From IMG/VR virus record IMGVR_UViG_3300012931_000019, positions 18,154 through 82,153 of that record: DNA of 64,000 nucleotides, one strand, 5' to 3'. The position numbers were made by a program, and so were the translations under genes. Each line of letters opens with the position of its first letter. Positions within the stretch are counted from its first letter, which is position 1. Origin of the DNA: a virus. This document shows, piece by piece, positions 1 through 64,000 of the stretch. Below the pieces are notes generated by a model, which saw only the letters and a program-made list of their open reading frames with translations, ran no database searches and was not told the DNA's origin.

Positions 1-163
1 AACAATATTCACTGTTTTGATCTGTAAAAATGCCCTTAAACTGTATTTTTGTGTATTTAATGTCAATTGCCTTTTCAATTAGCTTTATGCGTTTATTTAC
101 TTCCTGTAATGATGATATTTCATCAATTACAAGTGTTTTCTGTGATTCAATCTTTATTTTCAT
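1..163 (-). CDS. Small hypothetical early protein (3' end outside window; not in ORF track)
   Basis: AGGAGG RBS then ATG at 163, MKIKIESQKTLVIDEISSLQEVNKRIKL..., open to position 1. Confidence 0.6.
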   Translation of the reverse strand, partial: MKIKIESQKTLVIDEISSLQEVNKRIKLIEKAIDIKYTKIQFKGIFTDQNSEYC

Positions 164-222
164 GCTGTTATAATCCTCCTTAAACCTTATGAATTGTTCA
201 TTTTATTTGCTCTGTTATATGA

Positions 223-489
223 CTACTTGATAACATGCTGATATGTTGATATATCAAAATAATGATAGTATTTATATGGTTTGCAAGCACCAAAAGCATT
301 TTTGTGTCGTGTTACCGATATACAGTAACAATCGTGTTCTTCTCCGCAAACATCAGTAATTTTAAAAGTATCTTTTAATACTTTCATTTCTGATAATCTT
401 TCACCGAAAAATTTTAGAGTATCTGCATCGAAAAAATGAGACTCTCCACCTTTATTGATTATTTTATCTTTCAATTCATAAAATTCCAT
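223..489 (-). CDS. Hypothetical phage early protein
   Basis: ORF track 223..504; GGAGG RBS favours the start at 489 (MEFYELK). Confidence 0.7.
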   Translation of the reverse strand: MEFYELKDKIINKGGESHFFDADTLKFFGERLSEMKVLKDTFKITDVCGEEHDCYCISVTRHKNAFGACKPYKYYHYFDISTYQHVIK

Positions 490-553
490 TGTAAATACCT
501 CCATATAATAATATTATTTATTCGCTGTAACAAAAGGATAAGGCTGTTATACC

Positions 554-1150
554 TTATCCCGCAATCTCCTGTAATTCATTGGCTAATTCGTATAAATCAC
601 CGTCAAATATTTTACTTAATTTGTCGGCTTGTTTCTGACATGATTTCCAAGTCTTTTCTGCTGTTCTGCTGTCTTCATCATAACCAAATTCAGAACAAAA
701 TTCTTCAAAAGAATAATCTCCGCTTATTGCATCAGATACAAAACAGTAAAAAGCATTTAATATATCATACTCTCTATTGAGAATCGGGTTATTTATACTT
801 GCCCAAAATTCAAAAGTTATACTCTGCTTTGTTTCCGTGTTGGTTACTTTAACCATATGATTATTGAAATTGTCACTGTTACAATTCCATTTTTTGTTGC
901 CTTTATAACTTGCCTTAATTTCAAACTGTTTAAATGTTGCCTTGTTTGTTTCCTGTTCTGTATGCTGTTCTTCATTGTATTTGTCAAAGATTGAAATGAT
1001 TTCTGTTATGACTTCTTCGGGAATAGGTTCAACAAGCCAAGAATGACCATATTTATAGCCGTTATCCTCATACAAATTAACAGCTTTTAATGCTTCGCAA
1101 ACTTTTGTGTAGTCATAATTATTTGTTTCATTCCGTCTCTTTAGCTTCAA
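554..1150 (-). CDS. Hypothetical phage early protein
   Basis: 198-aa ORF with phage-like composition, co-oriented with neighbours; start uncertain. Confidence 0.65.
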   Translation of the reverse strand: MKLKRRNETNNYDYTKVCEALKAVNLYEDNGYKYGHSWLVEPIPEEVITEIISIFDKYNEEQHTEQETNKATFKQFEIKASYKGNKKWNCNSDNFNNHMVKVTNTETKQSITFEFWASINNPILNREYDILNAFYCFVSDAISGDYSFEEFCSEFGYDEDSRTAEKTWKSCQKQADKLSKIFDGDLYELANELQEIAG

Positions 1151-1325
1151 TAACTTTCATATCTGTTCCGCTATAAACAATCCAGTACATAATATGTACA
1201 GCTTCATGCTTTGCGTCATCTTCATCAATTGCGTCAACAGGAATAAAAACAGTATTGTTATTGAGTTTCATTTCAACCATATATTTTTTATTCATGGTTT
1301 TAACCTCCGTTCTGTTATTACCTTA

Positions 1326-1354
1326 ATGTTATAACCAATTAAATGTACTGTCAA
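1326..1354 (-). promoter_or_regulatory. Sigma-A-type promoter with A-tract upstream motif
   Basis: Minus strand AAATAAAATTAAAAAAGTA-TTGACA-17 nt-TAACAT. Confidence 0.55.
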
Positions 1355-2411
1355 TACTTTTTTAATTTTATTTCATTAACAACCTACGCAAAACATTTTT
1401 ATGACCATTTTTGCATCTTCTGGCTTTACTTCCTGTTCTTTGCTCTTTACTTTAAAAGCAAATTTCAGAATGTTCCATGCTTCTTTTGTTTCCTTTTCTG
1501 ATTCTGTTATAAACTTTACACGATTTAATATTTCCTGTGCTGACATTGGTTTAATCCTCCTTATTACGCTATTAATTTTTTATTTTGTTCTTGTTCATGC
1601 TGTTCTATTTCCTTGTTTGCTTCACTGATCGTGTCTGTACTGGCAATAAATTTGCCGTATAGAGTTATTATAAAATGTCCGTATTCCGGTTTGATTGTAT
1701 ATGTATTTATCATTCGTTTGTTGCCTCCTAAATATTATGAGAAATAATATCCAGATAGCAAACTAGACAATAGACAAATACAATAACCTCAAATATGCCT
1801 ATCCCGTGTTGTAAATGATAAATAAAGCGATTTTTCATTCTCATTCACTCCTTTTTATTAATATGTTTTTGATTTTATTTACAAAATACTTTATAAACCG
1901 CATAACAGCCAATCTTTGACCTATCGTTATGCAGTCTAACAATATTCTATATCTAACCCTTTTTTGATTGATTAATCTTTGTATCGTCTTCTTGATACAA
2001 CATTATTTTTATTTAGATAATAATAACCGTCTGCATGATATACAATTCTTTCTCCGTCTTTACCTAAACAGATATTTTTTAATTGAAAACCTAAACTAGT
2101 GTTAACATAGGCCGTTTTAATGATATGATACATTATGTTTTTACCTCCTTTTATGCGTTGTTATACCTTTCAAATACTGGTTTGATAGGCTCTGTTATTC
2201 TAATCTATCAGAGTCTTTCCATATCTTGTAAAGTTCATTATTAAATGACCATATATCAAAACTATTGTGTAAATCAAAGTTGAATTTTTCACTTTCCCAT
2301 GTTCCCATAGCTTCAATTTTCGTTATAGTTTCAATATCATTTCTGTTAACTTCTATAATCTTTTTCATGATCTGTTAACCTCCTTTAATTTAATTCCATT
2401 AAAAATTGGTT

Positions 2412-2642
2412 TTATGCCGTCTTTCTAGTAAAATATAACATTGTATTATTACCGCCGTAACAAGTCGCTATTTTCTGTATAGGAATATTAAATTTCTTTG
2501 ATATTCCTTCTTTATGCAGATATTCGGATAATGTTATATCAATGTTATTTTGTGAATCAAGATATAAAAAACCTATATCATCCATATGTTTTTTAATACC
2601 TTCAATATCACATTCAAACATACATTTTGGTATATAATTCAT
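2412..2642 (-). CDS. Hypothetical protein
   Basis: 76-aa ORF with AAGGAGG RBS. Confidence 0.7.
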   Translation of the reverse strand: MNYIPKCMFECDIEGIKKHMDDIGFLYLDSQNNIDITLSEYLHKEGISKKFNIPIQKIATCYGGNNTMLYFTRKTA

Positions 2643-2694
2643 TTTATTTTTCCTCCTTAAAATCGGTTTAAAAACTGGTTTTCATAGGCTTTTG

Positions 2695-2964
2695 TTATAC
2701 TCTTTTATGATTAATTTTTTGAATCACTTTCAAATTATAACCAACAATATTTTCAAGTTCATTAAATAAGCTTTTATATTCTTCTGGTTTTGCTTTCTGA
2801 CAAGAGTAATAATAATCATAACCGGCTTCTGCATGCTGTCCTATATGCTCATAACATAATATATTACCTCTGTTTGCCGGTTCATATGGGAAAAATGCCG
2901 TAATTGTGTTATCTCTTTTGTCCTTCTTAAAAATGACTTCTGTTATTATTTTTCCTTTTTCCAT
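2695..2964 (-). CDS. Hypothetical phage protein
   Basis: AGGAGG RBS favours the start at 2964 (MEKGKII); FPYEP...YEHIGQH stretch. Confidence 0.7.
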   Translation of the reverse strand: MEKGKIITEVIFKKDKRDNTITAFFPYEPANRGNILCYEHIGQHAEAGYDYYYSCQKAKPEEYKSLFNELENIVGYNLKVIQKINHKRV

Positions 2965-3025
2965 TTCCTTTTTACCTCCTAAAATTTTACTTCCGAGCAA
3001 ATGTTACATTTAACGGTTCTGTTAT

Positions 3026-3418
3026 TTATTCCGCATAACGTTTTGTTTTGTCTGTTTCTCCATATACAATGGAATCATAAACACGGTTTAAAGCTTGATA
3101 TTCTGGATTGTTATATAAATAATTGTCAATTTCATTCTGATAAATAAAACCGTGTTTTGTTTCTGCATCTTCACAAATTGCATTGATTTTATTTTCTAAA
3201 TTTTGTGCTATTTCCTGTATGATTTTATGTTCTTCAAAGTCAGTCATATTATGGATATTAGGAAAAGATATTTCTTTTATTTCATGCGTTTCATGATTGG
3301 TCATTCTGAATTTACTTTCTCCTAAATATTCAACAATAGAATTTTGAAAATCTTCTTCTGAAAAAGTATATTCTTTCTTAAACCATGCCGATATTTTATT
3401 GATTAATTCTTGATTCAT
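3026..3418 (-). CDS. Hypothetical protein
   Basis: 130-aa ORF, AGGAGG RBS. Confidence 0.7.
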   Translation of the reverse strand: MNQELINKISAWFKKEYTFSEEDFQNSIVEYLGESKFRMTNHETHEIKEISFPNIHNMTDFEEHKIIQEIAQNLENKINAICEDAETKHGFIYQNEIDNYLYNNPEYQALNRVYDSIVYGETDKTKRYAE

Positions 3419-3470
3419 TTTTGTTAACCTCCTTTATTGGATATGAAATTATTGTTTGATTGGTTCGTTG

Positions 3471-3674
3471 TTATGCTTGCATCACTATAAAGTCACTCAT
3501 TATAGTATAATTATCTGTGTATCTAATTTCACTCATATAAGCGTCTTCTGTCTTATATTTTGCCTTTTTATCAAGCGTATCAATAAATTGCTTACTTGCT
3601 TTTGATATGCAAGTGGCTTTAATTGTGGCTACTTTTGTTCCTCCCGATCTGTAAACGTTATATGTTTTTAGCAT
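3471..3674 (-). CDS. Hypothetical protein
   Basis: 67-aa ORF, AGGAGG RBS. Confidence 0.65.
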   Translation of the reverse strand: MLKTYNVYRSGGTKVATIKATCISKASKQFIDTLDKKAKYKTEDAYMSEIRYTDNYTIMSDFIVMQA

Positions 3675-3775
3675 AGCTTTTTACCTCCTGTTATATGATT
3701 ATTAGAGATATTAAAAACCTCTATAAAATGCGATATCGGTTTGATTATATCGCATTCTAACAGGTTTTTACAAGT

Positions 3776-4033
3776 CTATTCAATTTCAATTTTTACAGTG
3801 TTGATAATTTCATCGTCTTCAATGTTTGAAGTTCCTTTTGTGTCAAATACTACGATGATATTATCATTTATTTTTAAATCTGTTCTGTCTTTTAATAGCC
3901 AGCCGTTACCGTCCATTGTGGTTACTTCTACAATGTTATTTGTATTATCTGTTATTGTTCCGTTCATAAGGGCGATATTATCAGCCGGAATTGAGGTAGT
4001 AAGGAGAAAAGATACTAACAAGGCACTAATCAT
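3776..4033 (-). CDS. Small exported hypothetical protein
   Basis: GAAGGA RBS before MISALLVSFLLTTS (signal-like), followed by a beta-rich region. Confidence 0.6.
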   Translation of the reverse strand: MISALLVSFLLTTSIPADNIALMNGTITDNTNNIVEVTTMDGNGWLLKDRTDLKINDNIIVVFDTKGTSNIEDDEIINTVKIEIE

Positions 4034-4121
4034 TTTTATTCCTTCTTTCTTTTTAATTTTAGGTTTAAAACCTCTATAAACGGCATTAATCAAGCTGTTA
4101 ATCAATGCCGTTAAACAAGTT

Positions 4122-4820
4122 TTAAAATTTGTTTTCAATTTCCGCTACTGCCTTTTTGTATTCCGCTTTTGCTTTCAAATACGCTTCAATTTCCGTTTTT
4201 TCCGTGTCTGTTAATTCAATTTTTTGACCATCGCCATAAAAACAGTAGCTCCCAGCCTTGCCGTAAATTGTGCCGTTCCACTTTTTGCCGGCTAATTTTG
4301 CCGGTACTATTGGTTTTTGAATTTTAGTAATTTCCGCTTGTTTTGCGTCCTGTTTTTTAGCAATTTCCGCAAGGGCCGCCAGATCAACGGCTGTTATATG
4401 ATTTGTGATTATTGCGTTGATATTTTTAACTTGATTAATCTCATTATCAAGGCTGTTAATGTCTGTTATTTTATACCAACATTTTTTTGATCTTGTCTCA
4501 AGGATGCCTAGAAATCCGGTCATTGGCTTATCTCCCCAAGAGTAACCAAGAGTCTTAATATCGTCTTTAGCTGGCATTGTATTACCGTCAAAGTGTAAAA
4601 TTATTTTTTGTGAAAATGGCTCAACGTCGATGATTAGTGTCAATGGAGTCTCTACCTGTTTTTGTCTCTGCTCCTTTGCCCAGCATGACGGACACTGAGT
4701 ATAATTTGATACTGCCCAAGATTCCCACGAATCAGCTTCACGGCGATTTTGTTTTATTGTAGATTTTTCAAACTTTGCACCACATTCGGTACAAGTGCAA
4801 ATTACTGTTGCTTTTGCCAT
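4122..4820 (-). CDS. Zinc-ribbon hypothetical protein
   Basis: N-terminal CTECG...CPSC; AGGAGG RBS. Confidence 0.75.
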   Translation of the reverse strand: MAKATVICTCTECGAKFEKSTIKQNRREADSWESWAVSNYTQCPSCWAKEQRQKQVETPLTLIIDVEPFSQKIILHFDGNTMPAKDDIKTLGYSWGDKPMTGFLGILETRSKKCWYKITDINSLDNEINQVKNINAIITNHITAVDLAALAEIAKKQDAKQAEITKIQKPIVPAKLAGKKWNGTIYGKAGSYCFYGDGQKIELTDTEKTEIEAYLKAKAEYKKAVAEIENKF

Positions 4821-4838
4821 AATATTTTTACCTCCTTT

Positions 4839-5111
4839 TTAAATGTCCCATTCCATAAAATCGGTTAAAATTGTATCGCAACTTCCGTCAAAGACATTTA
4901 CACCGTAATCAGACGCCTTGCACATAATATAGCCTGTCAAGATGTGATAATACTTGTAATAGTCTTTTTCGCTGTTTGTATATGCATTTGCTTTTTCGGC
5001 ATTTCCGTATGTTTTAATGTCCTGTAATAACTGATTTTGGGCGTTGTTGATATGTCTTTTTAACTCTAGTGCTATATGATCATTTTTTAAGGCGTTGAGT
5101 AAGTTGTTCAT
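4839..5111 (-). CDS. Hypothetical protein
   Basis: 90-aa ORF, GGAGG RBS. Confidence 0.7.
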   Translation of the reverse strand: MNNLLNALKNDHIALELKRHINNAQNQLLQDIKTYGNAEKANAYTNSEKDYYKYYHILTGYIMCKASDYGVNVFDGSCDTILTDFMEWDI

Positions 5112-5145
5112 GTTAATACCTCCATTATATAATTCAATTTGTTAT

Positions 5146-5208
5146 AACCCTATAACGGCTTGTTATTGCCGTTATTCATCTTAATTTTCAAAGACTCGTC
5201 GGAGGGTC
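5146..5208 (-). ncRNA. Hammerhead-ribozyme-like RNA (type I topology, variant core)
   Basis: GACCCU-CCGACGA-GUCUU/AAGAU-GAA-U-AACGGC/GCCGUU-A-U-AGGGUU: three stems around a CUGANGA/GAAA-like core, intergenic just after a stop codon. Confidence 0.6.
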
Positions 5209-5209
5209 T

Positions 5210-5383
5210 TTATTCTGGCTGATAAATATGAAATGATTTTAATTTGTCGCTGATATCTTCCGCATATCCGTAAAGTACATCAGCGTCATTCATTGTAACG
5301 TCTTCTGTCTGAAGCAATTTATCAAGCGTACTTTCAAGTTCTTGACATTGTTTTAATAATTTTTCTAATTTGCGTTTTTCCAT
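5210..5383 (-). CDS. Small hypothetical coiled-coil protein
   Basis: AAGGAGG RBS favours the start at 5383 (MEKRKLE). Confidence 0.65.
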   Translation of the reverse strand: MEKRKLEKLLKQCQELESTLDKLLQTEDVTMNDADVLYGYAEDISDKLKSFHIYQPE

Positions 5384-5414
5384 TTTAAATACCTCCTTAA
5401 TGGTAATGAATTTG

Positions 5415-5669
5415 TTATTTGATTGGATATACTGCATCAAGTGCTTTTTCTGCTAATGTTGTTATGTGACTGTCATTACAATCATATTTATCATACCAGT
5501 CACAAATTTCTGAAGACTTATAAACGGCTCTTAAACAATCGTTAGCAAGTCTAATTTTAAAATTCTTATAATCTCCACTTGCTTTTAATTGTTCTGCATA
5601 TGGTACAATTTTATCAGCTATTTTATTAAATCTGTTAATCGTTTCTTGTAATTCGTTTTGTAATTTCAT
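5415..5669 (-). CDS. Hypothetical phage protein
   Basis: 84-aa ORF, GGAGG RBS. Confidence 0.7.
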   Translation of the reverse strand: MKLQNELQETINRFNKIADKIVPYAEQLKASGDYKNFKIRLANDCLRAVYKSSEICDWYDKYDCNDSHITTLAEKALDAVYPIK

Positions 5670-5779
5670 TTTTTAACCCTCCATATTAAATATATTTGAT
5701 TCCTGTCATACTTTCAAGCACTTAAATAGCACTACTTTGTTAAATAGTGCCGTGTTAAATGTTTGAGGCTGTTATATTG

Positions 5780-6094
5780 TTATTCAAAATTAAAATTGCC
5801 AATCGGGATATAAATTGTTCCATATCCGTTCATTTCTCCACTGGTTACAATATCACGCATTAACAAGTTACCAGTATATTCAGCCGTATCCATTGCAGAC
5901 TGTTTATTTGCTCCGCTGTTAATTGCTAACAATGCTCCGAAAATGATATTGGTAATTACTTTCTTTTCCTGTTCTGTTGAGTCTCTTCTATTATCGTAGC
6001 TATTGCCGTTTACCCATGTTCTGACTTCAATTGTTTCCGCTTGTTTTTCAGCGTATTCTTTCAATTCTTTTTCGGAAAAATGCTTTCTTTCCAT
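5780..6094 (-). CDS. Hypothetical protein
   Basis: AAGGAGG RBS favours the start at 6094 (MERKHFS). Confidence 0.7.
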   Translation of the reverse strand: MERKHFSEKELKEYAEKQAETIEVRTWVNGNSYDNRRDSTEQEKKVITNIIFGALLAINSGANKQSAMDTAEYTGNLLMRDIVTSGEMNGYGTIYIPIGNFNFE

Positions 6095-6221
6095 TATTAA
6101 TATCCTCCTTATAATAGCCGTTTTAGGCTTAAAATTAACGGTTTGAGCAACTTTTTCTAATCGCTTAAAAGAGTACACTATTTTGTAATGTACTCATGCT
6201 AAACGGTTATGCTATTGGCTG

Positions 6222-6512
6222 TTATAACGTTTTATTTTGCTTTAATTTGACCTGCTGTAATGGATTTAAATCAATGTACCATATTTGCAACATATCGTCT
6301 GATTCACTATCATAGTAGTATTTTAATTCTGGCATTTTCTTTTCAATCCATAATTTTTCGATATTTTCGGGATTTAAAAATTCCGCTTCATCTGATCCTT
6401 CCTCAAATATCCAGCATGATATCTGTTCTAACTCTGTTAAAATATCAAGTTGTTCCATGATATCAAGCTTTCCGCAGATACTATCAATTGTAGATGATTC
6501 TATACGTTTCAT
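6222..6512 (-). CDS. Hypothetical acidic protein, first gene of the leftward operon
   Basis: 96-aa ORF, GGAGG RBS. Confidence 0.7.
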   Translation of the reverse strand: MKRIESSTIDSICGKLDIMEQLDILTELEQISCWIFEEGSDEAEFLNPENIEKLWIEKKMPELKYYYDSESDDMLQIWYIDLNPLQQVKLKQNKTL

Positions 6513-7395
6513 TTTGTTATACCTCCATACATATTATAATATCATTTTATACTATCGTTTCAAGGCTTAAAATTAAGGTTTAAGCCCTTAAACAATAGCA
6601 CTAAACCAAGGATAAGTTATTACTTGCAGTCAACAGTTATGTACTCATAGTTGATAAAATCGCGAATCACTGGCAGATATCTATTTGATATTACTATCAG
6701 ATATTGCCGTTTAGTGATTCCCTGTATATAGCGTTTTCATGGTTAATCCTTATTTTATGGCTATTGCATTAATATGTATTTGTTTTTGATTTTATGTAAT
6801 ACTTTTTAATCCTTCCAATCCTGACATCTACAATTAATCCCTTTACCCATTTAGGCAACAGTATCATAGATATTTGTCATCGCATACCCTCTTATAGACT
6901 CCTTTGATACCAGTCTTCCCTATTCCGCACGCTTCACAGCGTTCAATTGCTAAATTACATCTATAAACTATCAGATACTCAACTATTACAATATAGTGTT
7001 AATCTTTGTATCCTTTTATATGCTTTACTTCATATTCTAGTAACTAACTTTTGACTCTAGGCTTATTCGTTATTACTCATTCACATATACACCTATCATA
7101 TATATGTTACTCATTCTCTAGCTATCGTAATACCCGGATAAGTTGCGTTAATCCCAAAATATAAGCAATATCTAATCATATAAATTGATGTTGATTTTAT
7201 GTAATTTTCAATGTTCTGTTTATGGATTTTCACCAATGGGAGACTTGGAAAACCTTACTCCTTTTTCGCCATCTTATCCCCATGCTATATCGGAGACTTG
7301 ATTCTAACGGATAAATATGTAGTTGTTTAGGCTGATTGCCTTGCTACCGGAATCGGTATATGGTCAGAATGACCGTTTTGTTTAGGCTATGCCTA

Positions 7396-7424
7396 ATTTT
7401 ATCATTGTCAATATGTATTTGCAA
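7396..7424 (-). promoter_or_regulatory. Sigma-A-type promoter for the leftward early region
   Basis: TTGCAA-17 nt-TAAAAT with an extended TG. Confidence 0.55.
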
Positions 7425-8538
7425 TACTTTTCATCAAAAATACACGTTTTATTTATAATTTTATTTGATATAATGATAAAAATTAATTATCTGATAGAGT
7501 AAATAATATATATAGTATATTTTTGATTATTATTTGATTTCAGTATACTATATGTTGTATGATTATTTTGATTGATATTCATGTATTTATTTTAGTACAA
7601 AATACATGATTGTACTGGATTGTATTTTGTAAACTATTAATGGGATAATAGTAGACAATTGCAGTTTTGTACCAATATTTTAGAGTATTAATAATCTGCA
7701 TAGGCTGAATACATTGCAATATAAGGGATTCAATGCCATTTTAATTCTAACGGGCTTTTATGACATAGGTGGATAGGTAATACCTTTGTAAATAAAATCG
7801 CTTAAATCGAATGTTTTAGGCATTGTGATTCGTATTTTATTTATGATTTTATCTGGAAATGATTGATTATGCGTGATAATTGCAACATTATTAACTATTG
7901 ATTAGTGTACGAATATTGATATTGCAATGGTTTGATGAATTAAATGTATAGAATATGTATGGTGTGAATAGATATAAATGTATATTGATTATAGAATATA
8001 GTACAATTCTTTAGTGTATGAAAGTATAGTAATATAGTAGGAATAGTATTGATTATATCATAGCATATTGGTATGGATTAATGTATAGTAAAACAGTATG
8101 AATTAATATTCTCTTTTGTATGCACAATTCAATATAATTTATATCATAGTTATTTGATATGATTTAATTCATAGTATAATAGTAGGATATAGGTTGTATC
8201 TCGGAGTTGCTGATCGAGTATTTATATCATAGTAAATTAGTATGATTAATATTAATTTAATTCATAGTATTTTGATATGAATAGTATAATATAACTATAC
8301 TTTATGCCTTATTTGTAATTTATTTCCTACTATTCCTAGTAGTTTAGTATGATATAAGTCTTCACCGCTTGGGTCCATGTTACCCGCGACCTAAAAACAC
8401 GAACAATCATTGAAATATCAACGTTTTCATTCGTAATGGTATGAAGTTCCTAGTAATTACCAATACTTACAATGATTATGCTATTCCTTATGCTATTAGT
8501 ATGCCCAAAAATGATTCAATTATGTATCAATCTCTTAT

Positions 8539-8566
8539 CTTCCACATAACTTATATTATGCGGAAC
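8539..8566 (-). other. dif-like Xer recombination site
   Basis: GTTCCGCATAA-TATAAG-TTATGTGGAAG: 11-6-11 layout with the CATAA/TTATG inner inverted repeat; 9/11 and 7/11 matches to the E. coli dif arms. Confidence 0.55.
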
Positions 8567-9088
8567 GTTTCAAGCATTGATTTTACTGCATACCCGGCGT
8601 ACTTTACAAATCCATGACAATTTTTTACAGGGAATATCTTCCTATCACTTCCATCCACACACTAGACTTAAAATTTCATTATTACATTAATTTTATAAAA
8701 TCTTTTATAAAAATCACGAACATTATTTTATAAAACTCTCTCAAAATTCATATTTTTCTTTCGTACCCTGTTTCGTAAAAACCCACTCATTCCAACTTCC
8801 CCGTAGGTTTACAATTTTCAAATTTTACATTTACATTATCTACTACTACCATATAAAATGCTATTACTTATTGATATTCCAACGTTCCCAAACCATTATT
8901 AATACTCATTCACGACACCACTTTTTAACTAATAATATTTTTCTTAAAATCTCTTATAATCGTTTAAATTTCAATATATTCTAATAAATCTTCGATATTT
9001 TACCGATAACACATTATTTTCCTACTTCCTATAAGACAGATCAAAGACAATAAAAAATAGAGATATTTCTATCTCTATTAATTCTTAT

Positions 9089-10027
9089 TTAAGATTTTAA
9101 ATTTTTAATATCCTCATTTACTTTATTTAAACTCAATTTTATTTCTTCTGAATTATCTTTTAATTGTTGCGCGTGGATTAAATTTTTTTGTTTTTTCAAT
9201 TCAATAATCTTCAAACCATTATTTATATATTTAAAGATAATATGTTCTTCTTCGTTCTTTGGATTGGATGTATTCAATATTTTATAATATCTCTTTTTAG
9301 GAATACCTCTTACAGTCATATTGATTAATTTCAAATCAGATAATCTTTTAATTGCAGTTGTCTGTGCACCTTCTTGTAATCCACATGAAAGTTCTAGATC
9401 ATTAATAGTACAAGAAAACTCTTCATATTGTTTATTTGAATTAGTTTGATACCAATGCCATTTATTTATTAATTCACAATAGATTATTGTTTCATTTAAT
9501 CCCAATGAATGAATTAATGGTTTTTTCAACATAATATACCCACCAGTTTCAAAATCTATATCTAATAAAATATCTCTAATGTATTCTGCATTAAATTCTT
9601 CATGTTTTATATATTTTCCATCATGATCCTGAATGTTATAAATAACTTTTTCTAACATTTCTATATGATTTTTATCGATAATATTTTGATTGAATATACC
9701 TTTTCTGCCTTCCAGCATTTCATACAAAGTATATTCAATATTATATCCACTATTAATACTGTCATATTCTTTTATGTATTTATCTTCATATACTAATAAA
9801 ATTAAATGATTTAAAGAATGTCTAAAATTATTTTTGAGTTCTTCTATTATTTCAAAATCAAAGTTTTCTTCTCCATATTCATTCCAATCATCCTGCAATT
9901 TATATGAATGATGATTACTACTGTTTAAATCGTTTTTATGCTCTTGCCATCTTCTCTCAATATTTAAACTTTCTCCTATGTAAACTTTATTATTGATGTT
10001 ATTCGTAATTTTATAAATTCCTTGCAT
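9089..10027 (-). CDS. GIY-YIG endonuclease domain fused to a replication-initiator-like winged-helix domain
   Basis: N-terminal GIYKITN...VYIGES...RRWQEH; C-terminal LGLNETIIYCEL...TAIKRLSDLKLI...RGIPKKRYY. Confidence 0.75.
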   Translation of the reverse strand: MQGIYKITNNINNKVYIGESLNIERRWQEHKNDLNSSNHHSYKLQDDWNEYGEENFDFEIIEELKNNFRHSLNHLILLVYEDKYIKEYDSINSGYNIEYTLYEMLEGRKGIFNQNIIDKNHIEMLEKVIYNIQDHDGKYIKHEEFNAEYIRDILLDIDFETGGYIMLKKPLIHSLGLNETIIYCELINKWHWYQTNSNKQYEEFSCTINDLELSCGLQEGAQTTAIKRLSDLKLINMTVRGIPKKRYYKILNTSNPKNEEEHIIFKYINNGLKIIELKKQKNLIHAQQLKDNSEEIKLSLNKVNEDIKNLKS

Positions 10028-10062
10028 CTATATTCTCCTTATTTGTTTTTAATTTTACTTCA

Positions 10063-10935
10063 TTAGTCTTCATCCTTATAAAACTCCTTCTCTTGTTTAT
10101 ACTGTAACTCATTCAGTTTTTCTTTCAACTTCTTATTTTCTTCTTCAAGACCTTTAATCTTTTCATTATTATTGATCTTCTGTTTTATACTTCTTTTTTT
10201 ATTACTTACAATCTTATCAGTATGTATAAGCCCTTGTACTTTAACTACATTTTTTAATTGTTCATTAAAACCTTTTTCATCATCATATAAACCTATAAAA
10301 GTAGCACAGTAATGATGCTGTGGTGTTAAATAATCATTATTAAATCTAATCAAATGCAAATCATCTTGAAGGATTCTATTATATCTTTTAATAGTTCTGG
10401 AATCACTAACAAGAGATTTAATTTTGATCTGTGGTAAATATCCAAATTTATTATCTGTATTACATACTCTCATACAGGCCACAAAGTATCTAACAAAATC
10501 ATATTTACTTACATTGGTAGATTGTAAATATTCAAATATTTTATTCATTTCCAAATCATAAATTTTAAAGTAACCATCTTCAGGAGGACTAGGCAATTCT
10601 ATGTAAAACGAAGTATCTTTACTTTTTATAATATTATCAATTATAATATTCTCATTAATACCATTACCTGAAAGATCATATATACTAGTCACATATTCTT
10701 TTTTCATAAGATTAGCAATAATATCTTTAATATCATTAAAAATCTTTTTATTATTATGATAATTTATATTCATAATATCTAAAAGTATCTGTATATTACA
10801 TAAAGATATATTTTTATATTGTTGATAATTTCTATACAATAGAATCAATATTGTTAACTCATCATTGGCAATATCTAAATCATCATAAATGCTATTAGGT
10901 AACTTAATATAATATTCTTTGAAATTTAAATTCAT
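10063..10935 (-). CDS. Putative DNA-binding/replication protein
   Basis: 290 aa; YYIKLPN start and HTH-like helices; lies just downstream of iteron-like repeats. Confidence 0.55.
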   Translation of the reverse strand: MNLNFKEYYIKLPNSIYDDLDIANDELTILILLYRNYQQYKNISLCNIQILLDIMNINYHNNKKIFNDIKDIIANLMKKEYVTSIYDLSGNGINENIIIDNIIKSKDTSFYIELPSPPEDGYFKIYDLEMNKIFEYLQSTNVSKYDFVRYFVACMRVCNTDNKFGYLPQIKIKSLVSDSRTIKRYNRILQDDLHLIRFNNDYLTPQHHYCATFIGLYDDEKGFNEQLKNVVKVQGLIHTDKIVSNKKRSIKQKINNNEKIKGLEEENKKLKEKLNELQYKQEKEFYKDED

Positions 10936-10999
10936 AATTTATTTCCTTTCATTTTATGTAAGAGAATCCCACTCATAATGCGGTAGCATTATATAGTAC

Positions 11000-11169
11000 T
11001 CTTTATATACTTATTTATATCTTTATTTATATTTTTATTCTTTATTCTTATTTTACTCTTTATTCTCTGTGATGTTTACCCCAAAACAGGGGGTATATTC
11101 TTGGACTGCATACCCCATTTTGCGTACAAATTCTAAGACTGCCCCTACCATTTTGAGTACAAATTCTAA
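11000..11169. repeat. Iteron-like direct repeats with AT-rich tract (candidate replication origin)
   Basis: CCATTTTG(C/A)GTACAAATTCTAA at 11115-11136 and 11148-11169 (33 bp period), next to a T-rich tract at 11000-11068. Confidence 0.5.
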
Positions 11170-11170
11170 A

Positions 11171-11436
11171 TCACCTTGCTTTTTGTACGCATTTTGGTGT
11201 AGGCAGTAAATCGTATTTAAAATCTCTGTGATTATTGCCATATGTAGCTTTGAGGCGTATTAATTCATTAAGACTCTTTTCAAAATTATAGGTTTTCTCA
11301 AATACATAAGATATTGTGTTGTCATCTTGTATGTATTTATAGTATCGAAAACCTAAATAAGACAATGCTTCAGCTAGATATTTCTTCTTTACGGTATAGA
11401 ATTCATTTTCTGTTTTATTTTAATTGGTTCATCCAT
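11171..11436 (-). pseudogene. Small phage gene with an apparent 1-nt frameshift near its 5' end
   Basis: The RBS-led MDEPIK frame stops after 15 codons; the -1 frame reads NKTENEFYTVKKKYLAEALSYLGFRYYK into ORF 11171..11365. Confidence 0.4.
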
Positions 11437-11495
11437 TCTATTCTTCTCCCTTCTAAACACTATAAGACTAAGGCATAGTCACCAACTACACCTGT

Positions 11496-12771
11496 TTGAC
11501 ATACTCCCCATGCTTAAAGGCAGGAGATTCCGGTATCTACAAGATTAGCCTACAAGCGCAGGTCTTATGATCTCTACTCCTAGAGTCGATGCCCCGACTC
11601 TTTCTATATTTAGTGCCGCATTATAATCTCTATCATGTATTGTATTGCAACATTCACAAGTCCATTCTCTGTCTGATAATGTGAGTTTTTCATTAATTGT
11701 TCCACATACATGACACGTTTTACTTGAAGGATAAAATCTAGGAATTTCAATTACTTGAGACCCATTTTTAGTGCATTGGTGTTTCAAGATATTGACAAAA
11801 CTGCTATGACTTAAATCAGATATTTTCTTTCCCCATAATCTCTGCATTGCTTTGATATTCAAGTTTTCAATACATATTACCGCATATTCTACTGATAATT
11901 GCGATGCTAGTTTAAAATGAAAATCTCTTCTCTGATCGGCAATTTTCTTATGTGTTTTTGCCAATTCACGCTTCGCTCTCTTATAATTATTTGATCCTTT
12001 CTTTTTCTTCGATAGTTTTCTATTTAACTTTTTTATTTTATTTTGACTATGTTTGAAAAATTCTGGTGATTTTATATCATTGTTATCTGATGCTTTCAAA
12101 AATGTCTTTAGTCCAAAATCATACCCGACAATTTTACCTGTTCTTGGTATAACTTCGTTCATTTCTTTTTTACATACTATAATAATATAAATATCTCCCA
12201 AAACATCTCTTTTGATTGTTATAGTTTTTACAGTTCCTTCAATTTCTCTTGATTTTGAATACTTATATATTTGTTTGCCAATTTGTATCTTATTCCCATC
12301 AAGTAGTCTATATCCGGTTTGAGTTAAAGTATAAGACTTATATTTCTTTACTTTCTTAAATGAAGGAGGTGCTGATTTAATACCATGCTTTTGATTACGA
12401 AAAAATAACTTATATGCCTTGTCAATACGCTCCACTATATTTTGTATAGTCTGTGAATTTAACTCATTCCAATAAACATATTTTCTTAATTTCTTTAATT
12501 TAGTTATATGCTTTTTAAGCTGATAATAATTGAGACTTTTACCATATAATCTATAATACCGTTTATGTAAGGCAATACAATGATTATAAATACGAGCAGA
12601 TATATTAATTTGTTTGTGTATATTTTTATTCTTTTTGTTTTTATATAGTTTGAATTTATAAGAAACCATACTACCTTACACCTCCTTCATATGTCCTTTT
12701 GATTTTTCTATGTCAAGTATTTTGTGCCTTATATTCCCATAGCTGAAGCTAGGGGTTTACGGCACGTTCGG
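11496..12771 (-). mobile_element. Non-autonomous IS200/IS605-family element (tnpB only)
   Basis: Left-end hairpin GTGCCGTAAACCCCTAGCTTCAGCTATGGGAATATAAGGCAC after TTAG; right-end hairpin ending GGGGAGTATGTCAA; only a KNQKDI-stop remnant where tnpA would end. Confidence 0.85.
11545..12669 (-). CDS. tnpB: TnpB RNA-guided endonuclease
   Basis: RuvC-I GYDFGLK, RuvC-II IENLN, Zn finger CHVC/CECC, RuvC-III DRDYNAALN all intact. Confidence 0.95.
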   Translation of the reverse strand: MVSYKFKLYKNKKNKNIHKQINISARIYNHCIALHKRYYRLYGKSLNYYQLKKHITKLKKLRKYVYWNELNSQTIQNIVERIDKAYKLFFRNQKHGIKSAPPSFKKVKKYKSYTLTQTGYRLLDGNKIQIGKQIYKYSKSREIEGTVKTITIKRDVLGDIYIIIVCKKEMNEVIPRTGKIVGYDFGLKTFLKASDNNDIKSPEFFKHSQNKIKKLNRKLSKKKKGSNNYKRAKRELAKTHKKIADQRRDFHFKLASQLSVEYAVICIENLNIKAMQRLWGKKISDLSHSSFVNILKHQCTKNGSQVIEIPRFYPSSKTCHVCGTINEKLTLSDREWTCECCNTIHDRDYNAALNIERVGASTLGVEIIRPALVG

Positions 12772-12808
12772 CTAAAGGCATAATCCTAAATTATACCTGT
12801 CTAATCTT

Positions 12809-12837
12809 AATATACTCTTCTCGAAATCGTTTGTCAA
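12809..12837 (-). promoter_or_regulatory. Sigma-A promoter (leftward twin)
   Basis: TTGACA-17 nt-TATATT preceded by ATAAAATTAAAAATAATTTAAAA. Confidence 0.75.
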
Positions 12838-13194
12838 CATTTATTTTAAATTATTTTTAATTTTATTTAATCTTATTCAAAATTTACAACCCCTTTTAAA
12901 ATCTCACAATTAAATAGCACTACTTCTTTCCCAAGTGGATACCCAATACCATTTTCACTAAAAACTCTCTGTGTATTTAAAACAAATTGTCATACAGGGT
13001 TCTAAACACCACTACTATACCCTGTTGTTTTTAGCTTATTATAAAAACGTTATCTGAGACAGATTTAAGCGAGTTTTATCTAATCATTGACCACTTATAC
13101 CAAATCTGTCAGAAAAACGAAATTAGATGTCATTTCGTCGTTATTTCTCTTTAAAACAGGGTATAAGAATTATACTAGTATACCTGCCTTATTA

Positions 13195-14241
13195 TTATTT
13201 TCTATTATCCATTATATATTTCATTCTACGAATAACATCACTGCCACATTCGCTAATTAATTCTATCAATTCTTCTTTTGTCATATCTTTAAAAATATCT
13301 ACTCCAATAGTTTCACCAAGCATATAACTACCCTGTGAACAATAATTCTGGCTACTATCCAAATAAATTCTACTGGTTATATCAATATGGTCATGTTGCA
13401 TATGATCTTTTGTTTTGACCAAATCACCAGTGGCTTTATATACAGCTAACCCTGAAGCCTTTTTAATACTGTGGATAACAACTTTCTTTCCGTTCTTTTC
13501 TTGTAGTCCATATTCTTTTCTAAACTCGTCAAAGGTCTTTTCAATTGTCTTGTCAGAAATATTAAATATTTTCTTAGAACCTTCTTCACAAACAGTAATT
13601 AATTTTTCATAGAATTCATCTGTAATAGATTTTTCTACATATTTGCCTTTTTCTTTATATTTTATTACCCAAGCATTTTTCCCAGAATTATAATCATAAT
13701 TTTTAGTAATCATGTCTTTGGTCAACATAAATGGCATTTCTTTTCTACAGCCAACGACAAACAAGAATTCAAATATCATACTTTGAACATTGCCTTTATA
13801 TTTACATTTAGCGAACTCCAGAAGCAATTCAACTTCATCTGTAGTTAATATTGCATAACTATTATCTTTTGAGTCAAGAGGTTCAAAATCAAGAACATCT
13901 AAGCTTACATTATTATTATGCCTATGCAGAGACTCCCATAATTTTTTAATTGCAAACAATTTCTGATTACAGGTATTCTCTTGATTTCCTTTTGCAAGTT
14001 CATGTTCCTGATATTCTTCTACCTTTGTATATGTGATTTGTAAAATATCATTCCAAGTAATATCCTCTAATCTTTTACCAACTGTGAACCGGAAGAATTC
14101 ATTATAATATCTTCCATATGCATCATAGGTATTATCAGATTTTCTTTTTTTCTTTTCCATAAAGAGATGAATCACATTATATGCATCATTGACACCTATT
14201 ATTTGAACATTATTTAATGCTAAATTCCCGTTTGTATTCAT
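13195..14241 (-). CDS. Tyrosine recombinase-fold protein (integrase or repressor)
   Basis: SAM-like N-terminus; GCRK, HSIKK (HxxR changed to HxxK), QH, RIY motifs. Confidence 0.8.
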   Translation of the reverse strand: MNTNGNLALNNVQIIGVNDAYNVIHLFMEKKKRKSDNTYDAYGRYYNEFFRFTVGKRLEDITWNDILQITYTKVEEYQEHELAKGNQENTCNQKLFAIKKLWESLHRHNNNVSLDVLDFEPLDSKDNSYAILTTDEVELLLEFAKCKYKGNVQSMIFEFLFVVGCRKEMPFMLTKDMITKNYDYNSGKNAWVIKYKEKGKYVEKSITDEFYEKLITVCEEGSKKIFNISDKTIEKTFDEFRKEYGLQEKNGKKVVIHSIKKASGLAVYKATGDLVKTKDHMQHDHIDITSRIYLDSSQNYCSQGSYMLGETIGVDIFKDMTKEELIELISECGSDVIRRMKYIMDNRK

Positions 14242-14343
14242 TTTTCTTTTCTCCTTTTTATATTATATATTCGGCATAATTAATTTATATCACATATTAT
14301 ATCCAGAGTCAAGATAAAATTAAAAATAATTTAAAAATATTTG

Positions 14344-14372
14344 TTGACAATCGTTTTCGAATGGAGTATATT
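14344..14372 (+). promoter_or_regulatory. Sigma-A promoter (rightward twin) driving the yonO operon
   Basis: TTGACA-17 nt-TATATT preceded by ATAAAATTAAAAATAATTTAAAA. Confidence 0.75.
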
Positions 14373-14478
14373 GATATTAGAACAGAAATATGAAAGGGGC
14401 GTAATGTTATTGGGGGTGTAATTTAGAAAATATTGAAAAATATTAATAGATAAAAACAAAAATAAAATACATATTATA

Positions 14479-14802
14479 ATGAAAGGAAAAACACAATTAA
14501 TGAACAAAGAATTTAATGGGAAATTAGAAATAAAACATGATAGGTATATACTACAGAACGGAGACTATGAATATGACCTATCCGATATATGTAAAAAATC
14601 TTATGTTTACATAGAAATTAATAGTAATGATAATGAAGATATATATTTAGGAGATTATAAAGTTTTTTATGAAACTCCAGATGGATATAAAATCGCTTCA
14701 TGGTCTTTACAAGATGAAGATATAGACAAGTTCTTATTCAATCATATTGGTGAATACATGAGTGTCACTATCAAAGCGGAAAGATTGGAGAGTGACAAGT
14801 AA
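14479..14802 (+). CDS. Hypothetical protein
   Basis: 107-aa ORF downstream of the promoter. Confidence 0.65.
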   Translation: MKGKTQLMNKEFNGKLEIKHDRYILQNGDYEYDLSDICKKSYVYIEINSNDNEDIYLGDYKVFYETPDGYKIASWSLQDEDIDKFLFNHIGEYMSVTIKAERLESDK

Positions 14803-15055
14803 CATGTGTACAATGGCTAGAGATAATTGCAAAATATGTTTATATCATTCTTGTCTAGGATGTAATAAGGGATTTAGTAAATATAGTAAAGACTGTATGT
14901 TTGAAGGGGAATATAGTGAAGATCAATGGGGTACATTTGATGAAGAAGAATTTTATTATAAAGAACAGGGCGTTGATAAAGTAGAAGATGATGATGTTGA
15001 GAATGATGATGATGGATTAAATGAAATACAAAAGAGATTGAGAAATGAATACTAG
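14762..15055 (+). CDS. Small Cys-rich, acidic-tailed protein
   Basis: CxxC...C motifs and a D/E-rich C-terminus; real start probably near 14803 (GGAG RBS). Confidence 0.55.
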   Translation: MSLSKRKDWRVTSNMCTMARDNCKICLYHSCLGCNKGFSKYSKDCMFEGEYSEDQWGTFDEEEFYYKEQGVDKVEDDDVENDDDGLNEIQKRLRNEY

Positions 15056-15063
15056 GAGGACAA

Positions 15064-17685
15064 ATGGCATTAAATAAACAGGTACATATTTATTCGATAG
15101 ATACTAGTGCTTTTTACAATGATGATGAAATAAAGATACATAAACGGATGTCCAAAAATCATTTATTTAAAAACACCTTAAAAAAGAAAAAAAAGAAAAC
15201 ATTAAATGAAATTAAAAAAGAAACCCGCAAAGATATTCGAGAAAAATTAAATAAAAGATTAAGTAAGATAGAACTATATATAAAAAATTGTTCTGAAAGA
15301 TTAAAGAATCAAAAGGAGAAATTATATTTAGAGTTTAAAAAAAATGATGATACTAAAAATGTTAGGTGTTTAAATAATGAGTATTTGAATAACAAGAACA
15401 TAATCTCAGTGTTTGATTCTTCCCTTACTAGAACTTTGGAAATAAACGAAAATACACTATCTCTTAATTTTATGGTAGTACAAACTTATTTCTTTGAAGT
15501 GATTGAAGATATTATATTAGATGGATTCATGTATAATAATGAAAAATATATTTGTCTTACAGCAAGCGCAGGACAAATTAGAACTAAAAAAACAGTATTT
15601 ATAAGAGAAAATTCATTAATTGAATATCAAAATACTTTAATGTGTGGTTTAACAATTGAAGAAATAAATGAACTTGGTGGAGTTAATATTAATAAATATT
15701 TAGCATACTTGGCTCTTTGTAATTCTGCTACAGATGCTTGGGGTGAATTTAATATTAATAAAACTATTGTAGTTGATGATATGGAAACAGTTGTTAATGG
15801 GTTAGTAGATTTTATTGATGATAAGACTTATTCTATTGAACGAAAATATATGGATATTCAGATTAATCATACTGATGGTTGTGGTATGATACTTCCAAAA
15901 ATAAGTGATAAAAGTTTTATGGTTCGTCTTCCTTGGGTTAAAGGTTTATTAGTATCATTTGCTTTTGATAATTTTATTATAGAAAATAAATTGAATGGTA
16001 AAATAATTGATATTTATGGAGTTGAACATGATGTAATTACTGAAGGTATTGAAATCATATTTACTAAGAGTCAGTTCAAGATGTATAAATATTATAAGTC
16101 TTGGAGTGATTATAAAGAAAGATACATAAAATATAATTGTCAAGCTGGTATTTGTAACGAAGAAGATGATGATTTTAATAATGTAAAAATGGGATATCAA
16201 ATGATTCAGACATTGACTGATATGACAGATTTAGAATTAAAAGATTTATCTAAAACCACAATACATAATATAAAAACCGTTGGTAATGATCGTAAGACAA
16301 TGTTAAGGGTTTTAGGTGTTACATTAGCAAATATAAGTAAAAACTACTATCAGCAAGCATTAGAAATCTACCCAGAACTTTTAAATGATACATATAGTAA
16401 AGAAATATTAAAACAAGTTAAAAAAAGTATTGTTAAAGATGGTCGTTCTGGTAAATTAAACGTAAATGGTGCATATACTTTTATCTGTCCAGATTTATAT
16501 GCATTTTGTGAATATTTATTTATGGATAATAACAATCCAGATGGATTACTTAAAGATGGTGAAGTATTCTGTAGTTTATTTAAACAATATAATAAGTTGG
16601 ATTGTTTGAGAAGCCCCCACCTTTATCTTGAACACGCTATTCGTAAAAATATAATTGACGAGAAAAAAGATAAATGGTTTATAACAAATGGTTTATATAC
16701 CAGTTGTCATGACATAATTAGTAAAATATTAATGTTTGATGTAGATGGTGATAAAAGTTTAGTTTGTGTTGAAAAAACATTGATTTCTGTTGCAGAAAGA
16801 AATATGAAAGATATAGTTCCTCTTTATTATAATATGGCAAAAGCGGAGGCAATGGAAATTAATAATGCAACAATATTTAGTGGATTAAAACTGGCATATA
16901 CAGGGGGGAATATAGGGCAAGTTAGTAATAATATATCTAAAATTTGGAACAGTGGTAATGTAAATTTAGATGCTATTAAACTACTTTGTATGGAAAATAA
17001 TTTTACAATTGATTATGCAAAGACATTATATAAACCCCAAAGACCAACAGAAATTGATGCTCTAATTAAATCGTACACTAAACTAAAAGTTCCACATTTC
17101 TTTATTTATGCTAAAAATAAAAAAATAGAGAATGTTGAAAAGATAAATAAGAGTGTGGTAAACAGATTAGAAAAAATAATTCCTAATCCAATTATTAATT
17201 TTAAAGCAGTTGGGCTTAATAATTTTGATTACAGATTATTATTGAGCGATCCAGATGAAATTATTGAGTTGGATAATGACATTGTAGAAAAGTATAGAGA
17301 ACTAGATTTAAAAAAACATTTTATGATGAATTTATCTAAAAATGACGAAAAAAATAATAATATTACGCATCAGTATCAAATGATTAAAGAACAAATTTTA
17401 GAAATTGATTCGGATTTTCGATATGTTGTTAATGTATTGGTTGAATATCTTTATATGCATAAGAAATCAAATTATAAGACAACACTTTGGGAATGTTTTG
17501 GTGATGTGCTTGTTGAGAATTTAAAAAACAATATTAAAAATAAGACAATTTATTGTGAGTGTTGTGGAGATATAATTGAACAAACTGGCAATAGGAAAAA
17601 ATATTGTGACGACTGTTGGAAAGAAAAAGAAAAGGAAATAAAAAGACAGACATGGCATAGAAACAAGGAAAAATATAAAAACTAG
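15064..17685 (+). CDS. yonO: YonO-like single-subunit DNA-dependent RNA polymerase
   Basis: Catalytic DxDGD (MFDVDGDK), LRSPHL, HTDGCGM, ASAGQIRTKK; C-terminal CECC...CDDC zinc finger; 873 aa. Confidence 0.92.
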   Translation: MALNKQVHIYSIDTSAFYNDDEIKIHKRMSKNHLFKNTLKKKKKKTLNEIKKETRKDIREKLNKRLSKIELYIKNCSERLKNQKEKLYLEFKKNDDTKNVRCLNNEYLNNKNIISVFDSSLTRTLEINENTLSLNFMVVQTYFFEVIEDIILDGFMYNNEKYICLTASAGQIRTKKTVFIRENSLIEYQNTLMCGLTIEEINELGGVNINKYLAYLALCNSATDAWGEFNINKTIVVDDMETVVNGLVDFIDDKTYSIERKYMDIQINHTDGCGMILPKISDKSFMVRLPWVKGLLVSFAFDNFIIENKLNGKIIDIYGVEHDVITEGIEIIFTKSQFKMYKYYKSWSDYKERYIKYNCQAGICNEEDDDFNNVKMGYQMIQTLTDMTDLELKDLSKTTIHNIKTVGNDRKTMLRVLGVTLANISKNYYQQALEIYPELLNDTYSKEILKQVKKSIVKDGRSGKLNVNGAYTFICPDLYAFCEYLFMDNNNPDGLLKDGEVFCSLFKQYNKLDCLRSPHLYLEHAIRKNIIDEKKDKWFITNGLYTSCHDIISKILMFDVDGDKSLVCVEKTLISVAERNMKDIVPLYYNMAKAEAMEINNATIFSGLKLAYTGGNIGQVSNNISKIWNSGNVNLDAIKLLCMENNFTIDYAKTLYKPQRPTEIDALIKSYTKLKVPHFFIYAKNKKIENVEKINKSVVNRLEKIIPNPIINFKAVGLNNFDYRLLLSDPDEIIELDNDIVEKYRELDLKKHFMMNLSKNDEKNNNITHQYQMIKEQILEIDSDFRYVVNVLVEYLYMHKKSNYKTTLWECFGDVLVENLKNNIKNKTIYCECCGDIIEQTGNRKKYCDDCWKEKEKEIKRQTWHRNKEKYKN

Positions 17686-17947
17686 AAGTTTAGAAAAAAT
17701 ACGATATTTGTTGAAATTCCAATGGTTTAGAAATTTATAATTTTATTAAATTTTACTCAATCGTTGGAATTTCAATACTTTTAATTTTCTGTTCGAGAGT
17801 CTCTAAGGGAAACATACTAATTTACAAATATAAGAGTTATGCAAACCTTTCTTTAAGGGCGTATTAATTTGCGCCCTATTTGATTTATAATTTAATATCC
17901 TTATACAATTTAACTCAGCAAAAATACATACAGTAAAGGATTATGAT

Positions 17948-19369
17948 ATGAGTAAGAAAAAAGATAAGATAAAAATCTCTTTTTTGGGAAATTCCAGCAA
18001 TGATGTTACTGGTAGTTTATATCTTATTTCAACACCAAATAAAAACATTTTGTTGGAATGCGGTATGGTTCAAGGTTTATCTATTATGGATGACTGGAAA
18101 GAGAATGCTAAATCATTTCCATTTAAACCTAAAAATATAGACTATTTGTTTATTAATCATGCTCACATTGACCATTTTGGGAATACAGGAAAATTAGTAC
18201 GAGATGGATTTGAAGGAAGAATCATTACAACAGAAATAACTAAAGCATTAATGAAACCTATGGGGTTAGATTCCGCTAATATAATTCGAAAAGATGCAGA
18301 GTATCTTTCAAAGAAACGTGGAAAGCAGATATATCCCTTTTATACAGAAGACGATGTTTACAATATGCTCAATATGATTGACACATATGGTTTTGATGAA
18401 ATTTACGAACTTGATGATGAAATTAGTTTCCGTTTTTTACATAATTCACATATAATTGGTGCTTGCCAGCTAGAACTATTTATTAAAAATGAAAGTGGTA
18501 GAGTTGACAAAATTTTGTATACAAGTGATCTGGGGAAAATTAAGTCTCAGAATTATTATGTTGATGAATTTGAAAAATGTAAAAATGCTAATCTTGTAAT
18601 CAGCGAGTGTACATATGGAGCAACAGATAAAAATATAAAATTTGATAGAAATAAAGATTTAGAGAAATTAAAAACAACTATTGAACAGGTTTGTAATGTT
18701 CAAAAGGGGCGTTTACTTATACCCGTATTTTCTTTAAGCCGTTGCCAACAAATTATGACTGATTTATATATGATGTATAAAGACGATCCTAGTTTTAATA
18801 CAAAAATTATCGTAGATAGTCCTTTAATATGGGAAATCAACAAGGTTTATAAATCGGTATTGCAAGGTGACGATTTAAAATTATTTGAAGATGTTTGTAA
18901 CTGGGAGAATATTAAATTTATTAAAGATTACAATGAAAGTAAATTATGTGTGGCAGACACTTCAAGTAAAATTATTTTGTCAAGTTCTGGCTTTTTAAAC
19001 AAGGGAAGAGTCACAGAATATGCTAAGTCAATTATAAAATCATCTAAGGATCATATTATATTTGTTGGCTATACTCCGGTTGATAGTTTAGGTGGCAAAA
19101 TTAAAAATGGACAAAAATCAGTAACAATTGATGGTATTTCAATAAAAAATAGATGTACTTCTAGTTCATTAAATTCGTATTCATCTCATATTCAGCAAAA
19201 GGAATTATTAAATTATTTAAAAGGGATATCTGCGGATAAGATTATTTTAGTTCACGGGAATATGGATGGGAAGATTGAATTTAAAAATTTACTAGAAGAA
19301 GAACTTAGTAAAATAAATAGAACAACGAGAGTGGTCGTGGGATCAAAAGGAATGACTACTACTTTATAA
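17948..19369 (+). CDS. Metallo-beta-lactamase/beta-CASP RNA-processing nuclease
   Basis: HAHIDH, SHIIGA, YTSDLG, SECTYG, YSSH, LVHG motifs. Confidence 0.9.
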   Translation: MSKKKDKIKISFLGNSSNDVTGSLYLISTPNKNILLECGMVQGLSIMDDWKENAKSFPFKPKNIDYLFINHAHIDHFGNTGKLVRDGFEGRIITTEITKALMKPMGLDSANIIRKDAEYLSKKRGKQIYPFYTEDDVYNMLNMIDTYGFDEIYELDDEISFRFLHNSHIIGACQLELFIKNESGRVDKILYTSDLGKIKSQNYYVDEFEKCKNANLVISECTYGATDKNIKFDRNKDLEKLKTTIEQVCNVQKGRLLIPVFSLSRCQQIMTDLYMMYKDDPSFNTKIIVDSPLIWEINKVYKSVLQGDDLKLFEDVCNWENIKFIKDYNESKLCVADTSSKIILSSSGFLNKGRVTEYAKSIIKSSKDHIIFVGYTPVDSLGGKIKNGQKSVTIDGISIKNRCTSSSLNSYSSHIQQKELLNYLKGISADKIILVHGNMDGKIEFKNLLEEELSKINRTTRVVVGSKGMTTTL

Positions 19370-19397
19370 GAATTATAGAAGAATACAAGGAGGTACT

Positions 19398-20585
19398 ATG
19401 GTTGAATTAAACCGTTTAGAAAATGAGAGTAGACTACATTTTATATGGCGTGTATTCAAATATCAAAAAGATAGTGACAAATTAACTAATGAACAGGCTG
19501 GTGAAATTTGCAGAAAAGAATTAAATGAACCATATGATGAAAGTGCATATCGTAAAGTTTATCAAAGTTGGGAGAATATGTGGCTAGAAGTTAAAGATGA
19601 ATATATAAGTGAAGAAGCTTTACTTGAAAGGTTATCTCAAATTGATGATCGAGAAGATGAATTATATAAAACGAAGGTTAAGACTGCTGATAAATTAAGG
19701 GAATATCGAAAAACACTTAGAGATGAAGCTAGAATTGAAAATATTATGGATGTTATAAGTGAAGTTGCTCTTGATCTACCAGAATTTAAATATGAACAAA
19801 AAGAGATAAAATTAAATGGAGAAGCAAATGCAATAATAGAAATTGGTGATTGGCACTATGGTAAGATTTCTGATAATTTTTGGAATAAATTTAATACCCA
19901 AATTGCAAAAGAAAGAGTAGATAAACTTATATTTGATACAATTAAATATTGTGAAATAATGAATGTCGGTACTTTATATATTGCAAATTTAGGAGATTTA
20001 ATTGAAGGTGCTATCCATGTTTCGTGTAGAGTAATGTCTGAAGAAGATTCCATAGAACAAATAATGCATGCTTCCGAATTGCTTGCTTATTTTATTAATG
20101 AATTACATAGTTTTGGTTTAAATATTAAGTATGTTAGTGTATCAGATAATCACTCAAGATTAAATAAAAATTATAAAGAACATATTGAAAAAGAGAATTT
20201 TGGTAAGATTATAGATTGGTATTTACAAGCAAGATTGACTAATTTAAGTAATTTTGAGTTTATTGAAAATATTATTGATGAAAGTATAGCATATTTTGAA
20301 GTGAACGGGAAAAATGTTTTTTCAATTCATGGACATCTTGACAATCCCCATTCTGTAGTACAAGATTTAACGCTTTCTACAGGTATGATTGCGGATATAG
20401 TGCTTATGGGCCATTATCACAATAAAGTAGAGAAATCATTTCATTTTTCAAAAGTATTTGTTAATGGATCGCTCTGTGGGACAGACGAATATGCAAAAAC
20501 CAGAAGATTATTTAGCAAAGCATCACAGACATTAATAGTGTTTGATAATGAAAATATAGTAAATTTTGAAATTGTTTTAAACTAA
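19398..20585 (+). CDS. Calcineurin-like metallophosphoesterase (SPbeta YonJ-like position)
   Basis: GDWHYG, LGDLIEG, DNH, IHGH, GHYH motifs. Confidence 0.85.
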   Translation: MVELNRLENESRLHFIWRVFKYQKDSDKLTNEQAGEICRKELNEPYDESAYRKVYQSWENMWLEVKDEYISEEALLERLSQIDDREDELYKTKVKTADKLREYRKTLRDEARIENIMDVISEVALDLPEFKYEQKEIKLNGEANAIIEIGDWHYGKISDNFWNKFNTQIAKERVDKLIFDTIKYCEIMNVGTLYIANLGDLIEGAIHVSCRVMSEEDSIEQIMHASELLAYFINELHSFGLNIKYVSVSDNHSRLNKNYKEHIEKENFGKIIDWYLQARLTNLSNFEFIENIIDESIAYFEVNGKNVFSIHGHLDNPHSVVQDLTLSTGMIADIVLMGHYHNKVEKSFHFSKVFVNGSLCGTDEYAKTRRLFSKASQTLIVFDNENIVNFEIVLN

Positions 20586-20760
20586 AATTAAAAATAATTG
20601 AAAGGATAGCAATGGACATAAGAACGTTTACATTTCACGAATGTATATCTAAAGTTATAATTACGAAAAATGCTGATCCGAAAGTTACTAAAGAGTTTGG
20701 GAAAGCAATAAACAAAATAAAATAACGCAAAACCAATTAGAAAGGCATAAGCGTGTACAT

Positions 20761-21393
20761 ATGGTTAAAGATTTTGATGTGGACACATTATATGATGACG
20801 ATATAAAAAGTTTGGCGCAACTTAACCTTCCAGACCCTTCTACTTTAGACTATTATAATCGTTTAGCACATAGAGAAATATTTTGGAATGCTGAAATTGA
20901 TGAATCATTGATTGAAATATCAATGTTAATTCTTAAATGGAATCGTGAAGATAAAAATGTAGAAATTGAAAATCGAATTCCAATTAAGATTTATATTAAT
21001 AGTGATGGTGGATGTGTGAATAGCGTTTTTAATTTTATCAATATAATTCAATTATCAAAAACTCCTGTTTATACAATTGGAATGGGTAAATGTTATTCTA
21101 GTGGTGGATTACTACTTATGGCTGGTCATAAACGATTAATATTTGAAGACACTGCTTGTTTAGTACATGACGGTTCAACGGGGGCATTTGGTACAACTGG
21201 TAAGGTTATAGATAGTCTTGAGTTTACACAAAAAATCGAAGATAGAATTAAAAAATATATATTAAAAAATACAAAAATCACTTCTAAATTATATGATAAA
21301 AATTATAGAAGAGATTGGTGGTTATCTGCCGAAGAAATTGTTGAAATGGGTATTGCAGATAAAATAATAACCGACTTAGATGAAATATTATAA
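20761..21393 (+). CDS. clpP: ClpP-family serine protease
   Basis: IYINSDGG, CYSSG (Ser), LVHD (His), RDWWLSAEEIVEMGIADKI. Confidence 0.9.
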   Translation: MVKDFDVDTLYDDDIKSLAQLNLPDPSTLDYYNRLAHREIFWNAEIDESLIEISMLILKWNREDKNVEIENRIPIKIYINSDGGCVNSVFNFINIIQLSKTPVYTIGMGKCYSSGGLLLMAGHKRLIFEDTACLVHDGSTGAFGTTGKVIDSLEFTQKIEDRIKKYILKNTKITSKLYDKNYRRDWWLSAEEIVEMGIADKIITDLDEIL

Positions 21394-21396
21394 GAA

Positions 21397-21663
21397 TTGA
21401 AAGGGTTTATGATGAAAGACGAATATATAGAATGCGATTGTTTAAATTGTGATAATGATGAGTGCGAAACTAAATATGAAATTATGGAAGCTATTGAAGT
21501 AGTTGAAGATATCGTAGAATCAATGGATTGTCATTGCTTGAGTTGCATTAAGAATGCAGTAATGAAAGCGTACTTAGACGGAAAAGAACAGGGTTATACG
21601 GATGCTATGTTTGAGATTCGTGAGCATGTTAATGACAGTTTAGGGATTGATGACGAAGATTAG
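21397..21663 (+). CDS. Small acidic Cys-containing protein
   Basis: 88-aa ORF in operon context. Confidence 0.6.
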   Translation: MKGFMMKDEYIECDCLNCDNDECETKYEIMEAIEVVEDIVESMDCHCLSCIKNAVMKAYLDGKEQGYTDAMFEIREHVNDSLGIDDED

Positions 21664-21801
21664 ATTCAAATACTAAATTCATTGGATTTTGAGCAGATTA
21701 AGCCCACATGAATAGTGTGGGTTTTATTGTACTCAAAGAGTATAAATTTATTGGCTTTAAATATTGAATGTGTTAGCCAATCACATTTTAGGAGGAAAAT
21801 T

Positions 21802-22611
21802 ATGATGTATAATTCAAAGCTGGTCGTTTCTTTAAAAACAAAAGATGGGAAAATAATTCGTGAACATGGTGAGATAGTTAATCTCCCATTCGGGATGGAA
21901 TATTCGCTCATGATTAAGAATTTAGAAGCACGTAAAGCAAAAGTAAAAATTGAAATTGATGGAACAGACGTACTTGATGGAAATTCTATTTTAGTTAATC
22001 CAAATCAAACTCTTGAATTAGAAGGATTTATGAAAGGGAATAAAGCCGTTAATTCTTTCAAATTTATTGAAAAGACTGAAGAAATATCTGAATTTCGTGG
22101 TGATAGAATTGACGATGGAATAATCAAGGTCGAGTTCGTTTTTGAAAAAATGAAACCCATAACACAGCCAATTACTTATACAAATTATCCGTCATATACT
22201 TGGTATTCCGGGGCATATGGATTAAGAGGAATGGATATTGGTTCTTCTGGTTCTTCTGGTGGTTGTGGTGGTAATGTAACAAAATCTTTATCTGCTACTG
22301 CCGGAGATTGGGTAGCAATGGAAAATTCATGTACTGTTTCTGCAAGTTGTTGTAGTGTAGATTCTTATGGAAGTACGGATGGTATAACAGTCAAGGGACA
22401 AGAAGTTTTACAAGATTTTAAATATGGGTATATAGGCGAATTAGAAGAACAGTCTCACGTAATTTGTTTGAAACTGCAAGGATATAAAGACAATAATGAA
22501 AAGGTAGAACAAATTATAACGGTAAAAGATAAATTGCAATGTAAAACATGCGGTAAGTTCTGCAAATCAAATGCAAAATTTTGTGATAGGTGTGGAACCT
22601 ATTTAGAATAA
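21802..22611 (+). CDS. Hypothetical phage protein with C-terminal double-CxxC zinc ribbon
   Basis: AGGAGG RBS favours the start at 21802; IEIDGTDVL, CKTCG...CDRCG. Confidence 0.75.
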   Translation: MMYNSKLVVSLKTKDGKIIREHGEIVNLPFGMEYSLMIKNLEARKAKVKIEIDGTDVLDGNSILVNPNQTLELEGFMKGNKAVNSFKFIEKTEEISEFRGDRIDDGIIKVEFVFEKMKPITQPITYTNYPSYTWYSGAYGLRGMDIGSSGSSGGCGGNVTKSLSATAGDWVAMENSCTVSASCCSVDSYGSTDGITVKGQEVLQDFKYGYIGELEEQSHVICLKLQGYKDNNEKVEQIITVKDKLQCKTCGKFCKSNAKFCDRCGTYLE

Positions 22612-22813
22612 TAAAAGTTAAAAATTAAAATTAAAAATTTATTTCTATTTTTGGATAGATATAGTCCACAAGAGTTATTATTTAAGTTATTTTATTTACT
22701 CTCTTGTGGGCTTTGTTGTGTTCGAGATGGAACATGGTGTTAAAGAAGCTGTTTAATTTGAATTTTAACCACCTTCTTTTTGTTGGAGTATAGGATATAA
22801 GGAGTTTTAGAAT

Positions 22814-23137
22814 ATGGTCTATTTTCTGACTAATGCAGAAAGGAAATATATAAAAATAGGTTATACCAAACATTATTTAGATATAAATAAGAGGATACGT
22901 CAGCTTTCTACAGGTTCAAGTTCAAAATTATATCTTTGTGGTTATATTTTGGATGGCACAAAAGATTTGGAGAAAGAGTGCCACAAAATGTTCAAAAGAG
23001 TCAATCTTGAATGGTTTGATGTGACTGATGGTAGACTTATAGACTATATAAATAAAAATAATGATCATCCTGTTTATGTTGATATAGTAGATGGTCAAAT
23101 TATGGTATATGAGAAAATTGAAATGATTAAAGGGTAA
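22814..23137 (+). CDS. GIY-YIG superfamily nuclease (T5orf172-like)
   Basis: VYF...YIKIGYT...RIRQLSTG...EKECHKMF...EWF. Confidence 0.8.
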   Translation: MVYFLTNAERKYIKIGYTKHYLDINKRIRQLSTGSSSKLYLCGYILDGTKDLEKECHKMFKRVNLEWFDVTDGRLIDYINKNNDHPVYVDIVDGQIMVYEKIEMIKG

Positions 23138-23178
23138 GGAGTTTTTAGCTCCTTTTTTAATCGGAATAGAAGGAGGGG

Positions 23179-24216
23179 TTGAGAATGCTTAAAGTTGGTA
23201 AAACAGTTAAACCTAAAACAGCAAAATCTAAAACTACTAGTAATAAGCAATTAACTTGCGCGGCATGTGGAGAACCTAAAAATGAAGGAGAATATTATGT
23301 AAGTTATAACTCAGTTCATTCTACTGGACGTATTCCATATTGCAAGCTATGTTTAAAAAAAATGATAAGTGATGATAACGGAATAATTGACATAAATAAG
23401 TTAAAAGAAACCTTAAGATTAATCGGAAAGCCATTTTTATATGATTTGTGGCAAACATCTGTGGATGACAATGACGATACTTTTGGAGTTTATATGAAAA
23501 ACCTTGCCCTAAAACATAATAGATATTTAGATTGGAAAGATTCAATATTTAAACCTTCTGATGATATAGAAAAAATAGAAGATGAATCTATTAAAGATAT
23601 AAGTTTTAAAGTTACTAATGAAATTATTAATAAATGGGGCGAAGGGTATAAGTCTGAAGAATATAGAGCATTCGAAAGGAAATATGAATTTTTAAAGAAT
23701 AATTATCCTGAAAAGACATCATTACATACTGAGGCGTTATTAAATTATATCCGGTATCGTTGTAAGGAAGAATTGGCAACTGCAAAGGGTGATGTAAAAG
23801 AAGCTAAAGAATGGTCGTCTATAGCGGCAAAAGCCGCTACTGATGCAAAAATTAACCCTTCTCAATTATCAGCCGCTGACTTACAGGGTGGATTAAACAG
23901 TTTTAGTGAAATATCTTTAATGTGTGAACAAGCTGTAGATATTATAAAAGTTTTGCCAGAATTTAAATACAGACCTGTTGATGCCGCAGATTTTATAATG
24001 TGGTGTTATCTTAATTATGAGCGCGATGCACAAGGATTACCAATGGTGGAATATCGTGATGTTTGGCAGTTTTACGATAAAAGGAAAAAAGAATATATTG
24101 ATCAATATGGTGATCCTTATGGAATTTTTACCGACGATCCTACAGAAAAAAATAGACCGAATATAGAAAAATTTATAATATTGCCAAAAGATGAAATAAG
24201 TGAATCAAATGAGTAG
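23179..24216 (+). CDS. Putative terminase small subunit (YonG-like)
   Basis: CAAC...YCKLC zinc motif, KWG motif; overlaps the start of the large terminase. Confidence 0.65.
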   Translation: MRMLKVGKTVKPKTAKSKTTSNKQLTCAACGEPKNEGEYYVSYNSVHSTGRIPYCKLCLKKMISDDNGIIDINKLKETLRLIGKPFLYDLWQTSVDDNDDTFGVYMKNLALKHNRYLDWKDSIFKPSDDIEKIEDESIKDISFKVTNEIINKWGEGYKSEEYRAFERKYEFLKNNYPEKTSLHTEALLNYIRYRCKEELATAKGDVKEAKEWSSIAAKAATDAKINPSQLSAADLQGGLNSFSEISLMCEQAVDIIKVLPEFKYRPVDAADFIMWCYLNYERDAQGLPMVEYRDVWQFYDKRKKEYIDQYGDPYGIFTDDPTEKNRPNIEKFIILPKDEISESNE

Positions 24217-25951
24217 TTATAAAAATTTTCAATCAGATAATAAAAAAAATACTGCCAATAGAAGTGATGTGAATAACCCAGAATTTAATCCAACAGTTTC
24301 TGCTTTAGGTGAAACAGAAAAAGAAAATTTTAACAGAAGTCTTAATAATTACATAAGATTTGTAAGTTGGGCGCGTTGGTATCCCGATTTATTTCTAGAT
24401 TTAATTAAACCAAAAACTGGTGGTATTACATTGGATTTAGATCAACGAATATTTTTACGTTCCTTATTACGTTTTGTTAGTACTTATGGAGTGTTTCCGC
24501 GTGGATATGGAAAAACGTTTATTGAAGCATTAGGAATGTTTATTGTTAGTATATTTTTTCCTAATGTAGAATTGGCATTAACTGCACAAACCAAACAAAA
24601 TGCCGCTGAACTTCTGAAAGCAAAATATAATGAAATAATTAAATATTATCCTATATTAAAGAATGAAATAATGGGCAATCCCAAATTTTCAAAAGACGAT
24701 GCAGAAGTCAATTTTATGAATAATGGGAGAATTGATATCCTTGCTAATTCAAAATCAAGTTTAGGACAAAGAAGAAAAAGAATAAATGTTGAAGAATCAA
24801 ATATTGTTGATAAAGATTTATTTGATAATGTTATAACTCCAATAGTAGAAGTTCCTAGACTTACATGTGGTAAATTAGCTATTCGTGACCCAGAAGAATT
24901 AAATCAACAAATTAATTATTTTACAACTACTGGATTTCGTGGTTCAGACGAACACATTAGAACAATTCAAATGTGTAAAAATATGATTAATCTTACTGGA
25001 GATATAGTATTGGGGAGTAATTGGCTTCTTCCTTGTTGGTATGGAAGAGGATCAAGTAAATCTCAAATATTTGAAAAAAAGAAAAAGATGTCTCCTATTG
25101 CATTTGCTCAAAATTATGAAGAAAAATGGGTAGGTAATGTTGATGGTGCATTAGTTAGTATTAACAAGGTTTTAAAATTAAGGAATTTATCAGAGCCTAA
25201 AAATAAAGGTGATAGTAAATATGAATATGTGTTGGGTGTTGACGTGGCACGTTCACAAAATACTGCTAATAATCAATCTTCTGTAGCGGTTTTTGAAATA
25301 CATAGAAATTCAAATCATAAAATTATTGAATTGCCATTAGTTAATTTATATACAATTTCTAATGCTAAAAATTTTACAACTCAATCATTAGAAATTAAGA
25401 GAATCAAAAATAAATTTGGCGCAAAGATGGTAATTTGTGATAGTAATGGTTTGGGTGTCGGATTAATTGATGCTTTAATGAAAGAAACTTTTGATCCAGA
25501 TACAGGAGAAAATCTAGGTTGTTGGGATACAATTAATACTGATGCGGAACCGGAAATATCTGGTGCAGAAAGGTGTATTTATGATTTAAAACCACAATCA
25601 GCACAGAGCAATATTATTGTAAATTTCATTGATGTAGTAGAAAGCGGTAAAATGAGACTGCTTGAGAAACATAATGATATAGATTATGAATTTGATGATA
25701 GGGAAAATTATGTTGAAAATATTTTACCTTTTATTCAAACAGACTTCCTAATTGAAGAAATATCAAATTTACAGTTAAAAACATTGCCTAAAGGTGGAAT
25801 AACAATAGAAAGAGTTAATACTAAATATAATAAAGACCGTTTTTCAGCAGTTGCTTACGGTGCTTGGTATATTATTAATTTTGAAGATAACTATGTAGAT
25901 GATAGTGGACAAAGTGATCTAGAATTTCTTGCACAATTTGCAATGTTTTAA
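24200..25951 (+). CDS. Terminase large subunit (YonF-like)
   Basis: Walker A PRGYGKT, Walker B INVEE, nuclease LGVDVA...DRFSA. Confidence 0.92.
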   Translation: MNQMSSYKNFQSDNKKNTANRSDVNNPEFNPTVSALGETEKENFNRSLNNYIRFVSWARWYPDLFLDLIKPKTGGITLDLDQRIFLRSLLRFVSTYGVFPRGYGKTFIEALGMFIVSIFFPNVELALTAQTKQNAAELLKAKYNEIIKYYPILKNEIMGNPKFSKDDAEVNFMNNGRIDILANSKSSLGQRRKRINVEESNIVDKDLFDNVITPIVEVPRLTCGKLAIRDPEELNQQINYFTTTGFRGSDEHIRTIQMCKNMINLTGDIVLGSNWLLPCWYGRGSSKSQIFEKKKKMSPIAFAQNYEEKWVGNVDGALVSINKVLKLRNLSEPKNKGDSKYEYVLGVDVARSQNTANNQSSVAVFEIHRNSNHKIIELPLVNLYTISNAKNFTTQSLEIKRIKNKFGAKMVICDSNGLGVGLIDALMKETFDPDTGENLGCWDTINTDAEPEISGAERCIYDLKPQSAQSNIIVNFIDVVESGKMRLLEKHNDIDYEFDDRENYVENILPFIQTDFLIEEISNLQLKTLPKGGITIERVNTKYNKDRFSAVAYGAWYIINFEDNYVDDSGQSDLEFLAQFAMF

Positions 25952-26009
25952 TTTAAATAAAGTTATAAATAAAATAATATATATTATTATTGAAAGGAGG
26001 TAAGTTCTA

Positions 26010-27659
26010 TTGTCTCAAAAGAGCAGTCGTTATAAAAATACTAATAAAAATATAAATACTAAAAATATTAGTTCTAATATTCAAAATGAAGAATTGTCAC
26101 AAGATGAATTATATGATGTTCTTGAATTTGCAAGGAGAGTATATAGTGGCAATATAACACCAAATGTATATACACCTGAACTTACCAATGCAAGGATGAA
26201 GGATTTAAATTTAAACCCTTTGTCTGCAACTGAAACAAATATAGAAACGGCATTAAAAGACCCTAAAAATAATGAAAGACAATTAATTGGTTACAGTGAA
26301 TTCTTTTATTTAACATCTATGATTTATAAAAGAATGCTTGGATACATAGCACAAATGCCTTCTTTTGATTATACAGTTACTTGTATTAATGCAAAGAAAG
26401 AAGATTATAAATCTGAGAAATATCAAAAAGATATGGATGCGGTTTATGGTTTCCTAGACAAGTTTGATGTTAAAAAAGAATTCAAACAAATTATGGATCA
26501 ACTACTTTTAAATGAGACTTATTATGGCGTTTTAAGAGATGAGTCAACAGATAAATTTGCATTTCAACAGCTTCCAAATGATTATTGTAAATTAACTGGT
26601 AGATGTGAATATTCTTTGTTATTTGACTTTAATATGATTTACTTTTTTAGTCAGGTTGGAGTGGATTTAAGATCATTTCCAAGGATTTTTACAGAATATT
26701 ATAATAGAGTACTTGATATGAAGAATAATGGTTATTTACCTTCTAGTACTTTAGATAAAAGAACTGGTGAATGGGTCTATTGGGTTCAAACAAGTCCTGA
26801 AGATGGCATGTTCGCATTTAAATTTAATATTGGGAATGTAACATCTATACCGTATTTTGCACCGTTGTTTTCTGATGTGGTGCTTGCTCCATTAATGAGA
26901 AATTTGCAAAAAAATGTTAATATCCTCAAGGCACAAAAAATATTAGTAGGTTTGATTCCTTTATTAAAAGACCCTAAAAGTGGAAGTGTAAAAGATGCAG
27001 TTGCTATTGAAGCAACGACATTAGGTAACTTTTTAGGACTTTTAAAAGCAGGACTTCATGAAAGCGTGAAGGTCGGCGGCGTTCCTTTCTCTGATCTAAA
27101 AGAAATAGATTTTGATACAACTAACACAAACATTATGGATGATTATACAAAGACTACCTCTGCAATGTCTGGAATAAATAGCAGATTAATATTTGCAAAT
27201 GATAAAATGTCTAATGCTGAAACGCAAGCTTCTATTGATGTTGATGAATATTTGACTCTTCATATTTACAATCAATTTAATCAGTGTATGGATTTTCAGA
27301 TTAATAAGTTAACTGAGAATTTTAAATTTAAGTTTAAATTTCAAGGAACTGAATTTAAATCAAATAGGCAATTTAGACTTGATAATGCAATTAAACTTGC
27401 TGAACATGGGGTTGTTTTATATCAACAAATTGCCGCCAGCATTGGGATTGAACCTCATGATTTTATTCGTCAATTAGAAGAAGGACAGGCGATGGGATTT
27501 GTAGATTTATTAACGCCTATGATTAGTATGTATCAAACTAATGGTAATGAATCAATAGATAAAGGTGGAAGAGAACGAAAATCTGATAATGAATTAACTG
27601 ATTCAGGTTCCGCGACTCGTGATAACGGTTCTAATTTAGGTCGAGGTGGAAAAATATGA
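26010..27659 (+). CDS. Portal protein (YonE-like)
   Basis: 549 aa directly after TerL; C-terminal KGGRERK tail typical of portals. Confidence 0.85.
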   Translation: MSQKSSRYKNTNKNINTKNISSNIQNEELSQDELYDVLEFARRVYSGNITPNVYTPELTNARMKDLNLNPLSATETNIETALKDPKNNERQLIGYSEFFYLTSMIYKRMLGYIAQMPSFDYTVTCINAKKEDYKSEKYQKDMDAVYGFLDKFDVKKEFKQIMDQLLLNETYYGVLRDESTDKFAFQQLPNDYCKLTGRCEYSLLFDFNMIYFFSQVGVDLRSFPRIFTEYYNRVLDMKNNGYLPSSTLDKRTGEWVYWVQTSPEDGMFAFKFNIGNVTSIPYFAPLFSDVVLAPLMRNLQKNVNILKAQKILVGLIPLLKDPKSGSVKDAVAIEATTLGNFLGLLKAGLHESVKVGGVPFSDLKEIDFDTTNTNIMDDYTKTTSAMSGINSRLIFANDKMSNAETQASIDVDEYLTLHIYNQFNQCMDFQINKLTENFKFKFKFQGTEFKSNRQFRLDNAIKLAEHGVVLYQQIAASIGIEPHDFIRQLEEGQAMGFVDLLTPMISMYQTNGNESIDKGGRERKSDNELTDSGSATRDNGSNLGRGGKI

Positions 27660-27696
27660 TAGAACGAAAATCGTTGATTAAGGTAGGTGAGAATAT

Positions 27697-28221
27697 TTGG
27701 CAAATAGTTTAATAAATGAGAAAGTAGAGAACAGTTTAAATTTGATAATTAAAGAATTTTTCTGGGGTAATAGATTATTGGATCGTATAATGACGAATCT
27801 TGTAATTATGTTTGTAATGCCTAAAACAGAATCAACACTTCATATTCCTCTGGCTCATAAATACCCATTATTTTCAGATGAATTAGGCGGATATATGGAA
27901 AGAAGAAATTGTTTAGTTGGGTATTTAGATACTCCCGCCGATATGACTGTGTATAATACCCCATTAGAAGCATTTCAGAAATATTTAGATTATCAGGTAG
28001 AATTAGAAGACTTGATTCAAGAAGCGATGAATGTAGCTATAGATGAAGGTGATATAATGACAAAAAAGTTTCTTAATAACCTTTTATTAGAAGTTGGTGT
28101 TTATACTAATCAGGCTTTATTATTAGTTGATAAGGCTGGAATGTATGGTAATGATAAGTTTGCTTGGATGATGATGGATGAACATGCAGAAAGTTTATTA
28201 CTTCCAGAATTACAAGGATGA
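27697..28221 (+). CDS. Ferritin-like four-helix protein
   Basis: Helical pattern ...AMNVAIDEGDIMTKKFLNNLL resembles the ferritin helix D motif. Confidence 0.55.
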   Translation: MANSLINEKVENSLNLIIKEFFWGNRLLDRIMTNLVIMFVMPKTESTLHIPLAHKYPLFSDELGGYMERRNCLVGYLDTPADMTVYNTPLEAFQKYLDYQVELEDLIQEAMNVAIDEGDIMTKKFLNNLLLEVGVYTNQALLLVDKAGMYGNDKFAWMMMDEHAESLLLPELQG

Positions 28222-28231
28222 TGATTAAATT

Positions 28232-28423
28232 ATGAAGTTGAAAAGTAAATATATGAAATGTTTTAATCAAAAAAAATATGAAGAACTCCTTTCTTGTGGA
28301 TATAAGTTTTTATATGAACAGAATGGAGTTTATTATTTTGAAAACAATGAACATTTAACAAGAAAATTCAGTGGTGAAGATGTTTTGGAAGGTACTAAAA
28401 CCTCAACCTATATTGGATTATAA
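28232..28423 (+). CDS. Small hypothetical protein
   Basis: 63-aa ORF between portal and protease genes. Confidence 0.65.
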   Translation: MKLKSKYMKCFNQKKYEELLSCGYKFLYEQNGVYYFENNEHLTRKFSGEDVLEGTKTSTYIGL

Positions 28424-28443
28424 AAATTAGAGAAAGGAGGTTT

Positions 28444-30612
28444 GTGCTTTTGAAAGAAGTTATAAATTTTGAATCCGAACTTTTTAATCTTTCTAAAATC
28501 AATCCATTAGTTACTAGATATAAGCTTTTTATAGCATATCCAGATGAACCAGCAAACAATTATATTTTTAGTAAAGAAGTTTTAACTAATTTATCTCCAA
28601 CAATTCGTGGTTGCCCTGTAGTAGCAGGATTTATGAATGGTGAAGATGGTAGTCTTCTTGGGGGACATGAAGGAGATTACGCCATTAACCAAAGTAATAG
28701 ATTAAAACCTACTCCAACTCCTATTCCTGTTGGTTTTTGTGCTTATGATATTGATCCTTGGTTTGAATTGTATCAAAAAAGAGAATATTTAACAACATTT
28801 ATCTATATCTGGGACGGTAGATTTCCTGAACTCGAAAATTTGTCTGAGAGAAAGATATTTCAATCAATGGAAGTTGCTGTGGATGATAAACAAGAAGGAA
28901 GTTATAAAATAGTACAAGAAGCATGGGCAATTGGACTGTGTTTACTTGAAAATGTAGACCCCGCTTTTAAAAATTCTCATATAGAGTTGTTTTCTAAATC
29001 TGATAATAAAATTCAAGTTGAAACAGATAAATTAAAAAATGAATTTGAGCATTTTACAGATAAATATGCTGATTTGGATTTTTCTATTCCTAAAAAGGTT
29101 AAAACCAATGTTCAATTAGGTTTGGATTTACATAGTGAATATGGTCATGGTGGAACTACCGTTGCAATATCTCTTGCTAGGTATTTGATTAAAAATACTA
29201 ATATTGTCCCTGAAAAAATCAGGAAAATTTCAAGTTATTTTTCCAGACATACAGGAGAAGATTTAGGAGAAGAAGATTCTAATAAATATATTTCTTGGCA
29301 ACTTTATGGTGGAGATGAAGGATATAAATGGTCTACTAAAATAGTTGATGAAATGAATAAAATTGATGAAACAAAACTCTCATATATGAGTTTAAATAAA
29401 GAAGGTGAGATTTTGATTAAGAAGTTTTCTGTAGACGAAGACAAACTTGGAAAATCATCTGCAATTGATATTAAAAATGATAAAGAGAGTTCTGCCGCTG
29501 GTGAATGGTCAGACCCCGGAGCCACTTTATTAAATAAGTTATTAGAAGCAAGCAATCATACGTCATTAGTTGATGAAGCTTATTTAGTGATTGATGGAAG
29601 TAATTCTGATAATTTATCTACTGATGATGTACATTATCCACATCATGTAATAAAAGATGAAGATTTGGTAGTTCATTATCGTGGAGTGCAAGCCGCTTTA
29701 AGTAGAGCAAGATCACAAGGATTAACTGGTGAACCAATTTCACATTTAAAGAGACATTATAAAGAACTTGGCTTGAATATGGATAATTTTGCAGAATTCG
29801 ATTTAACCGAGGAAGATTATAATTATATGTTTGCAGATGAAAAAGAAAAGGAGGAAGGTGACAAGGTGAGTATAGAATTTAGTTTAAATTCAGATCAGGT
29901 AAGAGAAATTTTAAGAAATGCATTGTCTGAATATAAATATACGTGTGGAGATTATGAATACAATAAATTTTATGTTGAAACTTATGATGATACTTATGTT
30001 TATGTTTATGACTGTGAAGATGGAAAATGTTACGGGATTACATATCAATTAGAAGATATGATTGCTACGATTGACATTGAAAGTAAAAAATTGGTTATTG
30101 GTGGTGGCTTTGAATTCGTTGATGAAAATAAAGGTGAAGGAGCCGAAATGTCTTCTAATGCTAACGTAGACAATGGTGCAATGGAAGCTCTTAATGAAAA
30201 TGCCGCAGAACAAAATAAAAAATTAGCGGATGAACAATTGGAAGTTGATGATAAAGACAAGGTTATTGCGGGACTCCAAGAAGAAATGTCTAAAATGAAA
30301 GACGATATGGATGTTTATATGAAAGAAAATGAAGAATTGAAAACATATAAAGCCGATATTGAAGAGCAAAATAAAAATTTTGAAGTAGAAGCTACTTTGA
30401 AAGAAGTTATGAGTGTTTTACCAGAAGAAGAAGTTGAAGCTTGCAGAACGTCAGCAAAAGAATTCTCATTAGAAAACATTGGTGGTTGGAAGAATGAAGT
30501 TCAGGCAAAGGCTTTTAAATTTTCTAAGGGTATCCCCGATAAAGAACCATTTGTAAGAATGCCTTTTGTAGAAAATAAACCGAAAACTGAAAAGAAAGGT
30601 TTATGGGATTAA
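28444..30612 (+). CDS. Prohead protease/scaffold protein (YonD-like) with extra domains
   Basis: GGH, QSME, GLCLL...VDPAF protease motifs; acidic coiled-coil C-terminus. Confidence 0.8.
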   Translation: MLLKEVINFESELFNLSKINPLVTRYKLFIAYPDEPANNYIFSKEVLTNLSPTIRGCPVVAGFMNGEDGSLLGGHEGDYAINQSNRLKPTPTPIPVGFCAYDIDPWFELYQKREYLTTFIYIWDGRFPELENLSERKIFQSMEVAVDDKQEGSYKIVQEAWAIGLCLLENVDPAFKNSHIELFSKSDNKIQVETDKLKNEFEHFTDKYADLDFSIPKKVKTNVQLGLDLHSEYGHGGTTVAISLARYLIKNTNIVPEKIRKISSYFSRHTGEDLGEEDSNKYISWQLYGGDEGYKWSTKIVDEMNKIDETKLSYMSLNKEGEILIKKFSVDEDKLGKSSAIDIKNDKESSAAGEWSDPGATLLNKLLEASNHTSLVDEAYLVIDGSNSDNLSTDDVHYPHHVIKDEDLVVHYRGVQAALSRARSQGLTGEPISHLKRHYKELGLNMDNFAEFDLTEEDYNYMFADEKEKEEGDKVSIEFSLNSDQVREILRNALSEYKYTCGDYEYNKFYVETYDDTYVYVYDCEDGKCYGITYQLEDMIATIDIESKKLVIGGGFEFVDENKGEGAEMSSNANVDNGAMEALNENAAEQNKKLADEQLEVDDKDKVIAGLQEEMSKMKDDMDVYMKENEELKTYKADIEEQNKNFEVEATLKEVMSVLPEEEVEACRTSAKEFSLENIGGWKNEVQAKAFKFSKGIPDKEPFVRMPFVENKPKTEKKGLWD

Positions 30613-30640
30613 TTATAAATATAAATAAGGAGGAAATTTC

Positions 30641-31336
30641 ATGGCAATTAGTGATGTTATTAAGGCTAAACTTAATAAAATGAATAGAGCCGCGCAAGAT
30701 GCAGAATTGGGAACATTGATTCAGGGATTTCAAGTAATGACCCCTAATTCAACATCTGGAACTATATTAACAAAAACATATTTTGCACCCGCCGTTTCTG
30801 CCGCAGTTAGTGGTATTTCTTATCATAAGTTATTTGCCGTTGGTGATGTGACTGGAACTACAGCTTATGGTTTTGGTGATCCAACTAAACCAACTACTGG
30901 TATTATGGGATGCTTCGGGCGAACTGCTATTGCAACTGCCGCAGTTACAGATACAGCCGCAGATTTTAGAGTAATTAATAAACTTGTAAATACAGGGGCA
31001 AATAATCTTCAGGGAGCTTATATTAAGGCTAAGAATTATTCTACGGGTACTGTCGGGGGAGATTTAGTAGGTGCGTTTATTGAAACAGTTAATGATGGTA
31101 CTGTAACTGGTAAAACAATTGGATTAAAACTTGGCAAAGATACGGGTGCTATAAATGCGGATATTCAGTTTACAAGTGGTGCTTATTTTGTTGCTTTAAC
31201 TACTGCAATAACAGCAAATTCAACAACCACTACTGCACCGGCTGGAAGCATTGGGGTTACTACTAATGCAACAGGCGTTGGAAAATTATTTATGTCAGAT
31301 GGTAGCAAGTGGCAATATGCTTCGGTTTCGGCATAA
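30641..31336 (+). CDS. Virion structural protein (head fibre or decoration candidate)
   Basis: G/T/A-rich; C-terminal PAGSIG...GKLFMSDGSKW motif; lies in the head operon. Confidence 0.6.
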   Translation: MAISDVIKAKLNKMNRAAQDAELGTLIQGFQVMTPNSTSGTILTKTYFAPAVSAAVSGISYHKLFAVGDVTGTTAYGFGDPTKPTTGIMGCFGRTAIATAAVTDTAADFRVINKLVNTGANNLQGAYIKAKNYSTGTVGGDLVGAFIETVNDGTVTGKTIGLKLGKDTGAINADIQFTSGAYFVALTTAITANSTTTTAPAGSIGVTTNATGVGKLFMSDGSKWQYASVSA

Positions 31337-31350
31337 GTTGGAGGACATAA

Positions 31351-31482
31351 ATGAATATTGATTCATTGAATGAAAGGAAACAAACTCTTGAAGAACAACT
31401 AGAACAAGCTATGGCAAATGTAAATGCTATTATGGGTGCAATTCAAGAAGTTGATTATTGGATAAATCAAATTAAAAATTAA
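31351..31482 (+). CDS. Small coiled-coil protein, 43 aa (not in ORF track)
   Basis: GGAGG RBS; MNIDSLNERKQTLEEQLEQAMANVNAIMGAIQEVDYWINQIKN. Confidence 0.7.
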   Translation: MNIDSLNERKQTLEEQLEQAMANVNAIMGAIQEVDYWINQIKN

Positions 31483-31516
31483 AATGAAAAAGAATAATTA
31501 AATGGAGGTATAAAAC

Positions 31517-32065
31517 ATGTCAAATCATGCGATTTTAGTTCAAGATTCTGTACAGGCGATGAACATTGATGCTTATAATAGAAAAGCAAAAGGTTCTGCC
31601 GATATCGATAACGGTAATGTATTTTATTTAGCCGCAAAAACAGGTACTGCTGGTGAAGGTGAAGTTTGGAGTGCAACACAGCCAGCTACTGGAAGTGGAT
31701 TGTTATTTTCTTTACATTATATTGGTACATCTTATGTGTCTATTGCTGATGGTTCAGTAGGAACACAAAGAGCTACGGCATATCAATTTGAAGTGGTAAA
31801 TAATGATACTGGTATGTGGATGGCTTATAGTCCTGAAATTGTTACTGTTGTAACTGCATCTGGTAAAATATATAAGGGAATTGATCCCGATCCCAGAGAT
31901 TTCACGAATGTTTCTGGTGAGGTATTTGACGCTTTTAAGCCGCAGGTTGGTGATCTTATTACAATGACCGCTGATGGTATTACTGGTAGTAAAACAACTG
32001 GAGATTATGCTGTTGCAACTAATGGTCAATATGCTCTTGCGTGGGCTTCTGCCGCTAATAGCTAA
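31517..32065 (+). CDS. Capsid decoration protein (YonC-like)
   Basis: DIDNG motif; immediately upstream of the major capsid gene. Confidence 0.7.
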   Translation: MSNHAILVQDSVQAMNIDAYNRKAKGSADIDNGNVFYLAAKTGTAGEGEVWSATQPATGSGLLFSLHYIGTSYVSIADGSVGTQRATAYQFEVVNNDTGMWMAYSPEIVTVVTASGKIYKGIDPDPRDFTNVSGEVFDAFKPQVGDLITMTADGITGSKTTGDYAVATNGQYALAWASAANS

Positions 32066-32121
32066 AATTAATTAACTAAAATTATAAATATTGTAAAAAT
32101 TATTAAGGAGGAAATAAATTC

Positions 32122-33240
32122 ATGATTACAAGAATTCCGAACAATGTAGTAGCCTTTGCGGGTGAAAAAATTGACATATATAAGCAGTTTAAAGACTACT
32201 TTAATCACTATCATGATAAGAATGGTAGCAGAAAGGGATTGTATAGCGAAACTAATAGTGAAGGTAAAATCGTTTCCCTTTCTGATAAAGAAGAGAGAAT
32301 CAATAAGGCTGTAATGGAAGAGATAGCTAGAATGGCTAATTTACCTACAGTTGAAGGTATCGCCCCAGAAGTATTGGCTACTCATCCGTCTTATGCATGG
32401 GCTACTTTTGCAGTAATTGGTGCGATGGTTGATACAATTCTGCCTGATGCATTGATTGACTCTATTGGACTTTATACTGATGTTAGAGTTGCTGGATATG
32501 GTAATTCTCTTTCATTTGATATTAAACCAAGAGACTTATTTGTAGTTTCTAAGGGTTCTAAGAATAAGAGATATGGAGAAGTACATAAGCAGTTTAATGG
32601 TCAGGTTACGCTTGCTCCAGAATTTCATGATATTACGGTTCAGGTTTCACTTTATAATGTTCTTGCAGGAAAAGAAAATCTGGCTGAATTCGCAATGAAA
32701 GCGGCGAAATCTCTTGAAGCACAGATGACTATTGATGCATTCACTGCATTCAATACTGCTATGGGTGCACTTGACAATGCTGGTGATGATGCTCTTAGAT
32801 TTTCTGGATATTCTCAATCTACTCTTGTTGAACTTGCTCAGAAAGTAACGGCTTGGAATGGTGGTAATAAGGCGGTTATCGTAGGAACGCAATTGGCGGC
32901 TCAGAATGTATTACCTGAAGATGCAAACTACAGATATGAAATTGATAGCGAATTTGTAAAGATTGGTTATATTAAGACTGCGTTTAATTACGATGTTATG
33001 GTTTTACCGCAGGTTGCTGATTATAGAACACCGTTTAAGCTTGCGCTGGATGATACTAAACTTTATGTATTATCTCCATCTGCTAATAAAATTATTAAGA
33101 TGGGTCTTGGTGGAGCAACTATTTCTATTACTAATGGTGTGTATGACAATGCCAATCTTTCTCAGAACACTACAATGAAGAAAGAATGGGCAACTGCTGT
33201 AGCCACAAACGCTGTCGCGGGTGTAATTGAACTTTCGTAA
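32122..33240 (+). CDS. Major capsid protein (YonB-like)
   Basis: 372 aa, strong RBS, position after scaffold and decoration genes, followed by a terminator. Confidence 0.85.
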   Translation: MITRIPNNVVAFAGEKIDIYKQFKDYFNHYHDKNGSRKGLYSETNSEGKIVSLSDKEERINKAVMEEIARMANLPTVEGIAPEVLATHPSYAWATFAVIGAMVDTILPDALIDSIGLYTDVRVAGYGNSLSFDIKPRDLFVVSKGSKNKRYGEVHKQFNGQVTLAPEFHDITVQVSLYNVLAGKENLAEFAMKAAKSLEAQMTIDAFTAFNTAMGALDNAGDDALRFSGYSQSTLVELAQKVTAWNGGNKAVIVGTQLAAQNVLPEDANYRYEIDSEFVKIGYIKTAFNYDVMVLPQVADYRTPFKLALDDTKLYVLSPSANKIIKMGLGGATISITNGVYDNANLSQNTTMKKEWATAVATNAVAGVIELS

Positions 33241-33250
33241 TAAAAATATA

Positions 33251-33279
33251 AAGAGAAGGGTAATCCCCTTCTCTTTATT
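33251..33279 (+). terminator. Intrinsic terminator after the capsid gene
   Basis: AAGAGAAGGG-TAATC-CCCTTCTCTT followed by a T/A tract. Confidence 0.75.
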
Positions 33280-33321
33280 ATAAAATTTAGAAAATAAAGA
33301 ATAAAAGGAGAATAAATAAAA

Positions 33322-34011
33322 ATGGCCGGAAGACCTAAAGGTAGTGGTGCTACATCAAAGAGTGCAACACCAAAAAATAATGAATCTGATATAAAAAAAG
33401 AAAATGAACAATTAAAAAAAGAATTAGATGAAATTAAAAAGATGTTAGCAGGACTTACTCAAAATAAATCTGAAAAAGTAGAGGTTAAGAGTGAAGCTAA
33501 TTACATAATTGAAGATAATGAAGTTGAAATTAAACAGAATAAATATATTAAAGTAATGTCTCTTACTTTTGGTAAGTTGGTTTTATCAACTGAAGGTAAA
33601 GGCAGAGGGAAAATATTTGTTTTTAACAAGTTTGGAGAAGTTAAGAATATTATTTATTCCGATTTGGCGAATTTAATTCATCATCAACAGACATTTGCCG
33701 AAGCAGGAAAGTTTTATATTTTTGATAAAAATGTAGTGAGAAATCACGGGTTAGATGAATACTATGCAAAATTTTTAACCAAAGAAATTATAGAAAATAT
33801 ACTCAATTATAATAGAGATGAAATTATAAATCTTTTCAATCATACTACCACATCTCAACAAGAAACAATAGTTAATATTTTAATTAAGAAAATTGTTGAA
33901 GGTGAAGATGTTGATATAGCAAAAGTAGACATAATTTCAAGACTTTCAGACACAAATATTTATGATATTGCAAGGGATAAAATTCAAGAAAAAGAATTAT
34001 TAAAAGAATAG
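33322..34011 (+). CDS. YonA-like phage protein
   Basis: Basic N-terminus plus coiled coil; syntenic after the capsid gene. Confidence 0.7.
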   Translation: MAGRPKGSGATSKSATPKNNESDIKKENEQLKKELDEIKKMLAGLTQNKSEKVEVKSEANYIIEDNEVEIKQNKYIKVMSLTFGKLVLSTEGKGRGKIFVFNKFGEVKNIIYSDLANLIHHQQTFAEAGKFYIFDKNVVRNHGLDEYYAKFLTKEIIENILNYNRDEIINLFNHTTTSQQETIVNILIKKIVEGEDVDIAKVDIISRLSDTNIYDIARDKIQEKELLKE

Positions 34012-34023
34012 TGAGGTGAAAAT

Positions 34024-34482
34024 ATGACAACCTCATTCGATGAGATATATGATTTAGCATTAGTAAGTTTTAGAGATTATAAGCTTGATCAACTTTATGA
34101 TATTTCAGAAAGTGATTTTAAGAATGTGCTTCAAGGATATCTTTTTAAGGCAATTCCTAAATTTACTAATTGTAAAAAAGATTTGGAAGATATAAATACA
34201 ACAACTAAACAATTTAATTCAATATTAACTTTGACTGAACAGGTTATTTTATCTGATTGTACTGTAATTGAATGGATGACACCTAAAATATTAGATATTA
34301 CACAAATGGAATTGCATTTGAATGATACCGATTACAAACATTATTCTGAACAACAGAATTTAAAAGGTAAACAAGATGCCCAAAATGTTTTAAGAGAGAA
34401 AATAAATCAAGATATGGTAAATTATGGATTAAAGAATATTCCTTGGTCGGAGTGGGCAGGAGGGAATTTCTTTGGAACATAA
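34024..34482 (+). CDS. Head-tail connector protein (YomZ-like)
   Basis: MTTSFDEIYD start; synteny. Confidence 0.7.
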   Translation: MTTSFDEIYDLALVSFRDYKLDQLYDISESDFKNVLQGYLFKAIPKFTNCKKDLEDINTTTKQFNSILTLTEQVILSDCTVIEWMTPKILDITQMELHLNDTDYKHYSEQQNLKGKQDAQNVLREKINQDMVNYGLKNIPWSEWAGGNFFGT

Positions 34483-34807
34483 AGAATTACTTATTAAATA
34501 TTATAAAAGACTAATAAATAACATCTATAAATGTTTGCCGATTTTTGAAGGGGTAAAATATAAGACTAAAGAAATTATATATCTTCCTGAAGAAGCTTAT
34601 AAAAACTATCAAATTCATTTGGGTAATTTATTAGTTGAAATATATGGTAATTGTCAACTTTTCTTTTGTTCAGATAACTCTATTAAGCTCACCAGTATAA
34701 TGAAAGGCATGATTACAGAAACAGAACATACAAGTATAAAGCGTTTGACGATGGAATGTATTAATCTTTGTAAGAAAATTATAAAAGAGATTGAAGAGAA
34801 GGAGTGA
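34472..34807 (+). CDS. Hypothetical virion-module protein (YomY-like)
   Basis: Overlapping operon gene; IYKCLPIFE motif. Confidence 0.6.
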   Translation: MEHKELLIKYYKRLINNIYKCLPIFEGVKYKTKEIIYLPEEAYKNYQIHLGNLLVEIYGNCQLFFCSDNSIKLTSIMKGMITETEHTSIKRLTMECINLCKKIIKEIEEKE

Positions 34808-36072
34808 ATACTATGTCTTTACCAATTTATGAATCGTGGAAAAAAGTAGCAGTAACTCCTTCTGAATATTGGAAAGAAAGTTTACAAGCATTAAGTAATA
34901 ATACTTTTGAAAATGCCAGTGATGTTTTTACTGTACAAGAAGAACAAACCTTTGGTGCATTAGATTGGTCATCTGATTTAACTGTTAGAATTACTCATGT
35001 ATTTTCAGATAGACAAACCGGAGAAAAATTAGGTGATGATTTTAGAAATTTAATATTTCCTGATTTAACACGCACATGTGTTTTAGGGCAAAGGTATTCA
35101 TTTGATAGTAATTATTGGATTACAACTAATACAGATAAATATAAGTATCCTACAATTTCAGCAGTTATCCGCAGATGTAACAATGTATTAAAAAATTATG
35201 ATTCCGATGGTGTATTACATACTGAGCCTTGCATTATTGACTATACGGTTAGAAGTGTTGATTTTGATTTTAATCAAAATATTATTATTCCTGATGGACA
35301 TACGACAATAATCATTCAAGGGAATGATTGGACTAAGACTTTTAAATTAAATCAAAGATTTATGTTTGGTGGTCAGGCATGGAAATGTACTTACTTGAAC
35401 AATTATCAGAGAACAAGCACTCTTGATGAAGATAGTGTAAATATTATTCGTATGGTTTTAATGAAAGATTCAATAGATACAGCTAACGATAATGTAACAG
35501 AAAATATTCCAAATGAAAATCAGTACGTATATACAATTTCTATTGATCAAACTGATTTTGAAGGAAATGTTGATGATACTGGTACAATTACGGCAAGTAT
35601 TTTTCTGAATGGGGAATTGGTGGACAAAGATATTACATTTACCAGTTCTGATACTGATATTGCAACGATTAATTCTACCAGCGGAGCTTATACTTTGATT
35701 GCCGAGGGTGATGTGACATTTACCGCTACTATGACTGATAATAGTTTAATTAGTGATTCCGTAAATGTTACAGTAACCGCAAGTGTAGTAGATACATATC
35801 AGGTTATTATTAGTCCAAGTGTGAATGAAATATATTTTGACGAATCCCAGAGTTATTCATGTTATTTATATAAAAATAATGAACAACAGAGTGGCAGTGT
35901 AAGTGTAAGTGCTTCTGGAATTTCAACTACTTATTATACACTGACGATTGTAGACGGAAATCATTTTACAATAACCAATCTAAAGGCTTATAGTGCTGGA
36001 AAGTTAACCTTGACCTGTACGTTGAGTAGCTATTCAAGTACTTTAGAAATCAGCTTAAAAGGTGCATTTTAA
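34804..36072 (+). CDS. Head-tail joining protein with Ig-like domains (YomX-like)
   Basis: IRRCNN motif; Big_2-like ITFTSSDTDIATIN. Confidence 0.7.
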   Translation: MNTMSLPIYESWKKVAVTPSEYWKESLQALSNNTFENASDVFTVQEEQTFGALDWSSDLTVRITHVFSDRQTGEKLGDDFRNLIFPDLTRTCVLGQRYSFDSNYWITTNTDKYKYPTISAVIRRCNNVLKNYDSDGVLHTEPCIIDYTVRSVDFDFNQNIIIPDGHTTIIIQGNDWTKTFKLNQRFMFGGQAWKCTYLNNYQRTSTLDEDSVNIIRMVLMKDSIDTANDNVTENIPNENQYVYTISIDQTDFEGNVDDTGTITASIFLNGELVDKDITFTSSDTDIATINSTSGAYTLIAEGDVTFTATMTDNSLISDSVNVTVTASVVDTYQVIISPSVNEIYFDESQSYSCYLYKNNEQQSGSVSVSASGISTTYYTLTIVDGNHFTITNLKAYSAGKLTLTCTLSSYSSTLEISLKGAF

Positions 36073-36100
36073 TGGAATTTTATAAAGGAGGTAATGTAGT

Positions 36101-36604
36101 TTGGGATATTTTAAAGAGTTAAATCAAAATATAAATGTTATTCTTAAATTGATTTTTAAAAATCAAGATTTATTAAAATATTTAAAATATGGAGATGAAC
36201 TTCCTCTTAGCAATCCAGACATAATATCTCCTAGAAGTTTAATAAATGAAAATATATTTTTAACACCAAAAACCCCAGATGCCATAACAGAACAATGCTC
36301 TATTCTTAATATATATTTTATTTCTAGCAAACCTTATAGAAAGAACAGTGGTTTTCGAGAATTGTATTTATGTTTTGATATTATGTGTCATTTGGATATT
36401 TGGATGTTAGATGATAGTAAAATAAGACCTTATTGCATTTGTGAAGAAATTGATACCATGTTTAACAACCAACAAATTTCCGAGTTATCACTTAACAGGG
36501 TTTATTTTGAGAATGATGTGATAGTAAAATACTCTGATTATTTTTATGGTTATAGATTAACTTATAAATTATCAAGTGATTCAAATGTGGGGTGTCGAGA
36601 GTGA
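36101..36604 (+). CDS. Tail completion/terminator protein (YomW-like)
   Basis: LLKYLKY...FDIMCH...RPYCI motifs; synteny. Confidence 0.65.
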   Translation: MGYFKELNQNINVILKLIFKNQDLLKYLKYGDELPLSNPDIISPRSLINENIFLTPKTPDAITEQCSILNIYFISSKPYRKNSGFRELYLCFDIMCHLDIWMLDDSKIRPYCICEEIDTMFNNQQISELSLNRVYFENDVIVKYSDYFYGYRLTYKLSSDSNVGCRE

Positions 36605-37320
36605 TAGATGAATTAATGCTGTTAAAGGGACATGATTATAAATTAAAAAATAAGGTCACTATTAAACATCCTACTTTGCAGGAGATATATGATTTTGGTG
36701 AAGAAGAGTATTATAAAATTGTTCATATTTTTACCTGTCAACCCTACGAATATATGGTTTATTTGGATGATGTGGGAATTGATTATGAAACTATTGATGC
36801 TTACGATTTATTTATTATGCTCTATAATTCTGGGATGTACTTAAATGGATTGAAATGGTTAATGGATATTGATGATTTTATTTTGAGTCAGTATGTTAAA
36901 AATGGAATGGTTTGTCTCTTTTCTAAAAAAAAAGATTTTGTTTTGGATAAATTTATCTATTATCAAATTTCTGAATATTTACAAAAAATTAATTTTGTTA
37001 ATATCAAGAGTCAATATAATCCAGCTAACAGTATTACTAAAAAGAAAATTATTGAACAAGAACGGAAAAAGCTGAAAAGACAAAAAAATAAAGAATTTAA
37101 ATCAATATTAAAAAGTAAAATTTCAGCATTGGTATGGGGGAATACATCCGGTATTTCTTTGAAAAATGTTTGGGATTTATATATATATCAAATGTATGAT
37201 GGTTTATATAGATTAAATAAAATAAAAAATTATAACAATGTAATGAACGGCTATTATTTCGGTACGGTTGATATTAAAAAAGTCAATATGGATGAAATAA
37301 ATTGGCTGTCAGAAATTTAA
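36592..37320 (+). CDS. YomV-like phage protein
   Basis: HPTLQEI...IYQMYD...GYYFG; synteny. Confidence 0.65.
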   Translation: MSRVIDELMLLKGHDYKLKNKVTIKHPTLQEIYDFGEEEYYKIVHIFTCQPYEYMVYLDDVGIDYETIDAYDLFIMLYNSGMYLNGLKWLMDIDDFILSQYVKNGMVCLFSKKKDFVLDKFIYYQISEYLQKINFVNIKSQYNPANSITKKKIIEQERKKLKRQKNKEFKSILKSKISALVWGNTSGISLKNVWDLYIYQMYDGLYRLNKIKNYNNVMNGYYFGTVDIKKVNMDEINWLSEI

Positions 37321-37340
37321 TAACATAAGGAGGAAGATAT

Positions 37341-38150
37341 ATGTCTATTGATACTTCAAAATTTGCCCTGCAAGCTGTATTTGAAGTTAAGGTTTTTGAC
37401 CTTGATACAGGTGTTTGTTTAGCATTGCTTGATGATTTAAAGGAAACAACTTGGGAAAATAATGGTGAGGTTGTTTATGCACAGGGTGGCAGAGGTAATC
37501 CTAAAATTATAGGGTTTGGACATTCTAAAACGTCTACATTGAGTACCCAAAATGCAGTAATTATAGCTGGAGCATTAGCTATACAAACTGGTACAGATAT
37601 GGAAACAGTAACTAGTTCTACAGCAGTTACTTTTACAGATATCTTAACTGTGACCGATGATGCGGCTACTACTACTTTTACAGCTACGGGAACAACCGGA
37701 GCTGAAATTGGTTTCGCATATGTTCTCAATGATGATGGAACATTAGGCACGATGTATACCCAAGCGGCGACAGTGGCAACTGGTAAATTTACATATACCA
37801 CTGGAACTAAGAAAATTACGTTTAATACTGATGAAGTTACAGACTCAACAAAAATTATTGTATTTTATAAGCCTACACTTGCATCTGGATTACATATTGT
37901 AAATGAAACTGATGCATTTGCTAAGAATGTTAAAATTATTGCAGATGGTTTATTTAGAGATACTTGTAGTAGTGTAGATTATGCTGGACAGCTAATTTTT
38001 GATAAAGCAAAAACACAAGAAGGGTATACTTTTACTTTAACTGCAAGTGGCGATCCTGCTGTTCAAGATTTGAAGTTTGAAGCACTTAAATCTTGTACTG
38101 CTAATAAATTGTGGGATTTGTATATTTACAGCGAAGATGATTTGTCATAA
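37341..38150 (+). CDS. Major tail tube protein (YomU-like)
   Basis: GGRGNPKII motif; T/A-rich; AAGGAGG RBS. Confidence 0.8.
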   Translation: MSIDTSKFALQAVFEVKVFDLDTGVCLALLDDLKETTWENNGEVVYAQGGRGNPKIIGFGHSKTSTLSTQNAVIIAGALAIQTGTDMETVTSSTAVTFTDILTVTDDAATTTFTATGTTGAEIGFAYVLNDDGTLGTMYTQAATVATGKFTYTTGTKKITFNTDEVTDSTKIIVFYKPTLASGLHIVNETDAFAKNVKIIADGLFRDTCSSVDYAGQLIFDKAKTQEGYTFTLTASGDPAVQDLKFEALKSCTANKLWDLYIYSEDDLS

Positions 38151-38227
38151 AAATAAAAATAAATAGGGTTTAAAAGCCCTATTTCATCCTATTTTTATTA
38201 TAAAGATGGGATGGGAAAGGGCTTTTT

Positions 38228-38389
38228 ATGGGTATTAAATTATATTGTAAAATATGCGGCAAGGAATTAAAATCTTGTATGTCTTGTTATGAAAGTGGGT
38301 TGCTTTATTGGAAAAATATTGCTTGTTGCAAAGAACATTTTATTGAGTATATAAACAAGGAAAGTGAAAGGAGAAGATTAGAAAAATGA
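38228..38389 (+). CDS. Small Cys-rich zinc-binding protein, 53 aa (not in ORF track)
   Basis: MGIKLYCKICGKELKSCMSC...WKNIACCKEHF; ATGA overlap with the next gene. Confidence 0.65.
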   Translation: MGIKLYCKICGKELKSCMSCYESGLLYWKNIACCKEHFIEYINKESERRRLEK

Positions 38390-38685
38390 AAGACTTACAT
38401 AGTTATGGTATGAAATATTCTATCAGAATGAAGTCCTTCGAAGGGGATTCTATTCACGATATTAAGGATTTTTATATCAATGATGCGGAAGACAATAAAT
38501 TTATTTCTGATTTAAATGATTTAGATTTTAATCTTTTAGATGCACAATATTTTATTATAACTGGATTTGTTTTTAAAGATATAATTGAAAAATTATGTAA
38601 AGAACAATATGATCTTGGATATAAACAAGGACAGAAAGAAAAAATTAAAAAGGTTCAAGAAAATGAACCATCTAATAATGAGTAG
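38386..38685 (+). CDS. Hypothetical protein
   Basis: 99-aa ORF with RBS. Confidence 0.65.
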   Translation: MKDLHSYGMKYSIRMKSFEGDSIHDIKDFYINDAEDNKFISDLNDLDFNLLDAQYFIITGFVFKDIIEKLCKEQYDLGYKQGQKEKIKKVQENEPSNNE

Positions 38686-38960
38686 GTAGTTTTTATACTA
38701 CCTACTTAACTTATGTTGAAATTTCAACGCCAAATCTTTAAACTTTTTAATCTTAGATTTTTTATAATCTTAACACAATCTTTTAGCCACACGGCGAAAT
38801 TTCAACAATAAACAAAATACAAAATAATATCAATTGGAAGTTTTAACAGATTCTTAATAAAAATAAACGTTAGAATTTCAACATTTTCGAAAATGAATTT
38901 TAAGGGAAAATCCCTTTTAAATAAAAAGAAATAACGAAATAACGAAAAGAGGTAATTTTT

Positions 38961-39299
38961 ATGATGACAATGAGTGATCGTTGGGTCTTTCAAAATGAAG
39001 CTACAACGACAGCAGATGGAGAAGCATTATTTTCTGGTAGATGGGATCAAGTAACTATATATATTACTGGAACTGCTACAAGTAGCACAGTAGTATTTGA
39101 AGGTTCTGACAAGGATGGAAATTGGTACAGTTTACCAGCTTTTAAAATGCCAGATTATACTTTAGCATCACAAACTACAGAACTTGATGAAGCATGGGTA
39201 ATAGATTTATCTAAATGGTATTCTGTTAGAGCGAGAATTGATTCAATTTCAGGTGGTTACATAACTATTGTTGGAAAAGTGGTGAACTCTAATGGTTAA
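38961..39299 (+). CDS. Small beta-sandwich virion protein
   Basis: TVVFEGS...VRARI motifs; coupled to the fibre gene. Confidence 0.6.
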   Translation: MMTMSDRWVFQNEATTTADGEALFSGRWDQVTIYITGTATSSTVVFEGSDKDGNWYSLPAFKMPDYTLASQTTELDEAWVIDLSKWYSVRARIDSISGGYITIVGKVVNSNG

Positions 39300-41679
39300 T
39301 CAAGATATTATAGGATTAGCAGTAAATGCTCTTAGAAATGCAAATGTCGATCCTTCCAATTATTTATATGTAGCTAAATCTGGAAGCGATTTAACGGGCG
39401 ATGGGAGTGCAGGAAAACCATATTTAACAGTTCAAAATGCTATTGATAATGCAAGTTCTGGTACAACACTGTTTATTTATCCCGGCACATATACAGAAAA
39501 TTTAACTTTAAAAGCTGGTGTGAATTTAACTACTTCAGCTAAATATAATACATATATTGTTGGTACAGTTACGGCAGATTTTACAGGTACAATTTTTGCG
39601 GAAAAAATTATATTTAAAAGTGCTACTGGTACAGTTCTTGATTTTAAAGGAACGGGAGTTCAAAATTTTCAATGTGCAATGTGTAATTTTGAATCTACTG
39701 GCACAAATGCAAATAGTGCAATTAATTGGACTAATAGTAATGCAAGTAGTAAAATATCGCTTAGTGATGGTGTTGTAACAGCTTATAGCTCTGCTTCAGG
39801 TGCAAGAGCATTTACAAGTTCTTCAATTGCCGCAGGAAGTTTAATTGCAAGCAATACTACATTCCAAGTATTAGATAATTTGGATAATATATGTATCAAT
39901 CTTGCGGGTTCACTTGTATTTACACATACATTAGATGCTATTAATGGACAGGTTGTTACAGCAAATACTGCAAGATTTTTAATTACGTTGGTTAGTTTAA
40001 CTACAAATACAGTACCTGTATTAGTTCATAACTCAACAAATACTACTTCTAGTGTGGCATCGAGTGTTGTTGTAACAACTACGGCAAGTCCAGTTATAAC
40101 AGGAATAGGAGCTTTTGCTCATGTTGCTATTATGTATGGAGGAACTGGTGCAGGTGGAAGTAGTACGATTAATGGAGGTTTAGGGCCAATTGGATTGCCA
40201 ATGGGGAGTGTTAAATTAAGATCGTCATCATTGGTTCCCGCCAACCAAATATCACTTGGATATAATACCGGAGCTTTTGAATTTACGGGAAGTGATTTAT
40301 ATCATACTATAAATACTAATAGATATAAAATGTCTATTTATCCAGAAGTTTATGCTTCACATACTTTATATGTAGATAATTCTCGTACCGATACATATAC
40401 TCCAGACGGTAGTGAGTCAAAACCGTATACTGATGTGCAAAGCGCACATAATGCAATAGGCGGGACTAATTATTTAACAGTAAATCAAAATAGTGTTGAA
40501 ACTGATTTAACTGGATTTGCGGCTAAATTAAGTGCTACATTATCAAGAGATACGACGGAATATAGGTTTGGAAGCGCATCGTTAAAAATTGTTACTCCGG
40601 GAACTGTGTCTGGTGAAGGTGTTACTTTAACAGGAAGTACCGTAACAGCATCAGTTAGTTATACTGCGGAAGTTTGGGTAAAAGGTTCAGGAACAGTTAC
40701 TTTGGCTCTACAGGAACAAACTTCAGGTGGAGTAGTTGTTGGTACTACCACAAAAGCAATCACGCTCTCATCTGTATGGACACGATATGAAATAGCAAGA
40801 ACATTTGGTACAACTGGTGTTTCGGCTGTAGTTTTATTATATACTTCTAGTACACAAGCTATTACTTTTTATGCGGATGGATTCAGAGTCGGATTAACTT
40901 CTCTTGTACCAAGTATTACTAATACTTATGGAATATCTGTAGCGTTGGGCATAAGGTATACTGGAACTTTAGACATTTGGAGAGATTATTTAACAATTTA
41001 TGGTCAAGGAGCGACAAAGGGTGCAGGATTTAAAGGGACAATTAATAATTGGTCGCCTCATCTAACAATATATGGTGTTCATTTAGTAGGAACTTCGAGT
41101 GCAACTAGAGATTGTTATTTTAATCAAACTATGAATGGTGATTATCTTCTTGAATTTAAAGAATGTAGATTGTCATATTGTACAATGAATGTTTCATCTA
41201 CGGGTACTACGGCTCAGAAAAATAATTCATATATACAAATTACGGGTGATTCTAATCTTTGGCAAAATAATACAATCAATATAACGGGCATAAATGGTTT
41301 TGCAGGAATGACTGGTGGTGCGTATGTGTCTAATACTGTTACTGTAACAGATAGTTATTTTTGTCCCGGCTGTTCTTGTGTGGATAGTTGCACAGTTAAT
41401 CTTGAGAGTGGCTCAACAAGTGAATTTTTTAGTATGTATGCAGTACGAAATACTACAAATCTCAAAACAGGTGCGACGCTATATGCTGATATTACTGCGC
41501 TGGCAGATATGAGCAATACGTTTAATAATACAGGCGGTACATTGATTCGCGTATCAGACCCACAAGTAAGAACTACAGTGCTTACTGGACTATCCACATC
41601 GACGAGTGCGGCAATTACCGAAACAGATACAATACTGGAAGCATTAGGGAAATTGCAAGCACAGATTAATGCTCTATAA
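39292..41679 (+). CDS. Tail fibre/spike with beta-helix and carbohydrate-binding modules
   Basis: YVAKSGSD...GDGS...KPYLTVQNAID cap motif present twice; CBM-like segment (YTAEVWVKG...WTRYE); C-terminal TDTILEALGKLQAQI. Confidence 0.75.
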   Translation: MVNQDIIGLAVNALRNANVDPSNYLYVAKSGSDLTGDGSAGKPYLTVQNAIDNASSGTTLFIYPGTYTENLTLKAGVNLTTSAKYNTYIVGTVTADFTGTIFAEKIIFKSATGTVLDFKGTGVQNFQCAMCNFESTGTNANSAINWTNSNASSKISLSDGVVTAYSSASGARAFTSSSIAAGSLIASNTTFQVLDNLDNICINLAGSLVFTHTLDAINGQVVTANTARFLITLVSLTTNTVPVLVHNSTNTTSSVASSVVVTTTASPVITGIGAFAHVAIMYGGTGAGGSSTINGGLGPIGLPMGSVKLRSSSLVPANQISLGYNTGAFEFTGSDLYHTINTNRYKMSIYPEVYASHTLYVDNSRTDTYTPDGSESKPYTDVQSAHNAIGGTNYLTVNQNSVETDLTGFAAKLSATLSRDTTEYRFGSASLKIVTPGTVSGEGVTLTGSTVTASVSYTAEVWVKGSGTVTLALQEQTSGGVVVGTTTKAITLSSVWTRYEIARTFGTTGVSAVVLLYTSSTQAITFYADGFRVGLTSLVPSITNTYGISVALGIRYTGTLDIWRDYLTIYGQGATKGAGFKGTINNWSPHLTIYGVHLVGTSSATRDCYFNQTMNGDYLLEFKECRLSYCTMNVSSTGTTAQKNNSYIQITGDSNLWQNNTINITGINGFAGMTGGAYVSNTVTVTDSYFCPGCSCVDSCTVNLESGSTSEFFSMYAVRNTTNLKTGATLYADITALADMSNTFNNTGGTLIRVSDPQVRTTVLTGLSTSTSAAITETDTILEALGKLQAQINAL

Positions 41680-41835
41680 TATGGGGATAATATAATAGAA
41701 TCAAATTCAGTTTTTAACGGAAGTTTAATAAGGGTGGAGTGAAATATCTTCGTCCTTATTATATTAGATTGAAATCGCAATTTTATATGAATTGAGTTTA
41801 TTAAATAAAATAATAAATAATTTTTAAATTTGTAC

Positions 41836-41863
41836 TTGACATTCTTTTCCAATGTGCTATAAT
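41836..41863 (+). promoter_or_regulatory. Consensus sigma-A promoter of the agr-like moron
   Basis: TTGACA-16 nt-TATAAT with extended TG and an upstream A-tract. Confidence 0.8.
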
Positions 41864-41890
41864 ACACATTAGAAAGGATGTTGAGAGAAG

Positions 41891-42295
41891 ATGAATAAGA
41901 TAAGAAAATATGTGACGATACCCGCAGTTATTGGGTCGGTATTAGTAATGATAGCTTTAATATATTATACAAGTAAATTTTATACAAATGCAGAATTATT
42001 ATTCCATCAGAATCAATTTAGCTTTTTTATTGCTTTTGCGTTAATTGTATTGTTTTTAATTCTTCTTTTATTTTATTATATTTTTATTGTAGGTAAAAGA
42101 TTTGAGAAAGCAATGAACGAGAGAGATGTAAAATTTGAGAAAATAATTAATGAAAAAGATGCGAAAATTGAAAGTCTGCTTAACGAAATTATTCAGCAAA
42201 ATGGAATTCATTCACAATGCACAGAAGAACATTTTGATCAAATAATTGAATCGAGTCAGATTATCAATGAATTAATTTTAGATACCAAGGGGTGA
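41891..42295 (+). CDS. Two-TM membrane protein with cytoplasmic coiled coil
   Basis: Two hydrophobic helices then a heptad-rich helix; first gene of the cassette. Confidence 0.7.
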   Translation: MNKIRKYVTIPAVIGSVLVMIALIYYTSKFYTNAELLFHQNQFSFFIAFALIVLFLILLLFYYIFIVGKRFEKAMNERDVKFEKIINEKDAKIESLLNEIIQQNGIHSQCTEEHFDQIIESSQIINELILDTKG

Positions 42296-42299
42296 TAAT

Positions 42300-42680
42300 T
42301 TGGATGATAATGAAAATATAAATATCATCAATTGGGCTAAGAGAAATTCCATGAAAAATAATCATAATTATTTCTGCAAACTTTTAAAGCATTTTAATAT
42401 AAATGAGTGTGATTATAACTTTTTTTGGAACGGGTATGGGGACTATAGCTTGTTGATCACCTTATCAGCAAAGCAGTATTTAATTGAGATTGATGATAGA
42501 CAAATGTGCTATAATTTATTATTTGAAGCCACAGCGTCAAATCAATGTAGAAAACCGAAATATATCGCACAAACAAATAAGAAAATGGAGCCTATTAAGT
42601 TTTATGGTGAAAACGTTATGTATAAGACATTAAAATATATCATTAATCACTGTAAAAGCAAAGGAGAAAAAATAATATGA
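42300..42680 (+). CDS. Soluble hypothetical protein in the agr-like cassette
   Basis: 126-aa ORF closely coupled to neighbours; no recognisable motif. Confidence 0.65.
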   Translation: MDDNENINIINWAKRNSMKNNHNYFCKLLKHFNINECDYNFFWNGYGDYSLLITLSAKQYLIEIDDRQMCYNLLFEATASNQCRKPKYIAQTNKKMEPIKFYGENVMYKTLKYIINHCKSKGEKII

Positions 42681-43135
42681 CACTCATAAGTAAAATTTTT
42701 ATAATGTTTATATTTTCAAGTGTATTTGATGGCTTGATAGTTGTTTCGTATTTTGTTTTGGACAATAATATTGGAAAGCGTTATAACAAATTTATTTATG
42801 GATTTTTTGCAACATCTATGGTAAATGCAATAATGTATGAATTAATGTCTGGTCTTGGATTATGGTTTCAATTAATTTTTATATTATATAGCGGTTTAGT
42901 TTTAGGAATAATATTTAATGTAAATATTAAAAGATCAATATTTTCTGTGTTTAAAGTAATGTGTTTAATGTTGATAATAGAAGCAAGTGTATCTATTTTA
43001 TTGACGGTAATTTTTAAAATTAATATGTTTTCAGTAAATTTTGATGCTAAAACATTGGCATTATGTATGCCACAGAGAATATTAGAATTTATAATTATAT
43101 ATTTTGGGAAGAAAAAAATAATCAAAAAGAGGTGA
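42677..43135 (+). CDS. Multi-pass membrane protein resembling an AgrC/VirS N-terminal sensor domain (no kinase)
   Basis: About five TM helices with LIIE...IF and PQRILEFIIIY pattern; ends without HisKA or HATPase domains. Confidence 0.55.
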   Translation: MTLISKIFIMFIFSSVFDGLIVVSYFVLDNNIGKRYNKFIYGFFATSMVNAIMYELMSGLGLWFQLIFILYSGLVLGIIFNVNIKRSIFSVFKVMCLMLIIEASVSILLTVIFKINMFSVNFDAKTLALCMPQRILEFIIIYFGKKKIIKKR

Positions 43136-43140
43136 TAATA

Positions 43141-43194
43141 ATGGAACAGGTTCGTTGCAAGTCATGGATTTTTGGTGATACCAGAATCAGATAA
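43141..43194 (+). CDS. AgrD-like cyclic peptide precursor, 17 aa (MEQVRCKSWIFGDTRIR; not in ORF track)
   Basis: AGAGGTGA RBS; Cys-x-x-W-x-F then G-D; directly upstream of agrB. Confidence 0.6.
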   Translation: MEQVRCKSWIFGDTRIR

Positions 43195-43220
43195 GTAAAC
43201 AAAAGAATACAAATAATGCG

Positions 43221-43253
43221 GGACTATTAATATTAATAGTCCTTTATTTATTT
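43221..43253 (+). terminator. Hairpin or terminator between the peptide gene and agrB
   Basis: Perfect palindrome GGACTATTAATATTAATAGTCC followed by TTTATTTATTT. Confidence 0.6.
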
Positions 43254-43270
43254 GTATGGAGGTGAATGGT

Positions 43271-43843
43271 TTGATTATTAAATTATCCATGTATATCGTG
43301 GATATGTTACTTAGTTCAAAAATATTTAAGATACAAGACATAGATGATTTTACCGATAAGGTTATATTCTGTGTCTTTTTTATTATTTCTAATATTTTCT
43401 TTTTCGGGTTGGGTATTTTATTACACTGTGCTCTTCAAGTAATGATCGTATTAATTGTATTGACCGTATTGAGATTATTTTCTGGTGGATACCACAGTTC
43501 AGTTGATCGCTGTCTTATGATTAGCGTTCCGTATATTTTATTAATATCTATAATAGCTAAATATGCAATTAATTATTCAGACTTTTTATGTTTTTTAAGT
43601 ATATTAGCAGGTGTTTATATAATTAAAAAAGTACCTATTATCCCTAAAATTGATATGAACAATAAAATAGAAAAATGGTTTCAAGGAAGATATATTGATG
43701 TTTTTCTTTTATTTTATGTAATCAATTATATATGTTTGTCTTTACATAGTGGAATAGGGAATTTAATTTCAAGTTCAATTAGTATGGCTATTCTTGGAGT
43801 AGCTTTAATGATGAGAAAAAATAAAAAGATAAATTATGATTGA
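43271..43843 (+). CDS. agrB: AgrB-family membrane peptidase/cyclase
   Basis: LRLFSGGYH-x5-C catalytic signature in a multi-TM protein; GGAGGTG RBS favours the TTG start at 43271. Confidence 0.85.
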   Translation: MIIKLSMYIVDMLLSSKIFKIQDIDDFTDKVIFCVFFIISNIFFFGLGILLHCALQVMIVLIVLTVLRLFSGGYHSSVDRCLMISVPYILLISIIAKYAINYSDFLCFLSILAGVYIIKKVPIIPKIDMNNKIEKWFQGRYIDVFLLFYVINYICLSLHSGIGNLISSSISMAILGVALMMRKNKKINYD

Positions 43844-43899
43844 ATGAAAGAAGAGTTTTAACGGAATTTTTGAAAATAATAATGTTGAAATTTAAACAT

Positions 43900-43927
43900 G
43901 CACTTTACTTGGTTAAAGTGCTTTTTT
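43900..43927 (+). terminator. Intrinsic terminator closing the agr-like cassette
   Basis: GCACTTTA-CTTGGT-TAAAGTGC-TTTTTT. Confidence 0.75.
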
Positions 43928-43951
43928 ATTGGATTAAAAGGAGGAATTTTT

Positions 43952-44521
43952 ATTAATCAAGTATTAAAATTAGTATCACCTATTTCTCCCAGCGTCAACC
44001 ATTACTTGGCGTATCGGGCGATTATAAAAAACAAGAAGCCTATGGCAATGAGTTATAAGACTTCTGAAGCTACAAAATATCAAAAGGATTTTATTAAATA
44101 TGTGAAAGAACAGGTTGAACTTCAAGGATGGGTTAAGTCTGAAAATAAATTTCAGCATTATTATATGGATACATATTTCTATTTCCCAAGAACAGATATG
44201 GATGCAAATAATTATTACAAATGCCTCGCTGATGCGATAACAGATGCTGAAGTTGTTTGGATTGATGATGTTCAATTGTGTGAAAGAGTACAAGGAATAC
44301 TTTATGACTCACAGAATCCTAGAATTGAAATGGAAATAAAGCCAGTAGACTACATAGGTATATTTAAAGATATATCTCAATTAGATCAATTTGAATCTAA
44401 TTGCGTCGATTGTACAAAGTATAACCGAAATTGTAGTATTCTTGTAAAAGCAAAGGAAGGCAGAATACAGGAAGAAATTCAAAATTTAGTTTGTAGTAAG
44501 TTTAAACAAAATAAAAAATAA
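43952..44521 (+). CDS. RusA-like Holliday junction resolvase with Cys-rich C-terminus
   Basis: PSVNHY, DANNYYKCLAD, IDD motifs; the AGGAGG RBS points to an ATT start. Confidence 0.75.
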   Translation: MNQVLKLVSPISPSVNHYLAYRAIIKNKKPMAMSYKTSEATKYQKDFIKYVKEQVELQGWVKSENKFQHYYMDTYFYFPRTDMDANNYYKCLADAITDAEVVWIDDVQLCERVQGILYDSQNPRIEMEIKPVDYIGIFKDISQLDQFESNCVDCTKYNRNCSILVKAKEGRIQEEIQNLVCSKFKQNKK

Positions 44522-44549
44522 AATTATAGAATATAAGGAGATTACATAA

Positions 44550-45236
44550 ATGACTAAAAAGAAAGTTAAGATAGAAAATGACAATATAGAAGTTATTACG
44601 GAAAAAGAAATAGTTGAAGTTATTGAAGATAAAAAAGATATGGTTTCTTTAGTTGATGTAATTAAGAATAATGCTCATTATACGGTTAAATCATATCTCC
44701 CAATTGTACAAAAGACAGCATTAATTAGTTCGATAGTTGATCTGTGTACAAAACTGAATGAAGAAGGAATGTTGGTTGTTGATTATTGTTATAAGCATCT
44801 CTCAATGTGTTTAACCATTATTATCAGTTACACGAACATAGATATTTCTAATTTTGGTGATGAAGAAGCTTATGATGCTCTTGAAGAACATGGAGTTATG
44901 CAGGAAATTTTTAATAAGATGAATCCTGATGAAGTAAAATTCTTAAATGATACGTTGGAAGCTGAACTTAAACAAAAAGAAATAATTACAAATTGTGTTG
45001 AAGGAATTATAAATAGGGCATTGAATAAGGCTGTGGATAAGTTGCCAGATGCAAAAGATGTTGAAAAAATAACGAAAAATATTCTTAAATTTAATCCTGA
45101 TAAATTGAAATTCATGGTTGATCAGAACGAAAAATGGAACGGCACATTTGGAGGTAAAACTATTAAAGATTTACTAGGTGGATTTATTAATAGTGTCAAA
45201 AATGCTGATAAAAAGTCTATTGACACAGTTGAATAA
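44550..45236 (+). CDS. Hypothetical phage tail-region protein
   Basis: VKSYLPI...YTNI motifs; RBS. Confidence 0.65.
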   Translation: MTKKKVKIENDNIEVITEKEIVEVIEDKKDMVSLVDVIKNNAHYTVKSYLPIVQKTALISSIVDLCTKLNEEGMLVVDYCYKHLSMCLTIIISYTNIDISNFGDEEAYDALEEHGVMQEIFNKMNPDEVKFLNDTLEAELKQKEIITNCVEGIINRALNKAVDKLPDAKDVEKITKNILKFNPDKLKFMVDQNEKWNGTFGGKTIKDLLGGFINSVKNADKKSIDTVE

Positions 45237-45324
45237 CCAAATCAAATTCGGATTTCATGCCAAATTAAATGTTGAAATTTCAAAGCTCACTTTAGTACGC
45301 TAAACCGATTTAGAGGTAATAAAA

Positions 45325-45567
45325 ATGGAAAATAAATTATTTATTTGCGGTAGCAAAAATAATATACCAGAGATAAGAATTTTGCATGATGAGGACTGTC
45401 TTTTAACTACGGAGCAGACAGAAAGATTATTAGAACTTGCGAAAAATCCATTAAGTTATATGAGCAATTTAACAGAACAAGATGTATTAAATATTAAAGA
45501 TTATATCATTGCGGAAGCTAATACAGTTAAATACGCTGAAGAACAAGAAAAGAGGACTGTAGAATAA
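45325..45567 (+). CDS. Hypothetical protein
   Basis: 80-aa ORF, GAGGT RBS. Confidence 0.6.
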   Translation: MENKLFICGSKNNIPEIRILHDEDCLLTTEQTERLLELAKNPLSYMSNLTEQDVLNIKDYIIAEANTVKYAEEQEKRTVE

Positions 45568-45586
45568 ATAGATTGGGAGTGGTGGG

Positions 45587-46057
45587 ATGGATGTAACTAA
45601 TTATGCTCAACTCTTTGCACAAATAGAAGCGGCGGCTAAAGATGTATTGCAAAAGGAAATGGCTGATGCAGTAAAAGAAAAGATATCTGAAAAAGCAGAC
45701 GAAGATATTTATAATAGATATCCATATCCTAATCAATATCCACGTAGACGTAAAAATGGCGGTATATCTGATGTAAGACAAATGAATCATACCGTGGATG
45801 GACTAACTTTAGAAGTTACAGATGATGCAGATTTTAACAGGGAATTTGCAACGGAAGTTGGCTGGTATGGTGGAGTAGATTTATCTAAGTCATTGGCATA
45901 CAACCTAAACTTTGGCTATGGGGATGATGAATGGTCTGAACCATCTCACTTCATAGACGATGCAAGGAATGAATTAGCCTCATCTGGTGAAGTTAGAGAA
46001 ATTATGCGTAAGGGGTTACAGGAGAGATTAGGAGAAGGATCAGTAACAGTTACTTAA
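45587..46057 (+). CDS. Tail component (HK97 gp10-like)
   Basis: YNRYPYPNQYPRR...GG...PSHFIDDA pattern. Confidence 0.6.
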   Translation: MDVTNYAQLFAQIEAAAKDVLQKEMADAVKEKISEKADEDIYNRYPYPNQYPRRRKNGGISDVRQMNHTVDGLTLEVTDDADFNREFATEVGWYGGVDLSKSLAYNLNFGYGDDEWSEPSHFIDDARNELASSGEVREIMRKGLQERLGEGSVTVT

Positions 46058-46077
46058 ATAAAATAATTTCAGAATTT

Positions 46078-46103
46078 AAGACACTCTTCATGAGTGTCTT
46101 TTA
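46078..46103 (+). terminator. Intrinsic terminator
   Basis: AAGACACTC-TTCAT-GAGTGTCTT-TT. Confidence 0.75.
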
Positions 46104-46222
46104 TTGTGCAATTAAAGCACTTATACAGGCAAGATAGTGATTGCAACACGAAAGCCAAAAGTCCTATTGGTTTCTTGCCTATTATTTTAATTATAGGACA
46201 AAACATGAAAGGATGATGTTAA

Positions 46223-47827
46223 ATGTTAATTAGTAAATCAGTTATGATATCATGGAATGGGAAAAATAGGGAAATATATGAAAATTTAGGGTATAAATTT
46301 ACAAAGTGGAAAGATAAATTTGAAGTACAAATTGAAGATTTAAATATCAATAGTGATATAAAAGTGGAAGTTCGATGTGATTATTGTGGGAAAACTATAC
46401 ATGAAACTTATAGTAATTTTATAGATCATAGAAGTAAATCATATGTTCAAAAGGACGCATGTTGGGATTGCAGAAGCTTAAAAATGAAAGATAATGCTTT
46501 AAACAAAAATAAAGATAATAAATTAAATAGAAATGATGTTGGATATTGGCAAATAGAAGAAAATAGATTAAAAGAATTAGATAATTATATTAAAACTTAT
46601 GTGACAATTGATCATATGCGAAAAGACAAACTTGGATATTGTATACTTAATAGTATTTGGAGAAGTAACATGTCTGTAGATGAGTCAGTTATCAAATTAG
46701 GGTATAAAATAGAAGATGTAAAAACAATATTTAGTGTAGATATGTTTAATACATTTGATAAAATATCTGATTGTATTAATCAATATATTGAAAAATATGG
46801 TAGGTTTCCCACAATTACTGAGTGCAATGACAAATTAGGTATAACTCAAAAAGCATTAAAACAGTTTGGCGGAATACATGAAGTAAAAAGAAAAATGAAT
46901 TATAATGGAGTAAATGATTTAAAGGATGATAGAGGTTGGTATAACAAATCTTCATACGAATATATTGTAGCTCAATTTTTAATACATAATAACGTTCCAT
47001 ATAAAAGAGAACAGCGTCCATTTCCAGAAGATGAAGGAAGATATAAAAGCGATTTTACTTTTTATTTAGAAGACGAGATTATACATTGTGAAGTTTGGGG
47101 TTATTATAAAAAGCATGGAGGGTATTCTAAAATTTATATTAAAAATAAAAATATAAAGAAAAATTTATATAGAAAATATAATATAAATTATATTGAAATT
47201 GAGCCAGATATTTTTCGTGATAAATATGAAATGATATATGAGAGACTACGTAATATTTTTGAAAAAGTTTTAGGGTCTGTACATCAGGAATTTAATTTAG
47301 AAATTTTAATTCCACCAAATAAAATGACAGACGAAGAACTTTTAGAAGAAATTATGAAATATAGCGATGATAACGAATATTTACCTTCAGAAAATATATT
47401 GAGAAAATATCATAAATCTAGCATTTTTAATCAAATTATACAAAGATATGGGCATATTGACAATTTTGCATTAAAATTTAATAAAAAATCGAGAAGTTCC
47501 AAAGCTTTCAGCATTAAAAATTATGGACATAATGGCTTATTTCCTATTTATCTGGGATTCATGAATCGCTATGGAGAAATTTTTACTTTAGAAGAATTTA
47601 AACAAAAAGGAATTGGTGATTTACGTAGATATATAGATCATTTTGGTGGTTATGTTCAAAGTAAATTAGATTTTTATAGTTATTGTATTGAAAATAAAAT
47701 AACAATATCTCAAGAAGAAATTATTTGGTTAAAAAAGTTTGGAAATAATGAGTTTAAAAAACTTTATAGGCAAATAACTCCTGATCGGATTAATAAGGCT
47801 AATGAGATATTAAATTTAATAAACTGA
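46223..47827 (+). CDS. Freestanding homing-endonuclease-like protein (zinc ribbon plus PD-(D/E)xK nuclease)
   Basis: VRCDYCG...ACWDC; SSYE...YKSDF...HCEVWG; repeated helical GRFPT-type modules. Confidence 0.7.
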   Translation: MLISKSVMISWNGKNREIYENLGYKFTKWKDKFEVQIEDLNINSDIKVEVRCDYCGKTIHETYSNFIDHRSKSYVQKDACWDCRSLKMKDNALNKNKDNKLNRNDVGYWQIEENRLKELDNYIKTYVTIDHMRKDKLGYCILNSIWRSNMSVDESVIKLGYKIEDVKTIFSVDMFNTFDKISDCINQYIEKYGRFPTITECNDKLGITQKALKQFGGIHEVKRKMNYNGVNDLKDDRGWYNKSSYEYIVAQFLIHNNVPYKREQRPFPEDEGRYKSDFTFYLEDEIIHCEVWGYYKKHGGYSKIYIKNKNIKKNLYRKYNINYIEIEPDIFRDKYEMIYERLRNIFEKVLGSVHQEFNLEILIPPNKMTDEELLEEIMKYSDDNEYLPSENILRKYHKSSIFNQIIQRYGHIDNFALKFNKKSRSSKAFSIKNYGHNGLFPIYLGFMNRYGEIFTLEEFKQKGIGDLRRYIDHFGGYVQSKLDFYSYCIENKITISQEEIIWLKKFGNNEFKKLYRQITPDRINKANEILNLIN

Positions 47828-48287
47828 TTGTACATAAACCCGATGAATTGGTAATTCTATTTTGTCTCAAATTATATACAATATTCGGGACAAAGCATAT
47901 CGGCACTTATTTTAAAAATTGCCAAAGTGCGTAATGAAAATCAGACAAAGTACGTAACAAGGGCATCTTGAACAGAATGTTCGGGATTATATAATAAATT
48001 TGAGAATAACCGTGAGAATAATTTGCGGCTATTTTCTATTTGCATTAAAATACAGAAACTAATTTAAAAATATCGGCATTTTGGTGTAATTTGGAATTTG
48101 TAAAATATGCATATTGCTTTAGGAGAGATAAATGGAAACGAAGTATTATTACTTTTGTAAATATAAAGACGATAACGATATTTTGCTTGTTCGATCTGGA
48201 CAGGGAAATAGCGTGAGAGAAATAGTAGATTTGTTTGACAAATATAGAATATTGGAAATAGAGATTAAGTATAGAAAGTAAAAGGAG

Positions 48288-49373
48288 TTGGAAGTATTGG
48301 CAAAATCTAAAGTAGTTAGAGTAAAATATTTTACACCGGAAAGAATAGCATTAATAAATCCAGATAATTTAGTATTATATGAAAAGTATTTAATGTCAAA
48401 TATAATTAAGAATAAGGATGTTGAACAGACAACTTTTAAAACTTATAAGAACTCAATGCAACAGTTTTTAGTATATCTTGCAGAAAAATGGAATAATATT
48501 GGTTTATATTCTCCTGAATTCTTTGAATCCGCAGTTGATATAATGGAAGGTTTTATGGCATTTTGTGTAAATACATTAAAAAACAATAAGAAGGTTATTA
48601 ATACAAAAGTATCTTCGGTATCAACTTTTTATCTTTGGAGTATGAAAAGGAAATTGGTAGATAGACATCCTTTTGATAAAAAACTTGATAGAATGAAAGG
48701 TGCAAGTGAAGAAAAGATTATTAATTCATATTTTCTAACTGATGAACAGGTAACAGAAATTAGGCGTGGTTTATTAACCGATAAAAAATATGATATTCAA
48801 GACCAATTAATTTTTGAACTGTTTTTAGATAGTGCAAACAGAGTTGGGGCGCTAGACAAAATAACACTATCATCTATGGACTTGGAAAATATGGTTTTCA
48901 ATGATATTAGGGAAAAGAGAGGTTATAAGGTCGAAGTAGCATTCTCTGAAGCAACGAAGGATATTATTAAAGAATGGCTTGAAATGAGAAAAGACATGGA
49001 TAACCTTGACATTGATGCAATATTTTTAACTCGATATAATGGAAAATGGAACAAGATGACATATGGCACGATTCAAGATAGGATAAAACGTATTGGATAT
49101 ATTATTGGTTTAGAAGATTTTCATTGTCACTGTATGAGAAAAACAAAGCTTAACGATATTTATGTTAAAACTGGCGATCTTGCTCTTGCCGCAGAGTATG
49201 GAAATCATAAATCTACAGAAACGACAAGACAAAGTTATATAAAGCCAAAAAGTAAAACAGAAATCAGAGCTAAAATTAATGAGATGATGCAAAAGAATAA
49301 TGAGATAAAGGTAGAAATCGTTGACGAACCTATTGAAATTCCAACAGAATCATCTTCAGAAGAAAATCTTTAA
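48288..49373 (+). CDS. Tyrosine recombinase/integrase (YomM-like position)
   Basis: ANRVG (R), K, HCMR, GNH, SYI: full catalytic set. Confidence 0.9.
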   Translation: MEVLAKSKVVRVKYFTPERIALINPDNLVLYEKYLMSNIIKNKDVEQTTFKTYKNSMQQFLVYLAEKWNNIGLYSPEFFESAVDIMEGFMAFCVNTLKNNKKVINTKVSSVSTFYLWSMKRKLVDRHPFDKKLDRMKGASEEKIINSYFLTDEQVTEIRRGLLTDKKYDIQDQLIFELFLDSANRVGALDKITLSSMDLENMVFNDIREKRGYKVEVAFSEATKDIIKEWLEMRKDMDNLDIDAIFLTRYNGKWNKMTYGTIQDRIKRIGYIIGLEDFHCHCMRKTKLNDIYVKTGDLALAAEYGNHKSTETTRQSYIKPKSKTEIRAKINEMMQKNNEIKVEIVDEPIEIPTESSSEENL

Positions 49374-49403
49374 ATAAAATCAAAAATAATTTTAAAATAT
49401 GTG

Positions 49404-49432
49404 TTGACAGATAATTTAGAGTATGGTATATT
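49404..49432 (+). promoter_or_regulatory. Sigma-A promoter for the ncRNA/tRNA locus
   Basis: TTGACA-17 nt-TATATT, extended TG, upstream AAATAAAATCAAAAATAATT. Confidence 0.75.
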
Positions 49433-49469
49433 ATAGATGTACTAAAGATTATCCTTTCTCTTGTACAAT

Positions 49470-50095
49470 ATCTTTTTTTGTTCTGATTTGTAGTAAGGCT
49501 TGCTATTAGTGTAGTGAGCCTTACTAAAGCAAAATAAATGGCATAGAAGGAGTATTTTATCGGTTTTATATCGACTAAAATAAAAAATAAGTTTTAGATT
49601 TGTATTATGGCTTAACGCCGCCACGAAAGAGATTTAAATTATCTGAGGTTTGGAAAAGGTAGCCAACACCACACCTAGAAGCTTAGTCGGACGAATGTGC
49701 CGATAGTGCGGAATCACAGAAACTTCCCTATATTTTCAATGATGCATTGAATAGTACGCTAGGGTACGATAAAGAATGTTAGGAGATGCAAGAGTACCGT
49801 CTTGCCAGATAATTTAGATATAAAGATAGGTCATTTGTGACCATGTCCATTAATTGCAATAATGGGGTTGACAGAATACGCCTACTACTGGCGTAATAAA
49901 TAAGTAGATTTTAGGTCTTTGAAGGCCATGTTGGTATGTTGGGCGAACTTCCCACGTGAAGTTGAGGTAGTAGACTATGACGATAGTCGAGGGTGGTTAC
50001 ATAAAATTAACAGTTCGGAAAATCTGAACGAAAGGGTAGAGAAGACAGGAGCAATGTTTTGTTAGTTTTAATGCGAAGAAAAGCCTGTCTGATAC
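49470..50095 (+). ncRNA. Candidate structured non-coding RNA(s)
   Basis: No credible ORF; GC-richer than flanks; long hairpin 49491-49526; closing helices TAAATTATCTG/CAGATAATTTA and AGATAGG/CCTGTCT. Confidence 0.5.
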
Positions 50096-50103
50096 ATATA
50101 TGA

Positions 50104-50179
50104 TGGGACTTGGTGAAGATGGCCTAACACAGCAGGTTTTGATCCTGCCATTTCGAAGGTTTAAATCCTTCAGTCCTAG
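50104..50179 (+). tRNA. tRNA-Gln (anticodon TTG), atypical T-loop, no encoded CCA
   Basis: Acceptor TGGGACT/AGTCCTA, D stem GTG/CAC, anticodon arm GCAGG-TTTTGAT-CCTGC, T arm GAAGG-TTTAAAT-CCTTC. Confidence 0.8.
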
Positions 50180-50331
50180 TAAATAAAGGGTGAAAATGTT
50201 TGAATTTTCATCATGTATATATAAAGTACCTTGCGGTGTATAGGTTAACCGCGTAACCCAATAGATTGAGAATTTTAACGGAACTGAAACGTTGAAATTC
50301 CAACACGCACTTTATCACAGTAAAGTGAAAA

Positions 50332-50538
50332 TTATCTATTATTTTTATCTATTTTAAAAATATCATCTAATTCACAATTCAGTACATTACATATCTTTTC
50401 TTCGGCATCAAAGCTAATCGAAGACGTTTTTCCTTCGCATATTTTAACAAGGTGATGGTAAATCAATCCTGTTTCTCTGGATAACCAATATCTTGTTTTA
50501 TTGATCTCTTTTAGTTTTCTGTCTATTTCAATCTGCAT
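50332..50538 (-). CDS. Cro/C1-type HTH regulator (HTH_26-like)
   Basis: TRYWLSRETG...ISFD..EKICNVLNCELDDIF. Confidence 0.85.
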   Translation of the reverse strand: MQIEIDRKLKEINKTRYWLSRETGLIYHHLVKICEGKTSSISFDAEEKICNVLNCELDDIFKIDKNNR

Positions 50539-50653
50539 TTTTAAACACCTCATACATAATTATATCCGAAATAGCCATTTTAAGTATACTGTTTAAAGTG
50601 TATATATGTTTGGTTGTAACCATTTTGGGTATATCTATGTTAGTTATATCAAC

Positions 50654-50682
50654 TTGACTGTATATACATTAAAGTGTATAAT
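50654..50682 (+). promoter_or_regulatory. Sigma-A promoter overlapped by candidate operators
   Basis: TTGACT-17 nt-TATAAT; TTAAAGTGTATA occurs near 50593 and again overlapping the -10. Confidence 0.7.
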
Positions 50683-50696
50683 GTGAAAAAAGGAAG

Positions 50697-51395
50697 GTGT
50701 TTAAAATGAATAAAGCGGAAACAAAAGCTGTAGAAATTGCTATGATTATTGCATTTGTGGTTTTAATTATAACATTGTATATCTTTTTAGCTAAACCAAC
50801 TTGGGTTTATGGTGCAGAACCGAGAATTGATAATCAAGGTTCTAGAGGAATATGCGTTGTATATGCAGTAGCAAATGGAATAGAATATCAGATGCAATTG
50901 CAAGGCATAGAAACCCCAGAAAACGGGTTTTCAAAGGCGTGGCTTTATAATGAATGTAAAAAGATTGATGGTATAGATGGTGAGGGAACTTTAATAAATT
51001 ATGCTTTAGAAGTGGCTTATGAAAAAGGATTATGTCCAACAGATGATTATGGCTCCAAGAATGCTAATGAGATAGCAAGCCAATATAAAATAACTACTTA
51101 TGCGGGTATATTAACTAATCTTGATAGTATTGAAAAATTAATAGATGGTGGACATGTTATTCTAGTAAATTCAAGAGTAACGGATGATTGGAAAGATGGT
51201 ATTATAACCAAACCAGATGAAGATTCGAAAGTTCTTCATGCGACATATTTATTTAGTCATAATGACGATTCTAGAATATTAACTGGAGTTAGTTCGTGGG
51301 GAAGTAAATATGGGTATAACGGAACTTATCAAATGGCGTATGAATGTTTTTATTTTCCTTGTATAATTGGTACTTGGATTTTTGATGTTAATTGA
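50697..51395 (+). CDS. Membrane-anchored or exported papain-like (C1) cysteine peptidase
   Basis: N-terminal TM helix; DNQGSRGIC (Q/C), LHA (H), SSWG, YG..G.Y motifs. Confidence 0.85.
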   Translation: MFKMNKAETKAVEIAMIIAFVVLIITLYIFLAKPTWVYGAEPRIDNQGSRGICVVYAVANGIEYQMQLQGIETPENGFSKAWLYNECKKIDGIDGEGTLINYALEVAYEKGLCPTDDYGSKNANEIASQYKITTYAGILTNLDSIEKLIDGGHVILVNSRVTDDWKDGIITKPDEDSKVLHATYLFSHNDDSRILTGVSSWGSKYGYNGTYQMAYECFYFPCIIGTWIFDVN

Positions 51396-51418
51396 TTAAA
51401 TAAAATTAAAAATAATTC

Positions 51419-51446
51419 TTGACTTTTTATTTTAGTTTGGTATAAT
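51419..51446 (+). promoter_or_regulatory. Sigma-A promoter with shared upstream motif
   Basis: AAATAAAATTAAAAATAATTC-TTGACT-16 nt-TATAAT, extended TG. Confidence 0.7.
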
Positions 51447-51474
51447 AAAATAAAAAGGAATTGAGGGCGATGTC

Positions 51475-51744
51475 ATGTCGTATTTTGAAAATATAATACT
51501 TGAAGATTCTGAAATAAATCCTGTTGATATGTTGGCACTAAATTCAGCAGATTGGGAACTAAACGAAATACCCAAAACAGCTTGGGTAAAAGAAAGGTTC
51601 ATTCCAAGAATTCTAGTTGATACTGGAATTGTTAAATCAATAAGTGAAGTTAAAAGAAATAAACCAGAATTATGTATTAACATTCCTTATAATCAGTATT
51701 TAGAGATTAAGTGGGGAAAACGAAAGTTTTGGATTTTGGGTTAG
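51475..51744 (+). CDS. S4-like RNA-binding protein (resembles the TyrRS C-terminal domain)
   Basis: LVDTGIVKSISEVKR...LEIKWGKRK pattern. Confidence 0.55.
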   Translation: MSYFENIILEDSEINPVDMLALNSADWELNEIPKTAWVKERFIPRILVDTGIVKSISEVKRNKPELCINIPYNQYLEIKWGKRKFWILG

Positions 51745-51761
51745 ATTAGAAGGAGAATAAA

Positions 51762-52118
51762 ATGGATTTACGAATGTATATATTGGTTAATGAAGATGTG
51801 AAAATTAATAAAGGCAAACTTGCTGGTCAGGTTGGTCATGCGGTAGCAAGTTACTTATATTGGAATCTTGTTGATTTTTTAAATCCATTTAATAATACAA
51901 TAAAAACATATATGGAAAATAATCAAAAGAAAATTGTTTTATATGCTTCACAATCTAAGTTAGAAGAATTTGAAGAAAATGGCTATACAACAATTCGAGA
52001 CAATGGATGGACTGATTTAGAGCCGAACACTCTAACGTGTGTAAATATGGGAATAATTGATTATGATAATTTTCCAGAGAATTTAAGATGGCTTAAAGAA
52101 TTAAAATTGTGTAGATAA
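51762..52118 (+). CDS. PTH2-family peptidyl-tRNA hydrolase
   Basis: GKLAGQVGHA, KKIVL, IRDNGWTD..P.TLT motifs. Confidence 0.88.
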   Translation: MDLRMYILVNEDVKINKGKLAGQVGHAVASYLYWNLVDFLNPFNNTIKTYMENNQKKIVLYASQSKLEEFEENGYTTIRDNGWTDLEPNTLTCVNMGIIDYDNFPENLRWLKELKLCR

Positions 52119-52197
52119 TTTATTTAAATGCTAGAAATATTTCCCATAATATTACAATATGTGATATAATTATGAATATCATTGATGAGGGGAAAAT

Positions 52198-52803
52198 ATG
52201 AATGTTGAAAATTTGCCGGATATAGTATATCATGGTACAATATCTATTTATAAGAAGAGTTTACTTGATGGTATAAATTTGAAAAAGGGCAATGAATGTG
52301 TTGATTTTGGGCAGGGATTTTATACTACTACAAACTTAGAGCAGGCTAAATATTTTTCAATTACCCAAAGCAAGAAGAATAATATATTTCAAGAAAGTAT
52401 GAAGTCTAGAAATAATGAATGGATTCCTAGATATTCCAATCCATTAATTATAGGTTATAAAATTAATAAGGTATTATTAAAAAAATATTATGGTTTGTTT
52501 TTTAGTAATTGTGATGTTAGATGGGCGGAATTTATATACAACAATAGGTTAGGTATTGACTTTTTGATTTCCAATTATCATAATATAGATAAGAAATATG
52601 ATTTTATATATGGATTTATGGCTGATGCAGATATTGCAAATATTATCCAAGATGTAAAATTAAGAAAAATTGATTTTGATAGATTTGCTGAAGCAATTCA
52701 ACCATTTGATCAATATAGTCAAGATCAACTATCATTTCATACAAAAAATGTTTTACAATGTATAGAATATGCTGGTGATATTAATTTAAGAAAGGATGAT
52801 TAG
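52198..52803 (+). CDS. DUF3990-like protein (ART-like fold)
   Basis: YHGT...DFGQGFYTT...W..FI..NR...YD.I.G.MAD...QLSFH. Confidence 0.8.
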   Translation: MNVENLPDIVYHGTISIYKKSLLDGINLKKGNECVDFGQGFYTTTNLEQAKYFSITQSKKNNIFQESMKSRNNEWIPRYSNPLIIGYKINKVLLKKYYGLFFSNCDVRWAEFIYNNRLGIDFLISNYHNIDKKYDFIYGFMADADIANIIQDVKLRKIDFDRFAEAIQPFDQYSQDQLSFHTKNVLQCIEYAGDINLRKDD

Positions 52804-53014
52804 TATGTATAACATTGCTAATGCTTCTGAAAAAATGTTAAATTATGTAACAAACGAAATTGCTACTAATTATCATTTTGGTAAAAAAGAAGCTAAAAAT
52901 ATGGTTCAAAATTCAGCATTTATGATAATGTTAAAAGAAGAACCAGATTTTGTATTTCATTATAATGTTGAATATTGGGCTAAAGAAATTATTAATGAAC
53001 ATACATTGAATTAA
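52796..53014 (+). CDS. Small partner protein (DUF3791-like)
   Basis: Overlaps the DUF3990-like stop; helical, FHY..EYWA motif. Confidence 0.55.
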   Translation: MISMYNIANASEKMLNYVTNEIATNYHFGKKEAKNMVQNSAFMIMLKEEPDFVFHYNVEYWAKEIINEHTLN

Positions 53015-53112
53015 TATACTATATTGCTCACCTTTTAGTTTATCTAAATGTTCGTGAGCCAGCGTAATTTTTAGTATGGGAATGGATGTCGTTCCCACAG
53101 ATCGTTTATATG

Positions 53113-53146
53113 AAAAAAGACTTCTACATATAATGAAGTCTTTTTT
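53113..53146 (+). terminator. Intrinsic (possibly bidirectional) terminator
   Basis: AAAAAAGACTTC-TACATATAAT-GAAGTCTTTTTT. Confidence 0.75.
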
Positions 53147-53215
53147 ATTTTTCTAGCAAATTGATGAGCTTTCATATATAATACATATATAAATTATGTA
53201 TATGGAGGTTTTATT

Positions 53216-53803
53216 ATGTTGATTAATTGTCCAGAATGTAATAAAGAAATTTCAGATAGGGCGGTAAATTGTCCTAATTGCGGATATCCTTTAAATGAAA
53301 TACCTGCAATTAAAAGCAATGATAATAAATTAGTTTATCCAGATTTCCCAGAAGATTTGTCATTGGGAGATTCTCTTGTGAAACTTTGCTCTGGATTTAC
53401 AATACATGACGAGATCATTAGTAATATTCCAGAATTCAATAACGGTCGTATTAGACTTGATTTATATAAAAATGGTATAAAAGCATCGAATAATAATATT
53501 TCCATTTTGATTCATAAATCTCAAATAATCTGCCTGTCTGAAGAAAAAAGAACAGAAATAGCGGAGAAAAATAAATCAGTAATCGGCAGGGCAATTGTGG
53601 GCGGAATTTTAACTGGCGGCATAGGTGCTGTTGTTGGTGGTGTTTCTGGCGTTGGTACAAAGAAAGAAAAAGTAACTAAATATTATTTAACATTAAAATT
53701 TTGGGATATAAATATTAGGGAAATAAAAACCATAACTAGTATTGGATTAATGACTGATGAATTTTTTATTAATCGATTTAACAAAGAAATAATGAAAAAA
53801 TAA
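53216..53803 (+). CDS. Zinc-ribbon protein with glycine-zipper membrane segment
   Basis: CPECNKEISDRAVNCPNCG; KSVIGRAIVGGILTGGIGAVVGG. Confidence 0.8.
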   Translation: MLINCPECNKEISDRAVNCPNCGYPLNEIPAIKSNDNKLVYPDFPEDLSLGDSLVKLCSGFTIHDEIISNIPEFNNGRIRLDLYKNGIKASNNNISILIHKSQIICLSEEKRTEIAEKNKSVIGRAIVGGILTGGIGAVVGGVSGVGTKKEKVTKYYLTLKFWDINIREIKTITSIGLMTDEFFINRFNKEIMKK

Positions 53804-53933
53804 TAAATGCATGAAAAGGCTTTTAATTATTAGAAGTCTTTTTTTATTCATATTAATAACTAAATATATAAATAATTTTGAGAAGTGTTTTATTTCACTT
53901 CTCTTTTATTTTGCAAGGAAAGGAGAAGTGAAA

Positions 53934-54663
53934 ATGAATGATATTTCAATTAAGATAAAAGCTATTCTAGATCAAACCGCATCAACTGGTAATATTGAAA
54001 GTCAAATCAAACAGATTCAAAAAAAGTTAGATAATTCACCTTTAAAATTAAAATTAGATGAAAATTCCATAAAAAACACATTTGATAAAGATGGCAAATT
54101 AACAAAATCTATATATAAAGTAAATGATGCTTTAAATGGTCATTACACTGTTGTGCAAAAAGCAAGCAAAGTAACAGGAGAATTAGAAACTGCACAAATT
54201 AAGTTATCTACGGCAAATGATAAAGCAGGTCAGAGTTTTTCCAATATTTTGAAAAAAATTGGGACTTGGGGTGTAGCCACTGGAATTCTGTACGGCGGAC
54301 TTCGACAAATTTCGACTGGCGTGGATTACATAATCGAACTTGATAATTCCATGAATGAAGTTCAAATTGTAACAGGATACACAAAGGAAAAAGTCGATGC
54401 TTTAGCACAATCTTATAATGAACTTGGCAAACAGATGAAGGTAACAACTTCAGAGATTGCCGCTACTTCTGCTGATTTATATAGACAGGGTTTAACTGAT
54501 GCGGAAGTTACTGATCGAATGAAAGGTATTATTGAATATGCTAAAATTTCAAGTATTTCATTAGAAGATAGTAATAAGATTATAACTGCAACGGCAAATG
54601 CCACTGAACGTTCAATTGAGAATATAACAGATATTTTCGCTTATTTAGGCGATACAACTGCAT
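53934..54663 (+). CDS. Tape measure protein, exon 1
   Basis: AAGGAG RBS and ATG at 53934; TMP motifs (ELDNSMNEVQIVTG, LYRQG); ends GCA-T at a group I 5' splice site. Confidence 0.9.
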
Positions 54664-54963
54664 GAAAAACCTCGTGCCTTATAATGGTAACATTATAATG
54701 ATAATTTAGTGAACTATATTACTCATAGGTGTATAATCAACATTTTGTAATAGTAGGAAATGACTATGAATGATTATGCTAACAGGGGAGCCTAAGTTAG
54801 AAATAATATGGTAATCCTGTGCCAAGCTTCGTAATTGAAGAAGGTTAAACGACTATCCCATAGGGGAGTACATTGGAAGATGAGTTGCCAATGGAAGTGC
54901 TAAACAACCATAATATTTGGTTGATGATATAGTCTACACACATAGAAATATGTGATAAAAGTG
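54664..54963 (+). ncRNA. Group I intron 1 (300 nt, no ORF)
   Basis: P1 GCAU/GUGC with U.G; P7 GACTA 54851 with TAGTC 54930; terminal G; removal restores the frame. Confidence 0.9.
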
Positions 54964-55054
54964 CAGGTGCAGATGAAATTGGCGAAGCTCTTCAGAGAGT
55001 AGCTTCTGCCGCAGACAATTCAAATTTAAGTTTAGAAAAAACAAGCTCATGGTT
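54964..55054 (+). CDS. Tape measure protein, exon 2 (91 nt)
   Basis: (S)GADEIGEALQRVASAADNSNLSLEKTSSW(L). Confidence 0.88.
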
Positions 55055-55352
55055 TAAATTGTAGACCCTTAGTATAGTAATATACTAATGCAAAGTTGGC
55101 TTTTATCGGAAAAAAACCTATAGGCAGGTCAATTCCGAGGATAAGATTAGTATTGTTAAAATATTAAAATCCGTAACGACTATGTACTGTAATAGTAATA
55201 TTATGGTCACGCCAACCTTCCTAATTATAGGAAGATGATATAGTCTGAACTGCATTTATAGCCTAAAAAATAAAGATGCAGAAGTAGGAAGAAACTCCTA
55301 TTCGCCATATTTTATATGGTCAGTACCTAATTTTAGGGAAAGTAACAGACTG
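55055..55352 (+). ncRNA. Group I intron 2 (298 nt, no ORF)
   Basis: P1 GGUU/GACC; P3 GTTGGC/GCCAAC; P7 GACTA 55178 with TAGTC 55241; ends AAGTAACAGACTG. Confidence 0.9.
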
Positions 55353-55658
55353 AGCAACAATTTCCAGCGTTTCAAGAGAAACGGCTTCCACGATCGGACG
55401 AAGCTTAAACTCAATTATCAGCCGATACGAAAGTATAAAAAAGACAGGATTTTCTAGTGAAGATAGCACTCAATTAAATGATGTGACAAAAGCTCTTTCT
55501 TCAATTGGTATAAATCCAACTGTAAATGGACAACTTCGCGATTTGGGAGTAGTCATGGATGAAGTTGGAGCGAAATGGAACACATTAAGTAAAAATGAAA
55601 AAGCTTATATAGCGACTACAATGGCGGGAACCTATCAACGTAATAGATTTATAACCCT
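55353..55658 (+). CDS. Tape measure protein, exon 3 (306 nt)
   Basis: ATISSVSRETASTIGRSLNSIISR...AGTYQRNRFIT(L). Confidence 0.88.
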
Positions 55659-55900
55659 AAAATTTGGGGCTTTAATAGCATAATACATAAACTATTAAAG
55701 AAAATTTTCTCTAATAAATTTACGAAACTCCAGAAGTGGACAACGTAGTGGAAGTTTACACACCAGCAGAGACTAAATGAGAAAACTTCATGTTAATGAA
55801 GATGTAATAGTCCGAACTCATGATATAACTTAATCATGAAACATGAGAAGTATGAAGAAATTCATATTCGCCTAGTAATAGGTTATAAAGTAACAGATTG
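55659..55900 (+). ncRNA. Group I intron 3 (242 nt, no ORF)
   Basis: P1 CCCU/GGGG; P3 TTTTCTC/GAGAAAA; P7 GACTA 55771 with TAGTC 55808; ends AAGTAACAGATTG. Confidence 0.9.
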
Positions 55901-58733
55901 AATGAATAATTACGATGATAGTTTAAAAAATTATGACAATGCTCTTAATGCGGCTGGTCAAACACAAAAGAAATATGATACCTATCTTGAATCAAGTCAA
56001 GCTCACATAGACGAACTCACTACATCTATGCAAGGGATGTGGCAAGATACAATGTCTTCTGAGCAATTAAAAACTTTAATTGATTTTGGAACAGGAATTG
56101 TAAATATTATTGATAAAATCGGATTATTGAATATTGCGGCAGTAGCATTATTTGGTATATTAGGTGGTCGTGGTATATTAACAACTGTAGTTAATTTAAT
56201 TCCTCTTACAAAAAGTTTGGCTTTAAATATTGGTATTCTTGCATCTAATATGGGAGTGTCTGAAGCGGCGGCTGTTACTTTAGCCAAATCCCTTTCAGTT
56301 ATGGTTCCTGTAGCCGCTATTTTAGCTGGAATAGCTATAATAGATTATTTAACAGAAGCTTTAGATAGGCAAAAAGAATCTGTAGCAGATTTATCAAACA
56401 AAATTCAGACCTTAACATCTGAACGAGATTCATTAAATCAAAAAATGTCAGAGGGTGCATTAATCGATTCAGAATCAAAAAGATTGGAATTACTTAATGC
56501 CGAAATAACTGCAAATCAAACGCTTTTGAAACAAGAAGACGAAAAGTTGTATAAGATGGAACAACAGTCTAATCTTCCCACAACTAATCAAATGTCTTGG
56601 ACTAGTTATTATACAACAGATAGCGGCTTAAAAAGTGCTGTAGATGAATACAACAGTCTTAACGAAGCAACTGCAACTACTCTTGAACAGCAAGACGAAA
56701 TGAAAACGCGTAAAGCTGAACTTATTAAAGAAATGACTACGGAAGTAGGACAGCTTCAAGCTCATATTGATTTAGGAACAGAGCTTACAGATGTAGATGC
56801 CAAACGGCTTGATCAGATGAATGCAATTATCGAAGCCTACAATAAGCAAACCGAGGCCGAGAAAGCCGCTGACGAAGCCGCAACTGAAACTCAGACAGTA
56901 CAGCAAAAATTAGCGGAACAATTTTCTAATGGTGAAATTTCTTTAAAAGATTATATATCTAAATTAAATGCTTTAAAAGCATCGTCTAAAGAATATGAAG
57001 TGCAAGCATACAATTTAGGTGAAGCTAGTACATTTTTAGCTTCAATTTCCGATAAAGTTACTAATGCTCAGTCTCTTACCGAAGATGAAGTAAAACAATT
57101 GACATCTTTATATCCTGATTTACAAGGTGCTATATATGAAACGGCAGATGGATGGTCAGTAGAAAAAACGGCGGTTGATTTATTAAATACTAGTGTCACA
57201 TCATTACAAACAGCTTACATGGATGCTCAAAATGCAATGACAGAATTAGCGGCTATTTCGGTTGGTGAAAGACTTAATATTACTGATACAGAATTAGCGG
57301 CTGTACAGTCTGTGGCTGATGCATATGCGACTCTTGCCGGAAAGAAAAGTAGTACTGGAACGGGATATACGGAACATGAATTAAAAATGCTGAATATCAA
57401 CGATCCAACGGTAATGAATACGCTTGCATTAGGTAAGGCTAGAGAAACGATAAACGCTTTGAAGAAGAATTTAGGAAGTATTAATACTAAAGCATTGGAT
57501 TCTTCTTCTTCCAAATCTTCCTCCGACGAATATGACTGGTTTGACGAAATGCTTTCCACTTCCAAGCAATACATAGAGAATCGTGATTTATATGGTGATT
57601 GGGATAAATATGGGGATTCAGCAGTATCAGCATGGGAAAGAATCAAAAAATATACCGAACAGTATTATAAAGATGGAAAAATTAGTTATGAGAAATATGC
57701 TGATGTAATTAATGATATTGATCAATCTTTATATACAGCTAAGAAAGACGCAATCCAGTCAGCCTATGAAGCGGAAGTCGAATACCAACAAAAGCTAATA
57801 GAATCCCAAAAAGACGCTCTTGAAACAGAACTAGAAGCAACGGATGCTCAATATGATAAACACATTGCAAAACTTCAAAAGAAATTAGACGCATTAAAAG
57901 ACGAAGAAGAAGAACAGGACAAACTTCTTGCCATCGAAGAAGCCAGAGAAGATTTAGAAAATGCAAAATCTGATACATCATATCGGGTTTATAGCCAAGC
58001 AACGGGATGGCAATGGACTTATAATCAATCTGCGGTAGATGAAGCGCAAGAAGCTCTAGATGACGCTCAAGAAGAATATGACGACTATGAGGCAGAAGCC
58101 AAACTTGAAAAACAAATATCTAAATTAGAAAAAGCCCAGAAAAAGAATGAAGAAAATATTAATGCTCAGATTGATGATCTTGATGCGCTTGCTGAAACAT
58201 GGGAAAACAGTTTAGATATTAGTGCAGATACAGCAACGTATACAAGTCAATTAGATGCATTGTTAGCTGTTGAAAACTCCAGTTATGCTAGTAGACTCGA
58301 AGCGGCACAAGCTTTTGCGACGGCATATAAGAAAGCATTAAATGGAATAGGACAAACTTCAACGTCTTCAACAACCACAACTACTTCAACCACATCCACA
58401 ACATCAGCAGATTCAACTAATGTTAATACTTATGGTGAAGGTGGACATGTGAATACACCTCAATTAGCGGTAGTCGGAGATACAAGCGAATGGATTATAC
58501 CAGATTCAAATATGCCTTCATTTGTAGATTTAATAGGTAGTAATATAATGAATAATATGTTGAGCAACATTACAGCATCTATGCCATCTATTACTCCAAT
58601 AAATCGTAATACATCAACTGACAGTAGTTCTCATATGACTATTCAGAACATGACTATTCAGGCAAATAATCCCAATCAGTTTGCAAATAAAATGAAAAAT
58701 CTTGTAGCAATTACAGGAAATATGACTAATTAA
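55901..58733 (+). CDS. Tape measure protein, exon 4
   Basis: (L)MNNYD..., hydrophobic segments, long coiled coils, C-terminal YGEGG...VVGD.SEWIIP. Confidence 0.9.
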
Positions 58734-58749
58734 GGAAGGAGCATGAATT

Positions 58750-61074
58750 ATGCTATTTCAACCTACTTCACCATACCCAGAACAAACAGCAATTGATGCA
58801 ACAGCAAGCAATACATTTTCATGCTACTTGAATGCTGAAGGCGGTACGCAAATAACCGAATATGATTTAACCATTAATGATTTAGATGGTAATGAAATAT
58901 ACACAACGGGGGACACAACATTGTCTCCCGTTTTATATAATAAAAATACTTTATCTATAACCGTTCCAAGTACAAGCGGAATGACTAACGGATATGATTA
59001 TGTTTGGAATATTAAACTATATGAAACGAATCCGACAATTTGGGTTACATACGGCACAGTTCAAGCAACAAGTACAACTACGAATGTTTATTTAAGAATA
59101 TCTTATCTTATTGAGGCAGGAATGTATTTAAAAATTGGCAATCAGATCAGATTAATTTCGACTTATGATTCTGATACGGGACTTGCTGTAGTTTCAACCG
59201 CATTTTCAACCGCACCTTCAACTGGCGCACAATATAATATTTATACAAATTATGTGGTTAGTGATGATATTTATTTTAAAGCCAGAGCATTACCCGTAAT
59301 TTCAATTACAACTTATACCGCAACAGTAACAAATAAGGCGTTTACATTTACCGGAAGTTATACTCAATCGGATAATGTAGATTGGAAATATTATACTTTT
59401 AATCTATATGACAGTAGTGGTGAATTATTAGACACTACCGGAGAAGTGAATACTGGTACAATTTCTTATACATTTGATGGATTTTTAACTGGTACAAGTT
59501 ATAGTATTGAATTGGTTGTAGAAACGCAAGATGGGACAAGCGTAACTACTGGACTGGAATCATTTTCTGTTTTATATGCTATAACTACAGTATTTAATAA
59601 TCAGGTTGTTGCTGAATGTTTAATGGCTAAAGATGCTATGCAAGTATCATGGGGAAATCCGTATACAAATTCTTATACACTTACGGGTACAACTTCGCCT
59701 TATTATGAATACTTAGAAGATACTCCCCAAACTGATCAAACATCTGTTTCTTTATATAGTGGTTCAGAGTTATTATATGAAATTGGAAACTCATTAGGTG
59801 CAGTAATTGTACCATATAATTCAACAACATCTTTTAGAACAAGATTACCAATTAGTTTTCAAGGCGATATTATTAGTCTAAATAATGCTGTGGACGAAAG
59901 TTATTATATATTATCTTATACCGATGGTACTTTCTATTATGATATTAATAACTTATACACCGGCAGTATTAAAATTCAAGATGGAAGTGCAACATGGCTT
60001 TTAGGTTCAACTTATGATGAATATACGAACTATGTGTGGGATGATACTCAAACATGGAACGATTCTTTATATTTTTATGAACAAACTGCAGATTTCTTAA
60101 ATACTCATTGGTGTGAATTTACTCTACTTCCAACAGGTATATTGCTTACTTTAATTCCGGTTTCAGATTTAAATTCATCTACTGATTATACGCCTGATAC
60201 TACGTCTACTTCGTCTGGAAGTATTCCTAATGGATATTATACATTAACACTCTACGGACAACAAATTTGCGATTATGTTTGGGTGTGTAATAAAGTATTT
60301 TCTACTTCTGAAATAGAAGCCACTACACCTATTGGATTTGAGCCAACATGGGATACATATACAATGCTAATGGCTTTATATAATGATAATCTAAATGCTG
60401 GAAGTATAGGAACTATTACAGAAGGTGTAACTGATTGGTCTGTATATCGTCAGATAGTTGGAGATACAAGATTATATTTTGTAGAAACAGTTGATGTAGC
60501 AACAACTCAGGTTATTGATTACAACGTAGCTAATCAAACATCATATATTTATCATTTATTCCCAATTACAGCGAGTACTATTGGTGGAGTCTTAAAATCA
60601 GAATCAACTACAACAGATTGGTGGAATTGGTCATTAACTGGTATTTTAGAATCTTCAGATGATGAAAATATCTATTATGCTGATGCTGATAATATTTGGT
60701 TGTTTAGATTAAATTTAAAATCTAATAGTATAGATCAAAATTTAGACATTACTACATACGAAGGATTCACACAGTATTCTAAAATTAGCAAAGGTTTTAG
60801 AAATTATATGACAGGTTCAATTACTTGCTTATTAGGTGATGTTGAAAATGTGGAATATATAAATGATACTGTACAAAAACAAAAAGATTTTGCATCATTC
60901 GTTTTAAGCACGGAATTAAAAGTATTAAAAGACCCGAAAGGGAATATATGGTTAATTGATACAATTTCAAATTCATACAGTATAATAGATGAAATCAGTC
61001 AACAGCCGACTATGTTAAATTTCGAGTGGCATGAAATTGGGGATTTATCGGAAATTTCAATAATAGAATCATAA
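58750..61074 (+). CDS. Tail/baseplate protein with Fn3-like repeats (YomH-like)
   Basis: T/Y-rich beta domains; C-terminal KVLKDPKGNIWL; follows the tape measure gene. Confidence 0.75.
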   Translation: MLFQPTSPYPEQTAIDATASNTFSCYLNAEGGTQITEYDLTINDLDGNEIYTTGDTTLSPVLYNKNTLSITVPSTSGMTNGYDYVWNIKLYETNPTIWVTYGTVQATSTTTNVYLRISYLIEAGMYLKIGNQIRLISTYDSDTGLAVVSTAFSTAPSTGAQYNIYTNYVVSDDIYFKARALPVISITTYTATVTNKAFTFTGSYTQSDNVDWKYYTFNLYDSSGELLDTTGEVNTGTISYTFDGFLTGTSYSIELVVETQDGTSVTTGLESFSVLYAITTVFNNQVVAECLMAKDAMQVSWGNPYTNSYTLTGTTSPYYEYLEDTPQTDQTSVSLYSGSELLYEIGNSLGAVIVPYNSTTSFRTRLPISFQGDIISLNNAVDESYYILSYTDGTFYYDINNLYTGSIKIQDGSATWLLGSTYDEYTNYVWDDTQTWNDSLYFYEQTADFLNTHWCEFTLLPTGILLTLIPVSDLNSSTDYTPDTTSTSSGSIPNGYYTLTLYGQQICDYVWVCNKVFSTSEIEATTPIGFEPTWDTYTMLMALYNDNLNAGSIGTITEGVTDWSVYRQIVGDTRLYFVETVDVATTQVIDYNVANQTSYIYHLFPITASTIGGVLKSESTTTDWWNWSLTGILESSDDENIYYADADNIWLFRLNLKSNSIDQNLDITTYEGFTQYSKISKGFRNYMTGSITCLLGDVENVEYINDTVQKQKDFASFVLSTELKVLKDPKGNIWLIDTISNSYSIIDEISQQPTMLNFEWHEIGDLSEISIIES

Positions 61075-61091
61075 AGAAAGGAAGGTAGAAA

Positions 61092-62426
61092 ATGGCGTTA
61101 ACTTATGATGATTATATAAAAGCAATTAAAAGCAAAATTATTCAACCTGTTTTTCGCTTTTCTCTTCTTAATCCAGATGAAAGCGTGAAACAAGATATAT
61201 CAGAATATCTCATTAATGGAAGTGGTTCTTTATCAATAAATTATCAACAAGGGCAAAGAAGGAGTTTAAATTTTGCACTTAGGAATCCGGGTGGAATTTG
61301 GACTCCTAATGCTAATACTAATAATATGTGGATTGGAACAAAATTCAAATTAGATTTAGGAATCCGAATAAAATCGACGTTTTATGTTGACACCTTAGAT
61401 GGGGGAACTGCAAGTTCCACTTTTGCTGATACAGTAGATGGTGGTTCTGCAAGTTCATCTGGTTCAACTATTATAAACGGTGGAGTAGCTAGATGGGAAA
61501 TAGGTTCTGATGGTACAAGTACATATTGGTATTCTAATGGTGTGTTTCCAATTGGTGATCCAAATTCGACGCATAATAATTCAGATAAACAGGTATCCAT
61601 TCAATGTTATGATAAGTTCGCTTTATTAGATGGAACTTTAGGTGGTGTCACGGAAGGAACTTATACTATTTCATCAGGGACAAATATAAAACAAGCTGTG
61701 GCTGATATATTAATGTCGGACAATGGTAATGGATATCCCATTGATATGAAACCATTGATATTTGATAGTAGATATGCAAGTACTGTAACTTCTTATACTA
61801 TAACTAAAAGTCCGAATAGTAGTCTTGGAGAAATTATAATAGAGTTAGCTAATATGATTTCTTGTGATGTTTATTATAATGAAAGTGGAAATTTGGTTTT
61901 TCAAGCTGGAATTGATGACATTGCTCATATTAACAAACCTACTTTATGGACTTATTCTGATAGTGAATTGGAATATATAAGTTCAAATTTAACCCATAAT
62001 TTCAGTAAAGTTAAAAACCGAGTTACTGTATTTGCTACAAATTCAAGTACTAATGTAAGTTATTCTGCATTGTCAGAAAATACAAATCCAACTTCTCCAA
62101 CACGAATATCAAAGATTGGAATTAAAAATTATTACCTAGAAGATAACAATATAAGTTCAGATGATTTGGCTCAAGATAGAGCAGATTATGAACTAAATAA
62201 ATTAGCAATTGTACAATTAACCAATAATTTACAATCTACATATATGGCACATTTAGATGTAAACAAATGTATCGCAGTAAGCGATACTTTTTTTGGTTTT
62301 AAAGATACGAGGTTTATTATACAATCTCTTGATATACCATTGGAAACTGGAAGTCAAATTGACATTACAGCTTCTAATATTGCAGAGTTGCCATTCTATG
62401 ATTCAACAACAGGATCAACATCGTAA
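61092..62426 (+). CDS. Tail tip/baseplate hub protein (YomG-like)
   Basis: RRSLNF, CYDKFALLDG, YYNESGNLVF, HLDVN motifs. Confidence 0.75.
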   Translation: MALTYDDYIKAIKSKIIQPVFRFSLLNPDESVKQDISEYLINGSGSLSINYQQGQRRSLNFALRNPGGIWTPNANTNNMWIGTKFKLDLGIRIKSTFYVDTLDGGTASSTFADTVDGGSASSSGSTIINGGVARWEIGSDGTSTYWYSNGVFPIGDPNSTHNNSDKQVSIQCYDKFALLDGTLGGVTEGTYTISSGTNIKQAVADILMSDNGNGYPIDMKPLIFDSRYASTVTSYTITKSPNSSLGEIIIELANMISCDVYYNESGNLVFQAGIDDIAHINKPTLWTYSDSELEYISSNLTHNFSKVKNRVTVFATNSSTNVSYSALSENTNPTSPTRISKIGIKNYYLEDNNISSDDLAQDRADYELNKLAIVQLTNNLQSTYMAHLDVNKCIAVSDTFFGFKDTRFIIQSLDIPLETGSQIDITASNIAELPFYDSTTGSTS

Positions 62427-62442
62427 AGGAAGGAGTGTGGAT

Positions 62443-62679
62443 TTGTTGGATATTAGTGAAGACGAATTAATTGAGTTAATAAGAAAAATCGTTAAACAAG
62501 AAATAAAAAATAATTCATCAAATATAGAGTATTCGTATTACGGAAAAGTTTATTCAACCAATACGGATGGCACTTTTAATGTTCAGAATACTTCGGATGG
62601 TGGAATTTATACGAATTTATTAAATCAAACAGGAGCATCTCTTTCTGTGGGAGATGTAGTGAAGATTTCGGCAAAAGGT
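62443..62679 (+). CDS. Small tail-tip OB-fold protein, 5' exon (interrupted)
   Basis: AGGAG RBS and TTG start; YGKV...DGTFNV...LSVGDVVKI; reaches a P1-type splice site after AAAGGT. Confidence 0.65.
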
Positions 62680-63070
62680 GACAAAACAGATAATAAATTA
62701 TATATCTGTTTAGCCTCGTATGTACAGAAATGTGCATAGGACACAGTTTTAATTGCAAGTAATTCCTAAAGCTCTCATGCCACAACATAAGGATGAAAAA
62801 TGCCTAAGTGTGATGGAACGAAAGTAGAAAAAAGTTGAGAGATGGCATATGGTTAAATCCTAAGTGCTTTAAATGGATGTTTATGCAACCAAACTTCGAA
62901 TAGAAGAAGGCTCGACGGTCAGATAGAAATATCGTACCCTCAAGTGAGGGGAAATGGACTGCCCTTAACATATAATGGTGAAGGTGAAGACATGACCTGC
63001 GCTCATATGAAAGTATGAGAAGTTCGAAAGAGAACTGCATAGAATTAACGACTCTATGTGAACAAGTATG
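62680..63070 (+). ncRNA. Group I intron ribozyme core (intron 4)
   Basis: P1 AGGU/GCCU; AATTGCAAG..., P3 CAGTTT/GGACTG, P7 GGTCA 62917 with TGACC 62993, P9 hairpins; 3' splice site not determined. Confidence 0.8.
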
Positions 63071-63185
63071 AAATTATAAAAAGTTTTCTTTAATAGAATT
63101 TATAAAAAATATTAAATAATAAGTCATTAAATAAGAATGTTTGATATCATTCTTATTTTTATGCAATCAAGGAGAAGCAACAAAA

Positions 63186-64000
63186 ATGATAAAAGGATTT
63201 AGAATTCAAATATATCCAAATGAATTTCAACGAGAACAAATAATTAAATTTTGTAATGCGGCTAGGTTTGCTTATAATTGGGCGATAGCTACCGAAGAAG
63301 AAAATTATAAGAATGGGGGAAAGTTTATATCTGGATATGATTTATGTACGAGATTTACAGAATTTAAAAGACAAGAAGAAAATAAATGGTTAAAAGAAAT
63401 ATCGGGAAGAGCATGTAAAGTTGCTATATTAAATGCCGCTAATGCATATGAAAGGTTTTTTAAAAAGATATCTGATAAACCTAAATTTAAATCCAAAAAA
63501 TATAGTAAGATGAAATGTGCAACACATGAAGGTACTATACAGTTTACATCTAATAAGGTCAGATTGGAGAAATTAGGCTGGGTTAAGTTGGCACAGAAAA
63601 ATAGAATTCCAATTAGTGAAAATATAAAATATTTAAATCCAAAAATAGAGTATGATAAGATTAATTTTTGGGTTTCTGTTAGTGTTTATATTATTGATAA
63701 TCAAGATAATAATAAACCAAAAACAGAAGCTATAGGAATCGATTTAGGAATTAAACAATTAGGTATTTGTTCAAATGGAATAAAATTAGATAAACCAGAT
63801 ATTAAGAAACTGAAAAAGAAACTTAAAAGACTTCAAAAACAAATAAGTCGACATTATCAAAAAATGATTGATGAAAGTAAACAAACGAAAATCAAGTTTG
63901 AAAAACTTCCTAAATCAAAGAATTTACTTAAACTTGAAAAAGAAATAAAAAAACTATATATAAAAATAGATAATATTCTTACAACAAATATACATGAATT
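63186..64000 (+). CDS. tnpB: TnpB nuclease, IS607-type (truncated by window end; not in ORF track)
   Basis: MIKGFRIQIYPN...ARFAYNWA...PKFKSKK...IGIDLGIK (RuvC-I); frame open to 64000. Confidence 0.9.
   Translation, partial: MIKGFRIQIYPNEFQREQIIKFCNAARFAYNWAIATEEENYKNGGKFISGYDLCTRFTEFKRQEENKWLKEISGRACKVAILNAANAYERFFKKISDKPKFKSKKYSKMKCATHEGTIQFTSNKVRLEKLGWVKLAQKNRIPISENIKYLNPKIEYDKINFWVSVSVYIIDNQDNNKPKTEAIGIDLGIKQLGICSNGIKLDKPDIKKLKKKLKRLQKQISRHYQKMIDESKQTKIKFEKLPKSKNLLKLEKEIKKLYIKIDNILTTNIHE

Follow-up and report, generated by a model that had tools for sequence, protein, structure and literature searches.

A mobile phage cassette encoding a divergent AgrB, a kinase-less homologue of the AgrC sensor domain and a candidate mini-AgrD peptide

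The window analysed here, i.e., the whole 64-kb stretch of DNA, carries at positions 41836-43927 of the + strand a self-contained unit made up of a promoter, five genes and a terminator. On the basis of sequence analysis, this cassette should be a mobile, self-promoted accessory unit of a large wetland phage and is a candidate producer of a cyclic signalling peptide. Agr is the main peptide quorum-sensing route in the Bacillota, and it is known that phages can either carry systems of this kind or listen in on them. The presence of agr genes on phages, kinase-less cassettes included, is already known, and the cassette described here adds a variant. With modest confidence, we are inclined to read it as a variant of the agr-type cyclic-peptide system which would operate without a kinase, employ a leaderless mini-AgrD precursor, and reside on a mobile phage unit that provides for its own transcription. 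A preliminary description had listed a 2-TM coiled-coil protein, a soluble 126-aa protein, a protein with about five TM helices, a 17-aa peptide and an AgrB, enclosed by a sigma-A promoter and a terminator of their own. All of these elements were recovered with minor changes of coordinates, and both the promoter and a terminator-like hairpin could be located:

41836-41863, + strand: sigma-A-type promoter, TTGACA-16-TGcTATAAT, with a perfect -35 and an extended -10 element (score 12/12)
41891-42295, + strand: g1, a 134-aa membrane protein (ORF, hydropathy)
42300-42680, + strand: g2, a 126-aa soluble alpha/beta protein (ORF, AF2 model)
42677-43135, + strand: g3, a 152-aa membrane protein with five predicted helices (ORF and homology to the AgrC sensor domain)
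43141-43194, + strand: 17-codon Cys peptide gene, MEQVRCKSWIFGDTRIR, with its own ribosome-binding site, AGAGGTGA
about 43207-43257, + strand: stem-loop followed by a U tract, in the spacer that separates agrB from the peptide gene (dG -21 kcal/mol, z -4.7), terminator-like in the scan
43271-43843, + strand: agrB, a 190-aa AgrB-family membrane peptidase/cyclase with a TTG start (PF04647)
43900-43927, + strand: intrinsic-terminator-like hairpin, GCACTTTA...TAAAGTGC, then TTTTTT (dG -11.8, z -2.7), which closes the unit

The whole cassette recurs on another large metagenome contig, L002, which presumably also derives from a phage, so that the full cassette is known from two independent loci. The five genes are present on L002 in identical order behind the same consensus promoter, which answers the earlier question of whether they co-occur elsewhere, and all four proteins are 48-57% identical between the copies. 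When 20 kb of L002 was compared with the 64-kb window, the cassette was the sole region of similarity; it therefore appears to have been transferred as one unit. The promoter at 41836-41863, of host consensus type, is placed to drive all five genes. It is the only perfect sigma-A consensus match in the window, although with a chance expectation of 0.26 perfect matches per window it is not significant by itself. An equally perfect promoter occupies the corresponding place in the second copy (L002 8466-8494). The hairpin at 43207-43257 is a candidate for either a leaky terminator or a transcript-stabilising element, and at the same place L002 has a different, stronger hairpin, again with a U tract (dG -36, z -5.2). 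No Rfam family was matched at 41500-44200.

The phage contig is 82 kb long, and the genome is estimated by CheckV to be 49% complete. Its terminase shares 40-44% identity with the terminases of SPbeta-type phages. The cassette lies within the structural region, flanked by a tail-fibre-like gene (39292-41679; phrog_4577) on one side and a RusA gene on the other. Its GC content is 25.7%, compared with 30.0% in the window. The results from blastn with the cassette and from tblastn with AgrB and with g3 gave no match among 50,697 phage records, and IMG/VR scans with AgrB, g2 and two relatives of g3 (P0011 and P0012) returned no relatives. The only sequencing runs found to contain the sequence were two wetland metagenome DNA runs, which may be its source; no RNA run was listed. 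Arbitrium-type annotation (AimR/AimP/AimX) was absent from PHROG scans of ten other ORFs of the window, on a contig that represents about half of the genome.

The product of 43271-43843 had been proposed to be an AgrB, and this assignment was confirmed by a match to PF04647 above the cut-off (E value 3e-12; 46.7 bits, cut-off 23), in which residues 33-183 align with model positions 19-178 of 185, together with retention of the catalytic His and Cys. The catalytic residues of S. aureus AgrB are H77 and C84. Alignment with bacterial AgrBs (12 sequences in all) shows R68, G72, G73, H75, C81 and P122 of the phage protein to be invariant. The protein is 57% identical to its L002 copy. The conserved gene for the Cys peptide precedes agrB at a distance of 76 nt, and cleavage and cyclisation of this peptide would be the predicted activity of the enzyme. 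A scan of genome contigs with the AgrB core yielded only two distant loci, of canonical or LytTR type, while a sequence search for a solved AgrB structure found none. The phage AgrB is nonetheless divergent, scoring 46.7 bits on PF04647 vs 118-146 bits for bacterial copies and matching none of the NCBIfam models. Both observations, like the atypical peptide, would fit a decaying and functionless remnant of a bacterial agr locus picked up by a phage, its small ORF having arisen by chance. Such an origin is highly improbable, since the four protein genes and the peptide ORF are undamaged and remain about 50% identical between two cassettes whose flanks are unrelated, both copies keep the promoter, ribosome-binding sites and hairpins, and the catalytic residues of AgrB are intact.

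The peptide gene is a candidate for a leaderless, minimal AgrD-like precursor. In L002 a conserved ORF, (M)RNCEKFWVLGDTRTK, is found at 9769-9819, preceded by GGGAGG. The Cys, the Trp and the GDTR motif are kept between the two peptides, and the codon changes at Cys and Thr are synonymous. A stop codon is located 8 codons upstream of the L002 ORF, so that only the short form is conserved; a 43-aa in-frame extension in the window (43063-43194) was for the same reason rejected as the conserved precursor. As in AgrD, the Cys is followed by a short, in part aromatic/hydrophobic, putative ring segment, which reads C-KSWI(F) here and C-EKFW(VL) in the L002 copy. The amphipathic or hydrophobic AgrD leader of about 20-25 residues is absent, the Cys being preceded by 5 residues in the window and by 3 in L002, and so is the acidic, proline-containing tail, in the place of which are the 6-8-residue tails (F)GDTRIR and (VL)GDTRTK, without proline. 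The AgrDs at bacterial agr loci, by comparison, are 40-49 aa long, with hydrophobic leaders of 20-30 residues and tails of the type …YQPEEP(K)…. Because both of these hallmarks, amphipathic leader and acidic proline tail, are missing, processing of the peptide by AgrB is an assumption.

The third gene product, g3, is, as judged from profile comparisons, a homologue of the sensor (TM) domain of AgrC without the kinase part. The g3 family comprises 19 representatives, 17 of which are stand-alone, with lengths of about 140-170 aa. Comparison of this family by hhalign with the N-terminal TM domains of six agrB-linked AgrC-type kinases gave a probability of 97.8% (E value 1.2e-12; 144 columns), and comparison with stand-alone 5-TM proteins encoded upstream of agrB gave 97.4% (E value 1e-11), these E values being optimistic because the targets were picked from matches of the same profile. 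Two membrane-embedded Glu positions align in these comparisons. Acidic residues of g3 in the membrane include the conserved Glu E102 and, in TM1, D18. When the g3 profile was run on 800 Bacillota genomes, the 399 Clostridia among them yielded 13 matches and the other 401 genomes yielded 3, and 13 of these 16 directly adjoin an agrB of the PF04647 family, at an agrB frequency of about 0.7 copies per genome in the same sample. Six of the 16 are the N-terminal TM domain (approximately residues 14-154) of kinases of 444-480 aa with HATPase_c_5, four of which also possess SPOB_a; one kinase aligns over its full length with the NCBIfam staphylococcal AgrC model (E value 7e-12, below the model cut-off). 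Most of the remaining matches are stand-alone proteins of 150-170 aa. With its 152 residues, the phage protein itself does not continue beyond the fifth helix and lacks the DHp helix and the GHKL ATPase domain. Searches of g3 against Pfam gave no match, its structural model had no PDB fold match and only unnamed Bacillota proteins as Atlas neighbours, and comparisons with single sequences (one canonical Lachnospiraceae AgrC, the membrane protein of L006, and Abouo gp44) were not significant. The earlier suggestion of a novel membrane receptor holds insofar as the homology to AgrC sensors supports a receptor; the protein does not, however, represent a novel fold family.

The preliminary description had also noted that the unit lacks a kinase ATPase domain and a response regulator. 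This is correct, and extends to the entire 82-kb contig, on which neither HATPase_c_5, nor a receiver domain, nor LytTR (PF04397) was detected; the only match to HATPase_c was below threshold (13 bits). Since g3 is sensor-like and has no kinase part, any signal would have to be read in some way other than by the usual phosphorylation relay. The contig represents half of the phage genome, and a kinase or regulator could therefore be encoded elsewhere. When an agr-linked kinase was employed in tblastn searches of phages, only generic kinase domains were recovered, and phiCDHM1 was not among the matches.

The stand-alone relatives of g3 bear on a different explanation, namely that the cassette is a unit for production and interference. 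The peptide would then be made and exported with g3 as a partner of AgrB, and would be read by, or block, an Agr-type kinase of the host; alternatively, g3 would act on the host AgrC as a decoy or as a dominant-negative partner, and in either case host quorum sensing would be manipulated. Two types of clostridial agr loci were recognised, one ordered 5TM-agrB-agrD followed by a gene for a TM-GGDEF-HD-GYP protein or a TM-PAS-kinase, the other ordered agrD-agrC-agrB. At four Clostridia loci of the first type the 5-TM gene overlaps the start of agrB, a canonical agrD comes next, and the receptor-like protein (TM-GGDEF-HD-GYP or TM-PAS-kinase) is separate. Given this overlap with agrB and the presence of further sensor proteins at the clostridial loci, g3 may serve in peptide production or export rather than in sensing. 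This arrangement resembles that of C. perfringens, where agrBD is co-transcribed with two hypothetical ORFs (PMC2706048), and may be equivalent to it. Likewise, phiCDHM1 has no response regulator, and an action on host pathways was proposed for it (PMC3901668). AgrB is present in 153 of 400 Clostridia genomes, so that the likely hosts have Agr kinases as potential targets. We nevertheless consider this explanation rather unlikely. The similarity of g3 to the sensor domains of true kinases equals that to the stand-alone forms, the two additional conserved proteins would be superfluous in a pure producer, and the mini-peptide is unlike any canonical AgrD of bacterial loci.

Those two additional proteins are the products of g1 and g2. 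Hydropathy analysis of g1 predicts two TM helices joined by a short outer loop and followed by a charged, helical cytoplasmic C-terminal tail of about 65 aa. Identity with the L002 protein is 53%, the tail being far less conserved than the TM helices. No family above threshold was found for g1 in Pfam, NCBIfam, PHROG or PADLOC, and its resemblance to the BhlA holin family is very weak (E value 0.053). For g2, a search of 5.8 billion proteins turned up only three relatives, one of which (P0007) is encoded on an 80.5-kb contig, and a scan of genome contigs returned nothing. The AF2 model of g2 (pLDDT 78.6) has the element order alpha-alpha-beta6-alpha. Foldseek gave no PDB match, the best VIA-align Z of 7.0 is in the noise range and not significant, and ESM Atlas scores were at most 0.84. 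A weak resemblance to PsiB was obtained twice (Z 5.8; 0.80), in both cases under any threshold. There was no match to g2 in Pfam, NCBIfam, PHROG or PADLOC. Similarity to LytTR was likewise not found: comparison with Abouo gp47 gave an E value of 0.49, and there was no LytTR protein among the top 50 structural matches of the g2 model. We propose g2 as a candidate output or partner protein. Also considered was a split and permuted AgrC, in which g1 would supply the last TM helices together with DHp and g2 the ATPase; it was rejected, as hhalign against full-length agr-linked kinases gave E values of 0.075 (8 columns) and 0.26 (17 columns).

The faint similarity of g1 to holins is also one of the features that would suit an antimicrobial or toxic, RiPP-like cyclic peptide matured by AgrB, for which g1 and g3 would act in immunity or export, an advantage for the lysogen. 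The layout fits, with a short precursor, small membrane proteins and a strong constitutive promoter on a mobile low-GC cassette, and a hairpin behind the precursor gene is common in bacteriocin operons. Yet the known AgrB products are signals, and none is known to be an antibiotic. The g3 family is linked to AgrC sensors and agrB and not to known immunity families, a transporter is missing, and neither PADLOC nor bacteriocin-type Pfam models were matched. An antimicrobial role is for these reasons very unlikely.

Of the phage-borne systems previously reported, that of the Clostridioides difficile phage phiCDHM1 has an agr3 locus, consisting of agrD, agrB and agrC, which is low in GC and transcribed in lysogens (PMC3901668). 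Both are accessory agr blocks of low GC content carried by phages (24.4% vs about 30% in phiCDHM1; 25.7% vs 30.0% here), and in both the response regulator is absent, from the phage in the former and from the 82-kb contig, about half of a genome, in the latter. The two differ in that the AgrC of phiCDHM1 is a complete histidine kinase, whereas the sensor described here ends after five helices without DHp or ATPase, and in that an AgrD of normal length is replaced by a leaderless 17-aa precursor and two extra genes, g1 and g2, are present. In addition, the phage analysed here is SPbeta-like by its terminase.

Kinase-less agr cassettes are found in GenBank in the Brevibacillus phages Abouo, Emery and Davies and in the Paenibacillus phages Harrison and Paisley; a Bacillales MAG (L006) shows this layout as well. 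In Abouo the cassette encodes a membrane protein, AgrB, AgrD (cyclic lactone autoinducer peptide) and a LytTR-only protein beside the integrase. Shared with the present cassette are the location on a temperate phage, a bare multi-pass membrane protein that replaces the kinase, an AgrB with a small Cys peptide, and a small soluble protein in place of a two-domain response regulator. In contrast to g2, the soluble protein of Abouo is a LytTR DNA-binding domain (PF04397; E value 1e-6). The membrane protein of Abouo is 222 aa long and has no detectable similarity to g3, the gene order is different, its AgrD has 42 aa, and there is no counterpart of g1. The Abouo cassette adjoins integrase and repressor genes, while the one described here lies in the structural region.

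The clostridial loci share the invariant residues of AgrB, and g3 has homologues at both types of locus, namely the stand-alone 5-TM protein in the first and the kinase sensor domain in the second. In the 5TM-agrB-agrD loci, however, the 5-TM gene overlaps agrB, while in the phage the peptide gene lies between g3 and agrB. Clostridial loci also have a canonical AgrD of 40-49 aa and a kinase or c-di-GMP enzyme as a plausible output, and homologues of g1 and g2 are absent from them. With canonical agrBDCA, as in Staphylococcus aureus and other Bacillota, the cassette shares an AgrB-type enzyme, a Cys precursor and an AgrC-type membrane sensor module, but it is without DHp, ATPase, receiver and LytTR domains, its precursor is leaderless, and it is carried and moved by phages.

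For the kinase-free agr-type variant which we prefer, the following mechanism can be proposed. The unit would be transcribed by the host RNA polymerase, in lysogens or early in infection, and the hairpin 3' of the peptide gene would provide for a surplus of precursor transcript. AgrB would cut off the short C-terminal tail (…GDTRxK/R) and close a thiolactone on the Cys, resulting in a mature peptide of perhaps 8-12 residues without the need for leader removal. The sensor module g3 might then bind the peptide of the cassette, or the AIP of the host itself, at the membrane. Lacking a kinase, it would hand the signal on through contacts between proteins, the most plausible partners being the membrane-anchored g1 and the soluble g2, in an arrangement analogous to that of other kinase-less agr cassettes of phages, where a bare sensor accompanies a bare LytTR protein. 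The output would probably be a decision of the phage or lysogen. In its fullest form, this scheme would amount to complete phosphorylation-free communication, leading from a 16-17-aa precursor via a divergent AgrB, a bare AgrC-type sensor and a coiled-coil protein to a small soluble protein of a new fold family, and would steer lysogeny and induction in SPbeta-like phages of anaerobes as a counterpart of arbitrium that can be plugged in between phages. We regard so complete a system as doubtful.

Several implications follow from these results. The small "hypothetical" 5-TM proteins encoded beside agrB in phages and on Clostridia chromosomes would be, on sequence evidence, AgrC sensor modules minus the kinase, and such kinase-less modules point to an unstudied, phosphorylation-free reading or handling of AIPs. 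The candidate precursor is approximately a mature peptide with a 6-8-residue tail; if this is true, it would be, at 16-17 aa, the shortest known AgrD-type substrate, and would offer a compact test of what AgrB needs in a substrate and of leader-dependent membrane targeting. As a portable unit that has its own promoter and moves between unrelated phage genomes, the cassette is easily tested in a heterologous host and may be useful as a small orthogonal signalling part. Should it govern lysis and lysogeny, the communication systems of phages would extend beyond arbitrium.

The preliminary description had placed at 41836–43927 a self-contained unit with its own sigma-A promoter and terminator, and every element that it listed is present. 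The promoter, TTGACA-16-TGcTATAAT, is the sole perfect sigma-A consensus within the 64 kb, a single match which is not significant by itself (0.26 expected by chance per window). Downstream of it lie four closely spaced or overlapping ORFs (g1, g2, g3 and AgrB), together with a mini-peptide gene:

41836–41863, promoter
41891–42295, + strand, g1, 134 aa, two transmembrane helices and a charged helical tail
42300–42680, + strand, g2, 126 aa, soluble
42677–43135, + strand, g3, 152 aa, five helices
43141–43194, 17-codon ORF MEQVRCKSWIFGDTRIR behind AGAGGTGA
43271–43843, + strand, agrB, 190 aa, start TTG at 43271
43900–43921, terminator-like hairpin with a T run, which ends the unit

Very probably this is a mobile cassette combining an intact AgrB, a conserved Cys-containing mini-peptide, and a kinase-less homologue of the AgrC sensor. 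The assignment of 43271–43843 to AgrB, likewise proposed before, is borne out by Pfam PF04647 (46.7 bits; cut-off 23). When it is aligned with ten AgrBs from bacteria, residues R68, G72, G73, H75, C81, and P122 are invariant, a set that includes the His/Cys pair responsible for catalysis in the S. aureus enzyme. Judged by its sequence, the AgrB assignment is sound.

Among 5.8 billion proteins, only one non-self relative of this AgrB was found (57% identity), and it was traced to two near-identical metagenome contigs, L002 (143 kb) and L003 (123 kb). Co-occurrence of the genes elsewhere had been named as a check, and L002 indeed carries all five in unchanged order, with protein identities of 53% (g1), 48% (g2), 54% (g3), and 57% (AgrB). 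An equally perfect promoter, TTGACA-17-TGaTATAAT, stands ahead of them, and a small ORF, (M)RNCEKFWVLGDTRTK, lies behind GGGAGG at the position equivalent to that of the window peptide gene. When all ORFs of a 20-kb stretch of L002 were compared by blastp with the 64-kb window, the matches were the four cassette proteins and one antisense ORF inside the g3 gene, with no further similarity outside the cassette. Because the cassette is the sole similarity, and its GC content (25.7% in the window, 24.1% in L002) is below the 30% of both contigs, we conclude that it travels as one block among contigs that are unrelated in other respects, in keeping with the proposed phage moron.

The 82-kb IMG/VR virus contig (CheckV completeness 49%), of which the window spans bases 18154–82153, derives from a large phage of about 30% GC, which carries integrase-family genes and whose terminase is 40–44% identical to the counterparts in SPbeta-type Bacillus phages and Psychrobacillus phage Perkons; the window DNA is present in two wetland metagenome runs. 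The cassette is located in the structural region, between a tail-fibre-like gene (39292–41679, phrog_4577) and a RusA resolvase gene. The RusA-like ORF from ATG 43898 (43898–44521) would start within the terminator hairpin of the cassette and lacks an RBS. A strong AAAGGAGGA at 43937–43945 is followed after 7 nt by ATT 43952. The conserved RusA N-terminus (…VLKLVSPISPSVN…) comes directly after this ATT, which points to it as a rare start codon. An 18-bp palindromic pattern, WTVAAW-N6-WTTBAW, flanks the cassette, with two copies before the promoter (41700–41717 and 41769–41786) and one copy 1 nt past the agrB stop (43844–43861). Its enrichment in the whole window is mild (26 against 17.1 ± 3.1 expected), and no such sites were seen by eye in the L002 cassette copy. 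The interval from the cassette to the tail genes (44550–50179) is a patchwork of accessory genes, including unknown ORFs; its recognizable members, and two genes of the early region, are as follows:

46223–47827, homing-endonuclease-like gene (patchwork)
48288–49373, phage-integrase-family gene (patchwork)
50104–50179, tRNA-Gln (patchwork)
9089–10027, − strand, GIY-YIG-type homing endonuclease gene (early region)
11545–12669, − strand, transposase, phrog_506 (E value 1e-101; early region)

Both versions of the peptide include a Cys, a Trp, and a hydrophobic pair, and both have GDTR with x-K/R after it. Their genes show synonymous changes at the Cys and Thr codons, and the Cys–Trp spacing differs by one codon. 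A longer in-frame form of 43 aa, which the window would allow, was rejected as not conserved, since L002 has a stop eight codons upstream of the peptide start. The peptide lacks an amphipathic leader, as well as the acidic, proline-containing tail of the canonical AgrDs beside bacterial AgrBs (…SASAC-x4-YQPEEP…). As two of the three sequence criteria for AgrD membership fail, it is best classed as AgrD-like, not as AgrD. Cleavage by AgrB before or within the peptide's tail would yield a product of about 8–12 residues, the size of a mature AIP, and a leader peptidase would then not be needed. That the product is instead a bioactive peptide accompanied by immunity seems improbable. Downstream of the peptide gene and ahead of agrB, a strong hairpin with a U tract stands in each copy (z −4.7 in the window, −5.2 in L002), equal in position and different in sequence, which may serve as a leaky terminator or as a stabiliser, raising the precursor-to-enzyme ratio.

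No family match for g3 was found in Pfam, NCBIfam, PHROG, or PADLOC, and no fold match in PDB. A profile search of 1.84 billion representatives returned 19 relatives, 17 of which are stand-alone proteins of about 140–170 aa. The g3-family profile (18 sequences), searched in 399 Clostridia genomes, matched 13 places in 11 genomes. Six matches are the N-terminal membrane domain of 444–480-aa histidine kinases with HATPase_c_5, the AgrC-type GHKL domain, and four of these kinases also match the SPOB_a DHp domain; the others are mostly stand-alone (about 155–165 aa). Ten of the 13 directly adjoin a PF04647 agrB, as do all three matches, each stand-alone, found when a further 401 Bacillota genomes were searched; with about 276 agrB genes in 400 Clostridia genomes, the chance of such a neighbour for a random gene is well under 1 in 1000. 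Profile-profile comparisons of the g3 family with the kinase sensor domains (97.8%; E value 1.2e-12; 144 columns) and with the stand-alone proteins (97.4%; E value 1e-11) align an acidic helix 1 residue and a near-invariant helix 4 Glu (E102), but these E values are optimistic because the targets were the profile's own matches, and it is the position beside agrB and the presence of kinase domains that give independent evidence for the link to AgrC sensors. Comparisons with a canonical Lachnospiraceae AgrC (n = 1), a Bacillales membrane protein, and gp44 of the Brevibacillus phage Abouo were not significant, and g3 is therefore assigned to a single clostridial lineage of agr sensors. A kinase from this lineage aligns over its full length with the NCBIfam staphylococcal AgrC model (E value 7e-12, below cut-off). 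By the positive-inside rule, the N-terminus of g3 is predicted to be outside and its Lys-rich C-terminus inside, as expected for a sensor module ending just before the kinase part.

Bacterial type A loci consist of a 5TM gene overlapping the agrB start, agrB, a canonical agrD, and then a TM-GGDEF-HD-GYP protein or a TM-PAS kinase, and type B loci of agrD, an AgrC-like kinase, and agrB; neither type contains homologues of g1 or g2. By description, type A is reminiscent of the operon of C. perfringens that has agrBD and two hypothetical ORFs on one transcript (PMC2706048). In three Clostridia loci (L020–L022; genomes G270, G205, and G372), the gene immediately after 5TM-agrB-agrD encodes a membrane protein that combines GGDEF and HD-GYP domains, suggesting a direct link of AIP signalling with c-di-GMP turnover. 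At L021 2971–3780 (contig C429), no stop separates agrB from a canonical agrD (…ASASACFFGYYQPEEPACLKQE), and the two read as one ORF of 269 aa; this is a genuine AgrB-AgrD fusion or else an artefact of sequencing or read-through.

The absence of a kinase ATPase domain and of a response regulator, asserted for the unit in the preliminary description, extends to the 82-kb contig (about half of the genome), which has neither HATPase_c_5 nor LytTR; its sole HATPase_c signal is sub-threshold (13 bits, tail-region ORF). A split, permuted AgrC was rejected, as this would apply to g3 only, g1 and g2 being unlike the DHp/ATPase parts of agr-linked kinases. Between the window and L002, g1 is conserved far more in its membrane helices than in its tail, where an 8-residue indel occurs, and this suggests contacts within the membrane. 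For g2, which has only three relatives, the model (pLDDT 78.6) is an alpha-alpha-beta6-alpha sandwich whose best structural match (Z 7.0) is within noise; a LytTR domain was ruled out by comparison. Two weak and mutually independent resemblances of g2 to PsiB, an anti-SOS protein of plasmids (3nct_A, VIA-align Z 5.8; ESM Atlas feature score 0.80), are both below any threshold and count as no more than a lead.

Among known phage systems, C. difficile phage phiCDHM1 has agrD, agrB, and a full agrC without a regulator, at low GC and transcribed in lysogens (PMC3901668). In the GenBank phages Abouo, Emery, and Davies (Brevibacillus) and Harrison and Paisley (Paenibacillus), an annotated AgrB adjoins a membrane protein. 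The Abouo unit, of which only passing mention was found in the literature, adjoins the integrase and comprises a 222-aa membrane protein, AgrB, a cyclic lactone autoinducer peptide, and gp47, a bare LytTR domain in our analysis. A kinase-less cassette of this type also occurs in a Bacillales MAG (L006 5613–7361, on CAYYCV010000019.1), where it comprises a membrane protein (218 aa), AgrB, AgrD (41 aa), and a LytTR-only protein (139 aa). Both the Abouo type and the present cassette pair AgrB and a peptide with a bare sensor and a small soluble protein, but they differ in sensor lineage, gene order, genome place, and, foremost, in the minimal precursor of the present one. The present cassette also has a soluble protein that is not LytTR and an additional membrane protein.

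The earlier interpretation as a non-canonical communication or interference module is upheld wherever it could be tested. A unit for production or interference, where g3 aids AgrB or blocks a host kinase, is possible but rather doubtful, and a functionless remnant has very little probability. We lean, with some reserve, towards a kinase-free signalling unit, in which g3 would sense either the peptide made by AgrB or an AIP of the host and pass the signal on by contacts with other proteins, probably g1 and g2.

What the first reader, a model, noticed from the sequence alone, without database searches (positions are those of the whole stretch)
53934..58733. Tape measure gene interrupted by three ORF-less group I introns within 1.25 kb
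Seen: three stop-containing inserts (54664-54963, 55055-55352, 55659-55900). Each has a U.G P1 helix, P3, a GACTA/TAGTC P7 and a terminal G. Removing them joins T|CA, TT|A and CT|A and gives 730+91+306+2833 = 3960 nt, one 1319-aa frame with continuous TMP motifs (ASGADEIGEALQRV, WLATISSV, RNRFITLMNNYD). Known: phage group I introns mostly sit in DNA-metabolism genes and often encode homing endonucleases. Inference: an essential tail protein needs three splicing events, including a 91-nt micro-exon, so splicing could gate tail assembly. The unspliced RNA gives a 243-aa N-terminal product. Skipping exon 3 alone (306 nt) would keep the frame and could give a shorter tail.
Basis: partly seen in the sequence, partly recalled or inferred. 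Interest (0 to 1): 0.85.

Follow-up and report, generated by a model that had tools for sequence, protein, structure and literature searches.

The report
Tape measure gene with three introns
A phage tail-length (tape measure) gene is split by three small self-splicing group I introns. The case is real and tidy, but of a kind already described in other phages, so it is a new example rather than a new phenomenon.

Summary
Removing 54664-54963, 55055-55352 and 55659-55900 gives one 3960-nt, 1319-codon frame.

- **Collinearity:** the exon pieces hit consecutive parts of one tape-measure domain, PF10145 positions 3-89, 93-118 and 129-201.
- **Intron-less homologues:** two align without gaps across all three joints at 49-52% identity.
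- **Intron identity:** all three inserts match Rfam's group I model at 61, 40 and 22 bits. Only intron 1 passes the curated cut-off. Each follows a U paired to G in P1, ends in G, and carries GACUA/UAGUC P7 strands. Folding recovers P1-P9 for introns 2 and 3.
- **Relatives:** related introns carrying endonuclease or other long ORFs lie at neighbouring sites of homologous genes and show compensatory helix changes.

Splicing itself is untested, because no RNA run was listed. The claims that splicing gates tail assembly, or that exon skipping gives a shorter tail, are arithmetic or speculation only.

The kind is known. Bacillus cereus-group prophage tape-measure genes carry group I introns at three sites (PMC2504315). 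Phage Twort's tail-tube gene has three introns, a micro-exon and exon skipping (PMC10136302, PMC11878797).

Verdict: new member of a known kind, modest interest.

The parts
53920..53925 (+). Ribosome-binding site AAGGAG, 8 nt before the ATG at 53934
   Evidence: Read directly from the sequence.
53934..54663 (+). Tape measure exon 1 (730 nt, ends in phase 1 with U)
   Evidence: PF10145 positions 3-89 at 35 bits (cut-off 33.2). TIGR01760 positions 5-130 at 41 bits (cut-off 28.8). Homologue alignments start at residue 1-2.
54664..54963 (+). Group I intron 1 (300 nt, ORF-less). P1 54660-54665/54672-54677 with U54663.G54674. P2 54680-54686/54691-54697. P4 54782-54787/54815-54820. P5 54790-54792/54810-54812. 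P6 54821-54823/54843-54845. P7 GACUA 54851-54855 / UAGUC 54930-54934. P7.1 54856-54859/54864-54867. P7.2 54871-54876/54888-54893. P8 54905-54910/54918-54923. P9 54939-54944/54949-54954. Terminal G 54963. P3 is not resolved.
   Evidence: RF00028 at 58.2 bits in the whole-window scan and 61.2 bits in the single-insert scan, against a gathering score of 50. Helices come from folding. The core shows blastn similarity to intron regions of other phages.
54964..55054 (+). Exon 2 (91 nt)
   Evidence: PF10145 positions 93-118 and TIGR01760 positions 133-158, directly continuing exon 1.
55055..55352 (+). Group I intron 2 (298 nt, ORF-less). P1 55051-55056/55062-55067 with U55054.G55064. P2 55069-55076/55081-55088. 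P3 55095-55100/55211-55216. P4 55106-55111/55133-55138. P5 55116-55119/55126-55129. P6 55139-55142/55169-55172. P7 55178-55182/55241-55245. Extra hairpin between P7 and P3' 55186-55194/55199-55207. P8 55217-55223/55228-55234. P9 55250-55257/55274-55281. P9.1 55283-55289/55296-55302. A further hairpin 55304-55310/55314-55320. Terminal G 55352.
   Evidence: RF00028 at 39.8 bits, E 6e-9, below the gathering score of 50. Full architecture from folding with the P7 strands held open. Against the L081 intron, 4 of 8 P2 pairs and one P1 pair changed on both sides.
55353..55658 (+). Exon 3 (306 nt)
   Evidence: PF10145 positions 129-201, the end of the domain.
55659..55900 (+). Group I intron 3 (242 nt, ORF-less). 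P1 55655-55660/55664-55669 with U55658.G55666. P2 55670-55678/55692-55700. P3 55705-55711/55779-55785. P4 55721-55724/55744-55747. P5 55729-55732/55737-55740. P6 55748-55750/55759-55761. P7 55771-55775/55808-55812. P8 55786-55791/55796-55801. 3' hairpins 55818-55824/55833-55839, 55849-55856/55861-55868 and 55870-55874/55879-55883. Terminal G 55900.
   Evidence: RF00028 at 22.4 bits, E 8e-4 in the single-insert scan and 5.6e-5 over the 82-kb record, below the gathering score. Architecture from folding. Its 5' part matches the ORF-bearing intron of L080 (nhmmer E 8.6e-7). That comparison shows both-sided changes in P2 (1 pair) and P8 (2 pairs). Its 3' domain is related to intron 2 (nhmmer E 4.9e-5).
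55901..58733 (+). Exon 4 (2833 nt, including the stop codon)
   Evidence: Open frame. Homologues P0002 (56% identity), P0004 and P0005 continue through it.

Best explanation
The region is a single late gene for a TP901-type tail tape measure protein of 1319 aa. It belongs to a large phage from a wetland metagenome: an 82-kb record, about half complete, 30% G+C, probably infecting a Bacillota host.

**Structure.** Three ORF-less group I introns of 300, 298 and 242 nt interrupt its conserved N-terminal domain.

**Inferred mechanism (not shown here).** Each intron folds on the late transcript into a group I ribozyme. A P1 helix, in which the last exon U pairs with a G of the internal guide sequence, selects the 5' splice site. 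An external guanosine attacks there. The freed exon then attacks after the terminal G and joins the exons exactly. Only RNA that has lost all three introns gives full-length protein. Unspliced RNA stops at the TGA formed at the first exon-intron boundary.

**Origin.** The introns are most simply selfish passengers. They look like derivatives of mobile introns that target the most conserved DNA of tape-measure genes. Relatives with endonuclease or other long ORFs sit at neighbouring sites of homologous genes. Introns 2 and 3 are related to each other.
For: **Shown**
- Removing the introns gives one exact 1319-codon frame.
- The exon pieces hit consecutive parts of PF10145 (3-89, 93-118, 129-201) and of TIGR01760.
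- Intron-less homologues P0004 (49% identity over residues 22-588) and P0005 (52% over 99-546) align with no gap at joints 244, 274 and 376.
- Metagenome locus L003 (54% identity) is also continuous across all three joints. L079 (61%) spans residues 108-446 in one alignment.
- RF00028 matches are 61.2, 39.8 and 22.4 bits with E 2e-15, 6e-9 and 8e-4.
- Each P1 has U.G at the splice site, and each intron ends in G.
- With the P7 strands held open, folding yields P1-P9 including the long-range P3 for introns 2 and 3.
- Both-sided base-pair changes against relatives occur in P1, P2, P8 and P9.1.
- Relatives at nearby sites:
  - L018 has a 945-nt intron with a LAGLIDADG ORF (PF03161, E 6.5e-33).
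  - L065 (RF00028 61.8 bits) and L040 (50.3 bits) have ORF-less introns near the MAG|T site.
  - L080 and L081 have introns homologous to introns 3 and 2, each with a long ORF.
- The empty site 1 in L003 matches the joined exons here at 25 of 26 nt by eye.
- An independently assembled 64-kb Logan contig carries the same sequence.

**Inferred:** self-splicing itself, and the selfish origin of the introns.
Against: - No RNA evidence is available. No run on record as RNA was listed, so splicing is not shown.
- Introns 2 and 3 score below Rfam's gathering score of 50.
- P3 of intron 1 is weak, and thermodynamic folding did not recover it.
- Intron 3 lacks the extra helices between P7 and P3' that intron 1 has, and its P6 is only 3 bp.
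- Many 'broken' pairs come from sequence-only alignments of diverged hairpins. Covariation support is therefore limited to a few helices and rests on pairwise comparisons.
Confidence: 0.87

Rival explanations
1. One or more of the inserts, most likely intron 3, is a decayed group I intron that no longer splices. The tape measure gene would then be a pseudogene, and the record a defective or decaying phage.
For: Intron 3 scores only 22.4 bits and intron 2 only 39.8 bits, against a gathering score of 50. P6 of intron 3 is 3 bp, and P3 of intron 1 is poor. The record is a fragment of unknown viability.
Against: All four exons keep an intact frame with no other lesion. All canonical helices, U.G and the terminal G are present. 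The helices of intron 3 are kept by compensatory changes relative to L080. That pattern is not expected for decaying sequence.
Confidence: 0.07
2. The introns have a regulatory or isoform-generating role. Splicing efficiency would time or limit tail assembly. Alternatively, exon 3 (306 nt), flanked by the two related introns 2 and 3, is sometimes skipped, giving a tape measure 102 aa shorter.
For: Skipping keeps the frame, because both joints are in phase 2. Introns 2 and 3 share a related 3' domain and the same ending, AAAGUAACAGAYUG. Twort orf142 skips a 23-nt exon flanked by two highly similar introns (PMC10136302). About 47% of phage SIOphi polymerase transcripts skip an exon (PMC11878797).
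Against: Nothing here bears on splicing kinetics or isoforms. Exon 3 encodes conserved PF10145 positions 129-201. Close homologues do without the introns altogether, so no conserved regulatory need is apparent.
Confidence: 0.05
3. The split is a metagenome assembly artefact: intron-like sequence from other genomes joined into the gene.
For: The source is a metagenome assembly.
Against: A 64-kb contig from a separate assembly of run X2 covers 53800-56300 with no differences, joints or loose ends, although it may derive from the same sample. Three precise, frame-restoring insertions with matching P1 pairings are not what a chimera produces.
Confidence: 0.01

Closest known systems
Group I introns TMP-IVS1, -IVS2 and -IVS3a/b in tape measure genes of Bacillus cereus-group prophages (Tourasse and Kolsto 2008, PMC2504315)
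   Same: Same host gene family. Introns lie at several sites of the gene. Most lack a complete homing endonuclease gene. Subclasses are IA. Related introns sit at different sites, with P1 adapted to each site. Stop codons fall at or near the intron start.
   Different: Those prophages carry at most two introns per gene, whereas this gene has three within 1.25 kb. I could not test whether any of the three sites coincides with IVS1-3, because the figures are not held. No detectable DNA similarity to Bacillus records was seen.
Staphylococcus phage Twort orf142 (Landthaler and Shub 1999, as described in PMC10136302 and PMC11878797)
   Same: Three group I introns in one tail structural gene (tail tube). 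There is a very short internal exon. Two of the introns are highly similar, and exon skipping between them was observed.
   Different: A different gene (tail tube, not tape measure). The micro-exon is 23 nt against 91 nt here. Splicing was shown experimentally in Twort and not here.
Clostridium phage c-st tape measure gene, annotated as two CDS (CST131 and CST130)
   Same: A large clostridial phage. The two tape-measure CDS are separated by a 369-nt stretch that contains a UAGUC motif and sits inside the same conserved domain. Tourasse and Kolsto list c-st among phages with similar introns.
   Different: A single insertion at another site, near residue 286 of this protein.
Multi-intron polymerase and terminase genes of Bastillevirinae (PMC11878797), and Cluster J mycobacteriophage capsid and tail introns (PMC3706429)
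   Same: Phage genes split by two or three group I introns. Introns in virion genes are spliced during late expression.
   Different: Different host genes. Many of those introns carry endonuclease genes.

Membership tests
Group I catalytic intron (Rfam RF00028) | Covariance-model score at or above the curated gathering score (50 bits) | tested here: inconclusive
   Intron 1 passes at 58.2-61.2 bits. Intron 2 scores 39.8 bits (E 6e-9). Intron 3 scores 22.4 bits (E 8e-4, or 5.6e-5 over the record). Both are below the cut-off but statistically significant.
Group I catalytic intron (Rfam RF00028) | 5' splice site after a U that forms a U.G wobble in P1 with the internal guide sequence | tested here: met
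   P1 pairings are GCAU|GA/UCGUGC, GGUU|UA/UAGACC and CCCU|AA/UUGGGG. Unconstrained folding recovers them.
Group I catalytic intron (Rfam RF00028) | Terminal guanosine at the 3' splice site | tested here: met
   G at 54963, 55352 and 55900.
Group I catalytic intron (Rfam RF00028) | Core P3-P8 with the P7 pseudoknot, in the order P3-P4-P5-P6-P7-P3'-P8-P7' | tested here: met
   Complete for introns 2 and 3. For intron 1, P4-P8, P7.1 and P7.2 are clear, but P3 is weak and comes only from the Rfam alignment.
Group I catalytic intron (Rfam RF00028) | Excision restores the host reading frame exactly, as judged against intron-less homologues | tested here: met
   Ungapped alignment of P0004 and P0005 across all three joints. 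L003 is continuous across them and L079 spans residues 108-446.
Group I catalytic intron (Rfam RF00028) | Guanosine-dependent self-splicing | not testable with these tools
   No run on record as RNA was listed. An experiment is needed.
Mobile group I intron with a homing endonuclease gene | An endonuclease ORF inside the intron | tested here: not met
   No + strand ORF of 30 aa or more lies in any of the three introns, and every frame has stops. Relatives do carry ORFs: a LAGLIDADG ORF in L018, and ORFs of 601 and 343 aa with no Pfam family in L080 and L081.
TP901-type tail tape measure protein (PF10145 / TIGR01760) | Family domain above the curated cut-off, and collinear across the pieces | tested here: met
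   Exon 1 alone passes both cut-offs (35 against 33.2 bits, and 41 against 28.8 bits). Exons 2 and 3 continue the profile in order.
TP901-type tail tape measure protein (PF10145 / TIGR01760) | Position in the tail module, upstream of the distal tail genes | tested here: met
   A downstream gene at 61092-62426 matches tail-protein phrog_1887 (E 7e-33). The portal gene lies upstream at 26010-27659. No tail chaperone pair was identified directly upstream.

The most novel reading that the evidence does not exclude
Related ORF-less introns may have spread to new sites inside the tape-measure domain by reverse splicing guided only by the short P1 pairing. Because introns 2 and 3 are related, they might also cooperate to skip exon 3 and produce a second, shorter tape measure, and so a second tail length.

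The lead for the first part is that intron 3 here and its ORF-bearing homologue in L080 share the same guide (GGGG pairing CCCU), and both are followed by AA. They nevertheless sit about 83 codons apart in homologous genes.
Probability: 0.05. Interest if true: 0.65.

Novelty: new member of a known kind. Interest (0 to 1): 0.3.

Why it matters
**Annotation.** Gene callers report this gene as fragments. The 943-aa exon-4 ORF stands alone in the protein database, and several relatives are called only from the Met just after the third joint. Recognising the introns restores a 1319-aa tape measure protein. By the usual rule of about 0.15 nm per residue, which is my own background knowledge, that predicts a tail of roughly 200 nm.

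**Biology.** The case adds to the evidence that the conserved N-terminal domain of TP901-type tape measure genes is a hot-spot for group I introns. It does not open a new question.

Tried and rejected
- **The look-up of encoding contigs:** I could not fetch the contigs of P0002, P0003 and P0006.
- **RNA evidence:** no RNA holder was listed for the stretch. Laying the two DNA runs gave one identical contig from X2 and nothing from X1, with no joints.
- **Rfam 'evalue' mode on longer stretches:** it listed no group I match in 53800-59000 although intron 1 scores 58 bits there. It also listed none in 62380-63250. I treat that mode as unreliable above about 350 nt and used single-insert scans instead.
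- **RF00028 search of the phage's own record:** it returned only intron 3 and one weak hit at 9.2 bits. It is not a census of introns.
- **Single-protein scans of viral contigs with P0002 and P0004:** nothing found.
- **Seven-sequence alignment:** too diverse for a genome-contig scan. A three-sequence alignment worked.
- **Paenibacillus larvae pPLP3 split tape-measure gene (H25):** the two CDS overlap, so it looks like a frameshift and not an intron.
- **Promoter and terminator scan of 53000-59200:** nothing above chance.
- **Rejected alternatives for the inserts:**
  - Inteins: stops in all frames.
  - Stop-codon recoding: 3-15 stops per frame in each insert.
  - Group II introns: no such Rfam match.
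- **Not done:** I did not build a custom covariance model. The ORF-bearing relatives exceed the 400-column limit, and the pairwise comparisons answered the question.
Full report
**Observation**

The four proposed exons are 53934-54663, 54964-55054, 55353-55658 and 55901-58733. They sum to 3960 nt and translate to 1319 residues plus a stop, with no internal stop. The joint codons are T|CA, TT|A and CT|A.

The three inserts are 300, 298 and 242 nt long and 30-33% G+C. Each has 3-15 stops in every forward frame. None holds a forward ORF of 30 aa or more.

The ATG at 53934 has AAGGAG 8 nt upstream. Homologue alignments begin at residue 1-2. The unspliced reading stops at a TGA made of the last exon base and the first two intron bases.

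**One gene, not several**

Scanned separately, the exon translations match consecutive parts of one Pfam domain, PF10145. Exon 1 covers positions 3-89, exon 2 covers 93-118 and exon 3 covers 129-201. TIGR01760 (tape_meas_TP901) is covered at 5-130 and 133-158.

A database search with the exon-4 product found two full-length proteins that carry PF10145. Aligned to the joined translation, P0004 matches residues 22-588 at 49% identity in one alignment. P0005 matches residues 99-546 at 52%. Neither has a gap at joints 244, 274 or 376.

Locus L003, from a 143-kb metagenome contig (54% identity), is also continuous across all three joints. L079, from a Bacillota MAG (61% identity), spans residues 108-446 in one alignment.

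**The inserts are group I introns**

- **Rfam.** RF00028 matches intron 1 at 58.2 bits in the whole-window scan and 61.2 bits alone, against a gathering score of 50. Intron 2 scores 39.8 bits with E 6e-9. Intron 3 scores 22.4 bits with E 8e-4, or 5.6e-5 over the whole 82-kb record.
- **P1.** Unconstrained folding recovers a P1 helix for each intron. In it the last exon U pairs with a G. The pairings are GCAU|GA with UCGUGC, GGUU|UA with UAGACC, and CCCU|AA with UUGGGG.
- **Core.** With the GACUA and UAGUC strands of P7 held open, folding gives introns 2 and 3 the full canonical order. That order is P1, P2, a long-range P3 enclosing P4-P6, then P8 between P3' and P7', and then 3' hairpins.
- **Extra helices.** Intron 1 shows P4-P9 plus two hairpins between P7 and P3' (P7.1 and P7.2), as in subgroup IA. 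Its P3 is weak and comes only from the Rfam alignment. Intron 2 has one such hairpin and intron 3 has none. Subgroup assignment is my inference.
- **Similarity to known phage introns.** The only blastn similarity of the whole gene to 50,697 phage records lies in the cores of introns 1 and 2. The matches fall in or beside intron-bearing genes of unrelated phages, for example next to HNH endonuclease and thymidylate synthase genes of Vibrio phages.

**Comparative evidence**

Introns 2 and 3 are related to each other in their 3' domains. nhmmer gives E 4.9e-5, and both end in AAAGUAACAGAYUG.

Relatives fetched from metagenomes and MAGs carry related introns at other sites of the same domain:

| Locus | Source | Insertion | Site |
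|---|---|---|---|
| L018 | 148-kb contig, 68% identical protein | 945-nt intron with a LAGLIDADG ORF (PF03161, E 6.5e-33) | between MAG and TFQRNR, 25 nt upstream of site 3 |
| L065 | metagenome | about 300-nt ORF-less intron, RF00028 61.8 bits | same MAG\|T site as L018 |
| L040 | metagenome | intron, RF00028 50.3 bits | after IAG, about the same site |
| L006, L013, L020 | metagenome | insertions of about 1.5-1.8 kb, not scored as introns | begin close to the same point: the alignments end at residues 366-368 |
| L081 | MAG contig | intron whose 5' part is homologous to intron 2, with a 343-aa ORF | 5 nt downstream of site 1 |
| L080 | Clostridium sp. MAG | intron homologous to intron 3, same CCCU/GGGG P1, with a 601-aa ORF | GRSL\|NS, about 83 codons upstream of site 3 |
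| c-st | Clostridium phage | 369-nt gap between two annotated tape-measure CDS | near residue 286 of this protein |

L018 also shares an upstream tRNA and skipping-rope RNA with this window.

Where the pairwise alignments are reliable, helices are kept by changes on both sides:

- Four of eight P2 pairs, and one P1 pair that tracks the different exon (intron 2 against L081).
- One P2 pair and two P8 pairs (intron 3 against L080).
- One P9.1 pair (intron 2 against intron 3).

Many 'broken' pairs in that table reflect sequence-only alignment of diverged hairpins. This support is real but limited.

The unoccupied site 1 in L003 matches the joined exons here at 25 of 26 nt by eye. Homing sites typically lie in such conserved DNA.

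**Context**

The window is the last 64 kb of an 82,153-nt virus record from a wetland metagenome, rated about 49% complete. A portal gene lies at 26010-27659. Tail genes lie at 39292-41679 and 61092-62426. A 64-kb contig from a separate assembly of run X2 carries 53800-56300 without any difference or alternative joint, although it may come from the same sample.

**Mechanism**

The shown parts are the gene structure, the ribozyme-like folds, and the conservation of exons and helices.

The inferred part, from the established chemistry of group I introns, is that each intron removes itself from the late transcript by two guanosine-initiated transesterifications. Only fully spliced RNA would then yield the 1319-aa protein.

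No RNA data could be found, so splicing is not demonstrated. I put the probability that these are three functional self-splicing introns at about 0.87. The main rival is that at least one of them has decayed (0.07).

Skipping exon 3 would indeed keep the frame. There are precedents for exon skipping between similar tandem group I introns: Twort orf142 and the phage SIOphi polymerase gene (PMC10136302, PMC11878797).

Against a functional role, exon 3 encodes a conserved part of the domain, and close homologues lack the introns altogether. Nothing here speaks to regulation. I rate a functional role at about 0.05.

**Comparison with what is known**

Tourasse and Kolsto (2008, PMC2504315) described group I introns at three sites of the tape measure gene in B. 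cereus-group prophages. From their text as read:

- A prophage carries up to two introns per gene.
- Most of the introns lack a complete endonuclease gene.
- They belong to subclasses IA1 and IA2.
- Related introns at different sites have adapted P1 helices.
- Stop codons lie at or near the intron start.

Twort's tail-tube gene has three introns and a 23-nt exon. Cluster J mycobacteriophages splice introns from capsid and tail genes (PMC3706429).

The present case is therefore a new member of a known kind. What is particular to it is three introns in one tape-measure gene. None of the three sites was occupied in the other loci I examined. I could not compare the sites with IVS1-3, because the paper's figures are not held.

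Noticed in passing
window 62715-64000: A fourth group I-like core. The Rfam-supported intron of L010 (50.6 bits) matches 62715-62958 by nhmmer (E 8.7e-12). Directly downstream, ORF 63141-63998 runs off the contig end and carries HTH_OrfB_IS605 and OrfB_IS605 domains, i.e. a TnpB-type protein. Together they look like an IStron at the 3' end of ORF 62293-62739. The Rfam 'evalue' scan listed nothing there, but that mode also missed intron 1.
   Followed up: partly
window 49638-49813 and 50104-50179; L018 185-258, 585-824 and 2551-2679: A skipping-rope RNA (RF02924, 44.7 bits) and a tRNA lie about 4 kb upstream of the tape measure gene. The related contig L018 has the same pair plus a HEARO RNA (RF02033, 117.8 bits) upstream of its tape measure gene.
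   Followed up: no
window 46223-47827 and 48288-49373: Between the tail genes and the tape measure gene lie two ORFs. One has an N-terminus matching a homing-endonuclease PHROG (phrog_12131, E 2e-19) but no Pfam family. The other is a tyrosine-integrase-like ORF (phrog_1 and phrog_216, E about 1e-21). Free-standing nucleases near ORF-less introns can mobilise them, which I did not test.
   Followed up: no
window 52198-53803 and 53880-53903: Accessory-looking ORFs sit directly upstream of the tape measure gene, where tail chaperone genes would be expected: 201 aa, 72 aa and a 195-aa zinc-ribbon-like protein. They are followed by a terminator-like hairpin with a T-run at 53880-53903, just before the tape-measure RBS.
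   Followed up: no
L082 (Clostridium phage c-st, NC_007581.1) 2023-2391: The c-st tape measure gene is annotated as two CDS, CST131 and CST130, separated by 369 nt. The exon translations abut near residue 286 of this protein, and the gap contains a UAGUC motif. It is probably an unannotated group I intron. I did not score it with a covariance model.
   Followed up: partly
L080 4252-4883 and L003 5632-6053: In-frame gaps of 420-630 nt in the N-terminal, poorly conserved part of two homologous tape measure genes. They could be length variation or further insertions. I did not examine them.
   Followed up: no
L006 3815-4118: A strong group I intron match (RF00028, 80.1 bits) lies about 1 kb upstream of the first detectable tape-measure homology in that locus. 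Its host gene was not identified.
   Followed up: no
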